Origin: a virus
Taxonomy: Duplodnaviria > Heunggongvirae > Uroviricota > Caudoviricetes
Reading direction: 5' to 3' (one strand)
Virus record (IMG/VR): IMGVR_UViG_2541047847_000004
DNA length: 54,394 nt
Shown here: in pieces, positions 1 to 54,394 of the stretch
How positions within the stretch are numbered: the first letter of the stretch is position 1
Layout of the letters: every line of letters begins with the position of its first letter
Made by a program: the position numbers and the translations under genes
The notes under the pieces: generated by a model
Database searches by the model: none
What the model saw: the letters and a program-made list of their open reading frames with translations, nothing else
What the model was told of the DNA's origin: nothing

Positions 1-1209
1 ATGTCGGTTTTTCATAACTGGCTGCTTGATATCGCAAGCGGGAATTACTTTATCTACATCAAACGCCTTTCTGCAAACGACACTGGCGCAACAGGTGGCC
101 ATCAGGTCGGACTTTATATCCCCTCAAATATCGTTGAAAAGCTTTTTCCATCTATCAATCATACTCGCGAACTGAACCCTTCAGTCTTCCTTACTGCGCA
201 TGTATCATCCCATGATTGCCCTGATACCCAAGCACGCGCAATTTATTACAACAACCGTTATTTTGGTAAGACCCGAAACGAAAAAAGAATTACGCGCTGG
301 GGGAGAGGAAGTCCATTACAGAACCCTGAAAATACAGGAGCTCTCACAATTCTTGCTTTCAGGTTAAACGAACAGAACACTGACTGTTCCGAGGTAGATA
401 TATGGGTCTGCGTCAATCCCGATGAAGAGGATATCATCGAGTCTGCTATTGGCGAAATCATACCTGGAACCCTAATTTCCGGCCCTGCCGGACAAATTTT
501 GGGCGGATTGTCTCTTCAGCAAACTCCAGTAAATCATAAATATGTTATTCCTGAAGACTGGAAGAAGCGTTTTCCTTCTGGAAACGAAATTATTCAATAT
601 GCTGCTGGCCATTATGCTAAAAACTCCAAGGATCCAGATGAGCAACTGATTGACCGTCGGCGTGTCGAGTATGATATTTTTCTACTCGTCGAGGAATTAC
701 ATGTTCTTGATATTATTAAGAAAGGATTCGATTCTGTAGATGAGTTTATTGCATTAGCCAACTCTGTCAGTAATCGACGTAAATCAAGGGCAGGTAAATC
801 ACTTGAACTTCACCTAGAGAAGCTTTTTATCGAGCACGGACTACGGCATTTCTCCACTCAGGCAGTTACTGAAGGTAATAAAAAACCAGATTTCCTGTTT
901 CCTTCAGCAGAGGCATATCATAACGCTGAATTTCCTGTAGAAAACTTACGTATGCTGGCAGTAAAGACCACCTGCAAAGATCGCTGGCGTCAGATACTGA
1001 ATGAAGCAGATAAAATCCATCAGGTACATTTATTTACGCTGCAAGAAGGTGTTTCTTCAGCACAATACCGAGAAATGAAAGATGCGGGTGTCAGACTCGT
1101 TGTACCATCAACTTTACATAAAAAATACCCAGAAGCAGTTAGAGAAGAATTAATAACGCTCGGAGCATTCATTACTGAGCTGATAGAACTTTACACTGAA
1201 CTATCATAG
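1..1209 (+). CDS. ecoRIIR: Type IIE restriction endonuclease, EcoRII-like
   Basis: 402-aa ORF starting at base 1; N-terminus MSVFHNWLL...YIKRLSANDTGATGGHQVGLYIP matches my memory of EcoRII; convergent with a Dcm-like methyltransferase. Confidence 0.75.
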   Translation: MSVFHNWLLDIASGNYFIYIKRLSANDTGATGGHQVGLYIPSNIVEKLFPSINHTRELNPSVFLTAHVSSHDCPDTQARAIYYNNRYFGKTRNEKRITRWGRGSPLQNPENTGALTILAFRLNEQNTDCSEVDIWVCVNPDEEDIIESAIGEIIPGTLISGPAGQILGGLSLQQTPVNHKYVIPEDWKKRFPSGNEIIQYAAGHYAKNSKDPDEQLIDRRRVEYDIFLLVEELHVLDIIKKGFDSVDEFIALANSVSNRRKSRAGKSLELHLEKLFIEHGLRHFSTQAVTEGNKKPDFLFPSAEAYHNAEFPVENLRMLAVKTTCKDRWRQILNEADKIHQVHLFTLQEGVSSAQYREMKDAGVRLVVPSTLHKKYPEAVREELITLGAFITELIELYTELS

Positions 1210-1214
1210 GCTGA

Positions 1215-1237
1215 CTCCCGGCTTAAAAGGCCGGGAG
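1215..1237. terminator. GC-rich hairpin between the convergent R and M genes (possible bidirectional terminator)
   Basis: ctcccggc-ttaaaa-gccgggag inverted repeat in the 34-bp gap; no clear U-run on either strand. Confidence 0.35.
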
Positions 1238-1243
1238 GTGTTC

Positions 1244-2677
1244 TCAAGGCTGCCCAGTCTTACCAGCATCAGCAGAAACAGCTTTGAGGATATAGGGTTC
1301 CAGAAGTCTGGCAACGGCTTCAAATACTGGCACCACAACGGAGTTACCGAACTGCCGATATGACTGAGTATCTGAAACCGGAATACGGAATGGTTTCCCT
1401 CCAGGTTTTTCAAACCCCATAAGGCGTGCGCACTCTCGGGGAGTCAGCCTGCGTGGTCGACGAGCCTGGTTACTCTCATTCATAAAGTCAGCCTCTCCCG
1501 TTGCCATATCCCAACCACGATCAATAAGAATTTCTGATCCGTCTTTGTGATATCTGGCAGAAAGTGTGCGTGCAATGCTTTCCTTATTCTCAGGATTGAC
1601 CAACCCAAAGCCAAAACCATTCCCCTTGGCTGCATGCTTTTTGGCGTAGTTATAAAGGTACTCCCATAGTTTTGGCGTAAGTATATATTTACTGTCGACT
1701 ACAGGCTCCAGCAATTCACCAAATGATGGGCGGTGTTCCGGATAAAAACGACTGATATCACGCAAGGTAAACCCCTTGTGAATATTCAGATCTCGTCTAA
1801 ATCCGACCAGAACAATGCGTTCACGATGCTGAGGCAAAAAATGCTTCCCATCGATAATCTTTGGATCGTTTTTTCCCATTTCTGCAGCATCGGCAACTTC
1901 GTAGCCCAGCTCGTCAAGGGTCTCCATAATGACTTTGAAAGTTTTACCCTTATCATGGCTCTTCAGATTTTTGACATTTTCCAGCACAAAAATTGCCGGT
2001 TTTTTTGCTCGTATAATACGTGCCACGTCAAAAAAAAGTGTTCCTTGTGCTTCACATTCAAAACCATGCGCACGACCAAGTGAGTTTTTCTTACTAACAC
2101 CAGCAAGGCTAAATGGCTGGCACGGGAACCCCGCAAGAAGCACATCATGATCCGGCACATGCTCATCAATATATGCATAAGCATCCGTTTCCAATACATC
2201 GGTTTTATCACTCAGCGTGACTTCCCGAATATCGAGATTGAATTTATGCACCTGTTCATCGTTAAACCAGTTGGCCTTGTATGTACGCACAGCATCTTTA
2301 TTCCATTCACTGGTAAAAACACACTGACCTCCAATGGCCTCAAAACCTTTCCGTATCCCTCCAATTCCAGCAAATAAGTCAATGAAGCGGAAAGCATATT
2401 CCGGATGGTTTGCAGGTGGTTCTGGTAGCATCTTACGCAGAAGAGACTCTTCTACTGAAGTCAACGATTTTGGTAAACACTTGCCATTAATCCAGCGGTT
2501 AATGGTTTCACGGCTCCACTCATTTTTTCCGACTTTTCTCAGTAATTCAGCCACATACTTCTGATCATAGATTTCCAGCACTTTCTCGATAAGCTTTTTA
2601 TCATTTTCCTGTCGCAGCTTTTCTTCCGCCTCGGCTTCCTTCAGCAGATGCTGTGCCAACACTTCAAATTCAGACAT
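1244..2677 (-). CDS. ecoRIIM: DNA cytosine-5 methyltransferase (Dcm / M.EcoRII-like, CCWGG)
   Basis: Motifs [15 protein letters not shown] (motif I), GFPCQPFS (PC motif IV), ENVKNL (motif VI), strong resemblance to E. coli Dcm. Start moved to internal ATG at 2677 (GGAGGA Shine-Dalgarno upstream, gives 477 aa); ORF track start is 2719. Confidence 0.85.
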
Positions 2678-2895
2678 AATTCCTCCAAGGGGTCTAATGG
2701 GTGAAACTTTATCACTCATTCAACCCAGAAGGAAATGTTTTATCTGGATATTTAAACAGTGACTACAACGTAATCTAGCACTGGTGATGCTTTGTTAGGC
2801 ATAGAGAATCATTCTATATACGACTAATGACAGAAAAACAGCAGACAAGTAGTTTGTTCATAAATTAACGCATACAACGTGCCTGCGGTTTTTGA

Positions 2896-3852
<957 letters not shown>

Positions 3853-3909
3853 GTCTTTAAGTGATAAGCATAAACCGCAGCACGATCTTGCATACGACGT
3901 GCTACGGTT

Positions 3910-4464
3910 TCATTTATCTCCGACCGGAAACTTCTTATACAGTGTCGATATACCAACATCATAGATGATCGCCACCTTCTGGCGAGGAACGCCTGATGCA
4001 ATTAATCGCCCGGCCTGCGCCCATTGTTCTGGTGTAAGTTTGGGACGACGTCCACCAATTCGTCCCTGTGCGCGAGCAGCTTCCAGTCCAGCTTTTGTTC
4101 GTTCAACAATCAGTTCTCGTTCCATTTCAGCCAGGGCACCCATCACATGAAAGAAAAAACGCCCCATCGGTGTGCTGGTATCAATAGCATCCGTCAGGCT
4201 GCGAAAATTAACGCCACGTTCGCGCAACTCCTCAACCAGAATGACCAGATGCCGCATACTACGCCCTAGCCGATCCAGCTTCCAGACAACCAGAGTGTCA
4301 CCTGCCGATAATGTCCTGAGCAGTTTTTTCAGTCCCGGCCTTTCGGACTTTGTACCGCTTATCTTGTCTTCAAAAATCAGCTCGCATCCTGCACAGTTCA
4401 GCGCATTACGTTGTAGATCTGTGTTCTGGTCATTTGTTGACACACGTACATAGCCAATAAGCAT
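3910..4464 (-). CDS. pin: Serine recombinase / DNA invertase (Pin/Gin/Hin family)
   Basis: MLIGYVRVSTNDQ... catalytic-Ser N-terminus and C-terminal HTH typical of Pin; start set to the ATG at 4464 (184 aa) rather than track start 4500. Confidence 0.9.
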   Translation of the reverse strand: MLIGYVRVSTNDQNTDLQRNALNCAGCELIFEDKISGTKSERPGLKKLLRTLSAGDTLVVWKLDRLGRSMRHLVILVEELRERGVNFRSLTDAIDTSTPMGRFFFHVMGALAEMERELIVERTKAGLEAARAQGRIGGRRPKLTPEQWAQAGRLIASGVPRQKVAIIYDVGISTLYKKFPVGDK

Positions 4465-4490
4465 GGTAGATCTCCCTGACAAAAGCAGGA

Positions 4491-5039
4491 ATGATGCCAT
4501 TTGCTCGTTATTTCTGCATTTTCATAAACGTTGGTTTGGGAGAAGGTTCAGCATTACCTGTTGGTGCACCTGTTCCGTGGCCTTCAGAGACACCTCCAAC
4601 AGGCTGGCTGAAATGCAATGGAGCAGCTTTTTCTGCTGAAGAATATCCGGAACTGGCAAAGGCTTACCCGACAAATAAATTGCCTGATTTACGTGGTGAG
4701 TTTATTCGTGGCTGGGATGATTCTAGAGGGATTGATACGGGGCGTTCATTGCTAAGTGGTCAGGCTGCAACATTTATTCGTACAGCTTTGCAGGATTATT
4801 ACGGTTACGATCTGAATACTAATGTCAAAGTAGGTATCGCTTTTGCTACTGCTGATTCTGTTATAACCGTTGGAAACCCAGCTAATCCTAAAGCAGGAAA
4901 TAATAGCGATTATGTTCCTGCATCAGCAGATAACTCCATAATGGGTACTCAAAGGACAGCGGAGGATAATTTTACCGGGGCATGGATATCAATGCGCCCT
5001 CGTAACCTTTCATTTAATTACATCGTGAGGGCTGCATAA
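4491..5039 (+). CDS. Alternative tail-fibre C-terminal cassette (StfE-like), silent in the current orientation
   Basis: Encodes NVGLGEG... directly from the crossover site; lacks its own N-terminal fibre part; the track start at 4491 lies outside the segment so the real coding portion begins near 4546. Confidence 0.55.
   Translation: MMPFARYFCIFINVGLGEGSALPVGAPVPWPSETPPTGWLKCNGAAFSAEEYPELAKAYPTNKLPDLRGEFIRGWDDSRGIDTGRSLLSGQAATFIRTALQDYYGYDLNTNVKVGIAFATADSVITVGNPANPKAGNNSDYVPASADNSIMGTQRTAEDNFTGAWISMRPRNLSFNYIVRAA
4526..4545. repeat. Left inversion crossover site (pix/gix-like)
   Basis: aaacgttggtttgggagaag is the reverse complement of the 6418-6438 site (19 of 20 positions). Confidence 0.65.
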
Positions 5040-5641
5040 TGGATAATGCCGTATTAAATAGCGAGTTTATTGCCACGAAGGCGGGGGATATTACTGTCTA
5101 TAATTATAATGGTGAAACACGAGAATATATTTCCACATCAACTGAATATCTTGCTGTTGGTGTCGGTATTCCGGCATGTTCCTGTTTAGATGCACCAGGA
5201 ACATATAAAGCTGGTTATGCCATCTGCCGCTCTGCGGATTTAAACTCATGGGAATATGTGCCAGACCATCGCGGAGAAATCGTCTATAACACCGAAATGG
5301 GAGACGCCAAAGAAATCACAACTCCGGGTGATTACCCCGAAAATACAACCACTATCGCCCCATTAACGCCATACGATAAATGGGATGGTGAGAAATGGGT
5401 GACCGATACTGAGGCACAGCATCACGCCGCAGTAGACGCGGCAGAAGCACAGCGTCAGTCACTGATTGATACTGCAATGGCTTCCATTAGTCTGATTCAA
5501 CTGAAATTACAGGCTGGGCGGAAGCTGATGCAGGCAGAGACCTCCCGACTTAACACTGTGCTGGATTACATTGACGCGGTGACGGCAACAGATACCAGCA
5601 CCGCGCCGGATGTCATCTGGCCTGAACTGCCGGAGGAGTAG
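5039..5641 (+). CDS. tfaE: Tail fibre assembly protein (TfaE-like)
   Basis: 200 aa, follows the StfE-like cassette; typical Tfa N-terminus and C-terminal ...TSTAPDVIWPELPEE. Confidence 0.65.
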   Translation: MDNAVLNSEFIATKAGDITVYNYNGETREYISTSTEYLAVGVGIPACSCLDAPGTYKAGYAICRSADLNSWEYVPDHRGEIVYNTEMGDAKEITTPGDYPENTTTIAPLTPYDKWDGEKWVTDTEAQHHAAVDAAEAQRQSLIDTAMASISLIQLKLQAGRKLMQAETSRLNTVLDYIDAVTATDTSTAPDVIWPELPEE

Positions 5642-6053
5642 GCCATTCAATATCTGGCGCACTGGAAGTATCGACCAGCTCCAGTGCGTCCAGATAATCC
5701 AGCCACAAATTATATTGCGCCAGTTCCTCACCTTTCAGACGACCAATAGCCGCTTTACCAGCCCATTGTTTACTGTTCATATAATCGTTGGCCTGATTAA
5801 TCAATTGCTGCTTTTTCAGTTCGGCTGCAGCAATCTGTTCCTCATGTGTTGGTGGTGGAATTTCAGACCATGCAGGAAAACCATTTTCTCCAGCGATACG
5901 GATTTTTCCTTTCGGCGGTAATCCGGAAAACTCAATATACACTTGCTCATCAACTTCAACAGCATCATCTGGCCATGAGTCAGCTTGCGTGTAATCCTCT
6001 TTCATCTCCAAGGGATAGAAAGAGTTTGTAGTCGCGGAATATATGTAATTCAT
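5613..6053 (-). CDS. tfaP: Tail fibre assembly protein (TfaP-like)
   Basis: 146 aa downstream of the expressed fibre gene; 3' end overlaps tfaE convergently (5613-5641). Confidence 0.6.
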   Translation of the reverse strand: MNYIYSATTNSFYPLEMKEDYTQADSWPDDAVEVDEQVYIEFSGLPPKGKIRIAGENGFPAWSEIPPPTHEEQIAAAELKKQQLINQANDYMNSKQWAGKAAIGRLKGEELAQYNLWLDYLDALELVDTSSAPDIEWPTPPAVQAR

Positions 6054-6079
6054 TTTTCACTCCATAAAGTTAAAAGAAA

Positions 6080-6721
6080 TTAACACCCTAATGCGAAAAA
6101 TGAAGCACCGATACCGGGTACGCCTGCTCTGGAAATAAATTTCACCGGGTCCTGGTTATAACCGGCACAAGCTATATAGCCAACATTTGCACTGCCGGGA
6201 GTGTAATCCTGAGTCGCAAATACCCGCAGACATCTATTCGGAAATGCAATCGGAAAATAGGTTACTGTGTCCTGAGACGTCAGCGGAACATCAATTGGCC
6301 CCCATTGAATAATTAAACCGGATGGCAATTTTTGATATCCAGGAACTGAAGCAGAAAGCATAAAACTACCCATATCAGGTATCTGATTCGCCCCTGTCCC
6401 TACATTTCTTTTAGCCGCTTCTCCCAAACCAAGGTTTTCGAGAGCCGTTTTCACGGTGCCATCCGATTTGATATCGTCAAACGGATTCTTGCGGCTTAAC
6501 AGCAGCGCACGAAGCGCGGTAAGCAGCTGGTCATGCCGCCCCTTCTCCAGGCTGGCACCGGATGCCTCCACCACGCCACAAAGCTCTTCCTGCAACATGT
6601 CAAAGTAGTCATCATCCAGATCGGTGGCAGGCGTGCCAGTCTGGGGGTTACCACGGGTAAAACCGTTCTTACCCGCGCCGAACTTATCCTTCTGCGCGGT
6701 TTTCGTGTCTATACGATGCAT
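6080..6721 (-). CDS. stfP: Side tail fibre protein (StfP-like); C-terminal ~113 aa lie inside the invertible segment
   Basis: 213 aa; the crossover site encodes ENLGLGEA at the constant/variable junction. Confidence 0.7.
6418..6438. repeat. Right inversion crossover site
   Basis: cttctcccaaaccaaggtttt, inverted copy of 4526-4545, located inside stfP. Confidence 0.65.
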
Positions 6722-6724
6722 GGA

Positions 6725-7309
6725 TTACTCCGGATATTTAAAAATTACGTAGGTATGCGACGGGCAGAGTTTGTTAAGCACACACTCGACAACGGTGTCA
6801 CCCCAGATACGCAGTGCGGAATCACAGGGATCGCCACATGTCATCCAGGTGGTGTTGGTGGTGGTTGGCATGTTGACCTGCCAGTAATACCGCCATTCCG
6901 GCGCATTCACCGCGTCAGTACAGGCCGATGAGCAGGTGAACGTGCTTTTGTCGTATCGCGTGATGGTGGCATCTGGTCTGCCCAGGGCAGCAAGCTGTGC
7001 AAGATAAAAATCCTCGTTGATGCCGCCCGCCAGGTTAACCTTCGCATCCAGCCGTTGCTGACGCTGGCGAAGGGTCTGCGTTCCCGCCGGAATACATTCA
7101 TCCGGCAGACCGCACAGACGCTCCCAGCGGTTTATCAGTTCAGTGGTGGTGCGCGGATCCAGCTCCCGCATCAGGGCATCCGCACGCTGATGAACACGGG
7201 TTAATGACGGTGCCGCACCGGCAATCGCCGGATCGCTGGCTGACCACGCCGGACCAGGCGGCAACAGTGCCGATAACAGGCGGATGTAATCATCGTTTGT
7301 CACGTCCAT
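6725..7309 (-). CDS. Phage tail protein (YmfQ / Mu gp48-like)
   Basis: 194 aa immediately upstream of the tail fibre gene, same length and position as e14 YmfQ. Confidence 0.6.
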
Positions 7310-8358
7310 GAAATCGTCCCCAGTACCGCCAGTTCGTTTTTCGCAATGGAGATATTGTCCACCGGTGCAAGCAACTGATGGCTGTATTCCCCGTTCGCAC
7401 CGGAAATCGCCTCACTGATACGCGATACCTTCAGTTCTCCCTGCGGATAACCATCACGCAGCAGGAACGAACGCAACTCCGCGGTAATGGCAGCCCGTAT
7501 TTCCGGTGTGTCCGGCGTCACGCGGATATGAAAATCCACCGTATGTGCCACCGGCCTGAATACATACAAATCAGAGCCTGCCACCGGGGCCAGTGGCCCG
7601 ATATGTTGTCTTGCTGCCGTTTCCGTTGATTCTTCCGGAATGGGATTAATCAGGTCACTGCTGGCAATCATCACACCGACAGTTCCCGTTCCCATCCAGT
7701 GACGGTATGTCCATGCGCGGGTAATGCCGGGCACTTCTTTAGCCCAGACGACATAGTCCCCGTCAGCCCCGCCCTGAGGCGTCCAGTAATACCGCTCAAT
7801 GACGCGGGCGCGCCACGTTTCCAGCTCTTCAGTATCAAATCCACCTGTCAGGGTATCTGCCACGCCGGAAGACGGCAGACCATTAACCGGCGTGACCAGG
7901 ATTAATGACGTACCGTCGTCAGCGTTACCGACCGCGCCTGCACTTGAGCAGGCGATCGGCACGCGCAGGACACCACCGGAGCTGGTTGCATCGGCAGTTG
8001 CCGTGTACTGAACCAGGTCATCGCGCTGAATAACACTCCCGGCGGTCACCTTCAGGCCATCGCTGACACCTTCCCAGCGCATATACCCGCTGGCAGCCGT
8101 GGCCCCCTTGCGCGGACACCGTTTCATCGCAGCATGTCGCGCCAGCCAGGACTCATCGCACAGGTCAGGCAGCATGTTCATTGCCAGATAATCGATGTAC
8201 CCGTAAACCGTATGCAGCGCCGCCGCATACACCTTTGCCCGCACGTCTTCATCCATGCGCCGGAGCGTGTCGCTGACGTCCAGCCTGGCGAATAAATCGT
8301 TACGGAGCATACTGATATTTTCTGCCAGCGTCGGGCGCTGAAATTCACTGTCCGCCAT
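7300..8358 (-). CDS. Baseplate J-like protein (Mu gp47-like)
   Basis: 352 aa in a conserved Mu-like baseplate gene order. Confidence 0.7.
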
Positions 8359-8773
8359 GCGTTATCGCACTCCACAGATCATCAAAAGAAATCATTACCG
8401 GTCCGTCACGACGCCAGAGAGTGATACTGTTACCCAGTTCATTAATCCCGGTGCGGCGGATATCCAGATCAATACGGGACACCACGCCGTCATCAATCAT
8501 CCATTGCAGGCATTCGCGGATATACCCCCTTACTGTCTGCACCAGCTGATTGGTCAGTTTGCTGCGCTGAAGCAGCCACAGTCGGGAGCCGTAACGGTCA
8601 TTCTGTACCGCAGGCCAGGTATCCCCCCACCATCCCATCGGGACGTCGGCATTGTCATCAGGCTCCGCCCGCCGCCAGGTGAACAGGGAAATCACCACAG
8701 CGCGGGTCAGCGGCTCCAGCGGTGCGCTGGCGCAGGTGCGTTTACCGTTCATCGTCAGCCACAGTTCCATCAT
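8345..8773 (-). CDS. Baseplate protein (Mu gp46-like)
   Basis: 142 aa between the baseplate spike and baseplate J genes; synteny-based. Confidence 0.55.
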   Translation of the reverse strand: MMELWLTMNGKRTCASAPLEPLTRAVVISLFTWRRAEPDDNADVPMGWWGDTWPAVQNDRYGSRLWLLQRSKLTNQLVQTVRGYIRECLQWMIDDGVVSRIDLDIRRTGINELGNSITLWRRDGPVMISFDDLWSAITHGGQ

Positions 8774-9318
8774 GCCTCCATCGCTTTATCAGGTTTGTCG
8801 GTGTTACTGCCCTGACCGTTCTCTCTGTGACGATGCCCGTTATAGGCAAGCCGCATCGCTGACATGGTGGTGCCGCCGGAGTCGCACAGGTCTTTCACCT
8901 GTCCGGTCACTTCCAGGTCCATTTCAAAACGTGCTCTGGGCGCATTACGAAACGTGATCGTTTTACCTGCACCGTCCACCACGATACCCGCCCGGGTCAG
9001 CGTCACGGACTGCCCCTGATCGTCATAGACAGCCACCTCACCCGTCTGCAGCCCTTTCAGGCGGTAGCGCCGGTCCGACACCGTAACAACCACCGCATGA
9101 GAACGGTCGCCATCCGGAAACAACACCACCGCTTCCGCACCGCTGTTTGCCCTTGCGGTAAAACCGTAGGGTTCAAGATGTTCAACCCCGGCTTTGGGTT
9201 CACCGGCAATCAGGAACACATCCACGGTCTGACATTTCGTGGCGGCACTGATGCTTTTCACCACGGCCCGCCCAATCAGGCCGAGGAGTTGTCGCTGCAT
9301 GGCTTCAATCGTCCTCAT
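8770..9318 (-). CDS. Baseplate assembly protein V / spike (Mu gp45-like)
   Basis: 182 aa, position and size consistent with gpV-type spike. Confidence 0.6.
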   Translation of the reverse strand: MRTIEAMQRQLLGLIGRAVVKSISAATKCQTVDVFLIAGEPKAGVEHLEPYGFTARANSGAEAVVLFPDGDRSHAVVVTVSDRRYRLKGLQTGEVAVYDDQGQSVTLTRAGIVVDGAGKTITFRNAPRARFEMDLEVTGQVKDLCDSGGTTMSAMRLAYNGHRHRENGQGSNTDKPDKAMEA

Positions 9319-10397
9319 CAGAACGGGTCCTCCTGTACTCTGGCTTTTTTCTTTTTCCGCGCGCCGGGGGCTTCGGGTTCAGGCAGATAAGCATCAGGTG
9401 GGCCGACACGGATTTCCGTCAGGGTGCCGTTCTGGTCCTGAGTAAACGTGACTTCCGAGACAAGCAGTTCGGTATTGTCGAAACCACAGACCGGATCGAA
9501 GACAATCACCCGCTGGTTGGGCTGCCACAGCGTACCGTTACCCTGTCGCCAGCCCTGCACCACATAGGTGGTTTCATCCGTCCGCGCCGCCCGTTGTCGG
9601 GCTTCAAAGTCAGCACGCGCAATACAGCCTGCCCCCGTAGCCTGCCCTGTCTGCCTGATATACATCGGACGATAACGGGCAATAAATGCGTCCTCTGTGC
9701 GGGCCCGCAGCGCAGTTGTGGTGGCCTCACCGAAATCATCGTCGTTTCCGGCACGCTGCCCCGCCACCTGGTAAACAGAAAACCGCTCCCGGATACTCTT
9801 CTCCGTATCGCAGGAAAGGATGTTTTCCCCGAGTACCAGCGCGGTATGTGCCCGCGTTGAGCCAATACCGCCAATCACCAGCCTGCCGTGCGGGTCGTCA
9901 TAAGCCAGCGCCTGCTGCTGACCGAGTATTTTGTTAATCACCTCGATCACCGTTTCACCGTGATCAGGCTGGACATCAGGAATAACACCCGACGGCGCAC
10001 CGCTGTTCACCACCTCAATGCCGAAGGGCGCAGCAAGCGCCTGCGCAATCTGTACCAGTGATCGTCCGTTAAACTGTGTCGGTTCGGCTGCACAATCAAT
10101 CAGGTCAGCGGTCAGACTGCGTCCGGCAATACCGGTGCTGACCGAACGGGCATCGTAACGAACGGGCGTCGCCTCCACCCAGCCGGTGATCACCAGCTCA
10201 TCACCAATCAGCACCTCCACTTTTGAACCGTTTTTAATGCGCGGCTGAAGCGTGGTGATACCCTCATCACCCGGCCACTGGCGGGTGATCTCCACACTGA
10301 AATCCCGCGCCAGTCGTTCAACACCGGCACCGATGCGCACCGATGTCCAGCTATTCCACTCCCGGCCATTTACCCGTAGCGTGACATTGTCGTTCAT
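9318..10397 (-). CDS. Baseplate hub / tail protein (Mu gp44 P-like)
   Basis: 359 aa following the DNA circularisation protein gene. Confidence 0.6.
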   Translation of the reverse strand: MNDNVTLRVNGREWNSWTSVRIGAGVERLARDFSVEITRQWPGDEGITTLQPRIKNGSKVEVLIGDELVITGWVEATPVRYDARSVSTGIAGRSLTADLIDCAAEPTQFNGRSLVQIAQALAAPFGIEVVNSGAPSGVIPDVQPDHGETVIEVINKILGQQQALAYDDPHGRLVIGGIGSTRAHTALVLGENILSCDTEKSIRERFSVYQVAGQRAGNDDDFGEATTTALRARTEDAFIARYRPMYIRQTGQATGAGCIARADFEARQRAARTDETTYVVQGWRQGNGTLWQPNQRVIVFDPVCGFDNTELLVSEVTFTQDQNGTLTEIRVGPPDAYLPEPEAPGARKKKKARVQEDPF

Positions 10398-11764
10398 TGC
10401 ACTGGCACCTTCAGAGGGATCACCGGCACAAAGCCGGGATGCGTAATGGCATTACGCCGGATAATGTCCGCATCACGCGCCGCGTTATCAAACCAGGTCG
10501 CCGCCAGCACCAGCGCGGGTAAAACCTCATCCGGTGTGCGCTGAATGATCCGTGCAGACTGTTCAAGGCGCGTGTTGATATCCGCATTCAGATCTGCTTT
10601 CACCCGGCGCAGTGCCAGAAACAGCGCATCACTGGTTGTACGGGACAACTCCTTATCAATTGCCGTATTCAGTGTGTCGCGAATGTCAGTCAGTTCTTCC
10701 CACGTTGGCAGGTCAACCGTGTTTTTCACCGCCGGTGCATTGTTCAGTGCCGGATGCGTGACAGAAGGCCAGCCGGTGCTCTGCGCGGGTGTTGTTGACT
10801 GCCCCACTGTGGCATTCTGCATCACCGCGGAAGTTGTGGGCGCAGGCAATCGTGTGACGGCATACGCCGCTTCGCTGATTGCGGTAGTACGAAGGGTGCT
10901 GGCAACCACGTTACGCTGCTGCGTCGCCGTGGCGGTGGTTTTACTGTCCGTTTTCCAGACGCCGCGCGGTTGCAGATCGCTGCCGAGGCTGACACCGGAA
11001 AGCGTTTTGATCATGGTGACCAGGTCGCTGGCGTTACCATAAAGGCGTTTCCCGGTACGCCACATTTTCTGCACCTGCTCAACGAAATTTTTGCCTGACG
11101 ATGGTGGCGGCAGAAGTACCGAGATATCCCCCTGCAACAGCCTGGCAGCATCCGATACGGCAGAATCCACCACTTTCATCGCATCAGAAACATACCCAAG
11201 CATTGTGCTGGCATTACCGATAACGTCGTTCTGCACAAAATCCGCCACGCCATCGATACTGAAACCGCTGAAGCTGTCACTGATGCAGTCATCCAGTGCA
11301 GAACAGGATGACATCAGCGTCTGCGCCGTCGCCGCACCTGATGTGGGGTAAGAGAGTTCTCCCGCTTCGACAAACTTCAGGTCAAAGCGGACAATACGCC
11401 CTTCACTCTTCGATGTGCTGACCCGAACCTCTCCGTCAACACAGACTTTCAGCTCACCGTAAGTCGGATGGACAAGCGTGCCGGGACCGGGTTTATTCAG
11501 CGCGTCAATCAGGCGATCGCGCTGGTCAAAGCAGTCATCTCCCACCACATAAGCCGTGATGGACGGGCGGAAAGTGATTTTCCCCAGGTCTTCGGTATAG
11601 GGTTTGTCGCGGTTCGGGTATTCGTGCGTTTCCACACGACGACCGGTTCCCGCACTTTCTTCTTCAACCTTAAACGGCACACCGCGAAATGACGCGTCCT
11701 GAAGTCTGTCTTTCCACGTCATATAAACTCCGTACATAAAAAATCCCACCGGAGTGGGACTCAT
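10394..11764 (-). CDS. DNA circularisation protein N (Mu gp43-like)
   Basis: 456 aa after the tape measure gene; alternative start at 11722 (GGAG + 5 nt) would leave a hairpin + T-run at 11743-11765 as an intra-operon terminator. Confidence 0.55.
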   Translation of the reverse strand: MSPTPVGFFMYGVYMTWKDRLQDASFRGVPFKVEEESAGTGRRVETHEYPNRDKPYTEDLGKITFRPSITAYVVGDDCFDQRDRLIDALNKPGPGTLVHPTYGELKVCVDGEVRVSTSKSEGRIVRFDLKFVEAGELSYPTSGAATAQTLMSSCSALDDCISDSFSGFSIDGVADFVQNDVIGNASTMLGYVSDAMKVVDSAVSDAARLLQGDISVLLPPPSSGKNFVEQVQKMWRTGKRLYGNASDLVTMIKTLSGVSLGSDLQPRGVWKTDSKTTATATQQRNVVASTLRTTAISEAAYAVTRLPAPTTSAVMQNATVGQSTTPAQSTGWPSVTHPALNNAPAVKNTVDLPTWEELTDIRDTLNTAIDKELSRTTSDALFLALRRVKADLNADINTRLEQSARIIQRTPDEVLPALVLAATWFDNAARDADIIRRNAITHPGFVPVIPLKVPVQ

Positions 11765-11782
11765 TAACAGATTAATTTTTCA

Positions 11783-13618
11783 TTACCTGCCAAAGCGCGT
11801 ATAGCCAACATCATGGCTGACATCAAAACCGCTGGATCGCGTTTCCATAACCCGCATACCCGGAGGCGAATTCACAAAAGAGACCTTGATCTCACCATCA
11901 ACTTTTGGCGCAGTAGCTTTATTAATCATGAAGGGATTCGGGCCTGTGGCATCGGAGGCGTTGTTTGACTGAGCCAGATCTACCGCCGGATAAGGTGTGT
12001 ATCCCCGTGCCGGTATTCCCGTCCCATAAGCATCATAAGCACCCGCGCCCCACTGCGCAGAGTTAATGGCATCGACCGTGTCTCCGGAACTGTCGGTAAA
12101 CCACTCAATAATTGGCTTCAGCTTGTCCCACATATCCTGAAACCACTTAACAACCGGCCCCCAGTTATTGATCACCATCCCCAGCGGCGACCAGGCAAAA
12201 ACTTTCTTAAGGAGTTCCCAGCCAGCCTCAAAATAAGGACCAATGGTTTCCCAGAGTTTCTTAAAATAAGGTCCGACAACATCCCAGTTAGTGATAATTA
12301 ATCCCGCAGCCAGGGCTATCGCCGTCGCAATCATGCCAATCGGCGTCATCGACATGATCCTGCTGACAATACTGATGGCACCGCCAACTCCCATCAATCC
12401 CAGTTTCAGAATCGCAAGACCGGCAGCAAGCCCGACGACGCCGCGAATAACCCGGGGATTTTCATCCGCAAACTTCGTGAATTTTTCCCCCAACTCCCCC
12501 AGCCATTGCGTGATATTTTTAGCGTCACCAGAAAATGCGCCGCCAATAGCTGCAAGACCGTTAGTTGCGGTCCCCGTCATTGCCTCCCACAGGTTGGACA
12601 GCGTACCAAGCTGTGCCTGAACACGTTTATTCAGGCTGGCCTGTTTATTCATCTTCTGCTGGATCTGATCGTAACCATCCTTTCCTTTATCGATCAGAGC
12701 ATTGACCACCTGAAGGGTTTCGGCATCATCACCAAATATTGCCTTAAGTACACCTGTTCGCTTAACGTCGGTCAGTTTTCGCAGCTTTGCCAGTTGCTTA
12801 AACATGTTATCAAGACCGCCAAAACTCCCTTTGCCGTCAGTAAAATCGAGCTGCACTCCGAGTTTCTGGCGGGCCATGACTTTATTGACGTCCCTGATTT
12901 TCTTAACGCTTAATCCGGACTGGATAACTTTTCGCAGGGCATTACCTGCCGACTCCCCGTTCATCCCCATCTGATCCATCATGACGCTGATAGGGGCAAG
13001 GCTCTGTGCAGCCTGAAGACCGTCCTTATTCACCATCTTCAGAACAGAACTGGTTTTAGTGAAGAAGGACAACATGTTGGTATCGTCAACGCCCAGATAA
13101 AACGCTTTCTGGATAGTGTCGAACAGCCCCATCATGTCTTCTGACGCCGTTCCGGTAGCATCCTGCATCTTTGCAGCAAACTCGGCAGCCGCTTCCGGTG
13201 TTTTTTTCAGTTGTACCGCAAGATAAGCTGTCGCTTTACCCACACCACCCAGAATGTTTTCTGCCGGGATCCCCTGACGCACCAGCATCTGCATCATGTT
13301 CTGGAAATCAGCCGTTGTACCGGGTAGCTGGTTACCCAGGCCAATAGCCAGTTTATTGATGTCCTGAAAGCTCTTTCCAACCTCGCCGTTCGCATCCATC
13401 ATGGCGACTTTCAGCCCGGTGGCGGCGTTTTCCTGATCGGCATAAGATTTCAGGGAAAGCGTCAGACCCGCTGCCAGTCCGCCACCAAGCGGCAGCCCAC
13501 CCTGTGACGCTTCTTCCGCCTGGCGTTTAAATCCCCGGATTTTCTTTTGCATTTTCGACAGCGCCGGAGAAAGCCTGTCGACACCGGTGATCAACGCCTT
13601 AAGCTCAAATTCAGCCAT
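11783..13618 (-). CDS. Tail tape measure protein
   Basis: 611 aa, Ala/Gly-rich with predicted coiled-coil and C-terminal hydrophobic stretch; downstream of chaperone frameshift pair. Confidence 0.8.
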   Translation of the reverse strand: MAEFELKALITGVDRLSPALSKMQKKIRGFKRQAEEASQGGLPLGGGLAAGLTLSLKSYADQENAATGLKVAMMDANGEVGKSFQDINKLAIGLGNQLPGTTADFQNMMQMLVRQGIPAENILGGVGKATAYLAVQLKKTPEAAAEFAAKMQDATGTASEDMMGLFDTIQKAFYLGVDDTNMLSFFTKTSSVLKMVNKDGLQAAQSLAPISVMMDQMGMNGESAGNALRKVIQSGLSVKKIRDVNKVMARQKLGVQLDFTDGKGSFGGLDNMFKQLAKLRKLTDVKRTGVLKAIFGDDAETLQVVNALIDKGKDGYDQIQQKMNKQASLNKRVQAQLGTLSNLWEAMTGTATNGLAAIGGAFSGDAKNITQWLGELGEKFTKFADENPRVIRGVVGLAAGLAILKLGLMGVGGAISIVSRIMSMTPIGMIATAIALAAGLIITNWDVVGPYFKKLWETIGPYFEAGWELLKKVFAWSPLGMVINNWGPVVKWFQDMWDKLKPIIEWFTDSSGDTVDAINSAQWGAGAYDAYGTGIPARGYTPYPAVDLAQSNNASDATGPNPFMINKATAPKVDGEIKVSFVNSPPGMRVMETRSSGFDVSHDVGYTRFGR

Positions 13619-13793
13619 GTGTGCGTTTCTCCTGCTCTATCCTGTTTGCCTGACTGACCAGTAAGGGAATTTCACTGATCGGCATATTCAGCAATTCGAA
13701 AGGATTAATGCGCCAGTAACTGGCGCAGTCAAAGAAGCGATCAGTGAGGTATTCAGCCGTCAGGCCTGGAGGAAAAAACCGGCCACAAGCCAC
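13611..13793 (-). CDS. Tail assembly chaperone -1 frameshift extension
   Basis: ORF in the -1 frame overlapping the 3' end of the chaperone ORF; slippery site at 13772-13778 (gaaaaaa on + strand). Confidence 0.45.
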   Translation of the reverse strand: MACGRFFPPGLTAEYLTDRFFDCASYWRINPFELLNMPISEIPLLVSQANRIEQEKRTHG

Positions 13794-14029
13794 GCCGCTG
13801 CATTCAGGTCTGCCGGAGACATCTGGTCGACAGAGCTTTGCGGCACTTTCGCCAGCCGCACGATGTATTTCGATACCACATGCGCCAGAAGTCTGACGGA
13901 CTCATCCTGATTCATCTGGTAGGGATATCCCAGCTCGCGGACATCTTTCCCGGTGGGCTCATCAAACTCCAGTACGGAGAGTGTCTCGCCATGAGCGGTA
14001 ATCGGTTTCTTTAACTCAAGCTCTTTCAT
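13760..14029 (-). CDS. Tail assembly chaperone (frame-0 product)
   Basis: 89 aa between tail tube and tape measure genes; ends just after a T-TTT-TTC slippery heptamer. Confidence 0.6.
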   Translation of the reverse strand: MKELELKKPITAHGETLSVLEFDEPTGKDVRELGYPYQMNQDESVRLLAHVVSKYIVRLAKVPQSSVDQMSPADLNAAAWLVAGFFLQA

Positions 14030-14385
14030 TACTGGTAATCCCCTTCTTCACCGTGGAACTCAAGATCAACCGTGCCTTCTTCGGCATTATGGTTCGCTTC
14101 GCCGTGCAGCCAGGCAGACGACAGTACATAGACCTGACCGTTCGCCAGCTCGGCAGTGATTGTCATCTCATCAGACGAGGTGATTTTGTTCACCGGAAAA
14201 TTCTTCGGCACCTTGAAGGTCCCTTTGACATAAGGCGCACGGTGAGTTTCCTTGCGGTCCACTGAGCCGTCCAGGCCGATGATGTCATCATTGACCGTCC
14301 TGTTCATGGGCACCTCAATGCCGCCGGTCAGCGATAGCTGCTGACCGTCAATTTTGAAATAACAGGTTCCCCCGATACGGGCCAT
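14029..14385 (-). CDS. Tail tube protein
   Basis: 118 aa immediately downstream of the sheath gene. Confidence 0.7.
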   Translation of the reverse strand: MARIGGTCYFKIDGQQLSLTGGIEVPMNRTVNDDIIGLDGSVDRKETHRAPYVKGTFKVPKNFPVNKITSSDEMTITAELANGQVYVLSSAWLHGEANHNAEEGTVDLEFHGEEGDYQ

Positions 14386-15881
14386 TATGCAGACTCCTCT
14401 GAATACTGAAGACGGAACTGGTTAACCACGGCAAAGACACGCAACTGGTTAACATAGTCAGGCGGGAACAGCGTGTTCAGGCGGTTCGGATCGCTGGCAT
14501 CACGCTCCACAACCAGGTACTGCTTAAACAGTTCGTAGTTTTCCACGATCCCCGCACGCTCGAGCTGACGGTAGGTTGCCAGCAGTTCCCCTTTGATCAC
14601 CGCCGGGGTGACAATCGCCTGACCGGGACCAAAGCGGGTACCGTCACTGGCAAGCTTGTGACGCCCGTACTTACTGGTAATGACGGATTTCAGTTTGCGC
14701 AGTACATACGCACTGGTATGCAGCGTCTCGCTGTCGAGGTAGCTGTTATCCGCAACCCCGTAAGCATTTTTCCTGTACGTGGTGACATCACGCTGAATGC
14801 GCAGCACCCCGCTTTCGACATACGCCGTTGCCACGCCATGAGACAGCAGGGTCTGTTGTTCGGTCATCGTGAACCGTTTCCCCTTCGGCGCAGGCAGCAT
14901 ACCCACCAGCTCACCGGTCTGCGTGGGACGTGCCGGATCGTTGCGAATAAACACCGCTGCGCGGGCGGCACGGCTTGCCGCCAGCTCGTCGGCAGGCGTC
15001 TGGGTCTCTTTTTCGTACCCCGCCAGGGTAATGTGCTGCTGGTTAAACTGGTCACCTGCGGTCACCAGTTCTGACAGCGTGCCGATCTTTGCCGTATACA
15101 CATGACCATACAGCTGACGCGCATAGCTCCAGCGACCGCTGGTATCGTTCATCTCGGTCACCAGCGTGTTAACGGAGGCCGTGTCGTTGAACGGAAGACC
15201 GATATAATCAAACGGCTCATCCGCCATTGCAGCCACCGCGCCGGTGAGAACAGGAGCCCCCGTTCCGGCGGTCCCCGCCGCCACGGCAATCTGTACGCCC
15301 GCAGGCAGCACTTCTCCCCCACCGAAGCCGTAGTAATTGAGGCTGACTGGAATTTCATTCCCGCAAAGCCCCTTATGACGCGCGGTCAGTGTGACCACGC
15401 CAGCCGAAGATGAGGCCGTAAACGGCAGGGCCGGAACGGCATTGATGGCATCCTGGATACTGCCGGCAATCGTCGCGACGTTATCGCCATTGGTCACCGG
15501 TGCCTGCACGCGGGTACGTCCCACATAAACATTCACCGTGCCGGTTTCGGTTGCCGCCCCGGTCACCGTCAGCGTAACCGTTGCCGCCGCGCCTGTGGCT
15601 TCCGGAACGGCAATCACATACAGCTCGCCAAACGGGTCAGTCTGGCGATAAGCCTCGACCATACGCGCCAGCTGACTTCCCGCACCACAAATCTGGCGTG
15701 CATAGTCTGCCGACGGCATCAGTACCAGACTGTTGGCAACAATCTCTGCACCGTTATTGGCATGACCAATCAGCAGCGATGCTCCGCTGTCCTGTGCAGT
15801 ATTCGCCGCCTGGTTATCCATTTCCGCATAAAACAACGGAACCAGCGTATTCGACGGAATGGTGTTAAAGCTTATCGTCAT
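14385..15881 (-). CDS. Contractile tail sheath protein
   Basis: 498 aa, Mu gpL-like size and position. Confidence 0.85.
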   Translation of the reverse strand: MTISFNTIPSNTLVPLFYAEMDNQAANTAQDSGASLLIGHANNGAEIVANSLVLMPSADYARQICGAGSQLARMVEAYRQTDPFGELYVIAVPEATGAAATVTLTVTGAATETGTVNVYVGRTRVQAPVTNGDNVATIAGSIQDAINAVPALPFTASSSAGVVTLTARHKGLCGNEIPVSLNYYGFGGGEVLPAGVQIAVAAGTAGTGAPVLTGAVAAMADEPFDYIGLPFNDTASVNTLVTEMNDTSGRWSYARQLYGHVYTAKIGTLSELVTAGDQFNQQHITLAGYEKETQTPADELAASRAARAAVFIRNDPARPTQTGELVGMLPAPKGKRFTMTEQQTLLSHGVATAYVESGVLRIQRDVTTYRKNAYGVADNSYLDSETLHTSAYVLRKLKSVITSKYGRHKLASDGTRFGPGQAIVTPAVIKGELLATYRQLERAGIVENYELFKQYLVVERDASDPNRLNTLFPPDYVNQLRVFAVVNQFRLQYSEESA

Positions 15882-16035
15882 CGGTATTCACCTTTTTATT
15901 CACGCGCCGGATATCACCCGCTGCTTCACGGCGCAGCCAGTAGTTGTTCTCGTCAACATTTCGCCCTTCGGCGGGCAAAAGGTCGCCGCGGGCAGGATCA
16001 GGAACTGACCGCCCTTTAACAGGTTTGACAAACAT
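15865..16035 (-). CDS. Small tail-region protein (56 aa, not in ORF track)
   Basis: ATG at 16035 with GAGGA upstream; MFVKPVKGRSVPDPARGDLL...; overlaps sheath start. Translated by hand. Confidence 0.35.
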   Translation of the reverse strand: MFVKPVKGRSVPDPARGDLLPAEGRNVDENNYWLRREAAGDIRRVNKKVNTDDDKL

Positions 16036-16043
16036 GAGGATCC

Positions 16044-16604
16044 TCAGGAAGGAAGGGTTATTTCGGTGTGATGTTCGATATCGCCGTCAGGCCCGTTACC
16101 GGGCTCGAGATAATCAACATCAATCGCCAGCGTTTGCAGTTCATCCAGACTGTTCAGATCATCCTGCTGGCGGGTATCGTCTTCAGTCAGCTCGCTGATG
16201 ACCGAAAAATCGAACTGATAAATCAGCTCATGACGATTCAGATCCAGCAGCGTGCCGCCGTCATAGGTAATCGGGTTACCGCACGCCTCCGGGTTCCAGC
16301 CCAGCAGAGCCTTAAAGAGCATCTGCCGGACATCGTCCACCACATCATACGAGGCAAACTGACCGCGCTCATCACGCCCGTTACTCAGTATGACAACCAC
16401 GGAGAAACCCTCTTTCAGCTCCTGCCAGTAGTCGGTCTGGCTTTTGTTTTCTCCCGGAGAATCATCACCCGGTACAACATATGCCGCCGGGAGTTTCAGC
16501 TTTCCGACCTCCGGCAGATTTTTGAACTGGGCCGCGCCTGCAACCCGGTTTTCAAAATACGGACAGCGGGCACGCAGTGCAGCAATAACAGGCGTCAGTT
16601 TCAT
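16044..16604 (-). CDS. Phage virion protein (tail completion/terminator-like)
   Basis: 186 aa in the head-tail joining block; function from position only. Confidence 0.45.
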   Translation of the reverse strand: MKLTPVIAALRARCPYFENRVAGAAQFKNLPEVGKLKLPAAYVVPGDDSPGENKSQTDYWQELKEGFSVVVILSNGRDERGQFASYDVVDDVRQMLFKALLGWNPEACGNPITYDGGTLLDLNRHELIYQFDFSVISELTEDDTRQQDDLNSLDELQTLAIDVDYLEPGNGPDGDIEHHTEITLPS

Positions 16605-17107
16605 CTGTGTCGTCGCTCCGGCTTCAGTGATTTACGCAATTCCCGCGCCAGAAAATAGCGTGTCCAGCTGCGGTTCTTTTCAAGCGTTTCCACCATGAAG
16701 TTATTACGTGGAGCCAGTCGCCAGCCGCTGCCACCGGATGCGCCACGATGATGGCTGCGACGACGCTTTGCCCCTCGCCTCACGCCATAGAACAAAAAAG
16801 CCGGATAAAAATCACCGGTGATACGGCGGTTTCCCTCTCCATTACGCTGGTTAGGGGCTATACGTGCCATAAAACCAGGGCGATGTTTACTGGCTCTGGG
16901 TACCATGTAACCAATCGAACGAGCCAGGCGTCCGGTCTGATAACCGGGGTTTTCACCCGGTGCCGACCGCGCACGGCGCATCACCAGCCGACGGGCATCA
17001 CGCATATGACGCTGACCAATCGTGACAAACGCCCGCCGGACACGGGCGCGGTTAAAGCGCATCTCCGCGGGCTGCTGAAAATCAACGTGCAAAAAGGAAG
17101 TCGTCAT
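16601..17107 (-). CDS. Arginine-rich phage morphogenesis protein (HK97 gp10-like)
   Basis: 168 aa, position between head-tail adaptor and tail genes. Confidence 0.45.
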   Translation of the reverse strand: MTTSFLHVDFQQPAEMRFNRARVRRAFVTIGQRHMRDARRLVMRRARSAPGENPGYQTGRLARSIGYMVPRASKHRPGFMARIAPNQRNGEGNRRITGDFYPAFLFYGVRRGAKRRRSHHRGASGGSGWRLAPRNNFMVETLEKNRSWTRYFLARELRKSLKPERRHR

Positions 17108-17492
17108 TGTTGCCTCCGTGACTCTGCCTACATTCGCCCAGCTCCGTACACTCCAGCAGCAGAAAGCGCCGCGCCCCGTTCAGATCGCGCTGACGTTTCA
17201 CCCGGTACACACTGTCACCGCAGACCACCTCATAATCAGCGGTGATCCCCCGGCGGTAACGAATGGTGATGTAATGGGTGATGGCGTCCCCGGTCTGCGC
17301 GGTTTCCTGCCAGGTGGTGGCACTGGTCTGGATAACCTTCGCCCATGTCCGGAACGTAACCGGGTATTGAGGCTCCACGCCAAAGTTATCCGCGGGCATA
17401 TCCACCCGCAGGCGGATCAGGACGCATTTATTCAGTTCACCGGGGTCCGGCAGAATGTAAGTTGCGCTGGTCTGCGCCTGACGAATTTTCAT
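17082..17492 (-). CDS. Head-tail adaptor / head closure protein
   Basis: 136 aa, synteny downstream of connector gene. Confidence 0.5.
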   Translation of the reverse strand: MKIRQAQTSATYILPDPGELNKCVLIRLRVDMPADNFGVEPQYPVTFRTWAKVIQTSATTWQETAQTGDAITHYITIRYRRGITADYEVVCGDSVYRVKRQRDLNGARRFLLLECTELGECRQSHGGNNDDFLFAR

Positions 17493-17812
17493 TGCGGAAA
17501 GTACCTGTACGGGCCGACAAGCCAGCCAAAACTCTGCGGCATGTCGAGTTTCTCCACTTCCGTAACCGACGAGCGGTTTTCGTAAAAATGGCTGATAAGC
17601 ATCAGCATCCCCAGACGAATATCATCCGGCAGGTGCAGCCCGTCCGGATCGCTGTCCGGAATGGATTCATCCGGTGCATAGAGCTTCCGGTTCAGATACG
17701 TTTCCGTCCGCTTTTGCGCCGCACAGGCCAGCAGTTGCAGATGGCGGTCATCAGCATCGAAATCCTCATCCAGCCGGAGTTGGGCTTTAATCTCTTCCAT
17801 TGTCAGAAGCAT
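17489..17812 (-). CDS. Head-tail connector protein (gp6-like)
   Basis: 107 aa directly after the capsid gene block. Confidence 0.5.
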   Translation of the reverse strand: MLLTMEEIKAQLRLDEDFDADDRHLQLLACAAQKRTETYLNRKLYAPDESIPDSDPDGLHLPDDIRLGMLMLISHFYENRSSVTEVEKLDMPQSFGWLVGPYRYFPQ

Positions 17813-17814
17813 AC

Positions 17815-18015
17815 TCAGCTCTCTTTACTGGTCGTGGCTTTTTTCTCTTTTGCCGCTTTACTGCTTTTTGCACTGGTTCCGCGCTCAGCTAACCCGGCCT
17901 GAAGTGCAATCTCCTGCACCCGGGCAGGAAGCGCCCCGTCGTCATACTCACCGGCCCGAATGACCTCAACACGCATACCGTCCGGTGACCATTTCAGATC
18001 TTGTTTCAGGATCAT
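17815..18015 (-). CDS. Small phage protein downstream of capsid gene
   Basis: 66 aa, Lys/Ala-rich C-terminus; possibly capsid decoration or DNA-binding. Confidence 0.35.
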   Translation of the reverse strand: MILKQDLKWSPDGMRVEVIRAGEYDDGALPARVQEIALQAGLAERGTSAKSSKAAKEKKATTSKES

Positions 18016-18064
18016 GATTCTTCACCCGTCAGAACAGGGGGCGCGGTTCCGCGCCCCTGAATGA

Positions 18065-19270
18065 TTACGCCGCTGCAATCTTCAGCAGTTTGATGGCCTG
18101 CGAATCGACCAGCATCCCGCCGGTGCGCTTGGTGGTATAAAAACCGACAAACGGTTTATTGGTGTACGGATCACGCAGAATGCGGGTGCCGATACGGTCA
18201 ACGATGGTGTAACCCCGTTTGAAGTTACCAAATGCAATGGCTTTCGCATCAGCGGCGATATCCGGCATCTGTTCGTTTTCAGCGATACCGTAACCCGCCA
18301 GAGAGGACGGCTGCCCCAGTTCCAGCCCCGGACGCCACAGATAGTTACCCTCGGTGTCTTTCAGCAGACGGATGGCAAACAGGCTGTTGTTGTTCATCAT
18401 GAACTTCGCGCCAGTGCGGTGTGCCTTTCGCAGCGTGTAAATCAGTTTGATAATGGCGTCTGCGGTCACCGCGGTCGCTTCGCCGGATACAATATGCTGA
18501 AGTTTGCCGAACGCCCGGACCTTATCGGTTTCATCAGTGGATTCATACGCCAGGAACCCTTTCGGCTTCTTGGTACCATCGCCGGTGGTAAAGGCAATTT
18601 CTTCCTGTTCGGCAAATTCGGTTGCCAGCTCGCTGTTGATCCAGGCCTCCACGTTGAAGAAGGCATCATCCAGCATTTTCTGGGTGGCCTGCGGGTTGCC
18701 GTAGATTTCCCCCATGAGAGGTTCAATCAGCTCCAGTCTGGAGGTGGCAGTCTGGGATCGCGTATCCGTTTCCCCCACCCATCCGGAAGCCGTGCCGCCC
18801 AGATTCACCAGTTTTTTGTAGTCGGAACCGCCAACGGTGATCACCGTGGCTTCCTGGCGCATCACCACTTCATCTTTCAGCAGGGTGAGAATGTTGCGAT
18901 CCAGCGCTTCCGGCACGGCATAGCCACCGTCTTCATCGGTGCCCACCTGCAATGCCTTACGCTCCAGATCGCGCAGACCATCTTCACGGCCTTTACGCAA
19001 AAAGCCCACAAACGCTTCTTTATGCTCGGTGGCCAGTTTATTTTGCGCGCCACCTGCCGGACGTTTCAGCTCAAGCAGCTCTTTTTCAAGATCGCTTTTG
19101 AGATTTTCCAGCTCGCTGAGTTTCCCGTTCAGGGTTTCCACCTGCCCGGCAAGCTTGCCTTTTTCCTGCTCAATCGCATCCACGCGCTTGTCGTTCTTTG
19201 CTTTGAAGTCGTCAAACTTCTGCTGCAGCTCCTGCGCGACCTGTTCGACATCTTTAATATCTACCGCCAT
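18065..19270 (-). CDS. Major capsid protein (HK97 fold)
   Basis: 401 aa with N-terminal coiled-coil delta domain, downstream of prohead protease. Confidence 0.85.
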   Translation of the reverse strand: MAVDIKDVEQVAQELQQKFDDFKAKNDKRVDAIEQEKGKLAGQVETLNGKLSELENLKSDLEKELLELKRPAGGAQNKLATEHKEAFVGFLRKGREDGLRDLERKALQVGTDEDGGYAVPEALDRNILTLLKDEVVMRQEATVITVGGSDYKKLVNLGGTASGWVGETDTRSQTATSRLELIEPLMGEIYGNPQATQKMLDDAFFNVEAWINSELATEFAEQEEIAFTTGDGTKKPKGFLAYESTDETDKVRAFGKLQHIVSGEATAVTADAIIKLIYTLRKAHRTGAKFMMNNNSLFAIRLLKDTEGNYLWRPGLELGQPSSLAGYGIAENEQMPDIAADAKAIAFGNFKRGYTIVDRIGTRILRDPYTNKPFVGFYTTKRTGGMLVDSQAIKLLKIAAA

Positions 19271-19284
19271 CGTATTTCTCCTGA

Positions 19285-19971
19285 TTAGAAGTTCAGATTT
19301 TTCAGTGCATTCAGTGCAGAGCCCACATCCTCAGCGTCGCGCAGGGACAGTGCGCCATAGCCCCCGGCCATGAATGCTTTGGCCTGGGTACGGGAGAGTC
19401 CGACATCACGCAGGACTCTTTCGATTTTTTTCTGTTCGGGGATTTCCCCGCGGGCCAGCGCGTTCTTGACGTCGCTGATCCGCGCCTCGTCGTTAGACGG
19501 AAACGTCACCAGACTGACTTCCCAGAGGTCGATTTCTTTCAGCAGAAAGGCTTCTTTCGTCCGGTCGTATTCCCAGTCCTTCAGGACGTACCCAATAGAA
19601 AGGCCGGTTAACGAACCGGCCTTCATGTGTGCATGTGCGCGTTTTGCCAGGGGATCATCATCAATGAGCAACCGCCCCCTGACGTAAAGCCCGACATCGT
19701 CTTCCTTCATTTCGGTGTAAACACCGATGGGTTCATCCATGCGGTGCTGCCAGAGCAGCGCAGGTAACGCTTTTCTGTCACTCCACGCCCGCAGGGAAGC
19801 AGCAAATGCCCCGGACATCACCACATCATCGTGGCTGTCCTTTACACCAAAGACGGAGCCATACCCTTCAAACTCACCGGAGTCACTGACAGATTTCAGA
19901 CTCAGCGGTACATCAAGACGTTGTTTCGTCTGCATTGGCGTTATCCTTCTGCTTACCGGCTTTACTGCCAT
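19285..19971 (-). CDS. Prohead protease (HK97 family)
   Basis: 228 aa between portal and capsid genes. Confidence 0.75.
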   Translation of the reverse strand: MAVKPVSRRITPMQTKQRLDVPLSLKSVSDSGEFEGYGSVFGVKDSHDDVVMSGAFAASLRAWSDRKALPALLWQHRMDEPIGVYTEMKEDDVGLYVRGRLLIDDDPLAKRAHAHMKAGSLTGLSIGYVLKDWEYDRTKEAFLLKEIDLWEVSLVTFPSNDEARISDVKNALARGEIPEQKKIERVLRDVGLSRTQAKAFMAGGYGALSLRDAEDVGSALNALKNLNF

Positions 19972-21154
19972 CGGAGGGTTTCGTGGTCATGTTCATCGGT
20001 GTGAGATAGACATCACCACCGGGACGCGGATTCATATCTTCCAGGTCGCGGCAGTCATTGGGAGAGTAAATTCCCCAGTTGATCCCGGTGGCGTAGGCTT
20101 CAAAACGGGACTTCATATCCCCGCGCAGTAACGCCCCGGCGTTAAATTTGGCGTAATAAACGCCCTGCTTACTTTTTCGTACCAGTCCGGTGTTGATCCG
20201 CTGTTCGATGCGGGTCAGATACGGCACCAGTGAATAGTTGATAAATCCCAGCCCCAGCTCTTCGATATTGTTGAAGGTGGCGCGATCGGTGTTCTGCACC
20301 ATGTGCAACGGCACCCGGAACAGACGACAGATTTCTTCAAGCTGAAACTTGCGGGTTTCCAGGAACTGGCTGTCCTCGGCGTTCAGCGCCATCGACTTCC
20401 AGTCCAGCCCCATCTCAAGGATCATCGGGCGGTGAGCATTGCCAAGCCCGGTGTGACGCTCCTCAAAATCTTTCTTCAGGCGCTCATAAGCCTGATCTGA
20501 CAGCGTCTGCTCTGTACGCAACACACCCGACGTCACCGCGCCATTGCTGAACAGTCTGGCCCCGTGCTCTTCGGTCGCTGCCGCCAGCGATATTGCCTCG
20601 CGGGCATAGGCGATGGGATTCAGCCCCACCAGTCCGTCCAGCGTCAGCGTGCGCACATGCCAGATATCCTCCTGGCTCAGTACATCCGTGGAGCCATCCG
20701 GGAATGTGACCTGATAGACCGGCTCCCAGCTACTGTTAAGCTTCGGTACCACACAGCCGGGATCGACGGGCAGCAGTTCAGCCACTTCGCCAAATGCTTT
20801 CACTTTGTAGGCGTAAAAGTTTCCCCGCAGGCACAGACAGGTGACCACCAGCTCCCAGAACTCCTGCGGCGTCATATAGCCATTGGGATGCGTGGAGATC
20901 AGCTTATGCAGACGTTCGCCAGTGGCTCTCTGCTTCAGGCTGCCGTTCAGGTGATACAGGTTGCAGGGCAACATCCCGACCGACTCCGCCAGCACCCTGA
21001 CACAGGAAAAAACCGCCGTCAGTCGCATGGCCCGCTGGCTGCTGATCTGCTTTCCGGTATAGGTGTCGTAGGACAACCCGATAGCATCCGCCAGCTCTGC
21101 TGGCGTGGTCACCGGTGCGTCACTTTTTCGTTGAAATAATCCCGAAAAGAACAC
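19913..21154 (-). CDS. Portal protein
   Basis: 413 aa downstream of terminase large subunit. Confidence 0.85.
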   Translation of the reverse strand: MFFSGLFQRKSDAPVTTPAELADAIGLSYDTYTGKQISSQRAMRLTAVFSCVRVLAESVGMLPCNLYHLNGSLKQRATGERLHKLISTHPNGYMTPQEFWELVVTCLCLRGNFYAYKVKAFGEVAELLPVDPGCVVPKLNSSWEPVYQVTFPDGSTDVLSQEDIWHVRTLTLDGLVGLNPIAYAREAISLAAATEEHGARLFSNGAVTSGVLRTEQTLSDQAYERLKKDFEERHTGLGNAHRPMILEMGLDWKSMALNAEDSQFLETRKFQLEEICRLFRVPLHMVQNTDRATFNNIEELGLGFINYSLVPYLTRIEQRINTGLVRKSKQGVYYAKFNAGALLRGDMKSRFEAYATGINWGIYSPNDCRDLEDMNPRPGGDVYLTPMNMTTKPSDGSKAGKQKDNANADETTS

Positions 21155-21336
21155 TATTTACCTCCGCCGACAGACGACTGTGTACGGTCGAGATATCGCG
21201 CCACCAGCCACGACCAGAACAGACACAACGCCCCGGCAACAACAAACCCCGCCGGGGGATAAATCAGCCAGGCACCATACGCCAGCAAAAGCGCCCCCAG
21301 CACGCCCACCAGAGGCGCGAGAATCAGCATGATCAT
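21154..21336 (-). CDS. Small hydrophobic protein between terminase and portal
   Basis: 60 aa, two predicted TM helices. Confidence 0.35.
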
Positions 21337-21347
21337 AATTACCTCAG

Positions 21348-23081
21348 TTAAAGCGAGCGGATCCCATAGGACTCAATGTGGTCAGACAGCGTGTCTTCTT
21401 TCTCGTACAGCATGGCTCTGCCAACCGCCATAATCAGCGCAACTGCACCATCGATTTTGTTTTCCGCCTGCTCTTTGACGGGCTTCACCACATCATCGTT
21501 ACCCGGAATGGTTTTGCCGACCACGTTGCCGATACACCAGGTCATGATGGGATTGCCATCATGATGAAAGCGCCCCGATTCAATTGCCGCTTCCAGCTCT
21601 TTCATCGGGTCGGACATGTTGGTGTAGTTCTGAATGATAGTGATGGGGTTCAGGTCTTCATCAGCAAGGTCATGTGACAATCCGGTCGCCCCGAAGGGGT
21701 CGATGGGTGACTCACTGACCGGGCTGATTTTGTTCGCCGCTTTGGCCTCCTCGAGGATGTAGCGATAATCCACCTCCGCACCATCGGTAACGGTCAGAAC
21801 GCCCATTTCCACCCATTTCTGAAAGCGTTCGGCTGTCCGTCGATCTTCATTTTTCTCGACGCTGTACACCGTGTCATACGGTACCCAGAAACGCGGGGCC
21901 ACACTGTAGTAATGCGTTTTACCGTCAATCTCGCGGGTATAAAGTCGCGCCATGCTGTTCATATCCAGCTTACGCGCCAGGTCAAAGGCCAGAATGCACG
22001 GCTGCCCCTCGAACTGCTCAAGGGTCAGTGATTTATCCTCGCAGCTCTGCCAGCTCACCAGGTTGAAATACGCCGAACGCGCCGACACCCAGATATTGAG
22101 GTGTTTTGTTTTAAAGACGTTTGCCAGACGGGCGTTATTTTTCGCACGCTGCTGCTGACTTAACAAAAATTCGCGATAAACCGACACGCCAATATTTGGA
22201 TTGGCTTTTTCCAGCACCTGCGGGTCGGTCCAGTCGTCACCTTCATCAACGGTATAGATGATCCCGAACAGTTCATCGTTGGGTACCGACCCGTTGAGCA
22301 TCTCGATAACTTCCCGCCGCTTGTCGTAGCACGGCCCCTCAATGTTGTACCCGGCAGTAGTAATGGCCCACATCAGTGGCTGACGTCGCGCCCCCATCCC
22401 GGTAAGCATCGTGGTGTAAAGCGCATCGGTGGCGTGCTCGTGATATTCATCCACCACCGCACAGTGGGGTGATGATCCATCACCGGGGTTACCGATCAGC
22501 GGTTCAAACCGCGCGCCATCCTCCGGACGGTTCATGTTTGAGGCGTTAACCTCAATCCCGAACGCTTCCGTCAGCATGGGTGTGCGTTTACACATCAGTC
22601 GCGCCGGGCGAAAGACTTCCCACGCCTGTTTCTCTGTCGTGGCACCGGAATACACTTCCGCGCCAAACTCGTTATCACAGGCAAAACAATACAGGGCGAC
22701 ACCGGCAGAGATTGCCGATTTGCCGTTCTTACGGGGGATTTCGGTATACACCTCCCGGAAGCGGCGCAGCCGGGTACCTTTATTGACCCAGCCAAACGCA
22801 CAGCAGATCACAAAGAGCTGCCACGGCTCCAGCGTGATGGGCATCCGTTTGAATGCCCACTCACCCTTGGTATGCGGCAACAGCTGAATAAATTTGGCGG
22901 CCCGTTCAGCCAGGTCCTTGTCGAAGCGGTAACGAAACGACTTACTTTTTTCCGCCATCAGGTCATCAAGATGGCGCTGGCAGGCCTGAATCACAAACTG
23001 GCAGGCCACAATCTTTCCGCGCACGACATCACGGGCATACTGATTGGCTGCATTTACGTTGGGGTAAGATTTCCGGCTCAT
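21348..23081 (-). CDS. Terminase large subunit
   Basis: 577 aa; ATPase-type N-terminal region ([11 protein letters not shown]-loop-like, VVDEYHEH) and nuclease C-terminus. Confidence 0.9.
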
Positions 23082-23094
23082 GATTCGATGATTT

Positions 23095-23589
23095 TCAGAT
23101 TGTCAGAAACGGGTTAGTGGCTTTCTTCTTCCCCGCCAGGCCAATCAGACGCTGGCGGCTGCTGGGGTCGAGTCCGAGCATTGCCCCCGTGCTGCTCATC
23201 TCGGACTCCTGTTCTTTTTTGGCGGTCAGCTCCGGATTTTTGACCATGCCGCCCATTGCACCGGTGATGGTGTTGCCCTGTCTGGCAATATTTTTCACGG
23301 CACGTCGCCAGAATTCATAGGCCACACACCACCGCTCAAGTACCGCCAGGTCAGTCACGCACAGCAGGCCCTGACCGCAGAGTTCTTTGGTTGTCAGTTG
23401 CCACATGATCGTGGCGAGAGGGAGATCTTCTTCAGCGAACCACTCCGGTGGCTCAACACCTTTGATGGGCGTAAAAACAGGTTCATCTTTATTCAGGGCT
23501 CGCTTGCCGGGGTTTCCGGCCAGCGCCTTGCGCGCCGTTGGCTTGGGGCGACGCCCGGAACGCCCCGCCGTTCCAGCCATATGCGGCAC
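23095..23589 (-). CDS. Terminase small subunit (P27-like)
   Basis: 164 aa, basic N-terminus, immediately upstream of the large subunit gene. Confidence 0.7.
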
Positions 23590-23705
23590 TCCTGGTTAAA
23601 TTTCATTTTTCGCGGGTATAAAAAAACGATGGGGCGGGCAGTCCGGAAGACGTCAGGTCACAGAGATTTGACCCGCCCCTCCCCTCAGACAGTCGAGAAT
23701 TATTA

Positions 23706-24056
23706 TCACTTAAGTCGTTCACGGGCCGTCTTCGCCTTATGACACGGCCAGCACAGACTCTGCAGATTACAGTCGGCATCAGTGCCGCCATGCGCTTTAG
23801 GGATGATGTGGTCAACGGTTTTCGCCTCACGCACCACACCAGCACGCAGACATAACTGACACAGGCCTTTGTCACGCTTCAGGACACCCGCGCGGATACT
23901 GTCCCACTTCGAACCATAACCGCGCTGATGACGGGATTGTCCTGGCTTGTATTGCTTCCAGCCCTCGCTTTTGTGGCTTTCGCAATAGCCTGACGGATCA
24001 GTAGTGGTATTGCGGCAACCGCGAAAACGGCAGGCTTTTGGGGTTCGTGGTGGCAT
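23706..24056 (-). CDS. HNH endonuclease
   Basis: 116 aa with Cys pairs and VDHIIPKAHGG...N...CHKAK HNH motif; adjacent to terminase. Confidence 0.8.
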   Translation of the reverse strand: MPPRTPKACRFRGCRNTTTDPSGYCESHKSEGWKQYKPGQSRHQRGYGSKWDSIRAGVLKRDKGLCQLCLRAGVVREAKTVDHIIPKAHGGTDADCNLQSLCWPCHKAKTARERLK

Positions 24057-24222
24057 TTATATCCCCTCTTTGGTGCACGCTTACAATGCGTAAAAAAGCC
24101 TCGCATTAGCGAGGCTCGTTTATATCTTGAAGGTGAATACTTATTGTCTTATCTATCCACGGGAAACATTAAGATTATTACACCCGTTAGTTGGGAAATA
24201 AAACAAAATGCAGGTGGTTTAT

Positions 24223-24447
24223 TTATTCTTTGCTGATTGCTTTCTGAATGGCATCGGCTAATGGTTCAATTAAGCCAATAGCTGCTTTTAATTCCTGTTC
24301 AAATTTTGCACTTGTAGCCTGACCACCTGCAGAAGAAAGTGAGGCCTTAACTAATTCAAGGGCAGCTTGAACAGCTATAACCCTCTGTTTTTGAGCTTGA
24401 GTTACAGGCTGAGCACCTATTCCTGAAGGGAAATAATTCTCTAACAT
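24223..24447 (-). CDS. Hypothetical small protein
   Basis: 74 aa, Ala-rich, between lysis cassette and HNH gene. Confidence 0.3.
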   Translation of the reverse strand: MLENYFPSGIGAQPVTQAQKQRVIAVQAALELVKASLSSAGGQATSAKFEQELKAAIGLIEPLADAIQKAISKE

Positions 24448-24714
24448 TACAACCTCCGTATTAAAAAGTGAGGTTACACATTACCCTTAAGATTACTCTT
24501 AGTGAAGAGGTATCTCATAATTATCACCCTTACCAATAACGCTTGATGAAATTTGTAATGGACTGGCTCTTATTTCAACGCAACCACTTACCGCGCGCCA
24601 GATGCTTAACCTCAAACATTAGCAATGAGATGTTTAATCTGAATCCACTCCAGAAGTAATCACCACTCTGTCTACAGGGCCTGATGTGAAGGATGATGAG
24701 TAAAATTATCGCTA

Positions 24715-25176
24715 TCATCGAAGGCATTGCGTCCTGATGTACTCCTGCAGGTAGTTAACCTGTGCGGTTATCCTGTCGATTCCACTTCGGAGACGGTAAT
24801 AATTGAGTTCAGCATCTGCTGTAAGTCCTGGGCTTTCTCCATCGCCCATGCCGCTGGCTCTGGTCGTTGATTTTGCACAGGTGGCGGCGACTTGCAGGCG
24901 CTTACGCCCAGAAGAAACATCAGCACGGAGACTTTCGATAGTCGCGTTAGCATCAGCAAGCTCCTTTGTGTATCTGGCGTCAAGTTCTGCTACGTCACGT
25001 TGACGCTTCTGCATATCAGAGATAGTCGCCATAGCCGAATCTAATGCCATAGCATTCTCATCACGCTGCTTTTTGTATTCGATGGCTTTGCTGTGGTAAT
25101 AATTTGCTGAACAGATAAAAGAACCAATGACAGTAACGAAGAATGCAGCGATAACCAGCTTATAGCTCAACTTCAT
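24715..25176 (-). CDS. Rz-like i-spanin
   Basis: 153 aa, N-terminal TM anchor then coiled-coil, follows endolysin. Confidence 0.75.
   Translation of the reverse strand: MKLSYKLVIAAFFVTVIGSFICSANYYHSKAIEYKKQRDENAMALDSAMATISDMQKRQRDVAELDARYTKELADANATIESLRADVSSGRKRLQVAATCAKSTTRASGMGDGESPGLTADAELNYYRLRSGIDRITAQVNYLQEYIRTQCLR
24768..24953 (-). CDS. Rz1-like o-spanin lipoprotein, embedded in Rz in the +1 frame
   Basis: Signal peptide with lipobox LGVSAC then Pro-rich mature part (SPPPVQNQRPEP); start chosen at internal Met. Confidence 0.6.
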   Translation of the reverse strand: MLTRLSKVSVLMFLLGVSACKSPPPVQNQRPEPAAWAMEKAQDLQQMLNSIITVSEVESTG

Positions 25177-25636
25177 TTACCACCCCGCCAGCCTCTTTGA
25201 ATCGGGCAATCAGGTCACCGATTTTATGTTCATACTGACCGTAACCAGCGCCCGGCAGTGAAGCCCAGATATTGCTGCAACGATCGATAGCCTGACGAAT
25301 ATCGCCGCGATCAATCATCGGTAAAGCGCCACGCTCTTTAATCTGCTGCAATGCCACAGCATCCTGGCTTTTTGGAGAGAAGTCTTTCAGCCCAAGCTGC
25401 TTGCGGTAAGCATCCCACCAGCGTGAAAGAAGTTGATAACGGCCTGCAGCTGTTGATTTGAGTTTGGGGTTTAGCGTGACAAGTTTGCGAGGGTGATCGG
25501 AGTAATCAGTGAATAGTTCACCACCGACAATAATATCATAACCGTGGTTACGTGTCGGTTGTCGCCCGTTATCCGTTCCTTCTGACCATGCCACCATATC
25601 GAGGAAAGCTTTACGCTGAGGATTAAGATTTTGCAT
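25160..25636 (-). CDS. Endolysin (lambda R-like lysozyme/transglycosylase)
   Basis: 158 aa, near-identical in pattern to lambda R (NQRKAFLDM.AWSEGTDNGRQ.TRNHGYD). Confidence 0.9.
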   Translation of the reverse strand: MQNLNPQRKAFLDMVAWSEGTDNGRQPTRNHGYDIIVGGELFTDYSDHPRKLVTLNPKLKSTAAGRYQLLSRWWDAYRKQLGLKDFSPKSQDAVALQQIKERGALPMIDRGDIRQAIDRCSNIWASLPGAGYGQYEHKIGDLIARFKEAGGVVNEVEL

Positions 25637-26027
25637 TTTTCACCCCTGTCAGTCGTTCCCAGAAGTACGTCAGTGCAACCGAACCCATCGCACCACTAAT
25701 CCCCGCTGTCGCGAGAATCATGTAAATACTGAATCCACTTTCGATGCTGATCAGGCCACCAATAACACCGGTGAATCCTGATACCACTATCTGAGCCAGA
25801 GCATTTATCCAACTCCACGTTGCTTTACTCTGCTTCACATCTATCAGGTAGCGGACCAGACCGCCCCAACCTGCGATGATCAGCAAAACGAGCCAGAACG
25901 CTCCAGCAAGATTCTCTTTTTCGTGCATATGAATAGCCGCAGTTTCGCCTCCGACAGAAAATCGGAGCGTGAAATGATATGTTGATTTATTATTAATTCG
26001 AAAATTACATTCTAATTCATCAGGCAT
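25623..26027 (-). CDS. Holin
   Basis: Three hydrophobic helices; probable true start at internal ATG 25928 (MHEKEN...). Confidence 0.65.
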   Translation of the reverse strand: MPDELECNFRINNKSTYHFTLRFSVGGETAAIHMHEKENLAGAFWLVLLIIAGWGGLVRYLIDVKQSKATWSWINALAQIVVSGFTGVIGGLISIESGFSIYMILATAGISGAMGSVALTYFWERLTGVKNAKS

Positions 26028-26045
26028 TGATGATTTTATAATAAT

Positions 26046-26068
26046 AAAGGCCGTTCGTTACGGCCTTT
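26046..26068. terminator. Hairpin terminator between acidic ORF and holin (tR'-like)
   Basis: aaaggccg-ttcgtta-cggccttt followed by A/T-rich runs on both strands. Confidence 0.45.
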
Positions 26069-26079
26069 ATTATTGATAT

Positions 26080-26415
26080 TTATTTTACATCCCAAGGTAG
26101 TTCCTCAAGAGAGAAGACTAATTCATTATCAATAATTTCGTATTCTGCATAACCTTCAACCTCTCCTGAGAAGTTATTGTCAACGCATCCTTCATAATAG
26201 CTATATGGTGCTATAAAGTGAAACCCATATTCATCTATCTCTGTGATTTCAAAATTGTAGTAATCGTAAGAATATCGAATATCATCATCAGAAATAGAAC
26301 TAAGTACATAGTTATTAAATTTATCGGAATGCTTAACGATAAGCTCTGACAACGCGTCAAGATTCTCTGGAGAGATATTTCCTAACGGTAATCTGTACTC
26401 AACGGCATTAATCAT
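26080..26415 (-). CDS. Strongly acidic, Tyr-rich hypothetical protein (moron at the Q-holin junction)
   Basis: 111 aa with ~24 Asp/Glu vs ~5 Lys/Arg; local AT-rich composition; own hairpin downstream. Confidence 0.5.
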   Translation of the reverse strand: MINAVEYRLPLGNISPENLDALSELIVKHSDKFNNYVLSSISDDDIRYSYDYYNFEITEIDEYGFHFIAPYSYYEGCVDNNFSGEVEGYAEYEIIDNELVFSLEELPWDVK

Positions 26416-26600
26416 ACAACCTCCTTTTTAACTGATATGGGGTTATATAATGTGTTTCAGTACAAGTAAATAAAAACCCGCTCAACAGCGGGTTCGTGAA
26501 AATTATCAACGGCAGACATACAAAGCCCATCGTTGAGAAAATCTTATCCATATTTTTTGAAAAATGCAAGCTTCATGTCGCCATCTTCGGCGAAAATCAC

Positions 26601-27359
26601 TTATCTCGTCACCTTTCTCAATTGTGTTTCAGCATATGCTTCTTCCTGCCAGCACTTTGTTACCAGTTTATCAATGACGTCTGCATATCCTTTGTACCAC
26701 TGATAATCAGTCAGGTCTGGAACCAGCTTCTGGACATGACGTCGTGCCAGTGTAGTTGGTAAACGGCTAAACCGGTTTCCATTGCAACGCCCACAAATCT
26801 TATAAACAGGCGTGCCATGAAGCCGGGTCCTTTTTTCATCCAGGACAATACCTTTACCCTTACACCCTCTGCACGCTGTGCTGACTTCTCCCTTACCATG
26901 ACAATGCTGGCATAGTTCCTTCACCCACTCTTCCTTGATAACAGATTCCCCGCTTCTGGAGTGTTTCACCACCTCGCGCAATACATTATGAAATCCAGTA
27001 CCAGCACAATGCTCACAGCGAGCCTTACTTGCCGCAGACCTGGAATAATCAGCAAAGGCAAAATTCACAAGGTAAGGAATGATCTGTAGCCGGGTTTCTT
27101 CACTCAATTTATTCAATGTCGGGTTATCCAGTGCCATCGCGTAATTGAGCAGACCTTCAATCGCAAACTGAGGATCCTGAACACCAACTTTTGCCAGGAA
27201 TAAGGCAAACCCAAGCGGTGCTTTCGACTGCACCATCCCCTGCGCAGCCATCACATCCGTAATCGTTAAACCACCAGAGCCTGTCGCCGGTGCGTCATCG
27301 CTCAGTTTTGGAGATTTCGGGGAGTAATATTTCGGTAAGGCTTCAAGGTTCATGCTCAT
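26601..27359 (-). CDS. Q: Late-gene antiterminator Q
   Basis: 252 aa with Cys-x2-Cys zinc-binding pairs, located just upstream of the lysis cassette. Confidence 0.75.
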   Translation of the reverse strand: MSMNLEALPKYYSPKSPKLSDDAPATGSGGLTITDVMAAQGMVQSKAPLGFALFLAKVGVQDPQFAIEGLLNYAMALDNPTLNKLSEETRLQIIPYLVNFAFADYSRSAASKARCEHCAGTGFHNVLREVVKHSRSGESVIKEEWVKELCQHCHGKGEVSTACRGCKGKGIVLDEKRTRLHGTPVYKICGRCNGNRFSRLPTTLARRHVQKLVPDLTDYQWYKGYADVIDKLVTKCWQEEAYAETQLRKVTR

Positions 27360-27366
27360 TCTCCAC

Positions 27367-28362
27367 TTACGCCAGTACGCCTATTGCCAGCGCACGATCG
27401 ATAAAACGAAATATCAGCTCCAGCTGGGAACCATACTTCTCTTCAAATGCCACGGTATCCGCATGCAGCTCGTCGTGATGCTTTCTGCACAAAGGCAACA
27501 CAAAGAGGTCATGCGCTTTTGTACCCATTCCCCCCTGACCGTGGCCTATCAGGTGGTGGGGATCATCAGCAGCCTTTCCACAACATGCACACGGCTGTGT
27601 CTTAACCCAGCGTGTGTACTTTTCATTAACCCAGCGGCGACGTTTTGGGCGTAACATAAAAGACTCCGGCGACTCCGGATCCACTTTCAGCGCCAGCACC
27701 TTTTTCGCCTTATCCTGGATGATGCTGGTGGCAGGAACCGAAGGCACAAGGTCACTTTCCCGGGTGACAGACGGCACAACAGGCTTCGGTAATCTCAGTG
27801 CCTTACGGGCTGCACTTTCCGGTAAGGCATCCGCCAGGTCATTACGAATCAGCCACCAGCACAGTTCCGGCATTGTCACAACGTGACTATCATCAAAACC
27901 GAGATCCCGACGCACAACAGACAACACCCAGCGGGCACAGTTATCCGTTGCCATTGATTCCAGCCGTTCCGTGAACTGATCGCGCAGCTGGTTATCGCAG
28001 TGCCAGCACAGACGGATTGCGCCCGGCGCGTGTCGCATTGTTGTCATGTTCTCGCTGTGCCAGTCGGAATGAGGCCACTGGCAGCCTTTTTCACGAAGTA
28101 ACCAGCTTTCAAGACATTCCACGCCACCAGCACGACGGATCACTGCCTCATTGCGGAACACGGCCCGAACGTCAGGATCATCCGCCAGCGGTTGTGATGC
28201 CGCCGGAACAGCACCACTGGCGAAAGATGAATAACGTTCCGGCTCAGGCTCCAGCAGGACACGCCCCTGCATAAACAGGGGCATCAGCTCTGAACCTGGT
28301 CTGAACAATACGATCCCCATACGCGGGGCAATTTCAGGGGTCAGTAGTGCTCTCACGGTCAC
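27367..28362 (-). CDS. DUF968-type phage protein
   Basis: 331 aa; C-terminal Cys/His cluster CACCGK...HHLIGHG...CRKHHDELH. Confidence 0.55.
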   Translation of the reverse strand: MTVRALLTPEIAPRMGIVLFRPGSELMPLFMQGRVLLEPEPERYSSFASGAVPAASQPLADDPDVRAVFRNEAVIRRAGGVECLESWLLREKGCQWPHSDWHSENMTTMRHAPGAIRLCWHCDNQLRDQFTERLESMATDNCARWVLSVVRRDLGFDDSHVVTMPELCWWLIRNDLADALPESAARKALRLPKPVVPSVTRESDLVPSVPATSIIQDKAKKVLALKVDPESPESFMLRPKRRRWVNEKYTRWVKTQPCACCGKAADDPHHLIGHGQGGMGTKAHDLFVLPLCRKHHDELHADTVAFEEKYGSQLELIFRFIDRALAIGVLA

Positions 28363-28363
28363 C

Positions 28364-29173
28364 TCAATGAACGGTATCGAGCAGCTTTAACAGCTCAGGG
28401 AATCGGGATTCGAAGAAATGCGGCTGCGTCTCACGCGGATTTGCGGGACTGGTGATGTTCTTGCCGAACATGCAGCCTTTCGCCGTCAGCGACCAGAATT
28501 TTTTGATGTTGTTAATCGCGGTACGGCTGTATCGTTCGCGCTGCTCGACGATCCCCAGTTTCACCATCTGGTGATATGCCTGATTAGCCGTCAGGCGGAT
28601 ACCATACTGCTTCAGCAGTGCACTCAGTGACAGCGTGGGGCGGCTTGAGCCATCAGGCGCGTCAGCAGGAGCATCAATGGCATAGCGCGGTGCCAGATTC
28701 GGTAAGCCAACAGCCTCCTGGAGTTTCTGACAGGCACCAAGCACTGAAGAGTTAGACAGGTTTAACTCCCGGCGCATAAAGTCCAGCAGGATCACGCCAG
28801 CCTGCATCTTGTCAGCAGCCTGCCCGGATAATTTTTCCGGTGCGCTGGTTACCATATCGAAAGTACGGATCACCTTCAGATGGAATGACGGGCTGATCCA
28901 CATTGCATAGGCATACACCAGTTCTTTGCAGACATACGTCCCCTGGTTATTTCCGCCATTAATGACGCTAACTGGTTGATTTTGTTCCAGAGGCGGAATT
29001 CCACCCTCGGTGAAAAGTTGTTCAATCAATTCACAGGTTTGCTTATTGGAGAGCCAGTATTTCGGGCGGTTTTTTTGTTCTCCCCCGGCTGCCCTGTGCA
29101 GATCGTTCAGGCTGTAACGCCCATAAGCATCACGACGAACTTCAATACCATCAATAACCATCAGATTATTCAT
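28364..29173 (-). CDS. KilA-N domain protein
   Basis: N-terminal ...IDGIEVRRDAYGRYSLNDLHRAAGG...KYWL resembles KilA-N DNA-binding domain. Confidence 0.5.
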   Translation of the reverse strand: MNNLMVIDGIEVRRDAYGRYSLNDLHRAAGGEQKNRPKYWLSNKQTCELIEQLFTEGGIPPLEQNQPVSVINGGNNQGTYVCKELVYAYAMWISPSFHLKVIRTFDMVTSAPEKLSGQAADKMQAGVILLDFMRRELNLSNSSVLGACQKLQEAVGLPNLAPRYAIDAPADAPDGSSRPTLSLSALLKQYGIRLTANQAYHQMVKLGIVEQRERYSRTAINNIKKFWSLTAKGCMFGKNITSPANPRETQPHFFESRFPELLKLLDTVH

Positions 29174-29192
29174 ACTTCGTTTCTCCTCTTAA

Positions 29193-29582
29193 TCAGGCGG
29201 CTGCACCCGCCGGTTTCTCATACTTACTGATAGTGATCTCGACCTTCCCTTTCGGGATAACCGGTCCCCACTCCACCAGCATTCTTTTCACCTGTCTGTC
29301 GTCTTCCCACACACCCGCGTGGGTCAGGGCGTCAAACAGCGCCTTGTTATAGTTGTCCAGATCGCGGATCCGGTTATCCGGAGGAAACAACACGATCTCC
29401 ACTGAAGCAGGTGCCGACGTTGGTTTTGGCAGACGACGTAACTGCTCAACTATTGCTGCGCACGCCGCGCTCTGAAATTTTCGCCCCGCCGCGCTTATCA
29501 GGCTCTTACCAGCAAATGCCCCTTTGTTGGGGTGTCGCCAGTAGGTGTTCACGCTGGGCGGGAAAGGCAGGATCAGCTTCAT
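29193..29582 (-). CDS. rusA: Holliday junction resolvase RusA
   Basis: 129 aa, PFPPSVNTYWR N-terminus and conserved acidic residues typical of RusA. Confidence 0.75.
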   Translation of the reverse strand: MKLILPFPPSVNTYWRHPNKGAFAGKSLISAAGRKFQSAACAAIVEQLRRLPKPTSAPASVEIVLFPPDNRIRDLDNYNKALFDALTHAGVWEDDRQVKRMLVEWGPVIPKGKVEITISKYEKPAGAAA

Positions 29583-29905
29583 ACTTTCAGGCCCCTCTCA
29601 TGTAACCAGTGGGCTGCACGCAGCCTGGCGTTTTCCTCACCGACAAGCAGTGAGCGGATAATCCCGACCGCCTCGCTGTCGTCGTCCTTCACCGCGGTAT
29701 GAAGCGTGATCCCCCGGGCCACACCACGCTTTATCGTGATGACGCCTTTTTTCTCCAGTGCGCGAAGATGCTCCACCGCTGCATTCACCGAACGGTATCC
29801 CAGCATGGTTGCCACCTCCTGATTGGTTGGCGGGAAGCCACGCTCTTTCTGATAAGAAATCAGCATATCCAGCACCTGCTGCTGGCATTGAGTTAACGTC
29901 GTCAT
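29579..29905 (-). CDS. LexA DNA-binding-domain-only protein (no S24 peptidase domain)
   Basis: 108 aa; LTQCQQQVLDMLISYQKERGFPPTNQEVATMLGYRSVNAAVEHLRALEKKGVI closely parallels the LexA N-terminal winged helix. Confidence 0.6.
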   Translation of the reverse strand: MTTLTQCQQQVLDMLISYQKERGFPPTNQEVATMLGYRSVNAAVEHLRALEKKGVITIKRGVARGITLHTAVKDDDSEAVGIIRSLLVGEENARLRAAHWLHERGLKV

Positions 29906-30555
29906 GCCGCCATCTCCCTGACCAGCTTTTCCGCCTGCAGGCGAACCTGCGCCAGAAACGCCTCACCACATGCCTCAAGTTCATCGCGCCCGATGTAGCT
30001 GATTGCCGGTCCCTTCCAGGTCTTGTCGAAAACAGCAATAGCACCAGCGAAGAAAGCGCCTGTCGGCACCTGCTTCTCATCCTTCGGGATAAACCAGGCA
30101 GGCAGTTCAAAACCAATACGCCCGCGAATAAAAGCAATATGATCTGCATCTTCCGGCCACCACACTTCGCTGGTGGCAGCTTTGATCAGGAAAACATAGC
30201 GCCCGCCCTTATCACGCATGGCACTGGCATGCTTCATGATGTAACGCATGCCGGTGATGTATTGCCCCTCATGCTGACTGGCGCGGCTGTATGGGGGATT
30301 TCCAAAGGCAGCACCTTTAAGCTCCGCAAGGCGTTCTGACCAGTCATGCGCCAGCGCGTTGTCTTCCGCCGTGTAATACGCAGCACATTTGGCGTTATCA
30401 CCGTCAGTGAACAGATCCAGAACAAACGGACCAAACAGGGTGTTAATTCCCCAGAAAATGTTGTCCGGCGTGCGCCACTGATCGCCCACTTCCTTCAGTT
30501 CATGGGCTGGTTTGTTCCGCAGTTCCACCAGCTCCTGGCAATATTTATTACTCAT
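29902..30555 (-). CDS. Phage orphan DNA N6-adenine methyltransferase (Dam-like)
   Basis: GNPPYS (DPPY-type) catalytic motif; start set to ATG at 30555 overlapping the upstream stop (TAATG). Confidence 0.7.
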   Translation of the reverse strand: MSNKYCQELVELRNKPAHELKEVGDQWRTPDNIFWGINTLFGPFVLDLFTDGDNAKCAAYYTAEDNALAHDWSERLAELKGAAFGNPPYSRASQHEGQYITGMRYIMKHASAMRDKGGRYVFLIKAATSEVWWPEDADHIAFIRGRIGFELPAWFIPKDEKQVPTGAFFAGAIAVFDKTWKGPAISYIGRDELEACGEAFLAQVRLQAEKLVREMAA

Positions 30556-31049
30556 TAAGCCCCCACGTAATTCCCTGACAGATACCACTCTTCACCTGAT
30601 GCAGCCCGCTTACTGCTTTTCCGTAAACACCGTTCACGACGCGCCAGAAAATTGTTTCGTTCTGGCTGGGAGTAGCTTTCACGGAATGCCGCCATCCACA
30701 CCGTTGCAGCACGACGGTATAAGCCCCTGGACTCCAGTTCTTCCGCCTGGCGGGTCAGGCACAAAATCACCCGGGGATCGTTAGTGCCGACATAGAAATT
30801 GCGCACAGGTCTGGTTTCACGAACTGGTTGTGGTTCCGGCTCCTGCGCTCTCTCAGTCAGGCGTGGGAAATGTCTGCGTGTATCTCCTTCACAACGGTGA
30901 GCCACACGCCCACTCTGACGTAACTTGCTTGCTGACTGCAGAACGCGCTGCCGTGAGTAACCTGCAAAAGCATCCGCAATGTCTCCGGAAGTACAGCCCG
31001 GATGGGCTTCAATGAATTTCTGAACGTCATTCAAAAGACTCATGATCAC
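30555..31049 (-). CDS. PerC-family (Pch-like) transcriptional regulator
   Basis: C-terminal ...AEELESRGLYRRAATVWMAAF resembles the PerC signature (LE..GLWRRAA..W); assignment from memory. Confidence 0.45.
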   Translation of the reverse strand: MIMSLLNDVQKFIEAHPGCTSGDIADAFAGYSRQRVLQSASKLRQSGRVAHRCEGDTRRHFPRLTERAQEPEPQPVRETRPVRNFYVGTNDPRVILCLTRQAEELESRGLYRRAATVWMAAFRESYSQPERNNFLARRERCLRKSSKRAASGEEWYLSGNYVGA

Positions 31050-31987
31050 CCCCTGAATCCTGCCGGGATCTGGCTGTAGTCCACGTTGTCGTAACTGGCT
31101 TTGAAGTACGGGTCTTCGCGTTTTTCGGTGTACGTGCTGACGGACGGCGATAAGCGCAGGGAAAGCTCATCCCATTTTTCCCGCAACTTCGACGGGCTGA
31201 GCACGTTACGGCACCAGAACGGATCGCGGCTGACGCGGCTGTACATCTCGCAGATTTGTTTGTGAGTACGACCATCCTGCACACACATCAGGCGAATTTC
31301 GTTTGCCCATGCTGTCCAGTTAGGTTCTTTGGGACGAACCACCTCGCCGTCACATTCGGCGGCCTGCTCGTACAGGGCGATGATTTTTTTCCAGAGCCAC
31401 TGTGCGCAGGTCAAATCATCCTGCGTCCCCCACTGGCGCTTTTTAGGGCTGAATACAACCGCATCAGGATGGCGAGTTAAAAAATCCTGTTCATCCGTCT
31501 GCGTGTCCGGTTGCGAAGCGTCCGGACGAGAAGGTTTTTTATCTGACGGATCATGTTTTGATTTTACTGACGGATCCCCGCCAGATTCTGACGGGTGAAA
31601 ACCCGCTTTTTTGCCAGATTTCGACGCATCAAATTTTGACGGGTCAGATTTTGATGCGTCAGATTTTGACGGGTCAGAATCTGACAGTTGAGAAAATGCC
31701 GCTGCCTGAAGCTTCGCAACGTTAAGCTGATAAACATTCGACGCATTGCGGTTACCCTGGCGACGCGCCTTACGCGTTAACCAGCCTTCTGCTTCCAGCC
31801 GTGCGATAGCCGTTCTGACGGTACTCATCCCCGCGCCAATCTGACGGGCAATAGTTTCAATTGATGGCCAGCACACACCTTCGTCATTACTGAAATCAGC
31901 CAGGCGGGCCATAATTGCCACGCTGGATAATTTCATGCCTGACGCAGCGCAACCATCCCATACATAGCCGGTTAATTTAGTGCTCAT
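31046..31987 (-). CDS. Replication initiator (lambda O-like) with internal iterons
   Basis: 313 aa, HTH-like N-terminus, internal Asp/Ser/Lys repeat region encoded by 15-bp iterons. Confidence 0.65.
   Translation of the reverse strand: MSTKLTGYVWDGCAASGMKLSSVAIMARLADFSNDEGVCWPSIETIARQIGAGMSTVRTAIARLEAEGWLTRKARRQGNRNASNVYQLNVAKLQAAAFSQLSDSDPSKSDASKSDPSKFDASKSGKKAGFHPSESGGDPSVKSKHDPSDKKPSRPDASQPDTQTDEQDFLTRHPDAVVFSPKKRQWGTQDDLTCAQWLWKKIIALYEQAAECDGEVVRPKEPNWTAWANEIRLMCVQDGRTHKQICEMYSRVSRDPFWCRNVLSPSKLREKWDELSLRLSPSVSTYTEKREDPYFKASYDNVDYSQIPAGFRG
31540..31690. repeat. Origin-like iteron array inside the O-like gene
   Basis: About eight copies of a ~15-bp unit (consensus agattttgacgggtc), five of them contiguous at 31616-31690. 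Confidence 0.6.
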
Positions 31988-31996
31988 GACCGACCT

Positions 31997-32335
31997 CTAT
32001 TTCCCTGAATTTACGACGAAACTGTTCGAGCGGGCTAAAGCACTCATGCTCATAGCCTTCACGGAGGTAGATAACCCGTTGTGTTTCCGGCTCCCAACGA
32101 ATGACTCTGACGGGCACTCCGTAGTGATCTTTGAACCAGCGGTTAACTTGTCGCAAAGGACTGTCTCCTTCTGCCGGTTGAAATCCCCCACAGCCCACTC
32201 AGCAAAGCTGTGGGTTACAATTTCCCTGTCACCTGGTACATTTACTGCATAGCAATACTCCACCTTCGCTTTTCCACCCGGTACAGGAAGCGCAATCAGT
32301 TGCGAGCGACGGTAGTGTGTTGTTAAACTGTTCAT
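31997..32335 (-). CDS. Hypothetical protein (YmfM-like by size and position)
   Basis: 112 aa; start overlaps upstream stop (coupled). Competes with an overlapping 73-aa ORF in another frame. Confidence 0.35.
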
Positions 32336-32889
32336 GCGTTAGTTTCTCCACAACCAGAAGCAATCGACGCCACGACGCCCGGAGCTGCACACTCGCGGGC
32401 GTCATTACTTTCTGAAACGCAAAAAATTTTGTAGACAAGTGCTGCATGCTCCTGCAGCTTCGAAATTGAGAGGTACAGCTCGTCGTTAATTGCTGTCTTC
32501 TCATGCGGTTCCACTACACCGTCTTCGATTGCCGAACGAATCTGTTTTGAATAACTGCCGATCTGTTCAATGACTTCCAGTAAACGCTGGTTAATATCGG
32601 CATTGTCCACATCCTCGACGTCAGGAAGAGACACAAAGACGCCATTTGCAGACTGCGCCACAGCGTCAGCAATGAAGTGAGTGCCACCAGCACGTTGTAA
32701 AATCATTGCCCATCCCAGCGGGAAAATCTGATCGCCATCGGCACGAAGGCGGTTAAATAATGCGTTCTCTGTTACATCCAGCCACTCAGCAGCTTCAGCG
32801 TAACCCCCCGGCAACGCCGCGATAGTTTTTCTGACAGCTTTCACGTACCACTCAGGCTGTTTTTCCACTTTCCAGTGATGATTACCCAC
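32332..32889 (-). CDS. Early regulatory-region protein (YmfL-like)
   Basis: 185 aa directly downstream of cro-like gene. Confidence 0.5.
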
Positions 32890-33142
32890 GGCTTACCTCC
32901 TGTTCCTGTGGTTTAAACCCATTCTGGTTTTGGCTAGATTGAAAACGTGCCGGATAAAGAATCTGCATTTCGCTGATTTCACCCTTAAAAAAATTGGCCA
33001 GACGTTCTGCAAGATCGATAGATGGAATTTGTTCCAGTCTTTCAATACGACTCAGCGTCGCTGGATTGACCTGAACGCCAGCAGCAACATGCTGCAAAGT
33101 AAATCCGTGCGCCTTACGCACATTCCGTAATGGTGATTGCAT
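32882..33142 (-). CDS. Cro-like HTH regulator (XRE family)
   Basis: 86 aa, HTH GFTLQHVAAGVQVNPATLSRIE; divergent from cI. Confidence 0.7.
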   Translation of the reverse strand: MQSPLRNVRKAHGFTLQHVAAGVQVNPATLSRIERLEQIPSIDLAERLANFFKGEISEMQILYPARFQSSQNQNGFKPQEQEVSRG

Positions 33143-33239
33143 ATGACCTCCACATATTGCGTGATAAGCATATTATTTCACGCAAATATTTTGCGCAAGT
33201 TGATTTGCTTAACGCGCAATAAAGAAATGTAATAAACGC
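33143..33239. promoter_or_regulatory. Genetic switch region with operator-like inverted repeats and divergent promoters
   Basis: TTGCGTGA-N13-TCACGCAA (33157-33185) and TTGCGC-N17-GCGCAA (33191-33219) between cro and cI. Confidence 0.55.
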
Positions 33240-33932
33240 ATGAACATAGGAAACCGAGTCAGACAACTTCGCCAGGCGAAGAACATGAAAATCGCCGATC
33301 TCGCTGAAGCAATAGGAGTGGATGCGGCGAATATCTCACGCCTGGAAACAGGTAAGCAGAAACAATTCACTGAACAAGCCCTGAGTAATATTGCCAGGAG
33401 CTTAGGTGTTGATATTGCTGATCTCTTTACCTCAGACTTCAAAAGTAATACTGTATGTAAAAACAGTATTAGTGAGGATGTTGCGCAGGTGAAGGATGTA
33501 TTCCGTATTGAAATGCTGGATGTCAGTGCCAGTGCGGGAAATGGCCTTATCCAGGGCGGTGATGTCATTGATGTGATTCATGCCATTGAATACAGAACTG
33601 ATAATGCTGTATCGATGTTTGGCGGACGGCCAGCCAATCACATTAAAGTTATCAACGTTCGTGGGGACAGTATGTGTCCAACCATTGAGCCAGGAGATCT
33701 CATCTTCGTTGATGTCAGTATCAATCAGTTTGATGGAGATGGTATCTATGTATTTGGTTTTGATGATAAAATTTATGTCAAACGACTGCAAATGATACCT
33801 GACAAACTACTGGTGATTTCTGATAACCAGATTTACCGTGAATGGGGAATTACCAGCGAAAATGAACACCGGTTTATGGTCTTTGGAAAGGTCTTAATCA
33901 GCCAGTCACAAACCCTTAAGCGACACAATTAA
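33240..33932 (+). CDS. CI-like repressor (HTH + S24 LexA-type autopeptidase)
   Basis: 230 aa; N-terminal HTH, C-terminal VRGDSMCPT...KR Ser/Lys dyad. Confidence 0.85.
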   Translation: MNIGNRVRQLRQAKNMKIADLAEAIGVDAANISRLETGKQKQFTEQALSNIARSLGVDIADLFTSDFKSNTVCKNSISEDVAQVKDVFRIEMLDVSASAGNGLIQGGDVIDVIHAIEYRTDNAVSMFGGRPANHIKVINVRGDSMCPTIEPGDLIFVDVSINQFDGDGIYVFGFDDKIYVKRLQMIPDKLLVISDNQIYREWGITSENEHRFMVFGKVLISQSQTLKRHN

Positions 33933-33952
33933 CCCTTACCTCCTCATCAATT

Positions 33953-33976
33953 AGCCACCCAAAGGTGGCTTTTCAT
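33953..33976 (+). terminator. Intrinsic terminator after cI
   Basis: agccacc-caa-ggtggct followed by tttcatt. Confidence 0.55.
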
Positions 33977-33986
33977 TACCCTTTAA

Positions 33987-34045
33987 ATTGCATATCTCGC
34001 AACAAAAACACTTGCATAATGCGCAACTTCATTTTATCTTTCTTT
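33987..34045 (+). promoter_or_regulatory. Second operator/promoter region (PL-like)
   Basis: TTGCATATCTCGCAA and TTGCATAATGCGCAA resemble the cro/cI operator half-sites; TTGCAT...TTATCT spaced like -35/-10. Confidence 0.35.
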
Positions 34046-34634
34046 CCAGACAAACAAACAAGGTACTAACAAAATTTGGTTGTAACACGGCGTATGGCAC
34101 ATGCGTCGTTAGCGGTCTGGGGACGTTAAAGGGGACAATCCACTCCTTGCTCGGGCAAACAAACCAGGTAGCCGGAATGTGCAAGTCAATGATGATGCTG
34201 ATAAGACGCCTAACCAGCGTGGCGATTCGGTTTGACGCCTGGGAAGAGACCAGGGTGCAACGATGAGGGCATTTATGGAGCCGCGACAAAGTGTGGTGCT
34301 GTAACTGGCTAAGTGCTCTCAGCGTTGTGGTAATCCGCGAAATGGCGCGGCGGTAAGTATGGCGGGGTTACTCTTTCCCCGTTGAGGACACCGGATTGTC
34401 AGGTTGACCATACGCCTGAGTGACAAGCCCACCACAACAGCCACTGCTTTGGCGGTACCAGTTTGTACACTTGCTTCCGGCTGGTACCGCTCTTTTTACA
34501 AAACAGAGAAGAGCATCACCGGACGACGGGCTCATAACCCAATCCATCCGGGCGGCTGCCACCGCAGGTGTTCTTCTCTGTTTTGTGGAGAAACCAACCG
34601 ACCTTGCAGGGTCGATATGATGAGGAGCAGCAAA

Positions 34635-34997
34635 ATGGCTAGCGAACGCAGTACTGATGTGCAGGCATTTATCGGGGAGCTGGACGGCGGCGTATTTGAA
34701 ACCAAAATCGGCGCAGTTCTCAGTGAAGTCGCTTCCGGTGTGATGAACACAAAAACCAAAGGTAAGGTCTCACTCAACCTGGAAATCGAACCATTTGATG
34801 AGAACCGTGTGAAAATCAAACACAAACTCTCATATGTTCGCCCGACTAACCGCGGGAAAATTTCCGAAGAAGACACCACCGAAACGCCGATGTATGTCAA
34901 TCGCGGTGGTCGCCTGACTATTCTGCAGGAAGACCAGGGACAATTACTGACTCTTGCCGGTGAACCTGACGGAAAACTACGCGCAGCAGGTCATTAA
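34635..34997 (+). CDS. YfdP-like hypothetical protein
   Basis: 120 aa from ATG 34635 (AGGAG 7 nt upstream); long TTG-initiated upstream extension in the track rejected. Confidence 0.45.
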   Translation: MASERSTDVQAFIGELDGGVFETKIGAVLSEVASGVMNTKTKGKVSLNLEIEPFDENRVKIKHKLSYVRPTNRGKISEEDTTETPMYVNRGGRLTILQEDQGQLLTLAGEPDGKLRAAGH

Positions 34998-35062
34998 TAT
35001 CGTTCTTAATTAACTGATTATTTATCTCATCACTGAATATCTTTATATAGTGAGGACTTATT

Positions 35063-35887
35063 ATGTCTCAGAACTTAGACGCAACCGCAATTAATCAAAT
35101 CCATGCCCTTATTTCTGCTCAGGGTGTTAATGAAATTATCAGTAAGATTGGTGCCGATGCTGTGGCATTGCCTGAGAATTTCCGCATTCATGATCTGGAA
35201 AAATTTAATTTAAATCGCTTCCGTTTCCGTGGCGCGCTTTCCACTGCCAGCATCGATGATTTTACCCGTTATTCTAAAGATCTTGCGGATGAAGGCACCC
35301 GCTGCTTTATCGATGCCGATAATATGCGTGCCGTCAGTGTGCTTAACCTGGGTACTATTGATGAGCCTGGTCACGCAGATAACACCGCCACTCTCAAACT
35401 GAAAAAGACAGCACCGTTCTCTGCTCTGTTGTCTGTTAACGGCGAGCGTAACTCCCAGAAGTCACTGGCAGAATGGATTGAAGACTGGGCCGACTACCTT
35501 GTGGGCTTTGATGCTAATGGTGATGCCATTCAGGCAACAAAAGCGGCTGCGGCAGTCCGTAAAATCACGATTGAAGCAAACCAGACCGCTGATTTTGAAG
35601 ACAATGACTTCAGCGGCAAACGCTCCCTGATGGAGTCTGTCGAAGCGAAGACCAAAGATATTATGCCAGTGGCATTTGAATTTAAATGCGTTCCGTTTGA
35701 AGGCCTGAAAGAACGTCCGTTTAAATTACGCCTCAGCATTATCACTGGCGATCGTCCTGTACTGGTTCTGCGCATTATTCAGCTGGAAGCAGTGCAGGAA
35801 GAAATGGCTAACGAATTTCGTGATCTGCTTGTTGAGAAATTCAAGGACAGCAAAGTAGAAACCTTTATTGGTACTTTTACCGCCTGA
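35063..35887 (+). CDS. YfdQ-like protein (DUF2303-type)
   Basis: 274 aa, same length and neighbourhood as CPS-53 YfdQ; assignment from memory. Confidence 0.5.
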
Positions 35888-36014
35888 TTTCATTACTGCA
35901 AATGCCCCTGCGGGGGCATTTATGGAAACGTAATTGACTCAATAATCGCCGGATGGTGAGGGCTTTCTTTTACCAGAATTCAGCGCGGTGCAGCGCATAT
36001 ACGTGGAGAACAAA

Positions 36015-36539
36015 ATGTCATTTATTAAAACTTTTTCCGGGAAGCATTTTTATTATGACAGGATAAATAAAGACGACATCGTTATTAACGATATCGCGGT
36101 TTCTCTTTCAAATATCTGTCGCTTTGCAGGACATCTTTCACATTTCTACAGCGTCGCCCAACATGCGGTGCTTTGCAGCCAACTGGTACCGCAGGAATTT
36201 GCTTTTGAAGCGTTAATGCATGATGCAACAGAAGCGTATTGCCAGGACATCCCGGCGCCACTGAAACGCCTTCTTCCTGACTATAAACGGATGGAAGAAA
36301 AAATAGACGCCGTAATCCGTGAGAAATACGGGTTACCCCCGGTTATGAGTACGCCCGTGAAATATGCCGATCTCATCATGCTGGCAACCGAACGCCGCGA
36401 TCTCGGGCTTGATGATGGCTCTTTCTGGCCCGTACTGGAAGGTATCCCGGCAACAGAGATGTTCAAAGTTATTCCACTGTCGCCAGGCCATACCTATGGG
36501 ATGTTTATGGAACGCTTTAAAGAGTTAACTGAGTCGTAA
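36015..36539 (+). CDS. HD-domain phosphohydrolase (YfdR-like 5'-deoxynucleotidase)
   Basis: H...HD...E...D metal-binding pattern (FAGHLSHFYSVAQHAV...MHDATEAY...D); start at ATG 36015 with GGAGA upstream. Confidence 0.6.
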   Translation: MSFIKTFSGKHFYYDRINKDDIVINDIAVSLSNICRFAGHLSHFYSVAQHAVLCSQLVPQEFAFEALMHDATEAYCQDIPAPLKRLLPDYKRMEEKIDAVIREKYGLPPVMSTPVKYADLIMLATERRDLGLDDGSFWPVLEGIPATEMFKVIPLSPGHTYGMFMERFKELTES

Positions 36540-36647
36540 AAATCAGCACGTACGAATTCAAACTCTGCCATAAAAGAACATATAAGTAATTTATTAACAT
36601 ATAGATATAGGTTATATTACAAATTGAAAAATTATTGGAGAGCAACA

Positions 36648-37514
36648 ATGAATCAAAATCCATTCTCATTCTATGACTTTCTTGGATATTTAATACCAGG
36701 TGGTTTTTTTATCCTATTAATGTATTTCTGTGGTTTGACATTCGATCTAGATATTGTTATTGACTTAAGTGAATTACTCAGAGGTCAAAGTCAAATCTTT
36801 GGCATTTTGAACTACGCTTCAATAGTTATTATATCTTATATAGCTGGACATTTTATTTCTATCACGTCAGCATTTTTTATCGAAAAATACATGAATAAAG
36901 AATTAGGATATCCTTCCAAATATCTATTTAAAAAATTGATAGATACCTCAGAAAGCATTTGTAGCCCATCATGCGATGAGAGAAGCGCTGATAAAAAAAC
37001 AAAAATAAAGAATCGCATAATCAAATGCGTATTATGTCCAATAATACTATGGGATTTTATAACACAAAAACTATGTTATTCTCAATCTCTACCATTTCAT
37101 TTAGCTAATACAACATGGTTAATGATCAAAGAAGGTTATGAGAAAAAGTTCATAACAAATCGCCAATTATTACAAGATAAAAACGGACTTGATGATGATC
37201 TCTTCAGATTGGCATATCATTATGTTTATGAGTTTTCAAAACAACATCAAACAAAAATTCAAAACTATGTTGCATTATATGGTTTTTGCAGAAACATATG
37301 TTTAATCTTTATAATTTCATTTTGGGTATCAGTTCCAACCTTTATTTATCGATTATGTACTCATAGTGATTATCTTTATAGTTTACTTTCAATAATGCTT
37401 AGCTTTTTCTTCGTCTATGTTTTCTATGTTGGTTTTGTTAAATTTTATAGAAGATATACTTTAGAAGTATTAATGGCATTTGCTGTACTTCAAAGTAACG
37501 ACACTATTCGTTAA
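36648..37514 (+). CDS. Polytopic membrane protein of unknown function (AT-rich moron)
   Basis: 288 aa from ATG 36648 (GGAG upstream); at least four hydrophobic helices; markedly lower GC than flanking phage genes. Confidence 0.5.
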   Translation: MNQNPFSFYDFLGYLIPGGFFILLMYFCGLTFDLDIVIDLSELLRGQSQIFGILNYASIVIISYIAGHFISITSAFFIEKYMNKELGYPSKYLFKKLIDTSESICSPSCDERSADKKTKIKNRIIKCVLCPIILWDFITQKLCYSQSLPFHLANTTWLMIKEGYEKKFITNRQLLQDKNGLDDDLFRLAYHYVYEFSKQHQTKIQNYVALYGFCRNICLIFIISFWVSVPTFIYRLCTHSDYLYSLLSIMLSFFFVYVFYVGFVKFYRRYTLEVLMAFAVLQSNDTIR

Positions 37515-37516
37515 TA

Positions 37517-37762
37517 ATGTTGCTCCCGTGTGCAGACGGGATAATGGAGAAACGTATGCTGAACCTCGATTGTGTTCCTATCTCAACTTATTGCAAAGAA
37601 ACTGGCGAAACTCCTGAAGCAATAAACAAACGTGTACAGCGCGGTGTTTGGCGTGAAGGTGTTCAGGTTTTAAAGGTTGAAGGCGTTAAGGAGAGGTGGA
37701 TTGATCTTAGTGAGGTTGCAAAATGGGCCAGACAAAACTGCTCAAACTACCGCGCGGCGTAA
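37517..37762 (+). CDS. xis: Excisionase-like protein
   Basis: Small basic ORF directly upstream of and overlapping int; alternative start at 37556 (GGAG + 6 nt). Confidence 0.5.
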   Translation: MLLPCADGIMEKRMLNLDCVPISTYCKETGETPEAINKRVQRGVWREGVQVLKVEGVKERWIDLSEVAKWARQNCSNYRAA

Positions 37763-38895
37763 CAATCAGGAAACACCGCCAGGGAGAAACGATCAATATA
37801 ACTTTCACCTACAAAGGAGTTAGATGTCGTGAGCCGCTTTCCAATCTGGAAGTAACACCAAAGAACATTAAATACGCCGAGCGTACACTCGGCGAAATCC
37901 ATAATAAGATCGAAAGGGGAACATTCATTTATGCAGAATATTTTCCCCGTTCTGCTCGTTTGAAAATTTTTGGTAATGCTGCTGCAGGCAAAACGGTAAA
38001 GGTGTACCTGGACGAATATCTTGAAATCTGCGAAACAAGAAAACTTTCACCCTCTACGATTGGTGGCTATAAAAAATGCCGTAGTGCGTTAGCCTCACTT
38101 CACATTTGCCCTGCAAGTGAATTAACACCAGCAACCCTGAAAGCGTGGATTCAAAGCCAGAAAACAACCTTAAAAACCATTCGCAACCAGTTATCTTTCC
38201 TACGGTCAGCACTTGATGAAGCCGTGACCGATGGGGTACTTCAAATTAACCCCGTATCGTTAGTAACAGCTTCGCGCTACCAAAGTGATAAGTCAGAAGC
38301 AGAAAGCAGCTATGTGGTTGATCCGCTATCACCAGCAGAAGTTGATGCATTACTAGCAGCAGCCGGAAACAAACAATGGGAAAATCTGTTCCGGTTCGCC
38401 ATACATACAGGCCTGCGTAGTTCTGAATTATGTGCCCTACGATGGCATGATATCGACTTTGTTGGAAAAACAGCCCATGTTCAGAGCGCAAGTGTTGTCG
38501 GAGTTATCAAAGGAACAAAGACAAAAGCCGGTACCCGTAAAGTTGAACTGACTGAAGAAGCAATGTTGGCGTTGATAAACCAGAAGCCATTTACATTCAT
38601 GAAGGATGCTACTGTCTTTGAAGATCCAAAGACCAATAAACCCTGGGCAAGTGCTGATGCAATTAGGAAAAAAGCATGGGTGCCAACATTGCGAAAAGCA
38701 GGTATTCGTTACAGAAACCCATATCAAACCAGGCATACATTCGCCACCAGCCATATCAGCCGGGGAGCAAACCTGTTTTGGCTTGCGGCTCAAATGGGCC
38801 ATAAAGGGCCTGAAATGTTATTCAGGCACTATGGACAATACTTGAAAGAGTATGATGGGAGGGCAAGTATCAAGGATAAAAAGGCTTTATTTTAA
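37723..38895 (+). CDS. int: Tyrosine integrase (prophage)
   Basis: 390 aa; C-terminal R...H..R...Y catalytic pattern (HTFATSHISRGANLF...LGHKGPEMLFRHYGQY). Confidence 0.85.
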   Translation: MGQTKLLKLPRGVTIRKHRQGETINITFTYKGVRCREPLSNLEVTPKNIKYAERTLGEIHNKIERGTFIYAEYFPRSARLKIFGNAAAGKTVKVYLDEYLEICETRKLSPSTIGGYKKCRSALASLHICPASELTPATLKAWIQSQKTTLKTIRNQLSFLRSALDEAVTDGVLQINPVSLVTASRYQSDKSEAESSYVVDPLSPAEVDALLAAAGNKQWENLFRFAIHTGLRSSELCALRWHDIDFVGKTAHVQSASVVGVIKGTKTKAGTRKVELTEEAMLALINQKPFTFMKDATVFEDPKTNKPWASADAIRKKAWVPTLRKAGIRYRNPYQTRHTFATSHISRGANLFWLAAQMGHKGPEMLFRHYGQYLKEYDGRASIKDKKALF

Positions 38896-39504
38896 GTCAT
38901 TATGCCAATCGTCTACTGTTTGAAACCAAATTTTTAACCTTTGCATAAAGGTACGATCCTTTTTGGGAGGGTGGTACCTTTGAAAAGAAGTATGTAACGC
39001 TTCGATAACTCCCATACAAGCATCAATTACTTCTTGTGCTTTAACCGGGCGATCGGTATCTGAAAGCTTGTGAGCGACCTCACAATCCAGAGTTGCTTTC
39101 TCTAGTACAGATGAGAACACCTCGTCAGGTATATACAGTCCTCTGCTTTCCAAAATGCAAATCAGTTTGGAAACTTGTTGAGCTTTAGCCAAGATAGTTA
39201 ACAAGTATGAAACAGAAGCCTTTGTTCTATCCTTTTGCAACCTTAACAATCGATGCTTTGATGCTCTAATTTTAGGTTGAGTTGTCTGACTGAGCCAATA
39301 GTTAGAAGAAATATCAGAAATTTCAATAACTAACTTTGAAATAGCATCAATAATTGATTTCGATTCAGAACGTGTCGCCAGTTTTACAGAATTATTGTAC
39401 GCAACTCGCCATCCAATGAAAACTAAGCAGACGCTAACTACTGTGATACACCACGAATACTGTCCTATTTGTGCTACTAATGACATTGGTTCCGTACTGA
39501 TCAA
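38887..39504 (-). CDS. Membrane-anchored protein, third gene of GHKL operon
   Basis: 205 aa, single N-terminal TM helix (WCITVVSVCLVFIGW) then largely helical soluble part; 10-nt gap to upstream gene; 3' end overlaps int 3' end. Confidence 0.45.
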   Translation of the reverse strand: MISTEPMSLVAQIGQYSWCITVVSVCLVFIGWRVAYNNSVKLATRSESKSIIDAISKLVIEISDISSNYWLSQTTQPKIRASKHRLLRLQKDRTKASVSYLLTILAKAQQVSKLICILESRGLYIPDEVFSSVLEKATLDCEVAHKLSDTDRPVKAQEVIDACMGVIEALHTSFQRYHPPKKDRTFMQRLKIWFQTVDDWHNDLK

Positions 39505-39514
39505 CTATCGCCTC

Positions 39515-39841
39515 TTATACTCTTTCTGGTTGTGCTAAATCAATAAATTTATCAATCTGTTCTTTGTAGAACGGAACATCACTTTTTATAATCAAACGTG
39601 CTTTAACGTTGGCTTTAGGTATCCCTTCCTTACGGATGAGACCTCCAAACGCCTCTTCTAAGAAAGAGGAACCAACACCCAGTGCTATACCGCGAAAATC
39701 AACCACAATCTCCTGTTCAGTACCCTTCAGCGCAGGCACCAAAAACTCTCTACGAAATCTTTCCGCACTGTGTGGGCTATCCGTTGTGTAACGTCCGAAA
39801 GGTGTTCTGGAGAACTCCTTCGCTATGACGATATTTCTCAT
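39515..39841 (-). CDS. Small soluble protein, possibly STAS-like (DUF4325-type)
   Basis: 108 aa; 4-nt gap from upstream GHKL gene; family guess from memory of sequence pattern, unverified. Confidence 0.4.
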   Translation of the reverse strand: MRNIVIAKEFSRTPFGRYTTDSPHSAERFRREFLVPALKGTEQEIVVDFRGIALGVGSSFLEEAFGGLIRKEGIPKANVKARLIIKSDVPFYKEQIDKFIDLAQPERV

Positions 39842-39845
39842 AAAA

Positions 39846-40757
39846 TCATCTCCTGGGAACCAGCGACCATTGTAGTAAAGTACCCGGTATGTACTCAGCT
39901 AGCTTCTCACATCGAGGACTACTGTCATTAGAATTATAGCTATAACGAGCCCTTCCTGTTAGTATCAGAAGTGTCTCATTATCCTCACAACCTGCCCCAA
40001 TAGGTCTCTTGATATCTTCAGAGCCATTTCCCCGTCCGGAACCAACAAAGCGGGATTCCCCTACTAACATAGCTCTTTCCACAGAAGATACTTCGTTTTG
40101 AATGCTATGACCATCACCATTAGGCACGAAACTTCTATAAATCCCCAATCCAAGGTCACAAACGATAAAAACGACTTTATTTTCATCACGATTGAACCAA
40201 GCGCACTGCCACCATCGTTTACCTTTGAGAAGCTGAATATCTGACTCGAACCCCTCATCTTCATACGCATGATGAGAAACATTGAGCAAAGCTTCACTAA
40301 TCGCTGTCAGCAGTAAGCCTAACTGTTCATTATTAAGCAGAGCACTTTTCTGCAGCATGAGTACTGTTTCAACAATATGCTCGTAAGGTTCGACAGCTGA
40401 CTGAAAGTATCGTTCCTCCCTCGTAAGTGCATTCAGTTTCTCTTCTGTGCCAGCAAGCAAAGCACGAGCAAGTCCAGTACCAACGATCCATCTATGCCCA
40501 GATGGGTTATCATCCTTTTTAGGCCATTTAAAACGTATAAAATTAGGGTCCCGGGTTAAAAATTGAGCTCTATTTACTATGGCAAAGAACAGTACCGATG
40601 CCGCAGCTGAGGCAAATTTTACCTTGGACAAATCAACTATAACTCGACCTTTATTTTTTACTCCAATCGATTCAATCGAGTTGATGAAGTTCAATGTCCC
40701 AGCCCTAGAATCATCTGAGTAAATGCAAAATTTGCTTGGGGGTACCAGTATGGTCAT
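39846..40757 (-). CDS. GHKL-superfamily ATPase (histidine-kinase-like ATP-binding domain) with unassigned N-terminal region
   Basis: N-box SEALLNVSHHAY, G1 box VCDLGLGI, G2 box GSGRGNG in order in the C-terminal half; no HisKA/dimerisation domain or receiver visible. Confidence 0.55.
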   Translation of the reverse strand: MTILVPPSKFCIYSDDSRAGTLNFINSIESIGVKNKGRVIVDLSKVKFASAAASVLFFAIVNRAQFLTRDPNFIRFKWPKKDDNPSGHRWIVGTGLARALLAGTEEKLNALTREERYFQSAVEPYEHIVETVLMLQKSALLNNEQLGLLLTAISEALLNVSHHAYEDEGFESDIQLLKGKRWWQCAWFNRDENKVVFIVCDLGLGIYRSFVPNGDGHSIQNEVSSVERAMLVGESRFVGSGRGNGSEDIKRPIGAGCEDNETLLILTGRARYSYNSNDSSPRCEKLAEYIPGTLLQWSLVPRR

Positions 40758-40909
40758 AGCGATGTCATTCTTATACGATGGATTTATAGATTATCTACTA
40801 TTCATAGTTGGTTATGAAGACTGGGATATAACAGTAAAAGATACGTGTAAGATCCGCAAGATAGTTAATGTCGAAAAAAATCATTAATTACATCAAGTTA
40901 GTGATATTT

Positions 40910-40941
40910 GGACTCGGGTTCAACTCCCGCCAGCTCCACCA
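40910..40941 (+). repeat. ssrA: 3'-terminal fragment of tmRNA gene ssrA (attachment-site repeat)
   Basis: GGACTCGGGTTCAACTCCCGCCAGCTCCACCA matches the T-arm/acceptor 3' end of E. coli tmRNA; upstream sequence is unrelated AT-rich DNA, so only the att core is present. Confidence 0.7.
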
Positions 40942-41055
40942 CTTGCTCTTCCGGATACGTCCGGAGAAATCCTGAAAGCCCGCATGGCACAAGCTTTGCG
41001 GGCTTTTTTGTGTCTATCTTTGTCCGAGGATATCCAGCTAAATCCAGTGATTATT

Positions 41056-41103
41056 GGTATATGTTTAGGTATACGGTAAGATGTATACCTAAAAGCGTAT
41101 ACC
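41056..41103. repeat. Cluster of four GGTATAC motifs upstream of int (putative integrase arm-type sites)
   Basis: Two direct and two inverted GGTATAC copies; two further copies at 52640-52658 near the other element end. Confidence 0.35.
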
Positions 41104-41125
41104 AATACTCTGAGGTAGGATAATC

Positions 41126-42319
41126 GTGGCACGTACAACACGCCCTCTTACTAACACTGAACTATCACGTGCTAAAGCAACTGAAAAGGATCTAACGCTA
41201 CATGATGGTGATGGGCTTTTTCTACTCATAAAAACGAACGGAAGGAAGTTGTGGCGTTTCCGATACCAGAAGCCTGTATCAAAACAGAGAACCATGATTA
41301 GTTTAGGAACGTTCCCCGCCCTATCTCTGGCTGAGGCCAGAAACGTGCGTGCTGAGTATCTTTCCTTATTAGCCCGGGGTATTGATCCACAAACATACAG
41401 TAAGCAAGTCTCAGAACATCAACAGATTGCGATTGATAGTATTTTTTCAAAAGTTGCCACAAATTGGTTTGCCATAAAAAGCAATAACGTCACACCTGAT
41501 TATGCAAAGGATATATGGCGATCCTTAGAGAGGGACATTTTCCCTGCTATCGGTGAGATTCCTGTTCAGGAAATAAAAGCCCGCACATTAATTGAAGCCC
41601 TAGAGCCAATTAAAGCTCGTGGGGCACTTGAGACTGTTCGTCGTTTAGTACAACGTATTAATGAAATTATGATTTATGCTGTTAATACTGGTCTGATAGA
41701 TGCTAACCCTGCTTCAGGCATTGGTATGGCATTTGAAAAACCTAAAAAACAGCACATGCCAACGCTTAGACCTGAAGAATTACCGAAACTCATGCGTTCA
41801 ATAACAATGTCTAATTTATCTATTCCAACTCGTTGTTTGATTGAATGGCAACTCTTAACACTTGTACGCCCTGCAGAAGCTTCCAATGCAAAGTGGATAG
41901 AGATCGATTTCGAAGCTAAACTATGGATAATACCAGCCAATAGAATGAAGGCAAAGCGGGAACATATTGTTCCATTATCACTTCAGACATTAGATATTCT
42001 TGAAATTATGAAGCCAATCAGTTCACATCGAGAATATATTTTTCCTAGCAGGAATAACCCCAATCAACCAATGAACAGTCAGACGGCAAATGCAGCCTTA
42101 AAGCGCATCGGTTATGGTGGTAAGTTGGTTGCACACGGACTGCGTTCGATAGCAAGTACAGCAATGAATGAAGCTGGTATAAATCCAGATATTATCGAAG
42201 CAGCACTTTCCCATTGTGATAAAAATGAGGTTAGAAGAGCATATAATCGAACAACCTACTTGGAACAAAGAAAAGAGCTTATGAATTGGTGGGGTAGTTT
42301 CATTTCAAAAAACAAATAA
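41126..42319 (+). CDS. int: P4-type tyrosine integrase
   Basis: 397 aa from GTG; N-terminus MARTTRPLT...LHDGDGLFLLIKTNGRKLWRFRY typical of P4-family integrases next to ssrA. Confidence 0.9.
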   Translation: MARTTRPLTNTELSRAKATEKDLTLHDGDGLFLLIKTNGRKLWRFRYQKPVSKQRTMISLGTFPALSLAEARNVRAEYLSLLARGIDPQTYSKQVSEHQQIAIDSIFSKVATNWFAIKSNNVTPDYAKDIWRSLERDIFPAIGEIPVQEIKARTLIEALEPIKARGALETVRRLVQRINEIMIYAVNTGLIDANPASGIGMAFEKPKKQHMPTLRPEELPKLMRSITMSNLSIPTRCLIEWQLLTLVRPAEASNAKWIEIDFEAKLWIIPANRMKAKREHIVPLSLQTLDILEIMKPISSHREYIFPSRNNPNQPMNSQTANAALKRIGYGGKLVAHGLRSIASTAMNEAGINPDIIEAALSHCDKNEVRRAYNRTTYLEQRKELMNWWGSFISKNK

Positions 42320-42329
42320 GGATATAGTG

Positions 42330-43445
42330 ATGAATAATAAAGATTTTCCATGCAAAGCCTCAAATATCTATGATAAAAATATAAATTTTTTATTTGGCTC
42401 AGGCTCCTCTGCTTCATATATTCCTACTCTCTATCTAGATAAAAACACTACTTATGAAACATTACTTACACATGAGGATTGTGAGGGTGTCAAGGACTTC
42501 ATATTATGTTCTTATTTCAATAATATCATTAGAAAAACATTTTGTGTTAAACCTAATAGTGAAGACAAAAAATATAATTCTACTTTAGCAAACTATAGCT
42601 ACTTTATTGATGAACTAATCAAATTATTAGAGAAAAAAGGGGCAAATCAAATAAGGCGAGCGAATATTTTTACAACAAATTATGATCTTTTTTTCGAAAC
42701 TGCGGCTGATGATATTTTAAATAATAAAACATTTCATTTCAATGACGGTGGTCTAGGTTTCAAAAGCCGGAAATTGAACATTAGTAATTTTCATATTACT
42801 GCTTGGCATCAAGGTACGCATGATATGTACAAACATGAAATTCCAACAGTAAACTTAATAAAAATGCATGGTTCTGTTTCTTGGTGTAGAGATATTAATG
42901 AAACGATTAGTATTAATTACACTCAAGAAGAACCACCAAAGTTTAGACTAGATACAAAAAAAGACATTAATGATTTAGTCACCACCTTAAACGAAACAAG
43001 CGATAATCTCGTTAGTTATTTAAATTTATCTACAAGCGATCAAGAAACACTTCAAGAATTTAAATCTTATTACAACAACTTAGCTATAGTTAGCCCAACT
43101 AAAGAAAAATTTTCTGAAACTGTTTTTCAACAACATTATTACCAATGTTTACGATTGCTAAGTTATGAATTAGAGAAACCACAAACTGTATTAATTTGTT
43201 TTGGTTTTTCTTTTCAAGATGAACACATACGTGAGATTATAAAAAGATCATTAAGTAACCCTACTCTTAAGGTCTTTGTTTTTTGCTACTCAAAATCCAG
43301 CATGGAAAGTATACAGCACATTATCAATGACCAACGAATAACCTATATTCTTCCTATAGAAGATGATCATACAATTTCATTTAAACCGTTTATAGATAGA
43401 GTATTTAGATCTGAACACGGAGATTGGATTACATGGAAGAACTAA
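42330..43445 (+). CDS. SIR2-family NADase-like protein (defence pair with HerA)
   Basis: FLFGSGSS (Rossmann GxGxS), TTNYD and KMHGSVSW motifs characteristic of SIR2 domains; AT-rich; start at ATG 42330. Confidence 0.7.
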   Translation: MNNKDFPCKASNIYDKNINFLFGSGSSASYIPTLYLDKNTTYETLLTHEDCEGVKDFILCSYFNNIIRKTFCVKPNSEDKKYNSTLANYSYFIDELIKLLEKKGANQIRRANIFTTNYDLFFETAADDILNNKTFHFNDGGLGFKSRKLNISNFHITAWHQGTHDMYKHEIPTVNLIKMHGSVSWCRDINETISINYTQEEPPKFRLDTKKDINDLVTTLNETSDNLVSYLNLSTSDQETLQEFKSYYNNLAIVSPTKEKFSETVFQQHYYQCLRLLSYELEKPQTVLICFGFSFQDEHIREIIKRSLSNPTLKVFVFCYSKSSMESIQHIINDQRITYILPIEDDHTISFKPFIDRVFRSEHGDWITWKN

Positions 43446-45205
43446 TTGTTGGTAATGTTACCCAAATAAAGGGCACAACAGTAAGGGCCAAAATCAATCA
43501 TGACTTTTTTCAGTCAACATACTTTCATAAAGGTAAAATACTACGAGGTATCTCTATAAATGAATTTGTTTTGATTAAAAAAGGTTATCACGATATCGTC
43601 GGAAAGATTATTGGTGAAGAAATTGTTGAAAACATCAATATTAGAAGCGATGAAATTGAACAAAAAAAATATGACCGTTTTGTAGAACTGAATATTTTAG
43701 GGTATTTTTTTGAGAGTTCATTTTATTCCGGTATAAAATTTTTACCAATGATAAATGACAGCTTACACTTAATTTCAGACGAGAAGATATCAGAAATATA
43801 TAAGTTTAGCAAAAACACTAAAGCACCTTTAATAAACATAGGGAAATCTATGTTAGAGGAGTTGCCAATTAACATACCAATAAATGGTATTTTTAATTCA
43901 CACATAGGCATATTTGGAAACACTGGAAGTGGCAAGTCCAACACTCTTGCAAAACTTTATCACTCTCTAATAAACCTTATAACAACAAAAGAAAGAGTTA
44001 TATCAAAATCAAGTTTTGTTTTGATTGATTTTAATGGTGAATACAGCACATTTGCTACGTCATTTCCAGATTTGTGCGAACAAGTCAATCTCAACACAAA
44101 GAATTCCGGTGATAAACTAACTTTCACTGATGATGAATTTTGGGATGATGAATTATTATCGGTATTGTTTTCTGCAACTGAAAAAACTCAAAAGCCATTT
44201 CTTAGTCATTTAATTAAAAATAGAGAAAAATATAATGGTAAATTGGAGGATTACTTACAAACAACTATCCACAGTATGTTTTCTCCTAATCCACACAGGG
44301 AAACAATAAATTTATTAAAAAGCCTTGCCCCTTACTTTTCAGAGAGAGCACAGGGTAAAATACTTGAAGAGTTATCACAATTCTCATGGCATTCTGGGCA
44401 AAATAAGTATTTGCACTCAAAATACAACTTCATTGATAAAATGGAAGATGCTTTACAGGCTTTAGATGCAACATATAAATCCAAGTTTAAGTTAAACAGC
44501 GTTTTTGATGAAGTTGCAATCCGATCTATTCTACAACTAATTAATTCAGTATCACGTAATTATGTACAATATGATCATATATATCCGCTAATTAATAAAA
44601 TAACGGCAATGACTCCTGCCCTATCCAAAGTAATTAATATCAGAAACGAAACAAAAAATAAAAAACCTATATATATAGTGTCATTAAAAGAGTGCAATCA
44701 ATTAATCAAAAAAACCATTCCAATGATGCTTGCAAAATGTTCATTCTTAGAGCACAAGTCATCTAAAAATACAAAGGAAAGCTTCCACCTAATTATAGAT
44801 GAAGCACACAACATATTGTCTGAAACATCTGTCAGAGAGGCGGAAACATGGAAAGATTATAGGCTTGAGTTATTTGAGGAAATAATAAAAGAGGGAAGGA
44901 AGTTTGGGTTCTTCGTTACAATTTCGAGTCAACGACCTTTTGACATCTCTCCCACAATTGTTTCCCAACTTCATAATTATTTTATTCATCGATTAGTGAA
45001 CGAAAATGATTTGTTTTTGTTAAAAAATACTTTAAGCACCCTTGATGCGGCATCAAGATCACTAATTCCAACACTTCCTCCTGGTGGGTGTATAGTTTCA
45101 GGAACAGCTTTCCACACCCCATTACTTGTTCAAATCGACAGATTAGCTGAGGAAAATGCTCCTAACAGCGATACTCTTGATTTAGAAAAATTGTGGGATA
45201 TTTAA
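43433..45205 (+). CDS. herA: HerA-like ATPase
   Basis: Walker A GNTGSGKSN and Walker B HLIIDEAHN; overlaps SIR2 stop; start at ATG 43433 (track TTG 43424). Confidence 0.75.
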   Translation: MEELIVGNVTQIKGTTVRAKINHDFFQSTYFHKGKILRGISINEFVLIKKGYHDIVGKIIGEEIVENINIRSDEIEQKKYDRFVELNILGYFFESSFYSGIKFLPMINDSLHLISDEKISEIYKFSKNTKAPLINIGKSMLEELPINIPINGIFNSHIGIFGNTGSGKSNTLAKLYHSLINLITTKERVISKSSFVLIDFNGEYSTFATSFPDLCEQVNLNTKNSGDKLTFTDDEFWDDELLSVLFSATEKTQKPFLSHLIKNREKYNGKLEDYLQTTIHSMFSPNPHRETINLLKSLAPYFSERAQGKILEELSQFSWHSGQNKYLHSKYNFIDKMEDALQALDATYKSKFKLNSVFDEVAIRSILQLINSVSRNYVQYDHIYPLINKITAMTPALSKVINIRNETKNKKPIYIVSLKECNQLIKKTIPMMLAKCSFLEHKSSKNTKESFHLIIDEAHNILSETSVREAETWKDYRLELFEEIIKEGRKFGFFVTISSQRPFDISPTIVSQLHNYFIHRLVNENDLFLLKNTLSTLDAASRSLIPTLPPGGCIVSGTAFHTPLLVQIDRLAEENAPNSDTLDLEKLWDI

Positions 45206-45225
45206 TATCGCTACGCGCAGTGCTT

Positions 45226-45262
45226 TCCCCGCCTCGCCCGCACGCTTTGCGGGGCGGTTTTA
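45226..45262 (+). terminator. Intrinsic terminator after herA
   Basis: ccccgc...gcgggg stem followed by cggtttta; two further GC-rich hairpins at 45286-45309 and 45340-45374. Confidence 0.5.
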
Positions 45263-45402
45263 ATGCAGTTGCACTGACACGCTCAGACCGCGCCGGGAAT
45301 GGCGCGGTCTGCAGAAAATGAGGCAGGGAAACGCATGCAAAGCCATGCACCTTATCGATGCATGGCTTTTTTCAGTAAAAACAGGCGGATTTTCGGGAAA
45401 TT

Positions 45403-45975
45403 TTACACAGACTGACGTGATGCCAGTTGCGCACTTTTACGCGAAAAAATCATGTTCTGCGCAGGGGTAAATTTTTCACGGCTGTCGTCCACCGAAGCCG
45501 CGTCAGGCCTGAATCCGATGGTCGTTAAAATGTCGCTATCCTGTGCGGAATAATTAATTTTTTCCCCCTTCGCAAGCCAGGACAGAAGGGCTTCACGCAG
45601 GGCATCTGTGGCACGCTGTATGGCACAGTTTCGGGCAATGGCCGTCAGCTCACTGTAGCCCATCAGCTCCGGTGCCAGTGCCGCCGCCAGTGCTGTGCCG
45701 TGCTGCTGCATAAAATCATTCAGCCGGTCGCGGATGCTGATGTGCTGAACGGCTTCATGCGAACGAATATAACGACCAGCGGCCTGATTCACCTGCCATT
45801 TTCTGACTTCGATAATATTGCGTAATTCGTCCAGGCGACTGACGTTTCTGCCTTCTCCTGACAGAAGCCGCAGATATTCCTGTTCGGCCGCTGCCAGCTC
45901 ATTTTTGCGTTGCAGCCATGCTGCTTTGTTATTCTGACAGGTGTCAAAGGCCTGCTGTAAGGCTGTGCTTTCCAT
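45403..45975 (-). CDS. psu: Polarity suppression protein Psu
   Basis: 190 aa, same length and position as P4 Psu in the sid-delta-psu block. Confidence 0.75.
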   Translation of the reverse strand: MESTALQQAFDTCQNNKAAWLQRKNELAAAEQEYLRLLSGEGRNVSRLDELRNIIEVRKWQVNQAAGRYIRSHEAVQHISIRDRLNDFMQQHGTALAAALAPELMGYSELTAIARNCAIQRATDALREALLSWLAKGEKINYSAQDSDILTTIGFRPDAASVDDSREKFTPAQNMIFSRKSAQLASRQSV

Positions 45976-46048
45976 CGTTATCTCTTTCTCATCATGCTGA
46001 AGAATAAAAATACGGTGTGCGGCGACGGCCGGTGTTAACCGGCAGCCC

Positions 46049-46549
46049 TCATTCCAGACGCAGCGAATATGATTGTGTTTTTAAGCGTACTGGCGGCAGT
46101 TCCTGTTTTTCATGCAGGCTTTCTGCCAGTTCGTCCGGCGTGACCGGGCGGACAATGAAACGGTTGATGGTCTGAAGCGTTTTAAACACCAGACCACAGC
46201 CCGGATCCGTGCACACATAAAAACGCTCGGTGACTTCCTGAGACAGACGCCGCGATGTTCTTGACAGTGCAAGGCCTTTACATCTCCGACAACAATATCC
46301 GGTAACAAGCATTCTTTTCGGGCGTTTCATACTGCCGGAGGCTGACGTCAGTGAATCGCGGTATCTCTGTTTGCCTGAAATGTATTCCATTCCTGAATCT
46401 TTACTGTCAGAGAAAAAGCTTTCACTCGCTTCAAATGTCGCAGAGCAATAAATATTCCGGCACTGTGCAATCATTATCTTGGTGCCATCGTCCATGAAAT
46501 GTGCGCGGCGGGTGTGAGCAACATGACCACACGACGGGCAGTAAATCAT
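46049..46549 (-). CDS. delta: Delta (Ogr/Delta zinc-finger late transcription activator)
   Basis: 166 aa with two CxxC...CxxC units (CPSCGH...C...C and CCRRCKG...CTDPGC). Confidence 0.75.
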   Translation of the reverse strand: MIYCPSCGHVAHTRRAHFMDDGTKIMIAQCRNIYCSATFEASESFFSDSKDSGMEYISGKQRYRDSLTSASGSMKRPKRMLVTGYCCRRCKGLALSRTSRRLSQEVTERFYVCTDPGCGLVFKTLQTINRFIVRPVTPDELAESLHEKQELPPVRLKTQSYSLRLE

Positions 46550-47280
46550 GACAGCAGTCCTCTGGCCTTAAGCACTGCTCCCTGCTGGTCTATTTTGTCC
46601 TGCCACACCTTGCGCTGTGCCGGTGTGCCTGCCACCTCATAATCCATGTGAGGAAGTGTTGCCGCTGACAGTCCGGTCAGCCGGAGAACCGGCTCGCCGG
46701 TGAGGCTGATTTGCATCTGTTTAATTTTCTGTTCCAGCGATGATTTCACCTGCTGCATGACAGCCTTTTCCGGTGCGACGTAGCCCTGATGGCCGGTGGT
46801 GTTGGCGAGCGGATTTTCCTGTACCAGAATGCTCAGATGCATTGCCCGGACAAGCGCCTCACAGGTTTCATTCAGGGCGTGTTCCAGCTCATGCTCTGCA
46901 TACAGACTCAGAAGGTGATGATGTGCCTTCCGGTAGGCGGTGGCCGTGCTGTCACACGCCCCTTTCAGGCGTTCGCGTTCAAAATTCAGCACCACGGCCA
47001 GATTGTCATATTCCTGTACCAGTTCCCGGCGTGCCACGCGCTCAATGTGGCGCTGTTTCAGCTCGTCGCTCAGGACACCACCGGCTGCACGAAAGGCCGT
47101 GCGCCAGTCGTCAGCGTCGTTTCCGTCGGCCTGCGCCAGCGCATTTTTTTCCTGCTCTGCCCGTTCAATGGCCGTGACGGTCTCATCCATCAGGCGGGCG
47201 TTCTCAAGATGGGCGGCTCTGGCCTTTTCCAGTTGTGCCAGTGCGGGTTGCAGATATTCAGGGATGGTGTTGTCAGACAT
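46546..47280 (-). CDS. sid: Capsid size determination protein Sid
   Basis: 244 aa from ATG 47280; upstream of delta with overlapping stop/start. Confidence 0.7.
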   Translation of the reverse strand: MSDNTIPEYLQPALAQLEKARAAHLENARLMDETVTAIERAEQEKNALAQADGNDADDWRTAFRAAGGVLSDELKQRHIERVARRELVQEYDNLAVVLNFERERLKGACDSTATAYRKAHHHLLSLYAEHELEHALNETCEALVRAMHLSILVQENPLANTTGHQGYVAPEKAVMQQVKSSLEQKIKQMQISLTGEPVLRLTGLSAATLPHMDYEVAGTPAQRKVWQDKIDQQGAVLKARGLLS

Positions 47281-47449
47281 TTTCCGGCTCCTCGTCACTT
47301 CAGGTTAAGAAAATTGTGACGTACACCGGACAACAACACGACGCATTGCAGATGTGCCAGCCCTGACACAGGAGACTCATCCTCAGACCGGCAAGCCAGG
47401 AAAAGGTCGCAGGAAAAACCGGCTTACTGTTTGTTTTTTTATATTTTAC

Positions 47450-47553
47450 TGTTCACCTCTGTTCACCATAAGAAAAAAGACAAGTAATACAGTAAGTTAA
47501 ATGGTGAACAATCGCAGTAATGACTGTTCACCGTCTGTTCACCACTGTTCACC
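47450..47553. repeat. TGTTCACC iteron cluster (P4 crr/ori-type alpha-binding sites)
   Basis: Six TGTTCACC octamers (five direct, one inverted) within ~100 bp. Confidence 0.6.
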
Positions 47554-47880
47554 CGTTGATGGGCTTTTTGTGCTGTTTATTACTGTTTGTTTTTATTAAT
47601 TCGCCGGGAATGAATAAGAAAAAACGATTTGTATTTCACTATAAAAATTACGAATTGCTTTAAGTGGCTTTAAATGACTTTAAGTGGAGATGAACAAAAA
47701 ACACACAAGCATTATAAGACTGCCGGAACAAATCCCCCCTGTTGCGTCTGCTGAAAATATTCACAAAATAAAGCGCTACCCGAAGCCGGACGGACTTATC
47801 CGGTGCTGTATGGACATTAACGAGGTAGCCCGATGCAAGCTGTTTTTTCTTCCCCGTCTCCCGCCCCTGTGACGCCACTG

Positions 47881-48099
47881 ATGCCGCTGCCGGACATCAC
47901 GCAGGAGCGTTTTTTACGTCTGCCGGAAGTGATGCACCTGTGCGGCCTGTCACGCTCGACCATCTATGAACTCATCCGTAAGGGGGAATTTCCGCCGCAG
48001 GTGAGTCTTGGCGGTAAAAATGTGGCCTGGCTGCACTCTGAAGTCACTGCATGGATGGCCGGGCGCATTGCCGGACGCAAACGGGGGTACGACGCATGA
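47881..48099 (+). CDS. AlpA-family transcriptional regulator (Vis-like)
   Basis: [31 protein letters not shown] typical of AlpA; start set to ATG 47881. Confidence 0.6.
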
Positions 48100-48497
48100 T
48101 GATGCCCGCTCTGCAAAAACGCCCTTTTTCTGGCTTGCCTTTTTCCGGCATTTGCGGATATAGTTTTTCCGCTGCCGCAAAATCGGCAGCCGGGCGTGGA
48201 AACCCGAGCAATTCACAGGCGACATATGACGCGCCATGCGTCTTTTTTTGTGTCGCAATCAACGCCACAGAGCGCCAGATTATGGTGTGGTGTGTGGTCA
48301 GTCGTGCAGATGGCATTCCGTGCATCCTGCCCGCGTCCGCTCATTATGCCGCAGAGTCAATGGTAGCTCAGGCGGGGCAGCCTCCGGGCTGGCCGGTATC
48401 CTGTGAAGCCGGTATTTCCACCCCCGTCTGGGCTATCGCCATCGAGCGTGGAAACTCCGGCGATAGCGTTATTTGCTATTCACAGGAGGCTGCCATC

Positions 48498-48695
48498 ATG
48501 GCTACAACCCTTACCCCCTCACACCCTGAATTTGTCTTTGTGTTTGCGGCTGTCCGTCGCGCAGACCGTCATCCCCGTATCTGTATGCTTCGCACCGTCG
48601 CCGGTGATGAACGCAGTGCCCGCCGTTCCCTTGTCCGTGACTATGTGCTCTCCCTTGCTGCCCGTCTGCCGGTGGTGGAGGTGTCCCGTGCGTAA
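48498..48695 (+). CDS. Icd-like small protein
   Basis: 65 aa from ATG 48498 (AGGAGG upstream); in-frame with a longer track ORF that I consider an artefact. Confidence 0.4.
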
Positions 48696-48975
48696 TAAAA
48701 AAGCCCCTCAGACCGTCTCAGCGCGTCATGACGCCCGTGAACACCTCAGCATTGAGGCTTACCATAAGCTCAACCGCGCCAGCGCCGTATCCCGGTTTGT
48801 TGGGGGTGATTTGATTCACCGTGAACTCTCCGGCCTGCATCAGCTCTACATTCCGCATATTTTCAGCTACCTGAATGAAGATATTGATTTTGTGCTGAAT
48901 GAGCTGAAAGCCAAAGGCCTGTGCCGCGATTTTCTCGCCCAGCAGAAAGACCGGGGAGACAGGACGCATGTTTGA
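48688..48975 (+). CDS. Hypothetical 95-aa protein (epsilon-like by position)
   Basis: GTG start with GGAGG 7 nt upstream, overlaps preceding stop; position equivalent to P4 epsilon. Confidence 0.35.
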
Positions 48976-49423
48976 TTTTCCCCAGCCCGGTGAGATTTAC
49001 CGTTCTGCCGGTTTTCCCGATGTGGCCGTGGTCGGCATTCTGGAAGACGGTATTCCGTGGGAAATGCCGTACCGCTGCCCGGACATTGTCTGGAACCCGT
49101 ACCGCCGTAAATTCAGTATCCTTGTGCGTATCCTCGCTGACGGGCGCACCACAGACATCCCGCTGGGGCGTTTTCTGCGGGAATTTACCTGTGACCGTCC
49201 TGACCTGTTTAAACGCAGCCCCGTAAACCGGCATGCGGTACTGAAAGAAATGGCCGGAGACCCGGAATTACAGAAATGGCGGGAGAAATATCTGGATATT
49301 TACCCGCAGGACACTGTTCCGGCCAGCCGGGCGGCACCGGTGGCGCGGGAATGGCGGGAAATTCCCCGCACGGAGCCTGACCCGGAAATCACCCCGGATA
49401 ACAGTTACCGCAATTATCTGTAA
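48968..49423 (+). CDS. Hypothetical 151-aa protein (P4 orf151-like by size and position)
   Basis: Translationally coupled to upstream gene; upstream of alpha. Confidence 0.45.
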   Translation: MFDFPQPGEIYRSAGFPDVAVVGILEDGIPWEMPYRCPDIVWNPYRRKFSILVRILADGRTTDIPLGRFLREFTCDRPDLFKRSPVNRHAVLKEMAGDPELQKWREKYLDIYPQDTVPASRAAPVAREWREIPRTEPDPEITPDNSYRNYL

Positions 49424-49558
49424 TTAAAAAACGACACCCGAAAAATTAAATGTGCGTATTCGCGCAGGGATACGCACGTCTTCAGGAGACGCAGATATGC
49501 CTTATCAGTTAATGCAACCGGCACGGAATGCAGTCATCTGTCACAGGGAGGAAAGCAA

Positions 49559-49879
49559 ATGAAAACACCCTTACCGCCCGTCTTACGCGCTGCCCTTTAC
49601 CGTCGCGCTGTCGCCTGTGCCTGGCTGACCGTGTGCGAACGTCAGCACCGCTACCCGCATCTCACCCTTGAGTCACTGGAGGCGGCCATCGCCGCTGAGC
49701 TGGAAGGCTTTTATCTGCGCCAGCACGGTGAGGAAAAAGGGCGTCAGATAGCCTGTGCCCTGCTGGAAGATTTAATGGAATCCGGCCCCCTGAAGGCCGC
49801 GCCGTCGCTGTCCTTTCTCGGGCTGGTTGTGATGGATGAACTCTGTGCCCGTCACATAAAAGCGCCGGTACTGCACTGA
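49559..49879 (+). CDS. Hypothetical 106-aa protein
   Basis: ORF with AGGGAGGA RBS immediately upstream of alpha. Confidence 0.4.
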
Positions 49880-49893
49880 AGGAGAACAACACC

Positions 49894-52227
49894 ATGAAAA
49901 TGAACGTAACCGCCACCGTCAGCCATGCGCTCGGCCACTGGCCGCGTATTCTCCCGGCGCTGGGGATTCAGGTGCTGAAGAACCGTCATCAGCCCTGTCC
50001 GGTCTGTGGCGGGAGTGACCGCTTCCGTTTTGATGACAGGGAGGGGCGTGGCACCTGGTACTGCAATCAGTGTGGTGCCGGTGACGGCCTGAAACTGGTT
50101 GAAAAGGTGTTTGGTGTTTCCCCGTCCGACGCGGCCGCAAAGGTGGCTGCCGTGACCGGCAGCCTGCCACCGGCTGACCCGGCAGTGACGGCCGCCGCCG
50201 TTGCTGAAACAGAAGCCGCCCGGAAGAACGCCGCCGCACTGGCACAAACCCTGATGGCGAAAACCCGTCCCGGAACCGGTAACGCCTACCTGACCCGCAA
50301 GGGCTTTCCCGGCCGGGAATGCCGGATGCTGACCGGCACACACAGAGCCGGTGGCGTGAGCTGGCGCGCCGGTGACCTTGTGGTGCCACTGTATGACGAC
50401 AGCGGCGAACTGGTTAACCTTCAGTTAATCAGTGCTGACGGCCGTAAGCGCACCCTGAAAGGCGGACAGGTCAGGGGCACCTGTCACATCCTTGAAGGAC
50501 AGAATCAGACCGGAAAACGTCTGTGGATAGCGGAGGGATACGCGACCGCACTTACCGTGCATCACCTGACCGGTGAAACGGTGATGGTGGCGCTTTCTTC
50601 CGTGAACCTCCTTTCTCTGGCCAGCCTTGCCCGGCAGAAGCATCCGGCCTGTCAGATTGTCCTTGCCGCAGACCGTGACCTCAGCGGTGACGGCCAGAAA
50701 AAAGCCGCCGCAGCCGCAGATGCGTGTGAAGGTGTTGTTGCCCTGCCGCCGGTCTTCGGTGACTGGAATGATGCCTTCACGCAGTACGGCGGGGAAGCCA
50801 CCCGTAAGGCCATTTACGATGCCATCCGGCCACCGGCTGAAAGCCCGTTCGACACCATGAGCGAAGCGGAGTTTTCCGCCATGAGTACCAGCGAAAAGGC
50901 CATGCGTATCTATGAGCATTACGGCGAGGCGCTCGCGGTCGATGCCAACGGCCAGCTTCTGTCCCGCTATGAAAATGGTGTCTGGAAGGTGCTGCCGCCA
51001 CAGGACTTTGCCCGGGATGTGGCCGGGCTGTTTCAGCGGCTGCGCGCGCCGTTCTCCTCCGGGAAGGTGGCCTCCGTGGTGGACACCCTGAAGCTGATTA
51101 TTCCGCAGCAGGAAGCCCCCTCCCGCCGCCTGATTGGCTTTCGTAACGGCGTGCTCGACACGCAGAACGGCACGTTCCACCCGCACAGTCCGTCACACTG
51201 GATGCGCACCCTGTGCGATGTGGATTTCACCCCACCGGTGGAAGGGGAAACGCTGGAAACCCACGCCCCCGCGTTCTGGCGCTGGCTTGACCGTGCCGCC
51301 GGTGGCCGTGCGGAAAAACGCGACGTGATTCTGGCCGCACTGTTTATGGTGCTGGCAAACCGCTACGACTGGCAGCTCTTTCTGGAGGTGACCGGTCCCG
51401 GCGGCAGCGGCAAAAGTATCATGGCCGAAATAGCCACCCTGCTGGCCGGGGAGGATAACGCCACGTCGGCCACCATTGAGACGCTGGAATCCCCGCGTGA
51501 ACGTGCCGCGTTAACTGGCTTCTCACTGATACGCCTGCCGGACCAGGAAAAATGGAGCGGCGACGGTGCCGGACTCAAGGCCATCACCGGCGGCGATGCG
51601 GTGTCCGTGGACCCGAAATACCGGGATGCGTACTCCACGCATATCCCGGCGGTGATTCTGGCCGTGAACAATAACCCGATGCGCTTCACCGACCGCAGCG
51701 GCGGCGTGTCACGCCGGCGGGTGATTATTCACTTCCCGGAACAGATAGCCCCGCAGGAGCGCGACCCGCAGCTTAAGGACAAAATCACCCGCGAGCTGGC
51801 GGTCATCGTGCGTCACCTGATGCAGAAATTCAGCGACCCGATGCTCGCCCGGTCACTGCTTCAGTCCCAGCAGAACTCAGACGAGGCGCTGAACATCAAA
51901 CGGGATGCCGACCCGACGTTTGATTTTATCGGCTATCTGGAAACCCTGCCGCAGACCAGCGGCATGTATATGGGGAACGCCAGTATCATCCCGCGCAATT
52001 ACCGTAAATACCTCTATCACGCCTATCTGGCCTACATGGAGGCAAACGGCTACCGGAATGTACTCAGTCTGAAAATGTTCGGGCTGGGGCTGCCGGTGAT
52101 GCTGAAGGAATACGGACTGAATTACGAGAAGCGCCATACCAAACAGGGGATACAGACCAACCTGACGCTGAAAGAGGAAAGCTACGGCGACTGGCTGCCA
52201 AAATGTGACGACCCTGCGACAGCCTGA
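49894..52227 (+). CDS. alpha: Alpha primase-helicase (P4 alpha-like)
   Basis: 777 aa: N-terminal Zn-binding CPVCGG...CNQCG, TOPRIM-like region, P-loop VTGPGGSGKS. Confidence 0.9.
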   Translation: MKMNVTATVSHALGHWPRILPALGIQVLKNRHQPCPVCGGSDRFRFDDREGRGTWYCNQCGAGDGLKLVEKVFGVSPSDAAAKVAAVTGSLPPADPAVTAAAVAETEAARKNAAALAQTLMAKTRPGTGNAYLTRKGFPGRECRMLTGTHRAGGVSWRAGDLVVPLYDDSGELVNLQLISADGRKRTLKGGQVRGTCHILEGQNQTGKRLWIAEGYATALTVHHLTGETVMVALSSVNLLSLASLARQKHPACQIVLAADRDLSGDGQKKAAAAADACEGVVALPPVFGDWNDAFTQYGGEATRKAIYDAIRPPAESPFDTMSEAEFSAMSTSEKAMRIYEHYGEALAVDANGQLLSRYENGVWKVLPPQDFARDVAGLFQRLRAPFSSGKVASVVDTLKLIIPQQEAPSRRLIGFRNGVLDTQNGTFHPHSPSHWMRTLCDVDFTPPVEGETLETHAPAFWRWLDRAAGGRAEKRDVILAALFMVLANRYDWQLFLEVTGPGGSGKSIMAEIATLLAGEDNATSATIETLESPRERAALTGFSLIRLPDQEKWSGDGAGLKAITGGDAVSVDPKYRDAYSTHIPAVILAVNNNPMRFTDRSGGVSRRRVIIHFPEQIAPQERDPQLKDKITRELAVIVRHLMQKFSDPMLARSLLQSQQNSDEALNIKRDADPTFDFIGYLETLPQTSGMYMGNASIIPRNYRKYLYHAYLAYMEANGYRNVLSLKMFGLGLPVMLKEYGLNYEKRHTKQGIQTNLTLKEESYGDWLPKCDDPATA

Positions 52228-52234
52228 CCCACCT

Positions 52235-52259
52235 GACCGGCATCTGCCGGTCTTTTTTT
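52235..52259 (+). terminator. Intrinsic terminator after alpha
   Basis: gaccggc-atct-gccggtc followed by seven T. Confidence 0.6.
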
Positions 52260-52269
52260 ATCCCTGAAT

Positions 52270-52590
52270 TCCCCGAAGGTGAACAATCCACTGTTCACCC
52301 TTCACCGTATATTCACCTGTTATCACACTGAAATTAAAAGAGAAAAACGAAAGGTGAACAGTGTGAACAATCAAATCAAAAAAAACTTTTTTTCTCCCTG
52401 TGTGATTTCAGTACGGGGGATTAATCACCGGTATGAGTCACACCGGCAGAATGCCGGAGGTGAAGAATCGAATGTTCACCCTTCACCCATTATTCACCAC
52501 CTATCATACTGAAATAAAAGGAGAAAAAAGAAAGGTGAACAGTGTGAACAGTTCTTTCGAAAAAAAATTTTTTTTCTGTACGATATAGCA
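52270..52590. repeat. Origin-like region: two ~95-bp direct repeats each containing TGTTCACC/GGTGAACA iterons and flanked by A/T runs
   Basis: Units at 52278-52372 and 52459-52553 are near-identical. Confidence 0.55.
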
Positions 52591-52712
52591 TCAATCCAAG
52601 TAAAAATGCGCTTTCATTTCACATTAACTTACAGCCATTGGTATACGATTAGGTATACGTACAAAAACTGAATTAAACAAAATCATTAAAAATCAAAACA
52701 ATACAGCATTTA

Positions 52713-52734
52713 TTCAAACTCCGCCAGCCCACCA
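52713..52734 (+). repeat. Diverged copy of the ssrA 3' end (probable attR of the P4-like element)
   Basis: TTCAAACTCCGCCAGCCCACCA vs TTCAACTCCCGCCAGCTCCACCA at 40919-40941. Confidence 0.4.
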
Positions 52735-52861
52735 ATCATGATTGGACGGTGTAAGGACTACACCAACAAAAACAGGAAGTTATAAGTCTCAGCAGGACAC
52801 CGACCAGACGGTGAGGAGACAAAAAAGGATACGCAACGGAGTCGCGACTCCCTATGACATT

Positions 52862-52890
52862 AAAGCCCGCTGATGCGGGCTTTTTTATTG
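52862..52890 (+). terminator. Intrinsic terminator
   Basis: aaagcccgc-tgat-gcgggcttt followed by ttttatt. Confidence 0.5.
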
Positions 52891-53317
52891 GTCCTGACCC
52901 GCCCTGAATAGAATTCATCCAATTACAGTCCAGACATATACAGTATCCCTCAGCTCAGTATCAGCTTCTCGACAAATGGTCACTGTTATTTACCCGTTGC
53001 CAGAAAGAGAATAATTTGCCCCCATAGCCAGCCTTCCCGGAATCTGTATATTCATTAATATTGTTATCGATTCCATCAAGTAACATAGGTTGGATGCGAT
53101 TGATCTTACTCACATTAGTCGACACGGAACTCAGTAAGTTGAACTCTGGAAAAGCAGTTTAAATAGCATTTAAACAAATGCCACCAGTTCGAAAAAGAGT
53201 ATAAGCACACTTAATATATTGTTTTAATTATTCATTTCCTTTCAACCCAATTCTTATCCCTCACATTATTTGTTATTAATTTGTTGTTTTTGATCACAAT
53301 AAGAAAACAATATGTAA

Positions 53318-54394
<1,077 letters not shown>

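Follow-up and report, generated by a model that had tools for sequence, protein, structure and literature searches.

An EcoRII-type restriction-modification pair as probable accessory cargo at the attachment-site end of an SfII/SfV/e14-group prophage

The EcoRII restriction-modification (R-M) system is usually described as plasmid-borne, and the chromosomal methylase Dcm as a 'vaccine' against it: the post-segregational killing of hosts by EcoRII systems is suppressed by chromosomal Dcm, an effect called 'molecular vaccination' (PMC2993543). The system (ecoRIIR/ecoRIIM; structures 1NA6, 3HQF and 3HQG) resides on conjugative plasmids and consists of a two-domain endonuclease of 404 amino acids and a methyltransferase with a DNA_meth_N domain; the two genes are convergent, their stop codons about 34 bp apart. 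In Escherichia coli K-12 the dcm-vsr locus lies between yedJ and yedA, with vsr overlapping the 3' end of dcm. Among prophages, e14 of K-12 is heavily deleted, is integrated in icd, and carries the restriction gene mcrA between pinE and its attachment site. The Shigella serotype-converting phages SfII, SfV, SfI and SfIV carry O-antigen modification genes (acyltransferase, gtrA/B/type-specific gtr) between the tail-fibre assembly gene and attP-int, with neither nucleases nor pin. CMoRE, or PD-T4-3, is a type IV nuclease specific for 5hmC/5ghmC DNA (PMC12923530). Restriction by an RM system and PD-T4-3 in a natural isolate has been found to be additive and to affect non-overlapping phage sets.

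We analysed a window of 54,394 nucleotides (IMG/VR record IMGVR_UViG_2541047847_000004) that begins with a homologous pair. The gene for the endonuclease (R) occupies positions 1..1209 on the + strand and encodes 402 amino acids; as stated in a preliminary description of this DNA, it starts at the first base of the window and belongs to the EcoRII family. The Pfam domains EcoRII-N (PF09217, residues 16-163, E=4e-61) and EcoRII-C (PF09019, residues 227-391, E=2e-71) give R the layout of a type IIE enzyme, with an N-terminal effector domain fused to a C-terminal PD-(D/E)XK catalytic domain. R aligns end to end with the EcoRII structure 1NA6 (residues 1-401, E=4e-242), matches the PADLOC profile REase_II (E=1e-233), and is 87% identical to the plasmid enzyme. 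The residues that we take from the structural literature to be catalytic in EcoRII (E271, D299, K324 and E337, EcoRII numbering) are all conserved in the alignment with 1NA6, in which the segments KSLELHLE, KKPDFLF, AVKTTCK and ILNEAD are identical. R also retains R88 of the effector domain, where the crystallised mutant has A88. Judged from its sequence, R is a full-length and intact EcoRII homologue.

The gene for the methyltransferase (M) lies on the - strand at 1244..2677 and encodes an M.EcoRII/Dcm-type C5-cytosine methyltransferase of 477 amino acids with an N-terminal repressor-type domain. It carries the C-5 methylase domain (PF00145, E=5e-78) and DNA_meth_N (PF18284, E=7e-27) in Pfam and reaches 927 bits with NCBIfam PRK10458, whose cutoff is 710. 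Alignment with M.EcoRII shows the full m5C methylase motif set (FxGxG, PCQ, ENV, QxRxR and GNSV, the last present as GNSVVV). The pair had been delimited as 1-2719; the pair stands, and its outer bound on the M side does not. The true M start is almost certainly the ATG at 2677, where the protein begins MSEFEV, because GGAGG lies 5 nt upstream and this start agrees with those of M.EcoRII and RefSeq. The two genes are convergent, as had been noted, with their stop codons 34 bp apart. Between the stops lies a GC-rich hairpin (1215..1237; 10-bp stem, centroid energy -18.6 kcal/mol), which is not significantly stable relative to shuffled sequences (z=-1.56) and has no U-tract. Promoter and terminator consensus scans of positions 1-4700 gave matches at chance level and left this hairpin uncalled; it is a possible, weakly indicated bidirectional terminator. 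The window pair shares only about 80% DNA identity with the plasmid genes, and it is found on a chromosomal prophage rather than on a conjugative plasmid.

The methylase had been interpreted as prophage cargo rather than as the chromosomal dcm-vsr locus, and our results agree with this interpretation. M falls within the same methylase subfamily as Dcm (PRK10458) and presumably has the same CCWGG target, but it is only 69% identical to K-12 Dcm, compared to 91% for plasmid M.EcoRII. It lies at another locus than dcm, is paired with a restriction gene, and its 3' end faces R instead of an overlapping vsr; no vsr-like ORF was found in positions 1-4000. Additionally, 5359 of the 5426 complete E. 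coli genomes (98.8%) have a separate dcm-vsr. The identity of M, the lack of a neighboring vsr, and the separate dcm-vsr exclude the chromosomal locus.

Between M and the invertase gene pin we identified a CMoRE gene (3079..3852, + strand, 257 amino acids). Its product matches the whole PADLOC PD-T4-3 profile (E=2e-140) and is identical at 253 of 257 residues (98%) to PDB 9U75, the crystallised O157:H7 protein (9U75, 9U7U). [quoted passage not shown] The adjoining pin gene (3910..4464, - strand), annotated pinE, encodes a Din-family serine invertase with Resolvase and HTH_7 domains and shares 91% DNA identity with pinE of e14. The R-M pair is therefore not immediately beyond pin, as the preliminary description had it, because the CMoRE gene separates M from pin. 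The same description had placed the pair in the slot that mcrA occupies in e14, on the basis of a gene order, pinE-mcrA-attR, that we could confirm. The prophage end is indeed the same, but the exact position differs: CMoRE adjoins pin, the R-M pair lies one step outward, and the positional counterpart of mcrA is CMoRE.

On the other side of pin is an invertible tail-fibre segment (4526..6437), which holds two opposed sets of tail-fibre tip and assembly genes and is bounded by Pin crossover sites at 4526-4545 and 6418-6437, a 20-nt inverted repeat with 95% complementarity. The prophage body (6725..37514) follows, with Mu-like baseplate, tail, HK97-type head, lysis, replication and immunity genes, of which 17.6 kb is 97-98% identical to the morphogenesis genes of Shigella phages SfII, SfI, SfIV and SfV. 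A tyrosine integrase with Arm-DNA-bind_2 and Phage_integrase domains is encoded at 37723..38895 (+ strand), and the ORFs for capsid, portal, terminase and integrase are all intact. The body contains 90 CCWGG sites compared to 73 expected from base composition, and we found no avoidance of this site there. The prophage is collinear with all e14 segments, as expected of the e14-type prophage it had been taken for: five blocks at 87-98% identity span the e14-type gene set (ymfL/M, terminase and portal fragments, ymfQ, stf/tfa, pinE), and homology ends where pin ends. No DNA match to e14 intE or mcrA was found in the window, nor any match to e14 DNA around the integrase, which is unrelated to intE at the DNA level. 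Instead of the e14 traits of icd integration with intE and mcrA beside pinE, the window has ssrA-type att copies. We conclude that this is a full-length SfII/SfV-like temperate myovirus of the SfII/SfV/e14 group. By DNA comparison, K-12 e14 is a collinear, deleted relative of it that has the same pin and invertible segment; the window prophage is not e14 itself.

The far attachment junction of the prophage is a 32-nt copy of the ssrA 3' end (40910..40941, + strand, 31/32 nt identical to ssrA), which doubles as the left junction of a P4-like satellite. The prophage appears to be integrated at ssrA and not at icd; since its left end is beyond the window, it is relatives that point to adjacency with ssrA in the source genome. 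One of these, ETEC1717, matches window positions 1-4600 at 100%, but the P4-like satellite, which comes after the prophage in the window, comes before it in ETEC1717 according to BLAST. ETEC1717 was therefore ruled out as an instance of the same arrangement, and the exact layout of the window was found in no complete genome of the collection. The inner boundary of the R-M cassette is at 2870..2888 (GCATACAACGTGCCTGCGG). Where the cassette lies away from ssrA, a 19-bp imperfect direct repeat flanks it, and this boundary sequence is one copy of that repeat. The boundary was placed by alignment with a circular phage genome and with relatives lacking the R-M genes, which are contiguous across it. 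The outer start of the cassette coincides exactly with an ssrA att core. The R-M genes are thus a discrete insertion of about 3.2 kb, with CMoRE on one side and, on the other, the ssrA 3' end and terminator in a phage-borne copy.

Of the 5426 complete E. coli genomes, 262 (about 5%) carry the R allele, where it is already annotated and at least 99.3% identical throughout. In about 247 of the 262, R directly follows an ssrA-type 3' end and terminator region. This distribution, together with a cassette that starts exactly at the att core and has a GC content unlike that of the phage body (0.42-0.45 for the cargo, 0.51 for the body), could indicate a chromosomal islet downstream of ssrA that lies beside the prophage without belonging to the mobile phage genome. 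However, a circular phage record of 43,671 bp (CP081794) contains the R-M block between CMoRE and the integrase, in the order tail-fibre assembly, acyltransferase, CMoRE, M, R, ssrA-like att, DinI, integrase. The exact R protein was compared in ten distinct contexts. All of them contain M, CMoRE and the tail-fibre/baseplate genes of this phage, and R was never seen without CMoRE and this phage end. The outer neighbor of R in these contexts was smpB/ssrA in seven, paoD in two, and a MarR/SPATE island in one, so that the pair is found at three chromosomal neighborhoods (ssrA, pao and MarR/SPATE), always attached to the tail-fibre end of the same phage. The spacer next to R also behaves as phage DNA: in EC21Z-147 the 234 bp between ssrA and R are a copy (91.6% diverged) of the region downstream of the native ssrA, which marks them as phage-borne, and in ETEC1717 a diverged spacer of 165 bp remains with R although the P4-like satellite intervenes between ssrA and R. 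The islet reading is largely refuted and we consider it very improbable. The claim that the R-M genes are prophage cargo is borne out by their place inside the circular record and their movement with the phage end. In our assessment, bases 1-2677 very probably constitute an intact EcoRII-type R-M system, which a full-length SfII/SfV/e14-group temperate myovirus at ssrA carries as accessory cargo at its attachment-site end.

The specificity, activity and defence benefit of the pair we infer by analogy, specificity and activity from its 87-91% identity to the plasmid EcoRII proteins. By homology to EcoRII, M would methylate the inner cytosine of CCWGG, and its N-terminal domain would probably repress its own promoter; R would be auto-inhibited through its effector domain and would cleave unmethylated CCWGG only on engaging two or more sites. 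Phage and plasmid DNA entering a lysogen without Dcm-type methylation would be restricted by the pair. T-even phages, which evade type II enzymes, would be met by CMoRE, a nuclease that cuts their hydroxymethyl- or glucosyl-cytosine DNA, so this prophage end would carry two complementary nucleases. With dcm-vsr in 98.8% of complete E. coli genomes, most DNA from other E. coli arrives methylated and immune; this limits the value of the pair for defence and leaves M largely redundant.

If classic defence is weak for this reason, the cassette might serve itself or the phage, either as an addiction module stabilizing the prophage or with M as a self-protection methylase that fully methylates progeny DNA and so shields it from EcoRII-type enzymes of later hosts. 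The post-segregational killing known for EcoRII (PMC2993543), the retention of R-M and CMoRE beside a gutted prophage in strain 13C1079T, and the near-clonal allele, which suggests recent spread, would all fit such a role. On the other hand, addiction should rarely work in a species where Dcm, which suppresses the killing (PMC2993543), is nearly universal, and an R gene intact in nearly all copies is needless for pure self-protection; we regard this role as unlikely, and it is not exclusive of defence. Redundancy with Dcm would equally make loss of R tolerable, and since the activity of R is predicted from sequence identity, R might be inactive or decaying, with M alone mattering as an orphan-like Dcm paralogue. 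Little credence can be given to this, because R is full-length with all four catalytic positions and R88 conserved, because 29 of the 30 listed copies carry an intact CDS annotation, and because 261 of 262 genomes have a copy that spans 80% or more of the gene. An intact R-M system with a defence role, if a limited one, remains our preferred explanation.

The pin-distal end had been proposed to be an exchangeable cargo site, and its contents do differ among relatives: mcrA, O-antigen conversion genes (gtr, acyltransferase), CMoRE alone, or CMoRE with R-M. A retron I-C RT and IetA were found past CMoRE in other genomes; the shared sequence stops before both, so they may be outside the prophage and were downgraded as alternative cargo. 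The slot may be comparable to the defence hotspots of P2 and P4 (cited in PMC9519451), which are fixed temperate-phage positions with conserved flanks and interchangeable defence systems; the phage family and the position are different here. Our literature search for this slot as a hotspot, or for this R-M system in a prophage, returned nothing specific. It is conceivable, if on balance rather doubtful, that SfII/SfV/e14-type phages have an uncatalogued defence hotspot at their attachment-site-proximal end. The EcoRII-type cassette would then have entered it as a module without an integrase, flanked by ssrA-att-like repeats and captured by fusion of two ssrA-integrated elements or by aberrant excision.

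As an example of a virus with defence genes in a swappable end slot, the locus is clear but ordinary, and the known action of EcoRII-type and CMoRE enzymes is unchanged by it. About 5% of complete E. coli genomes have this close EcoRII homologue on a temperate phage, paired with a modified-cytosine nuclease. The locus offers a concrete, testable case of layered complementary restriction at one prophage end, where the same slot is refilled by mcrA, O-antigen genes, CMoRE or R-M. This is of use for the annotation of prophage ends and for the choice of strains in phage work. If the hotspot and capture scenario were true, accretion at attachment sites would be a route for temperate phages to gain restriction systems, and the near-universal dcm of E. 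coli would face a phage-borne chromosomal EcoRII adversary and not a plasmid one only.

The endonuclease gene R (1-1209, + strand) begins at base 1 of the window, as reported in the preliminary description; the ATG there opens a 402-amino-acid ORF. The methyltransferase gene M is convergent to it on the minus strand, with 34 bp between the two ORF ends. R contains the EcoRII-N (E=4e-61) and EcoRII-C (E=2e-71) Pfam domains, both EcoRII-specific, and aligns over its entire length with the crystal structure of EcoRII (1NA6; E=4e-242), which bears out its assignment as an EcoRII-like enzyme. The stretches of this alignment holding the catalytic residues of EcoRII, which we take to be E271, D299, K324 and E337, are unaltered in R, and position 88 is an arginine as opposed to the alanine of the crystallized mutant. 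M is composed of an N-terminal DNA_meth_N domain and a C-5 methylase domain and scores 927 bits against PRK10458, the Dcm subfamily model (cutoff 710). Its start, previously placed at 2719, is moved to the ATG at 2677, which has GGAGG 5 nt upstream, yields 477 amino acids and agrees with both the RefSeq call and M.EcoRII. The convergent layout is common to the plasmid-borne EcoRII pair, to which R and M are 87% and 91% identical, respectively, whereas M is 69% identical to K-12 Dcm; no vsr gene was found beside M in the window, and M is not the chromosomal dcm-vsr locus. A hairpin between the two stop codons (1215-1237) is statistically undistinctive but plausible as a terminator. R and M are close homologs of the textbook system, and RefSeq already annotates both.

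This pair was thought to lie immediately beyond pin, but an additional gene (3079-3852, + strand, 257 amino acids) intervenes between M and pin (3910-4464). Its product covers the whole length of the PADLOC PD-T4-3 profile (E=2e-140) and shares 253 of 257 residues with the recently named CMoRE of E. coli O157:H7 (PDB 9U75). CMoRE is a GIY-YIG type IV nuclease that degrades T-even phage DNA containing 5hmC or glucosyl-5hmC, and its affinity for 5mC or unmodified DNA is far lower (PMC12923530). The motif tyrosines Y17, Y19 and Y31 are all present in the window protein, and the CMoRE gene occurs in 838 of the 5426 complete genomes of E. coli. In e14, the cryptic prophage of E. coli K-12, the gene order is stfE-pinE-mcrA-attR, in agreement with the preliminary description. 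Therefore, we conclude that the mcrA position is filled here by another modification-dependent nuclease: it is CMoRE that corresponds in position to mcrA of e14, and the EcoRII-type pair lies one step farther out.

BLAST comparison of the window with e14 gave five collinear blocks of 87-98% identity (pin/stf; tfa; stfP-ymfQ-jayE; beeE-ymfR-aaaE; oweE-ymfM-ymfL), and the homology stops at the final base of pin. These blocks support the description of the prophage as e14-type and show e14 to be a deletion derivative of a phage of the window type. The same comparison found no DNA match in e14 for the prophage integrase gene (37723-38895). Over the 17.6 kb of its morphogenesis region the prophage shares 97-98% identity with Shigella phages SfII, SfI, SfIV and SfV and with Escherichia phage vB_EcoM-689R6. 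The ORFs for capsid, portal, terminase and integrase are intact, and the far prophage junction consists of 32 nt that copy the ssrA 3' end (40910-40941). The Pin crossover sites (4526-4545 and 6418-6437) form a 20-nt inverted repeat, 95% complementary, around a 1.9-kb invertible segment with two alternative tail-fiber tips, each accompanied by a separate assembly gene.

The slot between the tail-fiber module and the attachment site contains mcrA in K-12 e14 and vB_EcoM-689R6, an acyltransferase and gtrA/gtrB/gtrII in SfII, CMoRE alone in many E. coli prophages, and CMoRE with R-M in the window lineage. DNA beyond CMoRE varies widely even where the Pin protein is identical; a retron reverse transcriptase and IetA found there were not counted as slot cargo because they may lie outside the prophage. 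The pin-distal end proposed as exchangeable does vary in content among relatives; the mcrA position within it is not the one that R-M occupies. The integrase side of att is variable as well. Three unnamed minus-strand genes that separate the prophage integrase from the far att (38887-40757) encode proteins of 303 (weak HATPase_c_2 match), 108 (STAS-like DUF4325) and 205 (no hit) amino acids, and PADLOC returned no match for any of them. This position is occupied by DarTG in ETEC1717, a relative carrying R-M, by lit/ymfD/ymfE in e14 and by a DUF262 pair in vB_EcoM-689R6, therefore the cluster may be an undescribed defense system. The presence of accessory and defense genes at the ends of phages has precedent (PMC9519451).

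An independent chromosomal islet was considered as an alternative to prophage cargo. However, the 43,671-bp record CP081794 is circular and contains a complete phage of the same family, in the order tail-fiber assembly, acyltransferase, CMoRE, M, R, ssrA-like att, DinI, integrase. Exact look-up of the R protein gave ten distinct neighborhoods, and all ten contain M, CMoRE and the baseplate/tail-fiber genes of the window phage; on its inner side CMoRE adjoins pin, an acyltransferase or a ClpP-like gene, and the outward neighbor is smpB/ssrA (seven), paoD (two) or a MarR/SPATE island (one). In E. coli 13C1079T (L024, 3326-9400) the prophage is gutted and its structural genes are lost, yet ssrA-R-M-CMoRE is kept beside a pin pseudogene, much as e14 of K-12 keeps mcrA. 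Therefore, the islet is rejected, and the original reading of R-M as prophage cargo is upheld by the circular phage and the constant phage genes.

Within the phage, R-M has boundaries of its own. Relatives with CMoRE but without R-M run uninterrupted through window 2870-2888 (GCATACAACGTGCCTGCGG) into the spacer, and away from ssrA the pair is bracketed by a 19-bp imperfect direct repeat (window 2870-2888; 4720-4770 in relative L004; about 32190-32240 in relative L006). The layout in NT1F10 and the circular phage is a spacer that terminates in another 19-mer copy with slight differences, a 28-nt ssrA 3' end (degenerate in the circular phage), a 165-bp terminator copy, a 75-nt leader, R and M, and the 19-mer at window 2870-2888; the cassette begins, at its outer end, precisely with an ssrA att core copy. 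The read-through relatives and bracketing 19-mers indicate that R-M is a discrete insertion of ~3.2 kb, and its GC content (0.42-0.45) is lower than that of the phage body (0.51). The cassette may have arisen through aberrant excision, through the fusion of two elements integrated at ssrA, or by an insertion that duplicated its target.

The exact window layout was not found among the 5426 complete genomes, and close relatives supply the missing upstream context. EC21Z-147 has 234 bp from the ssrA end to R, and ETEC1717 has a P4-like satellite between ssrA and R; in the window this satellite instead follows the prophage (40942-52717), and is succeeded by the native ssrA downstream region with terminator (52735-52886) and glaH (53417-54394). 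In every arrangement the 165 bp preceding R are a diverged copy (91.6%) of the native ssrA terminator region, which is kept with R whatever element is upstream and is therefore the phage's own att arm. The satellite, which forms a tandem with the prophage by integration at the displaced ssrA 3' end, encodes integrase, psu, delta, sid and alpha primase, with a SIR2-HerA defense pair (42327-45205) between int and psu. It has 8 CCWGG sites (40942-52720), where base composition predicts 19.5 (Poisson P about 0.003). Both ends of the window coincide exactly with gene boundaries, base 1 with the start codon of R and base 54394 with the stop codon of glaH.

Of the 5426 complete E. coli genomes, 262 carry the R allele, with at least 99.3% identity in every copy; 263 of 267 places are chromosomal, and in about 247 genomes R directly follows an ssrA-type end. 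The prophage slot and cassette are without description in the literature searched, where EcoRII is given as plasmid-borne (PMC2993543). The chief complication is that Dcm is already present in almost all E. coli (dcm-vsr in 5359 of 5426 complete genomes), which limits the defense benefit and, since Dcm suppresses EcoRII host killing (PMC2993543), any addiction effect. CCWGG is not avoided in the prophage body (90 sites versus 73 expected). In a natural isolate, an RM island and PD-T4-3 act additively on non-overlapping phage sets, that RM working via an HNH endonuclease and not an EcoRII-type enzyme. We infer the functional steps in a lysogen as follows. By homology with EcoRII, M would methylate the inner C of CCWGG, and R would be auto-inhibited, cutting unmethylated CCWGG once two or more sites are engaged; M would probably also autoregulate through its N-terminal domain, as reviewed for M.EcoRII (PMC12707154). 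CMoRE would be compatible with M because of its low affinity for 5mC. The lysogen would thereby restrict incoming DNA of Dcm-negative origin, and CMoRE would deal with T-even DNA that resists type II enzymes.

Follow-up and report, generated by a model that had tools for sequence, protein, structure and literature searches.

We found that the window, by which we mean the whole stretch of 54,394 nucleotides that was analyzed, very probably carries the P-segment inversion switch of a myovirus prophage of the e14 family. The locus has the anatomy of such a switch, the reading frame is preserved upon inversion, and both the crossover sites and the enzyme are homologous to those of known inversion systems. 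Descriptions of the Pin/P-segment system as such date back to the 1980s (for the P segment of K-12 e14 see Plasterk and van de Putte 1985, cited in PMC4272514), and new experiments on it followed in 2014 and 2025. By analogy with the G segment of Mu and the C segment of P1, inversion would be expected to switch the host range of the phage.

The segment is bordered by a 20-nt inverted repeat, whose arms (4526-4545 and 6418-6437) are complementary at 19 of the 20 positions (95%) and are spaced by 1872 nt. The first-pass annotation had recognized both arms, yet extended the right one by one base too many, to 6438. Even with two mismatches allowed, the perfect 14-nt core, TTGGTTTGGGAGAA, has no copies in the 54-kb window other than these two, which are on opposite strands. 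The repeat forms the core of two imperfectly palindromic 26-bp crossover sites of the Hin/Gin/Cin type, pixL (4519-4544, plus strand; TTTTCATAAACG-TT-GGTTTGGGAGAA, central dinucleotide at 4531-4532) and pixR (6419-6444, plus strand; TTCTCCCAAACC-AA-GGTTTTCGAGAG, central dinucleotide at 6431-6432), which are in inverted orientation, share an identical central dinucleotide (TT/AA) and are identical to the pin-proximal and the stfP-side site of K-12 e14, respectively. pixR is located within the fibre gene, at codons E95-A102. The proposed alignment with the gix and cix sites could be made: pixL aligns with cixL, cixR, gixL and gixR, as taken from the annotated P1 and D108 records, and the 26-bp sites match, the central dinucleotide being the place of the crossover. 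Rightwards from position 6410 the window is 97.8% similar to K-12, and the similarity breaks off at pixR. Further pix-like sites, as in a multi-segment or shufflon-type arrangement, are absent from the window; AAACCNNGGTTT with the proper flanks marks the two sites only, and its match at 16941 is at chance level.

The segment itself (4532-6431, ~1900 bp) contains two convergent gene pairs, each made up of a fibre tip and an assembly gene. Of the fibre gene, the 5' part is constant and lies outside the segment, and the 3' part exists in two alternative in-frame versions, each with its own tfa gene behind it. The expressed version (6080-6721, minus strand) encodes 213 amino acids with a tip of the Gp53-like_C type, and starts 3 nt past the stop codon of ymfQ (6725-7309) in the late tail operon. 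Its constant N-terminal part (6432-6721, minus strand; residues 1 to ~97) is ~96% identical to the N-terminus of K-12 StfP and is joined to either tip in public genomes. The variable C-terminus (6080-6431, minus strand; Pfam Gp53-like_C, E = 4e-18) is a gp53-like, pyocin-fibre-like tip, which shows weak similarity to gp53 of AP22 (4mtm) and to the R1 and R2 pyocin fibres (6cxb, 6ct8 and 6cl6). It is paired with a tfaP-like assembly gene (5613-6053, minus strand; 146 aa; Pfam Caudo_TAP, E = 2e-38), the product of which is conserved with K-12 TfaP in its C-terminal half but differs in its N-terminal half. On the other strand, the silent alternative C-terminus (4532-5039, plus strand) is of the StfE type, has a Collar domain (Pfam, E = 7e-16) and resembles the tip of T4 gp37 (2xgf, E = 7e-15) and short tail fibres; it is close to K-12 StfE over the first ~90 residues and different in the middle. 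Its open reading frame is read from 4491 or 4524 to 5039, and the in-frame ATG at 4491 defines an orphan ORF of 182 aa. The accompanying tfaE-like assembly gene (5039-5641, plus strand; 200 aa; Pfam Caudo_TAP, E = 4e-30) yields a product for which a search by sequence found no solved structural relative. The fibre parts had no match in an NCBIfam search.

The Pfam domains and reading frames agree with the two oppositely oriented pairs of fibre C-terminus and assembly gene that the first-pass annotation had described for this 1.9-kb segment. Its placement of the right repeat within stfP at the codons ENLGLGEA (6439-6416), of the matching NVGLGEG at the left repeat (4527-4547) and of a convergent 29-bp overlap between tfaE and tfaP (5613-5641) could likewise be reproduced. 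The orientation had been called StfP-on, which is appropriate in the sense that it equals that of the MG1655 reference, where stfP is a complete gene, and that the expressed tip is StfP-type by domain and position; the variable part, however, is only ~30% identical to that of K-12 StfP. For annotation purposes, the 213-aa fibre and the pin-adjacent 'fragment' ORF represent one gene in two states and should not be labelled a pseudogene.

The invertase gene pin (3910-4464, minus strand) encodes a serine DNA invertase of 184 aa, which starts with MLIGYVRVSTNDQ and in which the motif YVRVSTNDQ sets the catalytic serine at residue 10. The gene is intact and positioned just outside the segment; it shares its strand with the fibre operon and points away from the segment. 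Control by Pin had been proposed for a segment at 4464-6721, and the intact, Gin-type gene supports this, although it falls outside that interval. The protein contains a Resolvase domain (Pfam, E = 9e-52) and an HTH_7 domain (E = 5e-13), its residues 1-181 match the Gin structures 3uj3 and 4m6f (E = 1e-93), and its C-terminus matches Hin's DNA-binding domain (1hcr); NCBIfam provided only sub-threshold recombinase matches. No second invertase gene was found in the window, pin being the only invertase-like gene.

Hin acts on 26-bp sites and makes use of a Fis enhancer, which is located within the invertase gene, ~100 bp away from the proximal site (PMC3798978). A putative Fis-dependent recombinational enhancer can be placed at 4375-4446 (minus strand), that is at nt 19-90 of pin and ~85-155 bp from the pixL crossover. 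This region is homologous in position to the enhancer annotated for Cin inversion in P1 (cin nt 19-90), and is identical to cin at 55 of 72 positions (76%) and to gin at 54 of 72. The synonymous conservation within pin nt 19-90 showed no excess over that of the rest of the gene, neither against cin (10/20 vs 53/122) nor against gin (10/22 vs 53/114), and the enhancer is therefore a putative one, assigned by position only. By analogy, inversion may depend on Fis and this enhancer.

The switch can be envisaged to operate as follows. The constant 5' part of the fibre gene (6432-6721, minus strand) would be co-transcribed with the baseplate genes. Dimers of Pin would bind both sites, as judged from the homology with Hin, Gin and Cin, and the sites would then synapse, probably on the enhancer within the 5' end of pin, with Fis bound to it. 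Cleavage is predicted to occur at the central TT/AA dinucleotide and to be followed by strand exchange through subunit rotation. In the present orientation this should result in a 213-aa fibre with the gp53/pyocin-like tip, followed by the 146-aa Tfa chaperone; in the flipped orientation, the same N-terminus would continue in frame into the collar-domain tip, for a fibre of 265 aa with the 200-aa Tfa behind it. As inversion offers two in-frame tips, the virions released from a population of lysogens would be of two kinds, which differ in the receptor-binding tip.

Among the closest known counterparts is e14 of E. coli K-12, a defective remnant prophage with the same gene order. Like the window, it contains ymfQ, the constant fibre part, a tip, tfaP, an inverted tfaE with a silent tip, and pin, and it shows the same 29-bp tfa overlap. 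The similarity is high for Pin (175 of 184 residues identical to PinE; 95%), YmfQ (98%), the constant N-terminus (~96%) and TfaE (175 of 200 residues; 87.5%), and complete for the two 26-bp sites (100%). The differences concern the tip alleles, with only ~30% identity for the gp53-like tip and a different middle part of the collar tip and N-terminal half of TfaP, and furthermore the surroundings. More explicitly, the cargo after pin consists of PD-T4-3 and an EcoRII-type restriction-modification system in the window and of mcrA in K-12 e14, and close relatives of the window prophage sit at ssrA, whereas e14 sits at icd. Given the different tip alleles and neighbours, and the location of its relatives at ssrA, we consider the prophage a relative of e14 and not e14 itself. 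In contrast to the e14 remnant, it has an integrase and full-length structural genes, as judged by ORF size, and a switch within such a complete-looking prophage is better suited than that of the defective e14 for testing tip-dependent host range. The P segment of K-12 e14 measures 1797 bp, against ~1900 bp here, has the repeats TTGGTTTGGGAGAAGG and inverts in culture, with ~30% inverted (PMC12529663). The inversion is catalyzed by PinE, PinQ and PinR (PMC12529663), and whole-genome sequencing and PCR have also revealed phase variation at the locus (PMC4272514).

When the segment is inverted in silico at the central TT/AA, the frame is maintained and the outcome is a fibre of 265 aa, of which 262 residues are identical to an annotated CDS of E. 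coli ETEC1730. In this way, the earlier suggestion that inversion fuses the constant N-terminus to the alternative C-terminus is corroborated by a natural gene. The flip also creates an orphan ORF of 130 aa, which is 100% identical to its ETEC1730 counterpart, and this bears on the view that the switch is mainly an anti-phage device of the lysogen, in which orphan proteins starting at the ATG at 4491 block the adsorption of other phages. In K-12, inversion of the P segment is reported to yield StfE2, which lowers the adsorption of T2 (PMC12529663); the equivalent 130-aa ORF is annotated in both ETEC1730 and UID2309220027, and the segment adjoins the defence cargo formed by PD-T4-3 and the EcoRII-type system. 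Nevertheless, we consider it unlikely that this is the main role. The tip of the window shares only ~30% identity with that of K-12 StfP, so that the K-12 StfE2 phenotype is not transferable, and the adsorption and protection assays were carried out with plasmid-produced StfE2 (PMC12529663). Furthermore, AGGA directly abuts the ATG at 4491, which is an unfavourable distance for a ribosome-binding site, and a sigma-70 consensus scan of 3800-6900 revealed no promoter upstream of the orphan ORF or of pin, the counts of promoters and terminators in this region being at shuffle level; for pin, this counts against the fibre switch as well. Blocking of adsorption is in itself compatible with the fibre-switch function. 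That the fibre switch doubles as a lysogen defence, in which the orphan tip fragment (182 aa now, 130 aa when flipped) blocks competing phages, is an idea to which we assign a rather low probability. As the tips are different alleles from those of K-12, the spectrum of blocked phages would differ, and the switch, PD-T4-3 and the EcoRII-type system would then constitute one defence-cargo arm of the prophage.

Both orientations of the P segment exist in nature, and the breakpoints lie within the repeats. In a comparison of the window with ETEC1730, its closest relative and flipped, the breakpoints fell within 4526-4545 and 6418-6437, and natural inversion breakpoints map to pixL. The E. coli strains TUM11352 and UID2309220027 have flanks that are 100% identical (3545 and 3382 nt) and differ only in the 1.9-kb segment, which has been flipped with its ends precisely at the repeats. 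The entire 2.9-kb locus was recovered, at a coverage of at least 80%, in the present orientation from 21 and in the flipped orientation from 23 of 5426 complete E. coli genomes. A fibre-side junction of the present type occurs in 382 genomes, and one of the flipped type in 511 genomes. As a consequence for genomics, the orientation of the segment may differ between otherwise identical assemblies, and the segment can break assemblies.

Could the locus be a frozen relic, with ancestral repeats and cassettes, in a strain in which the segment is now locked? A single assembly displays only one orientation, and relatives can be locked, as exemplified by ETEC1730, the pin gene of which is split by an IS66 element. 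Here, however, pin is a complete ORF of 184 codons' worth of protein with its catalytic Ser10 and 95% identity to the active PinE, both sites are identical to K-12 sites that invert (PMC12529663), and near-identical prophages were found in both orientations, which makes a locked segment very improbable. Current switching in this particular strain is what these features would predict. An origin of the inverted repeat as a chance match or assembly artefact deserves practically no credit, since no 20-nt inverted repeat with one mismatch or fewer arose in 200 shuffles of 3500-8000, against one observed, and the same repeats and architecture recur in hundreds of independent complete genomes and in K-12.

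Considering the P-segment switch in relation to other inversion systems, the arrangement is identical to that of the G segment of Mu and D108, in which Sc-Sv-U is likewise followed by an inverted U'-Sv' and by an invertase gene on the strand of the fibre operon that reads away from the segment (S-U-U'-S'-gin). Gin and Pin are identical at 141 of 180 positions, and the gix sites share with those of the window the consensus TTATCNAAAACC-TY-GGTTTNNRGRAA, although gix has TC as its central dinucleotide where pix has TT. The sites of the P1 C segment are homologous to pix and do have a central TT, with the annotated crossover between the two T's, and Cin is identical to Pin at 148 of 180 positions. 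Unlike in the window, cin is on the other strand and converges on the S operon, cixL and the 3' end of cin overlap, and the segment measures 4.2 kb. Hin of Salmonella belongs to the same enzyme subclass as Pin; it flips a promoter for flagellin genes rather than swapping the 3' ends of genes, and hin lies inside the invertible segment. In P2-like prophages (e.g. Escherichia phage pro483), a module of pin, the collar tip, tfaE and a portion of tfaP shows 86-87% DNA identity to the window. Outside this module, the phage, including the constant part of its fibre, is unrelated and P2-type. The module being alike and the remaining phage unrelated, horizontal exchange of the module is evident. Finally, the G segment is ~3 kb long and has unrelated tips, and next to the S fibre of ~500 aa of the Mu-type phage D108 the fibre described here is very short, at 213 or 265 aa, which counts somewhat against the proposed switch.

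The repeat scan recovered two inverted-repeat arms at 4526-4545 and 6418-6437 (20 nt, 19 of 20 positions complementary, 1872 nt apart), so that the repeats proposed in the first-pass annotation are present, although the right one ends one base short of the 6438 claimed. The match is not due to chance: across 200 shuffles of 3500-8000, no inverted repeat of 20 nt with one mismatch or fewer arose, against the one observed. Within the 54-kb window, the perfect 14-nt core TTGGTTTGGGAGAA was found only at the two repeat positions, on opposite strands, with up to two mismatches allowed. The ORF scan and the Pfam domains bore out that two opposed fibre-tip/assembly pairs lie between the repeats. On the plus strand these are a promoter-distal tail-collar-domain fragment (4524-5039) and a Caudo_TAP assembly protein of 200 aa (5039-5641), on the minus strand a 213-aa fibre gene with a Gp53-like_C tip (6080-6721), its 3' part inside the repeats, and a Caudo_TAP assembly protein of 146 aa (5613-6053). 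ENLGLGEA at the right repeat is encoded by 6439-6416, NVGLGEG at the left by 4527-4547, and the two tfa genes overlap by 29 bp (5613-5641); the earlier statements were therefore all correct to within one base. The segment also contains an inverted repeat of 18 nt (83%; 5560-5577 / 5686-5703), which is not a pix-like site; it reflects the homologous Tfa C-terminal ends (LDYIDA, LDYLDA) on opposite strands.

The two 26-bp crossover sites, pixL and pixR, were aligned to cixL, cixR and the mapped crossover from the annotated P1 record and to gixL and gixR from D108, and line up with both the cix and the gix sites. PixL (4519-4544) and pixR (reverse complement of 6419-6444) share the centre TT and the inner half GGTTTGGGAGAA, with outer halves TTTTCATAAACG and CTCTCGAAAACC, respectively. 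The corresponding outer halves are CAATCCTAAACC in cixL and TTATCCAATACC in cixR (reverse complement), with centre TT and inner half GGTTTAAGAGAA, and TTATCCAAAACG in gixL and TTATCTAAAACC in gixR (reverse complement), with centre TC and inner half GGTTTACAGGAA. In P1 the annotation places the crossover between the central T's, equivalent to 4531/4532 and 6431/6432 in the window. Both pix sites are identical to the two K-12 e14 sites and contain TTGGTTTGGGAGAAGG, which has been reported as the K-12 P-segment repeat (PMC12529663).

In-silico flipping of 4532-6431 kept the reading frame and joined the constant StfP N-terminus to the alternative C-terminus, as had been predicted: ...ALENLGLGE runs into GSALPVG..., yielding a fibre of 265 aa that carries the collar tip, its gene followed by that of the 200-aa Tfa. 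The ORF next to pin turns into a 130-aa fragment with the gp53-like tip. Both orientations, with breakpoints in the repeats, were found across complete E. coli genomes: at 80% coverage or more the 2.9-kb locus was present in this orientation in 21 genomes and in the flipped one in 23, and a 600-bp fibre-side junction probe gave 382 and 511 genomes, respectively. The cleanest case of natural inversion is provided by TUM11352 and UID2309220027, with flanks of 3545 and 3382 nt at 100% identity and the 1.9-kb segment reversed. The breakpoints between them fall within the repeats, and in each genome the one mismatch between the arms remains on the outer side, which is what exchange at the core or within it should give. 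ETEC1717 and ETEC1718, the closest relatives (99.6%), have the segment in the same orientation as the window. In ETEC1730 the prophage is the same but its segment is flipped (breakpoints at window 4526-4545 and 6418-6437); its annotated 265-aa fibre matches the predicted fusion at 262 of 265 residues, and its 130-aa ORF does not differ from the predicted orphan. An IS66 element, flanked by a target duplication of 8 bp, interrupts pin there (1808-5074 in ETEC1730, L002; window equivalent 4391-4398), so that this copy can no longer leave the flipped state and is a naturally locked variant. The phage record ON470584.1 (Escherichia phage vB_EcoM-689R6) starts 27 nt outside pixL, in the pin-pixL spacer (~4491); a mixture of the two orientations in the sequenced stock could have made the assembly break at the invertible segment.

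Control by Pin, also proposed before, fits an intact pin just beyond the left repeat (3910-4464, minus strand; 184 aa, Pfam Resolvase and HTH_7), the product of which is identical to K-12 PinE at 175 of 184 residues. It has the YVRVSTNDQ motif with Ser10 and, over residues 1-181, matches crystal structures of Gin (3uj3 and 4m6f; E ~1e-93). No second invertase gene was found across the window. In the Hin system the sites are 26 bp long, Fis binds an enhancer that lies within the invertase gene at ~100 bp from the proximal site, and exchange proceeds by subunit rotation (PMC3798978); the same mechanism would apply here, inversion probably being Fis-dependent. By position, pin nt 19-90 (window 4375-4446; 76% identical to cin) corresponds to the enhancer annotated in cin and lies 85-155 bp from the pixL crossover; we regard this stretch as a putative enhancer, since synonymous sites there showed no excess conservation over the rest of pin.

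The inverted repeat and segment are thus confirmed and the interpretation as a switch is supported. The system is the already known P segment of e14-type prophages. In K-12 e14, ymfQ, stfP, tfaP, tfaE, stfE (annotated pseudogene) and pinE are ordered and oriented as here, and the tfa genes likewise overlap by 29 bp. In MG1655 derivatives, whole-genome sequencing revealed phase variation at the K-12 locus and PCR confirmed it (PMC4272514, citing Plasterk and van de Putte 1985 and Mehta et al. 2004). Inversion of ~30% was measured in wild-type BW25113, PinE, PinQ and PinR each invert the P segment, and the inverted form was noted in natural strains (PMC12529663). In the strain of this window the switch is presumably active. 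In overall architecture the locus follows Mu/D108 G-gin and not P1 C-cin: its invertase gene is on the fibre-operon strand and points away from the segment.

Unlike e14, the prophage has full-length integrase, terminase, portal, capsid, sheath, tape-measure and baseplate ORFs, as judged by comparison with the annotation of the collinear ETEC1717 prophage. Rightwards from 6410 the DNA shares 97.8% identity with K-12, but similarity ends at pixR and collapses inside the segment, which suggests cassette replacement anchored by the conserved site and the constant region. The mosaic boundary (6410-6444) coincides with the recombination site. The gp53-like tip is ~30% identical to that of K-12 StfP; the collar tip shares the first ~90 and last ~15 residues with StfE and differs in the middle; TfaP differs in its N-terminal half and TfaE is 87.5% identical. 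P2-like phages such as pro483 carry a pin, collar tip and tfaE module of 86-87% identity, an illustration of the known horizontal exchange of fibre modules.

Both tips resemble solved receptor-binding fibre ends: the expressed one has weak similarity to R-type pyocin fibres and AP22 gp53, and the silent one resembles the collar region of T4 gp37 and gp12. That the orphan fragments block other phages seems improbable: the K-12 orphan chimera StfE2 is claimed to block T2 adsorption (PMC12529663), but that allele is only distantly similar, and the orphan ORF has a poorly spaced ribosome-binding site and no promoter detected in a promoter scan. By analogy, the two tips would give different host ranges in an e14-type phage.

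Directly downstream of pin lies a GIY-YIG protein gene (3073-3852, plus strand; Pfam LEM-3_GIY-YIG), matching the PADLOC PD-T4-3 model almost end to end (E 2.5e-140), and an EcoRII-type restriction-modification pair spans 1-2719 (endonuclease with EcoRII-N and EcoRII-C domains, 1-1209, plus strand; C5 cytosine methyltransferase, 1244-2719, minus strand). K-12 e14 has mcrA in this slot, and TUM11352 and UID2309220027 a 502-aa hypothetical protein; the prophage end beyond pin looks like a variable defence-cargo slot. Between the prophage integrase (37723-38895) and an ssrA 3' fragment (GGACTCGGGTTCAACTCCCGCCAGCTCCACCA, ~40911-40942), two minus-strand ORFs of 205 aa (38887-39504) and 303 aa (39846-40757) matched no family in Pfam, NCBIfam or PADLOC, the 303-aa one giving a weak sub-threshold HATPase_c_2 match only. 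They may be uncharacterised cargo in a defence hotspot, as ETEC1717 has a DarT/NADAR pair at the equivalent spot beside the integrase. A P4-like satellite lies within 41126-52227, with integrase (41126-42319), psu (45403-45975), ogr/delta (46049-46549), sid (46546-47298) and primase-helicase (49894-52227) genes, and a defence pair of SIR2 (42327-43445) and HerA (43424-45205) immediately behind its integrase gene; glaH (53417-54394) comes after the satellite.

Follow-up and report, generated by a model that had tools for sequence, protein, structure and literature searches.

Cargo genes between the late antiterminator gene Q and the lysis genes are an established feature of lambdoid phages, in which this interval is a known hotspot. 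The Shiga toxin genes stx1/stx2 and the cargo of phages SfV and SfIV share one insertion point, after the terminator tR' and before the holin gene; stx-type cargo is transcribed by Q read-through, and cargo of the SfV/SfIV type has low GC and a distal terminator; by an earlier description, the Q-to-lysis interval of SfIV (orf47-49) is a low-GC moron (PMC3851460). A different comparison is offered by T7 Ocr, ArdA, T4 Arn, Ugi, and AcrIIA4, which are small, folded, phage-borne, single-gene proteins of very low pI. These are DNA-mimic inhibitors, a class whose characterised examples are generally made early. The classical morons of HK97- and lambda-type phages are promoter-gene-terminator units, as set out by Hendrix and colleagues.

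The locus analyzed here lies in the window, i.e., the whole 54,394-nt stretch of IMG/VR record IMGVR_UViG_2541047847_000004, which belongs to an SfV/e14-like E. coli prophage. It is a single-gene moron consisting of a leader, one open reading frame (ORF) for a highly acidic protein, and its own terminator (Table 1). The cassette shares the insertion point of the stx1/stx2, SfV, and SfIV cargo, the low GC and distal terminator of the SfV/SfIV type, and, judging from the order of the elements, probably also the Q read-through transcription of stx-type cargo; it differs from all of these in that the protein is unrelated and is the product of a single small gene, cytoplasmic and free of a signal peptide. 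With the HK97- and lambda-type morons it has in common presence/absence, deviant composition, and an own terminator, and sister clades of the family also have a putative own promoter of the sigma70 type, whereas the window copy has no convincing one. The protein resembles Ocr, ArdA, Arn, Ugi, and AcrIIA4 in the general properties named above but has no sequence or fold similarity to them, and its gene lies behind a late terminator. Moron cargo in the Q-to-lysis hotspot is therefore not new; what is unusual here is how strictly the position is conserved and that the fold has no close relatives.

Table 1. Features of the Q-to-holin region in the window (coordinates are window positions).
Feature	Coordinates	Strand	Description
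Late antiterminator Q gene	26601..27359	-	PF03589 (E 3.8e-54); phrog_127 (E 5e-109); RefSeq start 27353
Late promoter PR'	26540..26568	-	-35 TTGCAT, 17-nt spacer, -10 TAAGAT; lambda-like layout
PR' transcript start block CTCAACGATGGG	26525..26536	-	Start at ~26533; AACGAT pause element
tR'-like intrinsic terminator	26468..26495	-	9-bp stem with 5 GC pairs, T-run; terminator scanner and RNA fold
Low-GC cargo cassette (variable insert)	25961..26472	-	~0.5 kb; GC 0.32-0.37
Candidate weak own promoter	26442..26470	-	TTTACT-17-TATAAC; not called by the promoter scanner
Shine-Dalgarno AAGGAGG	26420..26426	-	Read from the sequence; ATG 4 nt further
Acidic-protein gene	26080..26415	-	111 aa; RefSeq WP_000606308.1; phrog_13663
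Cassette's own terminator	26039..26075	.	Between acidic gene and holin gene; A/T runs on both sides
Holin gene, first of the lysis cassette	25623..25928	-	PF16083, phrog_785; LydA-type; RefSeq start 25928

The late promoter PR' was assigned by homology and position, its consensus match being too weak for the promoter scanner; lambda PR' (TTGACT-17-TAAATT) has the same layout. The transcript start block is identical to the lambda initial transcribed sequence at 12/12 positions, lies at an equal distance from the -10 hexamer, and includes AACGAT, in lambda the sigma70-dependent pause element at which Q engages RNA polymerase. The block is also kept in phages with a Q only 35% identical (loci L048 and L068). 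The Q of the window phage belongs to the PF03589 family, yet the exact lambda 12-mer is present in its late promoter region (26525-26568); the counterpart of this Q gene in strain GE3 is annotated as an antitermination protein. The tR' hairpin follows ~40 nt past the transcription start, the leader transcribed from PR' ends after ~65 nt, and the acidic gene starts 53 nt beyond tR'. The SfV site homologous to this hairpin carries the annotation rho-independent terminator.

The sequence thus puts the acidic gene downstream of tR', like stx, and not within the PR'-tR' interval. The first-pass annotation had been correct in drawing the positional analogy with stx but had set the gene inside the PR'-tR' interval, and it had proposed expression from the late promoter without full late transcription. 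Neither of the latter two statements is supported: tR' (26495..26468) separates PR' from the ATG at 26415, and therefore transcripts from PR' should reach the acidic gene only with antitermination by Q. The hairpin and T-run between Q and the acidic ORF (26495..26474, minus strand) are the second terminator-like structure of the region and had been overlooked. In the window copy, a consensus promoter scan between tR' and the ATG called no promoter. The candidate element TTTACT-17-TATAAC was missed by the scanner because its -10 hexamer ends in C; the pattern TTTAC[AT]-N17-TATAAC is kept in the Salmonella and Citrobacter copies. The window copy probably relies on PR' together with Q for its transcription.

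Near-identical tR' hairpins (AACCCGC-loop-GCGGGTTTTT; window 26474-26495, L005, L010, L015, L024, and others) were observed behind unrelated types of Q, namely PF03589 and DUF1133/PF06530. This hairpin may be a conserved module-boundary sequence at which cargo is exchanged by recombination.

The acidic ORF encodes 24 Asp/Glu against 5 Lys/Arg residues, which gives a net charge of -19 and a pI of 4.05. Its charge per residue (-0.171) is the most acidic among the 71 gene-like ORFs of the window (mean +0.014, sd 0.055; 3.4 sd off), and its Tyr content (12 residues, 10.8%) is the highest in the same set (mean 3.1%, sd 1.7%). The GC content of the ORF is 33.6%, compared with 49.4% for the whole window. 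The GGAGGTT of the Shine-Dalgarno region is kept in the Salmonella and Citrobacter copies. The hairpin that follows the stop codon has a perfect 15/16-bp stem (-20.2 kcal/mol, z -7.6), and its flanking A/T runs mark it as a putative bidirectional terminator. Most of what the first-pass annotation had said of this gene was borne out: the recount returned its 111 codons and its net charge near -19, the AT-rich insert (34% versus 49% GC) does lie between an upstream Q and a downstream holin gene, and the hairpin terminator just ahead of the holin gene is present; only the count of 11 Tyr was one too low. Given the strong Shine-Dalgarno sequence, a dN/dS of 0.1-0.3, and the mean AlphaFold2 confidence (pLDDT 86.7), the ORF is a real gene under selection, and its product is a cytoplasmic protein with neither a signal peptide nor a membrane segment.

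Candidate RNA elements in the leader were also considered. RNA folds of seven loci placed a leader hairpin over the Shine-Dalgarno sequence and the AUG in each, and in the window clade (26413-26449) the start codon is sequestered in a stem of the leader segment ATATAACC and GGTTGTAT(G), with a pairing probability of ~1.0. As a conserved feature, the hiding of the Shine-Dalgarno sequence was rejected, since among 29 distinct leaders its pairing (0.56) did not exceed that of shuffled sequences (0.57). An Rfam scan of the cassette returned sub-threshold noise only and no known RNA element.

The limits of the cassette were determined by comparison with other genomes. On the Q side homology, which takes in the end of Q together with PR' and tR', ends at 26461-26475 in other E. 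coli genomes and at ~26472 against the SfV, Stx2c, and mEp460 phages, and on the holin side homology to other genomes and cargo-free prophages stops at ~25960; the cargo unit is therefore the ~0.5 kb listed in Table 1. Of 5426 complete E. coli genomes, 131 contain the 701-bp region at 99% identity or more, while ~950 genomes have the Q/tR' side only and ~970 the holin side only. The Q/PR'/tR' module is ~90% identical in phiSTEC1575-Stx2k and SfV, with other cargo behind it: several small ORFs, three tRNAs, and stx2k in the former, and orf47 plus a DNA methylase and then a terminator in SfV and vB_EcoM-720R4. In O157:H7 and ST131 prophages the same lysis cassette comes straight after a lambda-type Q, with no cargo. 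Presence and absence at the same site among close relatives, a deviant base composition (0.34 versus 0.49, with the same contrast at other phage loci), and an own downstream terminator (26039..26075) are all as in other morons, and the order PR'-tR'-gene-holin is that of the Stx-type slot, after the Q-dependent terminator and before holin S. The proposal of the first-pass annotation that a low-GC moron fills the slot in which cargo separates Q from the lysis genes is supported by these comparisons, the same module preceding other cargo elsewhere.

Downstream of the cassette lie the lysis genes for a LydA-type holin, a GH24 endolysin, and Rz. The mechanically called holin ORF reaches 26027 and so extends by 33 codons (25929-26027) into the AT-rich tail of the cassette. 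This extension is probably not translated, because homology to other prophages stops at ~25960.

Further observations concern the rest of the prophage. At window positions ~1-4300, past the tail-fibre/invertase end, the coordinate-identical GE3 annotation lists umuDC-like polymerase V genes, a dinI-family gene, and a HipA-family kinase with a DUF3037 partner, which are possibly further accessory or defence cargo. The integrase is intact (37723-38895, plus strand; 390 aa, Arm-binding and Phage_integrase domains), and just outside it lies a 303-aa HATPase_c_2 ORF (39846-40757, minus strand). In the GE3 prophage, which is near-identical, an IS66 element is inserted and the integrase gene is interrupted by an internal stop.

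The acidic protein matches phrog_13663, a family without functional annotation, over profile positions 1-111/111 (E 9.4e-54), and the nine distant relatives that were tested all match it as well. No match was obtained in profile searches of Pfam, NCBIfam, and PADLOC with the acidic protein. A word-indexed search recovered five close relatives only, and an exhaustive HMMER search over 1.84 billion representatives recovered 26 members at E <= 0.001, nearly all of ~110 aa. At least 1000 public contigs encode exactly this protein sequence, each time labelled "hypothetical protein," and a literature search by accession, PHROG identifier, and topic found no publication on the protein. Named members are from Escherichia, Shigella, Salmonella, Citrobacter, Enterobacter, Franconibacter, Atlantibacter, Erwinia, and Duffyella. 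The Salmonella and Citrobacter orthologues are of equal length and align gap-free with the window copy at 72% and 69% amino acid identity, respectively, with a dN of 0.19-0.21 and a saturated dS; dN/dS in other family pairs is 0.10-0.28. The net charge is -9 to -20 in 25/25 family representatives, so that acidity is a trait of the family as a whole. Tyr richness is restricted to the window clade, with several aromatic positions kept family-wide.

A tblastn search with two family members against 50,697 cultured-phage records returned no match, and the family gene was not found in plasmid leading regions. An association with the latter, which would favour an anti-restriction role, was considered and dropped, as the sole match was a 37.7-kb circular copy of the phage itself. 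This record (NZ_CP081716.1, L081; E. coli CX04 'plasmid unnamed3', 37,667 bp circular) is a complete phage genome with the acidic gene, and copies of the gene are also found in the chromosome of the CX04 strain series. The phage apparently excises and circularises and is thus probably active.

For the genomic context analysis ~45 family loci were gathered and their neighbours were classed by BLAST comparison with a reference panel whose annotation came from Pfam hits. At ~35 phage or prophage loci the family gene (homologues of 26-72% identity) lies between Q and the holin gene, with at least four types of Q upstream (PF03589, a 35%-identical PF03589-like form, a 192-aa DUF1133/PF06530 form, and a 204-aa form) and at least three types of holin downstream (holin_3_3, several holin_8 variants, and holin_2). 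Beyond the Q and holin modules, no conserved partner gene was found in any context among the ~45 loci. The constant adjacency to the lysis cassette in phages could be taken to mean that the protein is an accessory of lysis or late morphogenesis, e.g., a holin regulator. We consider this very improbable, since three or more unrelated families are represented among the adjacent holins, O157 and ST131 prophages make do with the identical lysis cassette alone, a terminator stands between the acidic gene and the holin gene, a membrane segment is missing from the protein, and chromosomal orphans occur far from lysis genes. At four loci (L022, L064, L065, and L046) the slot holds, besides the family gene, a small ORF like SfV orf47 and an SfV-like N6/N4 DNA methylase, the methylase lying on either side of the family gene, which precedes it in three of the four and follows it in one.

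Each phage-borne copy inspected has its own hairpin and T-run 3' of the gene. In the sister clades ~90 nt of upstream DNA travel with the gene across four different upstream (Q) contexts (alignment A5, comprising L015, L047, L048, L051, L024, L059, L021, L066, L067, and L022), and this block holds an invariant TTG.CA-N15/16-TA...T, at which the scanner calls a promoter in L048. The block sits after tR', with TTTTTTCATTTCTGA and an A-run preceding the motif, which has the form of a sigma70-type promoter with an unusually short spacer. The possibility that the motif is a general element of the phage backbone was rejected, a pattern scan of IMG/VR finding it only beside the family gene and in three chance AT-rich matches. 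Because the putative promoter block moves with the gene, and because of the own terminators, the family can be classed, on the sequences compared, as a classical promoter-gene-terminator moron. In the window clade the leader is shortened and the canonical sister-clade promoter is absent, leaving TTTACT-17-TATAAC, which the scanner did not call, as the only candidate.

In Atlantibacter, Franconibacter, and one Citrobacter the family is represented by a chromosomal clade located immediately downstream of ydbH-ynbE-ydbL; this clade has a host-like (ameliorated) GC content and a dN/dS of 0.05-0.12. These copies (L028-L035; Franconibacter, Atlantibacter, and Citrobacter freundii M-21) are co-oriented with the lipid-transport operon and carry an extra conserved Cys pair (FEPCCDRN). 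Further orphan copies are found near sbcB and near dsbB. Since the chromosomal copies are under purifying selection, the protein would appear to be useful outside the lytic cycle too.

These data bear on the possibility that the gene serves lysogenic conversion, i.e., that the product of a copy with its own promoter, insulated by terminators on both sides, neutralises either a basic nuclease toxin entering the cell, in the manner of an orphan immunity protein, or a protein of a superinfecting phage. The promoter-gene-terminator architecture of the sister clades speaks for it, as do the selected, ameliorated copies beside ydbH-ynbE-ydbL and the strong terminator that shields the holin gene, an arrangement that is sensible if the gene is transcribed while lysis is silent. 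Nuclease immunity proteins are small, acidic, and single-domain, a profile that the acidic protein shares. The window clade, which lacks the canonical promoter, argues against constitutive expression of the window copy; furthermore, a toxin gene is never adjacent, there is no match to a Pfam Imm family, and none of the colicin or CDI immunity proteins was matched in structure by the PDB searches. ORFs of 779-879 aa upstream of the chromosomal copies had suggested a toxin-immunity pairing, but these ORFs belong to YdbH, YnbE, and YdbL, the large one being the lipid-transport protein YdbH, so that a conserved adjacent toxin gene, as in toxin-immunity or toxin-antitoxin pairs, is not found. Taken together, we regard lysogenic conversion as unlikely to be the function of the gene.

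The structure of the acidic protein was predicted with AlphaFold2 using a 25-sequence alignment (pLDDT 86.7, pTM 0.77); this model replaced an earlier one built from four sequences (pLDDT 74). The predicted order of elements is b1-a1-a2-b2..b6, with a strand at 3-10, helices at 19-28 and 30-41, short strands at 48-50 and 56-60, a long hairpin (64-75/80-95), a strand at 98-105, and a low-confidence tail with an invariant Trp. Invariant or near-invariant residues are F33, D45, R47, Y48, F55, G76, C77, Y92, E104, E105, and W108. Conserved acidic columns alternate along b3 (56), b5 (85/87/91/93), and b6 (102/104/105), and the residues concerned would therefore share one face of the sheet. The product is predicted to be a compact alpha+beta protein with a surface that would be conserved and strongly negative. 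The first-pass annotation had proposed structure prediction as a check and had named a disordered, non-conserved peptide as one result that would contradict it; the predicted protein is folded and the family conserved.

A Foldseek search with the model gave no match at E < 0.001. NTF2-like, VirB8-like, and cystatin-like alpha+beta folds show a resemblance only, at 4-10% identity and with scores below homology level. PDB searches found no sequence or fold relation to Ocr, ArdA, Ugi, Arn, Acr, Tad, Acb, or colicin-immunity structures. A small-molecule binder or sponge, in which the curved sheet and the helices would make up an NTF2-like cup and the invariant R47, Y48, C77, D79, E105, and W108 would bind a metabolite or a nucleotide immune signal, is a reading to which we give little credence.

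The anatomy and expression layout of the cassette are assigned with high confidence. The function that we prefer for its product is put forward tentatively, at somewhat less than even chances: the acidic protein would bind stoichiometrically to a basic nucleic-acid-binding or nucleic-acid-cleaving protein and inhibit it. The cassette sits at the head of the late operon, immediately downstream of tR', and transcription of the acidic gene would mainly come from RNA polymerase that has started at PR' and that Q allows to pass tR'. The protein would thus be the first late product, probably abundant at the onset of late transcription, and the Q-modified polymerase would also pass the cassette's own terminator into the lysis genes, while the weak own promoter may contribute some expression in the lysogen. 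The protein would act alone and, in what is the least certain step, bind tightly and stoichiometrically through the acidic face of its beta-sheet, with a putative binding cluster formed by D45-x-R47-Y48, G76-C77-x-D79, and E104-E105-x-x-W108. Much as DNA mimics and nuclease immunity proteins do, it would block its target by serving as a decoy or inhibitor; possible targets are a defence nuclease of the host, an incoming toxin, and a protein of a rival phage. To a phage-serving anti-defence role and to a host-serving role in immunity or exclusion, both of which fall within this mechanism, we give equal probability.

The evidence counted in favour of this mechanism is that the gene is real and under selection, its positional conservation and autonomy, the fold, and the acidity of the whole family. 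Several observations weigh against it. No homology or fold match links the protein to the Ocr, ArdA, Ugi, Arn, Acr, or colicin-immunity structures, the late timing is wrong for shielding incoming DNA from restriction, and the chromosomal copies speak for a function that does not depend on the lytic cycle. Position may say little on function, given that the slot is a permissive hotspot of recombination. Ligand binding would account equally well for the invariant Cys/Arg/Asp/Glu/Trp cluster on a fold that weakly resembles NTF2, and the gene is missing from the 50,697 cultured-phage records and from plasmid leading regions.

A sub-case of this mechanism, and the reading offered by the first-pass annotation, is a classical DNA-mimic anti-restriction or anti-defence protein whose acidic surface would imitate the DNA backbone and, to the advantage of the phage, block a restriction enzyme or another DNA-binding defence enzyme of the host. 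Like such mimics, the protein is small, strongly acidic (pI below ~5), and stably folded by prediction, and acidity is found throughout the family; a charge density of -0.17 per residue and a pI of 4.05 are within the range of known DNA mimics. Orphan DNA methylases in the same slot (SfV, 720R4, L022, and L046), sometimes adjoining the family gene, provide a weak link to restriction evasion. We nevertheless think a classical mimic improbable, as the gene lies behind tR' and in the window clade would be made late, after incoming DNA needs protection, and as prophage DNA is already host-modified at induction. Similarity to any solved mimic is lacking, and selected chromosomal orphans would be unexpected for a counter-defence gene that serves the phage only. 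More speculatively still, phrog_13663 might represent new nucleic-acid-mimic inhibitors with a fold of their own, placed first in the late operon so as to disable a host system with a late trigger (such as a nuclease or an abortive-infection sensor responding to concatemeric DNA, packaging, or structural proteins) and since domesticated by some enterobacteria; we consider this combination doubtful.

The Q-to-holin slot is the site of the most consequential cargo of lambdoid phages, e.g., Shiga toxin, and genes in it are massively expressed on induction. The acidic family holds this same slot across at least four antiterminator and at least three holin types and is common in E. coli, Shigella, Salmonella, Citrobacter, and Enterobacter. 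Because it is slot-faithful, common, and without a known relative by sequence or fold, the family is a well-defined and cheap-to-test candidate for a new inhibitor acting in anti-defence, immunity, or exclusion.

Follow-up and report, generated by a model that had tools for sequence, protein, structure and literature searches.

A prophage-encoded LexA winged helix with a conserved C-terminal hairpin in place of the autopeptidase domain, encoded directly upstream of rusA

The window analysed here, by which we mean the whole stretch of 54,394 nucleotides, is E. coli DNA and carries a prophage with a string of overlapping early genes on the minus strand, one of which encodes a 108-residue protein that we refer to as mini-LexA. 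The genes needed to place it, with the evidence for their assignment where this was not simply their position, are the following.

29579..29905, minus strand: mini-LexA ORF, 108 aa (MTTLTQCQQQVLDML...HERGLKV; ORF list, Pfam LexA_DNA_bind, PHROG 362)
29193..29582, minus strand: RusA Holliday-junction resolvase gene, the downstream neighbour (PF05866)
29579..29582, minus strand: ATGA overlap of the mini-LexA stop and the RusA start (read from the sequence)
29902..29905, minus strand: ATGA overlap of the Dam stop and the mini-LexA start (read from the sequence)
29902..30588, minus strand: phage Dam (N6-adenine methyltransferase) gene, a variable upstream neighbour (PF05869, TIGR01712)
30555..31049, minus strand: PerC-like (YfdN) gene in the same overlapping early-operon string (Pfam PerC; PGAP annotation of the UTI89 homologue)
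31046..31987, minus strand: O-like replication gene
32882..33142, minus strand: cro
37723..38895, plus strand: integrase

Along the minus strand the genes follow one another in the order cro, cII/YmfL-like, O-like, PerC-like yfdN, Dam, mini-LexA, RusA, a KilA-N gene, DUF968/HNH, Q, lysis genes and head genes, and both cI and the integrase gene lie on the plus strand. The mini-LexA ORF runs from an ATG, preceded at a distance of 8 nt by a Shine-Dalgarno-like GGGAG run, to a TGA. A first-pass annotation had described the gene as translationally coupled to Dam upstream and RusA downstream, and four-base ATGA overlaps are indeed present at both ends: the TGA of Dam (29902-29904) overlaps the mini-LexA ATG (29903-29905), and the mini-LexA TGA (29579-29581) overlaps the RusA ATG (29580-29582). 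Comparison with other loci showed that only the downstream partner is constant. RusA followed the family member in 95 of 95 loci, at protein identities of 45-100%, and did so with an overlap or a gap of at most 9 nt in 87 of them, the other eight being loci in which RusA follows a longer C-terminal variant. The upstream neighbour was Dam, PerC, a replication gene or a C5-type methyltransferase, and Dam was not upstream in the Citrobacter and mEp390-type loci. In every phage examined (including SfV, cdtI, UTI89, SfII, Citrobacter and mEp390) the gene has the replication genes on one side and Q on the other, within the early right (nin) operon. Given this nin-like position in the rightward early operon, and by analogy with lambdoid phages, we infer that mini-LexA is transcribed from pR only once cI is inactive.

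Two repeat elements were noted in these phages. In the O-like gene of the window, at approximately 31550-31750, the replication protein contains a repetitive SDSDPSKSDASKSDPSKFDASKS stretch with repeats in the other frames too, which suggests that origin iterons are embedded in the gene, as in lambda O. All of the mEp390-type loci (L104-L183) carry an inverted repeat, GGTTGC-N3-GCAACC, about 1.8 kb upstream of their mini-LexA homologue (e.g. at 6219 in L104); it bears no relation to LexA half-sites and may be a replication-module element.

Within the protein itself, three parts could be delimited.

29702..29905, minus strand: LexA-type winged helix-turn-helix, residues 1-68, three helices and a two-strand wing (AlphaFold2 model, Foldseek match to 3jso)
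29750..29791, minus strand: recognition helix SVNAAVEHLRALEK, residues 39-52 (translation, gapless LexA alignment)
29597..29686, minus strand: C-terminal two-helix hairpin, residues 74-103, in place of the S24 domain (AlphaFold2 model, conservation, dN/dS)

The first of these corresponds to the N-terminal winged helix of LexA, as had been proposed from the translation. Residues 1-65 matched the complete Pfam LexA_DNA_bind model (PF01726, positions 1-65 of 65) at E=2.9e-19, scoring 69 bits where the family cutoff is 23.7 bits, and a phmmer search of all PDB chains placed residues 2-69, without a gap, on the identically numbered residues of E. coli LexA (1lea, 3jso; E~1e-15). An AlphaFold model computed with 19 family sequences as input (pLDDT 84.9) consists of helices at residues 6-22, 28-35 and 40-52 and strands at 56-58 and 66-68, and Foldseek superposed this winged helix on the LexA-DNA complex 3jso with an rmsd of 1.0 Å over 68 residues at 50% identity. 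The further proposal that the protein ends before the Ser/Lys peptidase domain was likewise borne out. No match to Peptidase_S24 was obtained in Pfam or NCBIfam, the model contains only two helices after the wing, and the chain stops at residue 108, approximately 20 residues beyond the position of the LexA cleavage site. At that position mini-LexA has V88-G89 and its relatives have AG, AN, SG, RK, DD or AE, so that a conserved Ala-Gly self-cleavage site is absent across the family in the alignment of relatives; for the same reason we rejected an AGE in the hairpin turn as a relic of the LexA cleavage site, since A/V-G is not kept. Because there is neither an S24 autopeptidase nor a conserved Ala-Gly site, RecA-stimulated self-cleavage of mini-LexA is not expected. 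The NCBIfam equivalog for LexA, TIGR00498, was covered only over model positions 1-91 of 203 and scored 67.8 bits, which is below its cutoff of 110.95 bits. Since the S24 domain, the cleavage site and an equivalog-level score are all missing, mini-LexA falls, by these sequence tests, outside LexA proper, and it belongs with the phage-encoded truncated LexA homologues. In contrast to E. coli LexA (1lea, 1jhh, 3jso), it has no S24 peptidase and dimerisation domain and carries a helical hairpin after the wing, valine in place of E44 and asparagine in place of R28, and whereas LexA is an autoregulated host gene, mini-LexA is a phage gene in an early lytic operon.

The hairpin makes up most of the last 35-40 residues or so after the wing and is amphipathic and conserved, with predicted helices at residues 74-87 and 93-103 (pLDDT ~90). 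L86, L87, A97, L101 and G105 do not vary among 71 distinct family proteins, in which I82, R94 and W100 reach a conservation of 98% or more; the copy in the window has V88 where A88 is the commoner residue. This element may serve in oligomerisation or in binding a partner. In the mEp390-type sister clade, pairwise dN/dS was 0.196 over the winged helix and 0.191 over the hairpin, so that the two parts of the protein are both functional and under purifying selection, and family members keep a steady length of 104-108 aa. In eight loci on IMG/VR contigs (L095-L102, at ~8001-8477) the same slot is occupied by a 158-aa variant. Its gene overlaps that of a large DNA methyltransferase on the upstream side and RusA on the downstream side. 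The variant shares the LexA winged helix (60% identity over residues 1-68), which is followed by approximately 90 residues that are unrelated to the hairpin and match PHROGs 24920 and 29443. What stays constant across these loci is the LexA head, and the tail can be exchanged. We also observed that many database proteins (P0130, P0132, P0148, P0151-P0154 and others) carry tandem LexA_DNA_bind heads in one chain without S24, which is another route to a dimer-like LexA head without the peptidase.

As a sequence family mini-LexA is already known and annotated. It aligned over residues 1-108 to positions 1-106 of the 106 in PHROG 362 (“transcriptional repressor”; E=5.4e-59), PGAP names it “LexA family transcriptional regulator”, and the members so listed (SfV orf42, SfII gp44, cdtI orf48, mEp460 and mEp390 gp43) are of the same family, sit at the same site upstream of rusA and show no substantive difference from it. 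Phage records label it in various ways, “LexA DNA binding domain protein” being one and the erroneous “SOS-response repressor and protease LexA” another. The gene was found in 2233 of 5426 complete E. coli genomes (41%), in up to four copies each, and at 95-99% DNA identity in approximately 50 phage records, among them SfV orf42, SfII, SfIV, cdtI, mEp460, 1720a-02 and Stx phages, the latter comprising three Stx2/Stx2a records and all fifteen matching Stx2c-converting records. An exhaustive HMMER search of 1.8 billion representatives recovered full-length relatives with the hairpin at 40-50% identity (P0123, P0125, P0128, P0131, P0136, P0164, P0177, P0242 and P0250), and a profile search of genome contigs returned mainly host lexA of other Gammaproteobacteria, the only true full-length member being that of Kosakonia (L006). 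Full-text literature searches yielded no functional study of the enterobacterial gene. What is new here is the conserved hairpin, a dN/dS of about 0.2 for both parts and the constant linkage to RusA.

We then considered what the winged helix might recognise. The residues with which LexA contacts DNA are S39, N41, A42, E44 and E45 (PMC3091678). mini-LexA retains four of these five, S39, N41, A42 and E45, together with the wing motif R64-G65-I66, and helix 3 and the wing are its parts most conserved relative to E. coli LexA. Position 44 is V or A across the whole family. The clade to which the protein of the window belongs keeps S39, N41, A42 or S42, and E45, and elsewhere among its relatives A42 is replaced by S or T. 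Position 45 varies in the mEp390-type loci, where helix alleles differing at codons 44-49 were found: AAAEHVKA in 43 loci, AAVAHVKS (E45A) in 26 and AAVEHVKS in 6, with single D45 and T45 variants in addition and E45 replaced by A in 27 of 80 loci overall. In the syntenic Citrobacter homologue the helix reads SVNTIAGH, that is, A42T and E45G. The polymorphism of the mEp390-type helix may represent a specificity switch or relaxed constraint. Such variability at contact positions is difficult to square with a family that acts throughout on one invariant host SOS box; the E45-keeping clade of the protein in the window may well recognise CTGT-type sites. The first-pass annotation had suggested that such a protein could occupy SOS boxes without being cleavable in response to RecA. 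The second half of this proposal is well founded, as neither the S24 domain nor the cleavage site is present, and the retention of S39, N41, A42 and E45 is in keeping with the first half; against it, the contacts vary within the family and the phages do not carry a consistent SOS box. A canonical SOS box as the target of mini-LexA thus appears only moderately likely.

Phage-borne targets were sought around the gene in several ways. No CTGT-N8-ACAG was present within 8 kb of the gene in 73 of the 80 mEp390-type loci, nor was an SOS box found at the prophage locus of UTI89, where the copy of the gene is 98% identical. When pairs of CTGT/ACAG and ACTGT/ACAGT half-sites were counted in all orientations at spacings of 0-20, no alternative arrangement was enriched, and only the canonical N8 arrangement appeared, confined to the seven box-bearing loci. 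Comparison of 5+5 inverted repeats with the recognition-helix allele revealed no co-variation, only linked coding differences, and no conserved palindrome was detected in or beside the gene module, the single weak inverted-repeat pair lying inside the ORF. A search of the window for the palindrome GaCACAnnTGTGaC, the binding site of the truncated LexA homologue gp6 discussed below, gave one match with two mismatches, in a coding region, where 1.8 are expected by chance. A second CTGT-N8-ACAG (CTCTGTGGTTACTTACAGCC), found in 48 of 80 IMG/VR loci at 1.2 kb from the cI box described in the next paragraph, was rejected as an operator: it lies in GC-flanked coding sequence and is absent from the window. 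Separately, in SfV, cdtI, Eeyore and phiNP (L001 34170, L002 44083, L004 20325 and L088 1214) the late DNA methyltransferase gene located between Q and the holin has a good SOS box (TACTGTAAAAATAAACAGTG or a near variant) across its first codons. This box occurs in phages with and without mini-LexA, and that methyltransferase gene is absent from the window.

The search for CTGT-N8-ACAG in the prophage itself did return one strong site, which lies inside the repressor gene.

33240..33932, plus strand: cI repressor, helix-turn-helix plus S24 peptidase, of the Fels-1 FsoR / ST64B sb38 type (ORF, PHROG 4/6201)
33449..33468, no strand assigned: SOS box TACTGTATGTAAAAACAGTA within the cI ORF; no other canonical SOS box occurs in the window

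The box agrees with the consensus at 17 of 20 positions, and 0.12 such sites are expected by chance when one mismatch is allowed. It falls on the linker codons N-T-V-C-K-N-S. For comparison, we set the cI of the window beside those of SfII, ST64B (sb38), Klebsiella Kp4871-1, Citrobacter phiNP, Eeyore, Fels-1 (FsoR) and Cronobacter ENT47670 (loci L005, L086, L087, L088, L004, L185 and L186). In all eight homologues, which are 50-100% identical and come from six genera, TACTGT-N8-(A/C)CAGT occupies the same place, while the linker around it diverges and contains indels; the GDSM and VKRL motifs are invariant. The box is present in ST64B, Kp4871-1, phiNP and Eeyore, although no mini-LexA gene was found in their fetched loci, and mini-LexA accompanied this exact cI in 58 of the 63 IMG/VR phages that have it with sufficient flanking sequence, being absent from five. 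Since the box is kept in phages without mini-LexA, it is not a dedicated mini-LexA operator. To judge from its conservation, it is probably a site for host LexA, and it would become a candidate operator if mini-LexA binds SOS boxes, but one that is independent of mini-LexA in its evolution. We found no mention of this cI-internal box in the literature examined.

Further features accompany the box in the same eight cI homologues. In 8 of 8, the TACTGT of the box is preceded at a distance of 17 nt by a TTTAC(C/A)-like hexamer, and an in-frame GTG follows 40-52 nt after the start of the box, also in 8 of 8, preceded by a purine-rich Shine-Dalgarno-like run (GAGGA, GGAGAGGA, AGAGGAGA, GGGGAGGA) that encodes different amino acids among the phages. 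Three more distant cI homologues have neither the box nor the GTG. It is tempting to speculate that these elements form a LexA-repressed internal promoter and start from which a CI C-terminal fragment of approximately 147 aa would be made on SOS induction; a simple sigma-70 scan gave no promoter with 9 of 12 matches at the box. The Fels-1 cI homologue is cleaved on mitomycin C treatment (PMC3121763). Fels-1 induction has been reported to be independent of lexA3 (PMC3121763), and the cI-internal element is therefore not essential for induction.

LexA heads that act without a peptidase domain have been described before. gp6 of GIL01, a tectivirus of Bacillus thuringiensis, is the only phage-encoded truncated LexA homologue to have been characterised. 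It is made early upon SOS induction, acts alongside host LexA, binds the palindrome GaCACAnnTGTGaC rather than a LexA box at a position overlapping the -35 element, and, once LexA is gone, activates the late promoter P3 (PMC6182141). With this precedent, a LexA head without the peptidase in a temperate phage is a known kind of regulator. To the extent that the two can be compared by published description, mini-LexA resembles gp6 in being a phage-encoded truncated LexA homologue and differs from it in several respects: the phage type and the host phylum are other ones, gp6 has only a 14-residue extension forming the wing whereas the C-terminal hairpin occurs only in mini-LexA, the gp6 site is not above chance in the window, and late control in the mini-LexA phage is exerted by Q. 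A second point of comparison is provided by the N-terminal fragments of S24 repressors (LexA 1-84; the CI-NTD of an S. aureus phage), which are also DNA-binding heads without the C-terminal domain. Such fragments go on binding and repressing until they are degraded (PMC10584840), and those of LexA are removed by ClpXP and Lon (bioRxiv 10.1101/2020.07.07.191791). Unlike mini-LexA, which is a stand-alone protein with a conserved C-terminal module of its own, they are transient cleavage products that carry a degradation signal. In operator-bound LexA the N-terminal domains contact each other (PMC3159453).

We consider it highly probable that mini-LexA is a functional, sequence-specific DNA-binding regulator that is insensitive to RecA. 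How it would act is proposed more tentatively. As a small delayed-early (nin-region) regulator of a lambdoid prophage, it would be made from the pR transcript, only after inactivation of cI, would dimerise via its hairpin and, on DNA, via the wings as the N-terminal domain of LexA does, and the helix retaining S39, N41, A42 and E45 would bind CTGT-type, SOS-box-like palindromes. Because RecA* cannot inactivate it, the protein could then re-impose LexA-like repression while host LexA is being destroyed, with host SOS genes, LexA-controlled genes of co-resident prophages and the SOS box inside its own cI as possible targets. Taken as a whole, this sequence of a RecA-insensitive, hairpin-dimerised, LexA-like repressor acting on SOS boxes early in lytic growth is the likeliest account, with, in our estimation, somewhat less than an even chance of being correct. 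A more elaborate version, in which an uncleavable surrogate LexA closes both the SOS regulon and the cI-internal operator again, forms a two-LexA timing circuit with the host protein and is inherited together with RusA, since with SOS shut off the host's induced functions for junction processing are gone, would make the system a lambdoid counterpart of GIL01 LexA/gp6 with the opposite sign; we regard it as unlikely.

A serious rival to an SOS-box target is private specificity of the kind seen for gp6, in which the winged helix has diverged and governs phage-specific promoters through a non-SOS palindrome, as activator or repressor, with targets that co-evolve with the phage. That gp6 itself binds GaCACAnnTGTGaC rather than the LexA box and activates P3, that the recognition helix is polymorphic in close relatives (AEA, VAS and VES alleles; SVNTIAGH in Citrobacter) and that most related phage loci are devoid of a canonical SOS box would all fit such a protein. 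The target search speaks against it, as it produced no conserved palindrome in or next to the gene module, no enriched arrangement of ACTGT half-sites, no inverted repeat co-varying with the helix allele and no gp6-type site above chance; moreover, late transcription is under the Q antiterminator, so that a late activator is not required, and the clade of mini-LexA keeps S39, N41, A42 or S42, and E45. Weighing both sides, we judge this possible, if rather doubtful. The constancy of RusA, which remains downstream across 45-100% identity while the upstream neighbour changes, could instead mean that mini-LexA is an accessory to RusA and not a general transcription factor, one that, for example, compensates for, or exploits, the shut-off of host recombination and SOS functions or buffers damage signalling from RusA cleavage. 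Overlapping start and stop codons are usual throughout nin regions, and coupling alone is therefore weak evidence for such a role. RusA also occurs without mini-LexA in ST64B and in four IMG/VR loci with this cI, and the 158-aa variants exchange the C-terminal part that would contact the partner although their RusA is still 67% identical, which together leave an accessory function improbable. Finally, the resemblance to a truncated LexA and the alignment to TIGR00498 through model position 91 might be taken to indicate a decaying remnant of a captured lexA with no present function. This is already contradicted by the selection and distribution data, namely the dN/dS of ~0.2 in both halves, the length of 104-108 aa, the invariant hairpin residues, the occurrence in 41% of complete E. 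coli genomes and the full-length relatives at 40-50% identity in other lineages, and we attach next to no weight to it.

As a sequence feature the gene is ordinary; it is also common, under selection and apparently unstudied. Two points about the locus deserve most attention, namely the invariant linkage to RusA and the LexA box conserved within cI. If mini-LexA does occupy SOS boxes, approximately 40% of sequenced E. coli would carry a prophage gene able to silence SOS during phage development, with effects on mutagenesis, antibiotic persistence, colicin release and the induction of other prophages nearby, among them Stx phages, of which several have mini-LexA themselves. If its specificity has instead diverged like that of gp6, phages would have reused the LexA head as a private regulator in a second, independent case.

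One further observation concerns the right flank of the window (~41000-54394), beyond the prophage integrase, which matches a P4-like satellite element that lies beside glaH in other E. coli genomes. Among the genes annotated in this flank are those for a primase-helicase, an integrase, Sid (the capsid-size protein) and a SIR2-family protein, and the prophage therefore abuts a satellite or defence island.

Follow-up and report, generated by a model that had tools for sequence, protein, structure and literature searches.

An intact dam gene for an N6-adenine DNA methyltransferase lies on the minus strand of the virus record IMGVR_UViG_2541047847_000004, the whole 54,394 nucleotides of which were analyzed here (the window), and its start codon overlaps the stop codon of a gene with a PerC-like signature. 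This arrangement raises two questions: (i) do the two genes form a functional unit, as a sequence-only reading of the DNA had proposed, and (ii) does the methylase act on the DNA of the phage, or does it alter gene expression in the host? We consider it about 75% probable, taking the explanation as a whole, that the region (Table 1) is the replication/nin-like segment of a temperate phage of the SfV / KpLE1 (CPS-53) / e14 type that is integrated into the chromosome of Escherichia or Shigella, and that the methylase serves GATC methylation during lytic growth.

Table 1. Genes and signals of the early region, with positions in the window
Feature	Position	Strand	Basis and details
CI-type prophage repressor, divergent	33240..33932	+	ORF; PT109 orthologue "XRE family transcriptional regulator"; SfV cI in the same place
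Cro-like HTH gene, first of the early rightward operon	32882..33142	-	ORF and position; PT109 orthologue annotated as HTH protein; SfV cro in the same place
CII-like (YmfL / Phage_CP76) regulator	32332..32889	-	Pfam Phage_CP76, 8e-14
O-like replication initiator (HTH_36 / DnaD_N-like)	31046..31987	-	Pfam HTH_36, 4e-11; phrog_391 "replication initiation O-like", 1e-135
yfdN-type PerC-family gene	30555..31049	-	164 aa; GTG start, TAA stop
dam, orphan phage N6-adenine DNA methyltransferase	29902..30555	-	654 nt, 217 aa; intact
LexA N-terminal DNA-binding-domain protein (LexA-N)	29579..29905	-	108 aa; Pfam LexA_DNA_bind, 2.9e-19, positions 1-65 of 65
RusA Holliday-junction resolvase	29193..29582	-	Pfam RusA, 1.3e-14
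KilA-N domain protein	28364..29173	-	Pfam KilA-N, 4.6e-27
DUF968 / putative HNHc_6 protein	27367..28362	-	Pfam DUF968, 4.5e-81; family of SfV orf45
Q-type antiterminator, end of the early operon	26601..27359	-	Pfam Antiterm, 3.8e-54
Intrinsic-terminator-like hairpin 3' of Q, tR' position	26474..26495	-	9-bp stem with 5 GC pairs, then a T-run

Family, orphan status, and known relatives of the methylase

The longest open reading frame at dam begins with GTG and spans 29902-30588; RefSeq and the SfV annotation use the ATG at 30555. The range of 29902-30557 that had been proposed for the methylase agrees at its start and is 2 nt off at its end, since the upstream stop codon begins at position 30557. 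The product matches the Pfam Dam profile (PF05869) with an E value of 9.8e-46 and 155.9 bits, against a curated cut-off of 28.1 bits, over profile positions 3-167 of 169, and the NCBIfam equivalog TIGR01712 ("phage_N6A_met") with 255.5 bits, against a cut-off of 97 bits, over all 165 positions (1-165). The REBASE-derived PADLOC model MTase_II matches it over its full length (6e-157). An AFGNPPYS motif is present, with motif IV (NPPYS) at residues 86-90, and a DxWxTP motif occupies residues 25-30; in an alignment with the enzymes of VT2-Sa, T1, HP1, phiEt88, SeF2, and Kp4884-1 and a Shewanella orthologue, the invariant columns are D25, W27, T29, P30, L46, D47, and N86-P87-P88-Y89-S90. With the methylase as query, no relative turned up among PDB sequences. 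On sequence grounds, membership in the phage N6-adenine-methyltransferase family is unambiguous and far beyond chance, and the earlier description of a Dam-like methyltransferase with a GNPPYS motif holds.

A type II restriction-modification system has the cognate endonuclease gene adjacent to the methylase gene. No restriction endonuclease adjoins dam, the Pfam and PADLOC content of its neighbors being YfdN, LexA-N, RusA, KilA-N, DUF968, O-like, and Q. The DUF968 / HNHc_6 protein is not a restriction enzyme; it belongs to the family of SfV orf45 and has no PADLOC match. The sole restriction enzyme in the window is R.EcoRII (1-1209), which forms a complete EcoRII-type pair (1-2719) with its own C5-cytosine methylase (1244-2719), about 27 kb from dam and past the late genes. 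Since no endonuclease adjoins dam and the only one in the window is already paired with a C5 methylase, dam is an orphan methylase, as had been suggested from the lack of a cognate endonuclease nearby.

The dam product is identical at 213 of 217 positions (98%), at equal length, to that of SfV dam (orf41, AAL89443.1, GenBank U82619.2), the four substitutions being conservative and all outside the catalytic motifs, and the 170 nt upstream of dam are 97% identical between the two phages. The genes of SfV orf39-orf45 also follow in identical order (replication gene, YfdN-type orf40, dam, LexA-N-like orf42, RusA, KilA-N, DUF968, and Q), whereas the prophage here has different immunity genes and a different insertion site. 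In RefSeq, the two genes go by the names "phage N-6-adenine-methyltransferase" and "yfdN: PerC family transcriptional regulator", and roughly one-third to one-half of the complete E. coli genomes carry them. The yfdN label is also that of K-12 CPS-53 (KpLE1), with its genes yfdO-yfdN-yfdM, and some sources use the name "CPS-53 (KpLE1) prophage protein". Loci of the K-12 type have the order seen here (O-like fragment, yfdN, dam), but there the methylase match is cut short at 89 residues and only part of the O-like gene remains, whereas here both of these genes are full length. By homology, therefore, the dam/yfdN pair is already known and annotated, and it belongs to a very common E. coli/Shigella prophage.

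More distant relatives are M.EcoVT2Dam (VT2-Sakai orf32), T1 Dam, and HP1 Dam, which share with the enzyme here the Pfam/TIGRFAM family and the DxWxTP, LD, and NPPYS motifs. All are small orphan enzymes with no separate recognition domain, encoded in an early or nin-type phage region; the position differs in VT2-Sakai, where dam lies between ninB and ninE, while here it lies beyond the replication gene. M.EcoGV of O104:H4, reported to be a GATC "Dam homolog", was considered as a possible equivalent. Identity with M.EcoMIV of ST131 EC958 was considered and rejected, as that enzyme carries PF02086.

The early operon and the yfdN/dam junction

From Cro onward, the operon runs CII-like, O-like, YfdN, Dam, LexA-N-like, RusA, KilA-N, DUF968, Q, and terminator. 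It therefore has the composition of a lambdoid early rightward (PR to Q) operon, with a divergent repressor/Cro pair, a CII-like gene, replication and nin-type genes, Q, and a terminator-like hairpin. The same gene order is found in SfV, PT109, UTI89, and phiSTEC1575-Stx2k. The prophage carries genes for the head, tail, lysis, and integrase and thus appears to be complete. The gene that follows dam encodes a LexA-N protein without an S24 peptidase domain (TIGR00498 matches at positions 1-91 of 203, below cut-off), which aligns to residues 2-69 of E. coli LexA, with a recognition helix reading RSVNAAVEHL compared with RSPNAAEEHL. LexA boxes were considered as its targets and rejected: a single perfect CTGT-N8-ACAG, no more than expected by chance, lies inside the CI-like open reading frame.

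Upstream of dam, the yfdN-type product matches the Pfam PerC profile (PF06069) with an E value of 1.7e-8 and 35.1 bits (curated cut-off, 22.6 bits), in residues 100-151 only (profile positions 5-56 of 90). The proposed PerC/Pch-like signature is thus borne out by the profile search. Homologues of the protein carry precomputed PF06069 assignments and are named PerC family, and it is 40% identical over 52 aa to Sakai PchE, with the common signature AEELE-x-G-x-YRRAA-x-W. An AlphaFold2 (AF2) model (mean pLDDT of 76) predicts a winged helix at about residues 1-62, a disordered linker at 65-85, and a three-helix PerC domain at 92-150, and a Foldseek search matches winged helices of the ArsR/SmtB/MarR type over about 60 residues. 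PerC of EPEC, Pch of EHEC, and the YfdN-type protein have the PerC signature in common, and the last is likewise prophage-borne. However, PchE of EHEC (ECs_1588; 90 aa) is a small single-domain protein, essentially the PerC domain alone, whereas the 164-aa YfdN-type protein adds a winged helix and a linker. The genetic settings also differ: pchE sits in Sp7, a small non-lambdoid ("untypable") element, and the yfdN-type gene in a phage early operon. Most probably, the YfdN-type protein serves the phage as an accessory early regulator.

At the minus-strand junction (GGGGCTTAATGAGTA), the TAA stop of yfdN and the ATG of dam share one base, which confirms the TAATG overlap noted earlier. One explanation of this arrangement would be that YfdN and Dam form a dedicated module, in which YfdN controls dam, or YfdN binding depends on Dam methylation, and translational coupling fixes the stoichiometry. 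Apart from the overlap itself, the adjacency of the two genes in SfV, in Stx2 phages, and in thousands of E. coli genomes is consistent with such a module, and among 45 loci from other genera, about 9 keep a YfdN homologue upstream of the Dam orthologue at a Dam identity of 74-81%. However, stop/start overlaps occur at 6 of the 11 junctions of the early operon: the yfdN GTG start overlaps the O-like stop (GTGA), the ATG of the LexA-N gene overlaps the dam stop (ATGA), and the ATG of the RusA gene overlaps the stop of the LexA-N gene. Each gene of the pair also occurs without the other. In SfIV, the YfdN gene is joined straight to the LexA-like gene, with dam cleanly absent (PMC3851460); K-12-type loci (L051/L052) keep yfdN beside a truncated dam; and at a coverage of at least 80%, 2547 E. 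coli genomes have yfdN and 1725 have dam, a surplus of about 820 yfdN-bearing genomes. Conversely, in about 11 of the 45 loci from other genera, the replication gene directly abuts the Dam orthologue, and in YeP2 and Kp4884-1, the genes upstream of dam are unrelated. The 156-aa protein upstream in YeP2 was considered as a divergent YfdN and rejected, having no BLASTP similarity and no Pfam match. In the loci compared, the YfdN gene always lies directly downstream of the O-like gene; therefore, yfdN tracks the replication gene rather than dam. Taken together, these comparisons make a dedicated module extremely improbable, and the coupling that had been proposed for the methylase and the PerC-like gene is not specific to them. 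Rather, on this evidence, the one-base overlap is one instance of the tight gene packing seen throughout the operon, and yfdN and dam are neighbors without being a functional couple.

Probable GATC specificity and proposed lytic role

The prophage contains 140 GATC sites (4.0/kb), which is approximately the mononucleotide expectation, and no avoidance of GATC was seen in it. At this frequency, the substrate of a GATC methylase is plentiful and not avoided. Of the relatives, M.EcoVT2Dam is reported to target GATC (PMC6602927). The identity of the dam product to the biochemically characterized GATC enzymes (VT2-Sa, T1, and HP1) is 25 to 31%, and to M.EcoVT2Dam 28 to 31%. The 98%-identical SfV gene was deposited as dam, and orf-41 was reportedly confirmed by experiment as a Dam methylase in the work on SfV by Allison et al. 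(2002, J Bacteriol 184:1974). Close Dam orthologues are confined to Enterobacterales and Shewanella, plus one contig labeled Chryseobacterium, and phages of Vibrio and Aeromonas carry remoter ones; these host lineages are Dam-positive.

These last points argue against the possibility that the enzyme has another or a relaxed adenine specificity and is a broad anti-restriction device like M.EcoGII and Hia5. Several observations could nevertheless be read in its favor: (i) the identity to the GATC-specific enzymes is only 25 to 31%; (ii) the SfV-type subfamily exceeds the VT2 and HP1 enzymes by about 40 aa in length and has its own insertion of 10 residues after NPPYS and a different, inserted segment after the GRIxF motif, in regions that could contact DNA; (iii) orthologues have variable unannotated C-terminal extensions or are fused to C5-methylase or PAPS-reductase-like domains, which suggests functional diversity; and (iv) non-specific prophage adenine methylases do exist. 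Kinship of dam to these non-specific enzymes (Hia5/Hin1523 and M.EcoGII) was rejected, since they belong to the DpnM/T4Dam-like (DPPY) class and the beta-class N6_N4_Mtase family and not to PF05869 (PMC3299994, PMC5778455). A specificity other than GATC is therefore unlikely.

From its sequence and setting, the role of Dam is most likely GATC methylation of replicating phage DNA in lytic growth. In the lysogen, the CI-type repressor would silence dam. On induction or infection, the gene would be expressed with delayed-early timing, alongside those for the replication initiator and RusA, and its product would methylate GATC on the fast-replicating phage DNA, behind which the scarce host Dam would lag. 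The progeny DNA would exit fully methylated. In the next host, it would then be safe from GATC endonucleases that are sensitive to methylation, and it would also escape MutH and SeqA, which nick or bind DNA where GATC is unmethylated or hemimethylated. In these ways, a second GATC methylase would benefit the phage in a Dam-positive host.

Possible effects on the host and significance

An influence of the pair on host genes or on virulence, which the sequence-only reading had raised as an option, is not indicated. Both genes lie within a Cro-to-Q operon that the CI-type repressor presumably keeps silent in the lysogen, and a consensus scan found no sigma-70-like promoter upstream of dam. The GenBank record of SfV annotates a putative -35/-10 pair for dam within orf40; however, these hexamers are weak, and the -35 annotated there (TTGCGC) reads TGGCGC here, degraded by one change. 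An internal dam promoter was therefore rejected, although, given the SfV annotation, some repressor-independent transcription of dam may occur. In addition, GATC methylation by host Dam is already about 99.9% complete (PMC6602927), and in E. coli lysogens, other prophage methylases have been described as inactive or not transcribed (PMC4659465, PMC5778455). The lack of an added methylation motif in the lysogen, which had been proposed as a refutation, would not discriminate, because no new motif is expected from a fully functional enzyme that is either repressed or specific for GATC.

As for the PerC-like protein, EHEC prophages do encode members of the PerC family that control genes of the host: PchABC act on ler, and PchE acts on csgD and flagella (PMC6265319, PMC7369912). 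Reports of LEE activation are confined to the short Pch proteins of group 1 and do not extend to PchD or PchE (PMC6265319), and YfdN is longer and has two domains; a virulence activator is thus not the indicated reading of the PerC-like gene. In K-12, yfdN was deleted before Pch proteins were tested, and the activity of yfdN itself was not reported there (PMC5931665).

Together with the SfV-annotated hexamers, the EHEC precedents are what could speak for a methylase that is expressed in the lysogen and controls host genes epigenetically, perhaps jointly with the PerC-like protein, with consequences for virulence or other host phenotypes. Given the repressor-controlled operon, the degraded -35, the near-complete methylation by host Dam, the inactivity of other prophage methylases in lysogens, and the finding of Dam and YfdN each without the other, this is very unlikely. 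There is also a small chance that either YfdN acts on induction as a host-directed regulator of adhesion, biofilm, or LEE genes, in the manner of PchE or PchABC, or the SfV-type Dam is broader than GATC.

The dam/yfdN module entered GenBank with the genome of SfV in 2002 and is routinely named by RefSeq, and it matters little beyond correct annotation. Two points are of modest interest, namely the target of the very common YfdN-type PerC proteins and the gain from a second Dam-type methylase in a Dam-positive host, and answers on either would not overturn the current understanding of these phages.

The dam gene and its product

The dam gene and its upstream neighbour, yfdN, both lie on the minus strand. 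The longest open reading frame for dam, with a GTG start, spans 29902-30588, while the ATG at 30555, as used by RefSeq and by the related Shigella phage SfV, gives a 654-nt gene and a 217-aa protein that includes AFGNPPYS. At the junction (minus strand, GGGGCTTAATGAGTA), the upstream TAA (30557-30555) and the dam ATG (30555-30553) have one base in common, preceded by a G-run at the position expected for a ribosome-binding site. The TAATG overlap described in the sequence-only reading is therefore present, with the shared base at 30555, but the end it gave to the feature, 30557, is where the upstream stop codon begins and not the gene start. Such overlaps between stop and start codons are found at 6 of this operon's 11 junctions, so this one is nothing special.

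Profile searches agree with the proposed Dam-like methyltransferase: PF05869 (Dam) matched over nearly the full profile (Pfam, E=9.8e-46), the NCBIfam equivalog model TIGR01712, "phage N-6-adenine-methyltransferase," scored 255.5 bits (cut-off, 97), and a PADLOC model for Type II methylases, exactly 217 positions long, matched end to end (6e-157). No solved structure was detectable by sequence search. In an alignment with the VT2-Sakai, T1, and HP1 Dam enzymes and more distant relatives, D25, W27, T29, P30, L46, D47, N54, and N86-S90 were invariant; overall identity to the three named enzymes was only 25-31%.

The feature is a known and ordinary one. When the upstream protein was used as a tblastn query, the search led to SfV (U82619.2), whose record lists orf39 (replication), orf40, dam ("DNA adenine methylase," 654 nt), orf42, orf43 (junction endonuclease), orf44, orf45, and Q, exactly the gene order found here, with 213 of 217 Dam residues identical. 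RefSeq names the pair "phage N-6-adenine-methyltransferase" and "yfdN: PerC family transcriptional regulator" in many E. coli genomes, PT109 and UTI89 among them, and a trio that includes this pair recurs in Stx2 phages, for example phiSTEC1575-Stx2k. In the work on the SfV genome (Allison et al., 2002), orf-41 (dam) was reportedly confirmed by experiment as a Dam methylase.

YfdN and its relation to dam

The upstream gene had been read as PerC-like, and the PerC profile indeed matched above cut-off (Pfam), over residues 100-151 only. Residues 96-147 share 40% identity with residues 1-52 of Sakai PchE (ECs_1588, 90 aa), with the signature AEELE-G-YRRAA-W in common, and homologues in a large protein database are enterobacterial, 66-99% identical, and named PerC family. 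An AlphaFold model built from 21 homologues (mean pLDDT, 76) has a confident N-terminal domain of three helices and a beta-hairpin (residues 1-62), a disordered linker (65-85), and a confident C-terminal three-helix domain (92-150). Foldseek against the PDB placed the N-terminal domain near ArsR/SmtB, MarR, MepR, and BlaI winged helices (2-3 Å over ~60 residues), with weak E-values of 0.03-0.2. YfdN thus belongs to the PerC family by domain, yet it is of a longer, two-domain type, with an N-terminal domain and linker additional to what PchE has. A sub-threshold match of residues 98-144 to the ANR (AraC negative regulator) family (NCBIfam, 22.8 bits; cut-off, 32) hints at a distant PerC-ANR kinship among small helical regulators.

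The virulence role suggested by the PerC label is not supported for this longer type, as reports of LEE activation concern the short Pch proteins of group 1, and neither PchD nor PchE (PMC6265319). yfdN has been named as the PerC homologue of K-12; in one study it was deleted as a precaution, with no activity reported for it (PMC5931665).

Nor was the proposed coupling supported, and the YfdN-Dam pair is not a unit. In phage SfIV, a replication gene is followed by YfdN and then a LexA-like gene, whose start abuts the YfdN stop; dam is cleanly absent, as the SfIV authors also remark (PMC3851460). Among 5426 complete E. coli genomes, dam was found in 1725 (coverage of at least 80%, with identity reaching 100% in some) and yfdN in 2547, with full-length yfdN in ~820 more genomes than dam; in K-12-type loci (L051/L052), yfdN is kept beside a methylase match that ends after 89 residues. 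Of 45 loci in other genera, whose Dam is 56-82% identical, ~9 have a YfdN homologue before Dam and ~11 an O-like gene directly abutting it; in the rest, neither was detected upstream of Dam. The upstream position is taken by an unrelated 156-aa gene in Yersinia phage YeP2 (70% Dam identity) and by an apparent cytosine-methylase-like ORF in Klebsiella phage Kp4884-1 (65%), and chiviruses and phiEt88 have different neighbours again. Because YfdN directly follows the O-like gene wherever both occur, it goes with the replication gene and not with dam.

Neighbouring elements and orphan status

Feature coordinates in the window
Feature	Position	Strand	Remark
R.EcoRII	1-1209	+	both domains present
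C5 cytosine methylase, Dcm-type N-terminal domain	1244-2719	-	convergent to R.EcoRII
Terminator-like hairpin	26474-26495		after Q
Q antiterminator	26601-27359	-	operon member
DUF968	27367-28362	-	operon member
KilA-N	28364-29173	-	operon member
RusA	29193-29582	-	operon member
LexA-DNA-binding-domain protein	29579-29905	-	operon member
Dam	29902-30555	-	operon member
YfdN	30555-31049	-	operon member
O-like initiator	31046-31987	-	operon member
112-aa ORF and DUF4222-type ORF	between CII-like and O-like	-	operon members
CII-like	32332-32889	-	operon member
Cro-like	32882-33142	-	operon member
CI-type repressor gene	33240-33932		divergent from operon
Satellite integrase	41126-42319		
SIR2 + HerA anti-phage defence pair	42327-45205		satellite cargo; PADLOC HerA 1e-192
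Psu	45403-45975		P4-like satellite
Ogr/Delta-type protein	46049-46549		P4-like satellite
Ash-family protein	48051-48695		P4-like satellite
C4 antisense RNA / isrK	48158-48443		P4-like satellite; Rfam
Alpha-type primase-helicase	49894-52227		P4-like satellite

The orphan label for dam holds. No endonuclease gene lies on either side of it. The window's left end, ~27 kb away, does hold a complete restriction-modification pair of EcoRII type, but this pair is self-sufficient and cytosine-acting, with its own C5 methylase. The window begins at the first base of the R.EcoRII gene, and a GIY-YIG (LEM-3-like) nuclease-domain ORF (3028-3852) lies beside the prophage tail-fibre end.

The 108-aa protein encoded downstream of dam has a complete LexA N-terminal DNA-binding domain (recognition helix RSVNAAVEHL; the E. 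coli LexA helix reads RSPNAAEEHL) followed by a tail of 40 residues, and no S24 peptidase/dimerisation domain. Its gene, translationally overlapped with dam and rusA and kept in SfV (orf42) and SfIV, could encode a non-cleavable LexA mimic acting in lytic growth. The window holds a single perfect LexA box (33451-33466, within the CI-like ORF), no more than chance.

A P4-like satellite (41126-53100, both strands) lies between the prophage and csiD/glaH. A 6.9-kb stretch (46204-53102; GC content, 0.5-0.62), where ~25 GATC sites were expected, has none and coincides with the satellite core genes; the neighbouring prophage has GATC at the expected density. Between the prophage and satellite integrases, two or three minus-strand ORFs (38887-40757), one with a weak histidine-kinase-like ATPase (HATPase_c_2) match, had no PADLOC match; in the UTI89 counterpart, one gene bears the annotation "STAS-like domain-containing protein." The ORFs may be a small cassette of defence or cargo genes at the end of the prophage.

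Expression, specificity, and proposed role

The genes from Cro-like to Q form a single tightly packed operon in a full-looking prophage, with late genes and an integrase also present. A consensus scan found no sigma-70-like promoter upstream of dam, and the −35 annotated in SfV (TTGCGC) reads TGGCGC here. From this we infer transcription of dam from the early promoter, with the gene probably silent in the lysogen and expressed after induction, in agreement with reports that other prophage methylases in E. coli lysogens are untranscribed or inactive (PMC4659465, PMC5778455).

The main uncertainty is specificity. GATC, the reported target of the VT2-Sakai enzyme (PMC6602927), is also the predicted target of this Dam. 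A different or relaxed specificity, for which the distance of the characterised GATC enzymes and the subfamily's own insertions could speak, seems improbable. Comparing motifs between a lysogen and a cured strain would be uninformative, because dam is probably silent and a GATC enzyme would add nothing visible to a Dam-positive host, in which methylation already covers 99.9% of GATC (PMC6602927).

Several orthologues from other genera have C-terminal extensions without counterpart in the E. coli/SfV enzyme, giving ORFs of ~390-480 aa (loci L008, L010, L012-L014, L017, L019, L020, L027, L034, L038, L045, and L046) or ~285-300 aa (L009, L016, L023, L026, and L028). One extension is a ~170-aa module (GFNFWACACAAFGDKEEYTF...) and another a ~70-aa module (WPLEVGLVFNQV...NKLKANINQLWLER), and those scanned had no Pfam match. 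One Serratia locus carries a C5-cytosine-methylase-Dam fusion, and PAPS-reductase-like N-terminal fusions also occur (PHROG 33262, phage cdtI annotation).

Close orthologues occur only in Enterobacterales and Shewanella, bar one contig labelled Chryseobacterium, and Vibrio and Aeromonas phages carry more distant ones. These are Dam-positive lineages, a range in keeping with an enzyme whose product does no harm in them. The prophage's 140 GATC sites (4.0 per kb) show no depletion. As a delayed-early enzyme, Dam would keep these sites methylated as phage DNA outpaces the host Dam, and the methylated progeny DNA would be protected against methylation-sensitive GATC endonucleases and MutH or SeqA action.

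Follow-up and report, generated by a model that had tools for sequence, protein, structure and literature searches.

A probable replication origin inside the initiator gene of an SfII-like temperate phage

Positions 31505-31685 of the DNA analysed here (the window: 54,394 nucleotides, IMG/VR record IMGVR_UViG_2541047847_000004) are probably the origin from which an SfII-like temperate phage starts its vegetative replication; they lie inside the part of the phage's own initiator gene that codes for a linker. The conserved element is about 180 bp long and exceeds the tandem repeat array from which it was recognized. In the mechanism that we propose, dimers of the winged-helix N-domain would bind six dyad-symmetric iterons of 13 bp, whose centre-to-centre spacing of 15 bp would turn each dimer to roughly the opposite side of the helix from its neighbour; the resulting nucleoprotein complex would destabilise the adjoining AT-rich stretch, which carries two GATC sites, and the lambda-O-like C-domain would then bring in the replicative helicase. 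That the initiator binds here, that the helix unwinds, that the origin fires and how helicase is loaded are all inferences.

The initiator gene and the anatomy of the element

The initiator gene (31046-31987, minus strand) encodes a 313-aa protein; Shigella phage SfII has the same protein (100% identity), annotated as “O protein family protein,” and at the nucleotide level the gene is ~99% identical to its counterparts in SfIV and several E. coli phages. A sequence-only reading of the window had labelled the gene O-like, and the label is borne out by a full-length match to PHROG 391 (“replication initiation O-like,” E 1e-135) and by similarity to the C-terminal part of lambda O (39.3% identity over initiator aa 166-277, E 1e-17; local alignment of lambda O with the initiator, E 4e-23); the C-terminal domains of the two proteins are homologous. 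The only Pfam match of the N-domain is HTH_36 (PF13730); it does not match Phage_rep_O (PF04492), the family to which lambda O itself belongs with an E-value of 5.7e-36. The winged-helix N-domain spans aa 1-101, and the AlphaFold2 model has a disordered linker at aa 102-162 (pLDDT <50) and a helical, lambda-O-like C-domain at aa 166-280 (pLDDT 85-95). The element is located in the DNA coding for this predicted disordered linker, between N-domain and C-domain.

Gene order in the window is that of SfII. On the upstream side are cI on the plus strand and then, on the minus strand, cro, a CII-like gene, a gene for a 112-aa protein and the initiator gene; downstream follow a 164-aa gene combining winged-helix and PerC regions, a Dam methylase, a protein with a LexA DNA-binding domain and RusA, and after these a KilA-N protein, a DUF968 protein and Q. 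The prophage integrase is encoded at 37723-38895. The 112-aa protein directly upstream of the initiator (31997-32335, minus strand) is YmfM-like (PHROG 1170, no Pfam match); its gene is found at the matching place in SfII, mEp460, KpF5 and Flotzy, and at this position the annotation of E. coli GPEC1035 shows a small DUF4222 gene instead.

Tandem Repeats Finder scored 31615-31678 as 4.3 copies of a 15-bp period (81% matches, score 86) and, alternatively, as 2.1 copies of a 30-bp period (88%, score 100). Read in the sense of the gene, on the minus strand, the unit is TCA-AAA-TCT-GAC-NNN, coding for S-K-S-D-x. Five tandem iterons with a 15-bp period occupy 31613-31685, each a 13-bp near-palindrome of the form GTCARAWTCTGAC (31673-85, 31658-70, 31643-55, 31628-40 and 31613-25, all minus strand). 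They code for SDPSK and SDASK pentapeptides, and the peptide encoded by the array, SDPSK SDASK SDPSK FDASK S, is the repetitive Asp/Ser/Lys segment that had been described from the sequence. Next comes a spacer (31593-31612, minus strand) made up of an A6 tract and a T4 tract, GGCAAAAAAGCGGGTTTTCAC in gene sense, in which the encoded residues differ among relatives except for a Phe that is always coded by TTT. The sixth iteron (31578-31594, minus strand; core 31580-31592) extends to a 17-bp palindrome, CCGTCAGAATCTGGCGG; its codons are nearly invariant across 77 genes, and its perfect form, CCTCCAGAWTCTGGAGG, is found in distant relatives. On the plus strand at 31592-31605, between iterons 5 and 6, there is also a weak terminator-like hairpin, CGGGTGAAAACCCG, followed by T6 and antisense to the initiator gene; the hairpin is not kept in relatives, whereas the A-tract and the TTT codon are.

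The six full copies lie at nt 303-408 of the gene (aa 101-136), between the DNA-binding domain and the C-domain. Two partial copies, or half-sites, of the form CTGACGGATC stand at 31543-31552 and 31567-31576 in the adjacent AT-rich stretch, so that the original count of about eight repeats of ~15 bp was a fair one, made up of five plus one full copies and two half copies. The element closes with a GC-richer conserved segment (31505-31533, minus strand), at which the exchangeable module has its right-hand edge; the segment comprises 14-bp direct repeats at 31505-31518 and 31520-31533 and contains the palindrome GTCCGGAC. The 13-mers are palindromic at 3-6 of their 6 arm positions, copy 1 perfectly so. 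The outer positions of the core co-vary as T..A or C..G (odds ratio 13.6 without correction for relatedness), and this symmetric co-variation fits what is expected for a palindrome bound by a dimer.

Adjoining the array downstream is the AT-rich and least stable segment, a putative unwinding element (31529-31579, minus strand). Its 40-mer at 31529-31568 is the least stable of the gene, with a nearest-neighbour dG of -47.0 against a gene mean of -57.0 (sd 3.2), which is ~3 sd above the mean; its AT content of 70% is modest, and segments of lower stability occur elsewhere in the prophage. Each of the two half-sites contains a GATC (31549-31552 and 31573-31576), the repeats being 24 bp apart. Among 77 relatives the corresponding block has two GATC sites in 62, three in 7 and one in 8, the whole-gene average being 0.33 per 66 nt, and its GTA, TCA, GAT and AAA codons are 93-100% fixed.

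Conservation at the DNA level

The constraint on these ~180 bp acts on a cis-acting DNA element and not on the peptide, as follows from the fixation of codons, the placement of the motif, its independence of reading frame, the lack of a conserved ORF and the lack of RNA or promoter signals. The gene set comprised 9 phages and 80 genomes from many genera of Enterobacterales, with N-domains 52-100% identical; the codon and frame tests covered 77-82 relatives, which are phylogenetically linked, so that the raw counts given here overstate the number of independent observations. An array of the matching kind is present in all full-length relatives. A lack of conservation in related prophages had been named as grounds for refutation; the repeats are in fact kept across Enterobacterales, at the DNA level and beyond what the peptide would need.

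This is seen most directly in codon choice. From 82 genes we took 372 pentapeptide units, chosen by protein pattern only, and compared their codons with those used elsewhere in the same genes: the first Ser is TCA in 86% of units (16% elsewhere), the second Ser is TCT in 74% (control 8%), Lys is AAA in 99.6% (control 62%) and Asp is GAC in 80% (control 46%), whereas the middle codon of the unit is free. The motif is also tied to its place in the gene, with 383 sense matches between +270 and +560 in 73 genes and 20 in the remaining 288 kb of these loci, a density 259-fold higher at the linker position than elsewhere, and 2-10 copies per gene.

Repeats within a coding sequence could instead reflect a slippage-prone, low-complexity Asp/Ser/Lys/Pro linker, in which likeness at the DNA level would stem from recent duplication or concerted evolution and have no role in cis. 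The predicted disorder of the linker suits such a reading, as does the in-frame variation in copy number: the number of units is polymorphic (3-7), with 3-6 in E. coli alleles, whose initiators have 308, 313, 318 or 323 aa, and 4-7 in Klebsiella phages. A first IMG/VR scan, which returned only N-domains 100% identical to the query, informs this polymorphism alone. What speaks against a peptide-only reading is the single-copy block that follows the array, F-(D/H)-P-(S/P)-E-S-G-G-D-P-S-V-x-S-K-x-D-P-S-D-K-K, since slippage cannot homogenise a sequence present once. Top-codon frequency in this block averages 0.93 across 77 genes, compared with 0.54 for conserved columns of the N-domain, and its GTA, TCA, GAT, TTT and GAA codons stand at 100%. 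Among 17 full-length homologues, synonymous identity is 0.71-0.94 over aa 103-169 (0.77-0.91 over aa 147-169) against ~0.35-0.5 in the N-domain; in the C-domain it is mostly ~0.4-0.6, with a local rise to 0.65-0.69 near aa 240-254. Synonymous sites of the single-copy block are thus near-invariant across genera, where those of the N-domain are saturated. Furthermore, radical residue changes occur inside units (S to F, I or Y; K to E) with the DNA core retained, and in phiP27 and one further locus (L163) one copy is kept in a shifted frame, CCGTCAGAATCTGAC being read as T-R-Q-N-L-T. We therefore regard slippage as a very improbable account of the repeats.

Synonymous constraint might also come from an overlapping gene, or from the structure of an mRNA or antisense RNA, in place of a DNA site. 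The window does hold alternative-frame ORFs at 31558-31725 (+) and 31564-31746 (-), hairpins could form from the palindromes, and Rfam gives a weak match to a microRNA model. An overlapping gene was rejected on the stops in the alternative frames of relatives: across the element in 77 relatives, three of the five alternative frames contain stops in 77/77, a fourth in 73/77, and the fifth is open in 37/77, so that no overlapping ORF is conserved. A known RNA family was likewise rejected, the sole match in the Rfam scan being a eukaryotic microRNA model at 30.7 bits, far below its gathering score of 97. A scan of the element gave no promoter-like site, and all copies share one sequence, where RNA folding would ask for mere complementarity. 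An overlapping gene or RNA structure is accordingly a most unlikely source of the constraint.

Exchange of modules and the loading of helicase

Natural mosaics indicate which part of the locus the repeats belong to. The phages phiNP, Flotzy and YeP1 share 31505-31986, that is, the N-domain, the iterons and the AT-rich block, but carry a C-domain of the Phg_2220_C type, and phiP27 (L17) has a third type of C-domain followed by DnaC and helicase genes; the same repeats are thus paired with three different C-domains. The converse exchange is seen in mEp460 (L003, 2826-3007), which is 94-97% identical on both flanks and has 31543-31981 replaced: the piece that has been swapped consists of the N-domain, the repeats and most of the AT-rich segment. 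Its cassette brings a different N-domain, with no Pfam match, together with its own six 23-bp repeats (CATCGGGTCAAARTG-like) and three 12-bp AT-rich repeats. These mosaics show that the repeats are co-inherited with the N-domain; neither the C-domain nor the PerC-like gene nor the immunity region is tied to them in this way.

A decayed copy of the module was observed in two E. coli loci (L147 and L171), in which initiator residues 1-79 (99% identical) are fused to an unrelated frame of 455 aa and the repeats are lost; the fusion resembles the ymfN fusion of prophage e14.

The junctions of the mosaics fall at 31505/31509 in phiNP and Flotzy and at 31542/31543 in mEp460, inside or at the edge of the conserved segment. 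This could suggest that the block is a recombination “linker,” kept similar because it serves as an exchange junction of lambdoid modules. Such a role would leave unexplained the dyad-symmetric repeats, the AT-rich block with its fixed GATC sites and the strict link to a single N-domain clade, and as the sole reason for conservation we think it highly unlikely; it is compatible with an origin, since the shared edge of an origin could double as a crossover point.

Co-inheritance with the N-domain supports binding by that domain, and not firing. The repeats could therefore be binding sites without being the origin, acting in autoregulation, as a roadblock to transcription or in handcuffing for copy-number control or incompatibility, with the origin elsewhere; the iterons of plasmids, too, have control functions. 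Against this, the least stable part of the gene, a conserved AT-rich block with paired GATC sites, directly flanks the array, and the position of the array equals that of lambda ori. With one mismatch allowed, the core TCARAWTCTGR occurs at 6 positions within 104 bp here and at 6 in the remaining 54 kb, and the scan found no second cluster of it in the whole window. We consider sites without origin function unlikely, if somewhat less so than the other alternatives, and an origin at 31505-31685 the better reading.

How this origin would obtain its helicase is a separate question. The sequence-only reading had remarked that no P-like gene follows the initiator and had proposed a search for loader homologues elsewhere in the prophage; the remark is correct, the next gene being PerC-like, and the search turned up no homologue of P, DnaC or DnaB in the window. 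When lambda P and the DnaC and helicase of phiP27 were compared with the whole window by tblastn, no match was better than E 0.01, and for lambda P none fell below E 0.3. By Pfam and PHROGs, the ORFs of the left operon comprise only DUF2303, an HD-domain nucleotidase, the integrase and families of unknown function, with no loader among them, and the other early genes, several of which have no assigned function, show no loader-like domains.

The gene in the position of lambda P (30555-31049, minus strand) encodes the 164-aa winged-helix and PerC protein (Pfam PerC, E 1.7e-8; PHROG 1324, “transcriptional activator”), and its start overlaps the stop codon of the initiator gene (ATGA). On its sequence, the PerC-like protein is not a P homologue. 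Nor is it a general replication partner, since its gene is missing from the Klebsiella phages KpF5 and Kp1LV, which have the same type of initiator and in which a methylase gene comes directly after it. Across 71 related loci, a P homologue is found downstream in 2 and DnaC in 6, one of these also with a helicase.

Given a window that encodes no phage homologue of P, DnaC or DnaB, the helicase is most likely host DnaB with DnaC, recruited directly or via an unrecognised partner. In lambda, the C-domain of O docks P. A more specific proposal, which we offer tentatively and rate as rather less probable than not, is a lambda-type origin served by a single phage protein, in which the C-domain would recruit host DnaB-DnaC or another host factor directly and the GATC pair would couple firing to Dam methylation or SeqA. 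If true, such coupling would account for the Dam-family methylase gene that often follows the initiator: here it lies two genes downstream, and it is common in relatives, although SfIV has no methylase gene (PMC3851460).

A P4-like satellite adjoins the prophage at 41126-52541. It encodes an integrase (41126-42319), a pair consisting of a SIR2-like protein and a HerA-type ATPase (42327-45205), which looks like defence cargo, Psu, an Ogr/Delta protein and a 777-aa primase-helicase (49894-52227). The last of these was considered as the helicase of the prophage and rejected, being part of the satellite. The window contains 14 copies of the octamer TGTTCACC, where 1.9 would be expected, and clusters of it flank the primase-helicase gene, with six copies at 47450-47553 and five at 52278-52541. 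These clusters resemble the repeats to which P4 alpha binds at ori and crr; by that analogy they would be a second iteron origin in the window, unrelated to the first.

Distribution and comparison with known origins

Of 5426 complete E. coli genomes, 2058 carry a near-identical segment of 220 nt, and related elements are found across Enterobacterales. Several circular records of 37-44 kb entered as “plasmids” carry the segment (H121 and H122; E. coli NZ_CP081794.1); these may be phage genomes, either excised or replicating, that were assembled as episomes. The SfII record has no annotation of the element, the SfIV genome paper makes no mention of it (PMC3851460), and in the searchable literature we found no description of iterons or an origin in SfII, SfIV or SfV, of “initiator-solo” modules, or of the motif. 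The arrangement itself is very probably a known one, a lambdoid origin embedded in its initiator gene, in an instance that is common and has gone unannotated. What is distinctive here is the tandem period of 15 bp, the polymorphism in copy number, the fixed GATC pair and the usual absence of a loader.

Annotating the element would improve the annotation of prophages and provide a defined origin for serotype-converting phages of the SfII, SfIV and SfV types and for temperate phages of Klebsiella. For phage engineering it advises caution, in that synonymous recoding of this linker should be avoided. The locus also serves as a worked example of a cis-acting DNA element written into a disordered linker, with the peptide repeat as a by-product, and the family, most members of which have no recognisable loader, makes a tractable system for how a lambda-O-type C-domain acts without P.

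The comparison with lambda, which the sequence-only reading had proposed, holds in its main features: iterons lie between the N- and C-domains, with an AT-rich stretch downstream. As a control, the same repeat tool recovered the four lambda iterons at nt 349-435 of the gene, an equivalent position. In both phages the iterons are dyad-symmetric and in the middle of the initiator gene, and the gene belongs to the rightward early operon, where it follows cro and a cII-like gene. They differ in that lambda has four iterons of 19 bp, 20-24 bp apart, whereas here the sites are of 13 bp and nearly abutting, at a period of 15 bp, and are present in six copies, a number that varies among relatives; lambda combines a Phage_rep_O N-domain with a P gene, and the present phage has an HTH_36 N-domain and no P gene.

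Each of lambda, P22 and phage L has its own repeats inside the initiator gene, and the six imprecise repeats of an 11-bp sequence in gene 18 of phage L have been proposed as its origin (PMC8022706). The gene 18 products of P22 and phage L are, like the initiator described here, distant ori-binding proteins, each with its own repeats in the gene; their repeat sequences and N-domains are unrelated to those of the present phage, and a DnaB-type helicase (gene 12) stands beside their initiator, whereas here neither helicase nor loader follows. Much closer is mEp460: its C-domain, its PerC-like and Dam genes and the genes upstream match those of the window at 94-97% nucleotide identity, and at the corresponding place in the gene it, too, has repeats with an AT-rich segment after them. 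Its N-domain and the repeats themselves are different.

GATC sites in an AT-rich region are also a feature of the 13-mers of E. coli oriC and of the origin of plasmid P1, which the GATC pair in the AT-rich block (62 of 77 relatives) recalls; unlike those origins, the element has no DnaA box (TTWTNCACA) within 6 kb. That absence, together with the 15-bp period, also sets it apart from iteron plasmids of the RepA or pi type, with their repeats of 17-22 bp at about two helical turns and their DnaA boxes. The features it does display are those of the lambdoid embedded origins: repeats inside the gene, dyad symmetry, an AT-rich segment downstream, linkage to the N-domain and conservation at the level of DNA.
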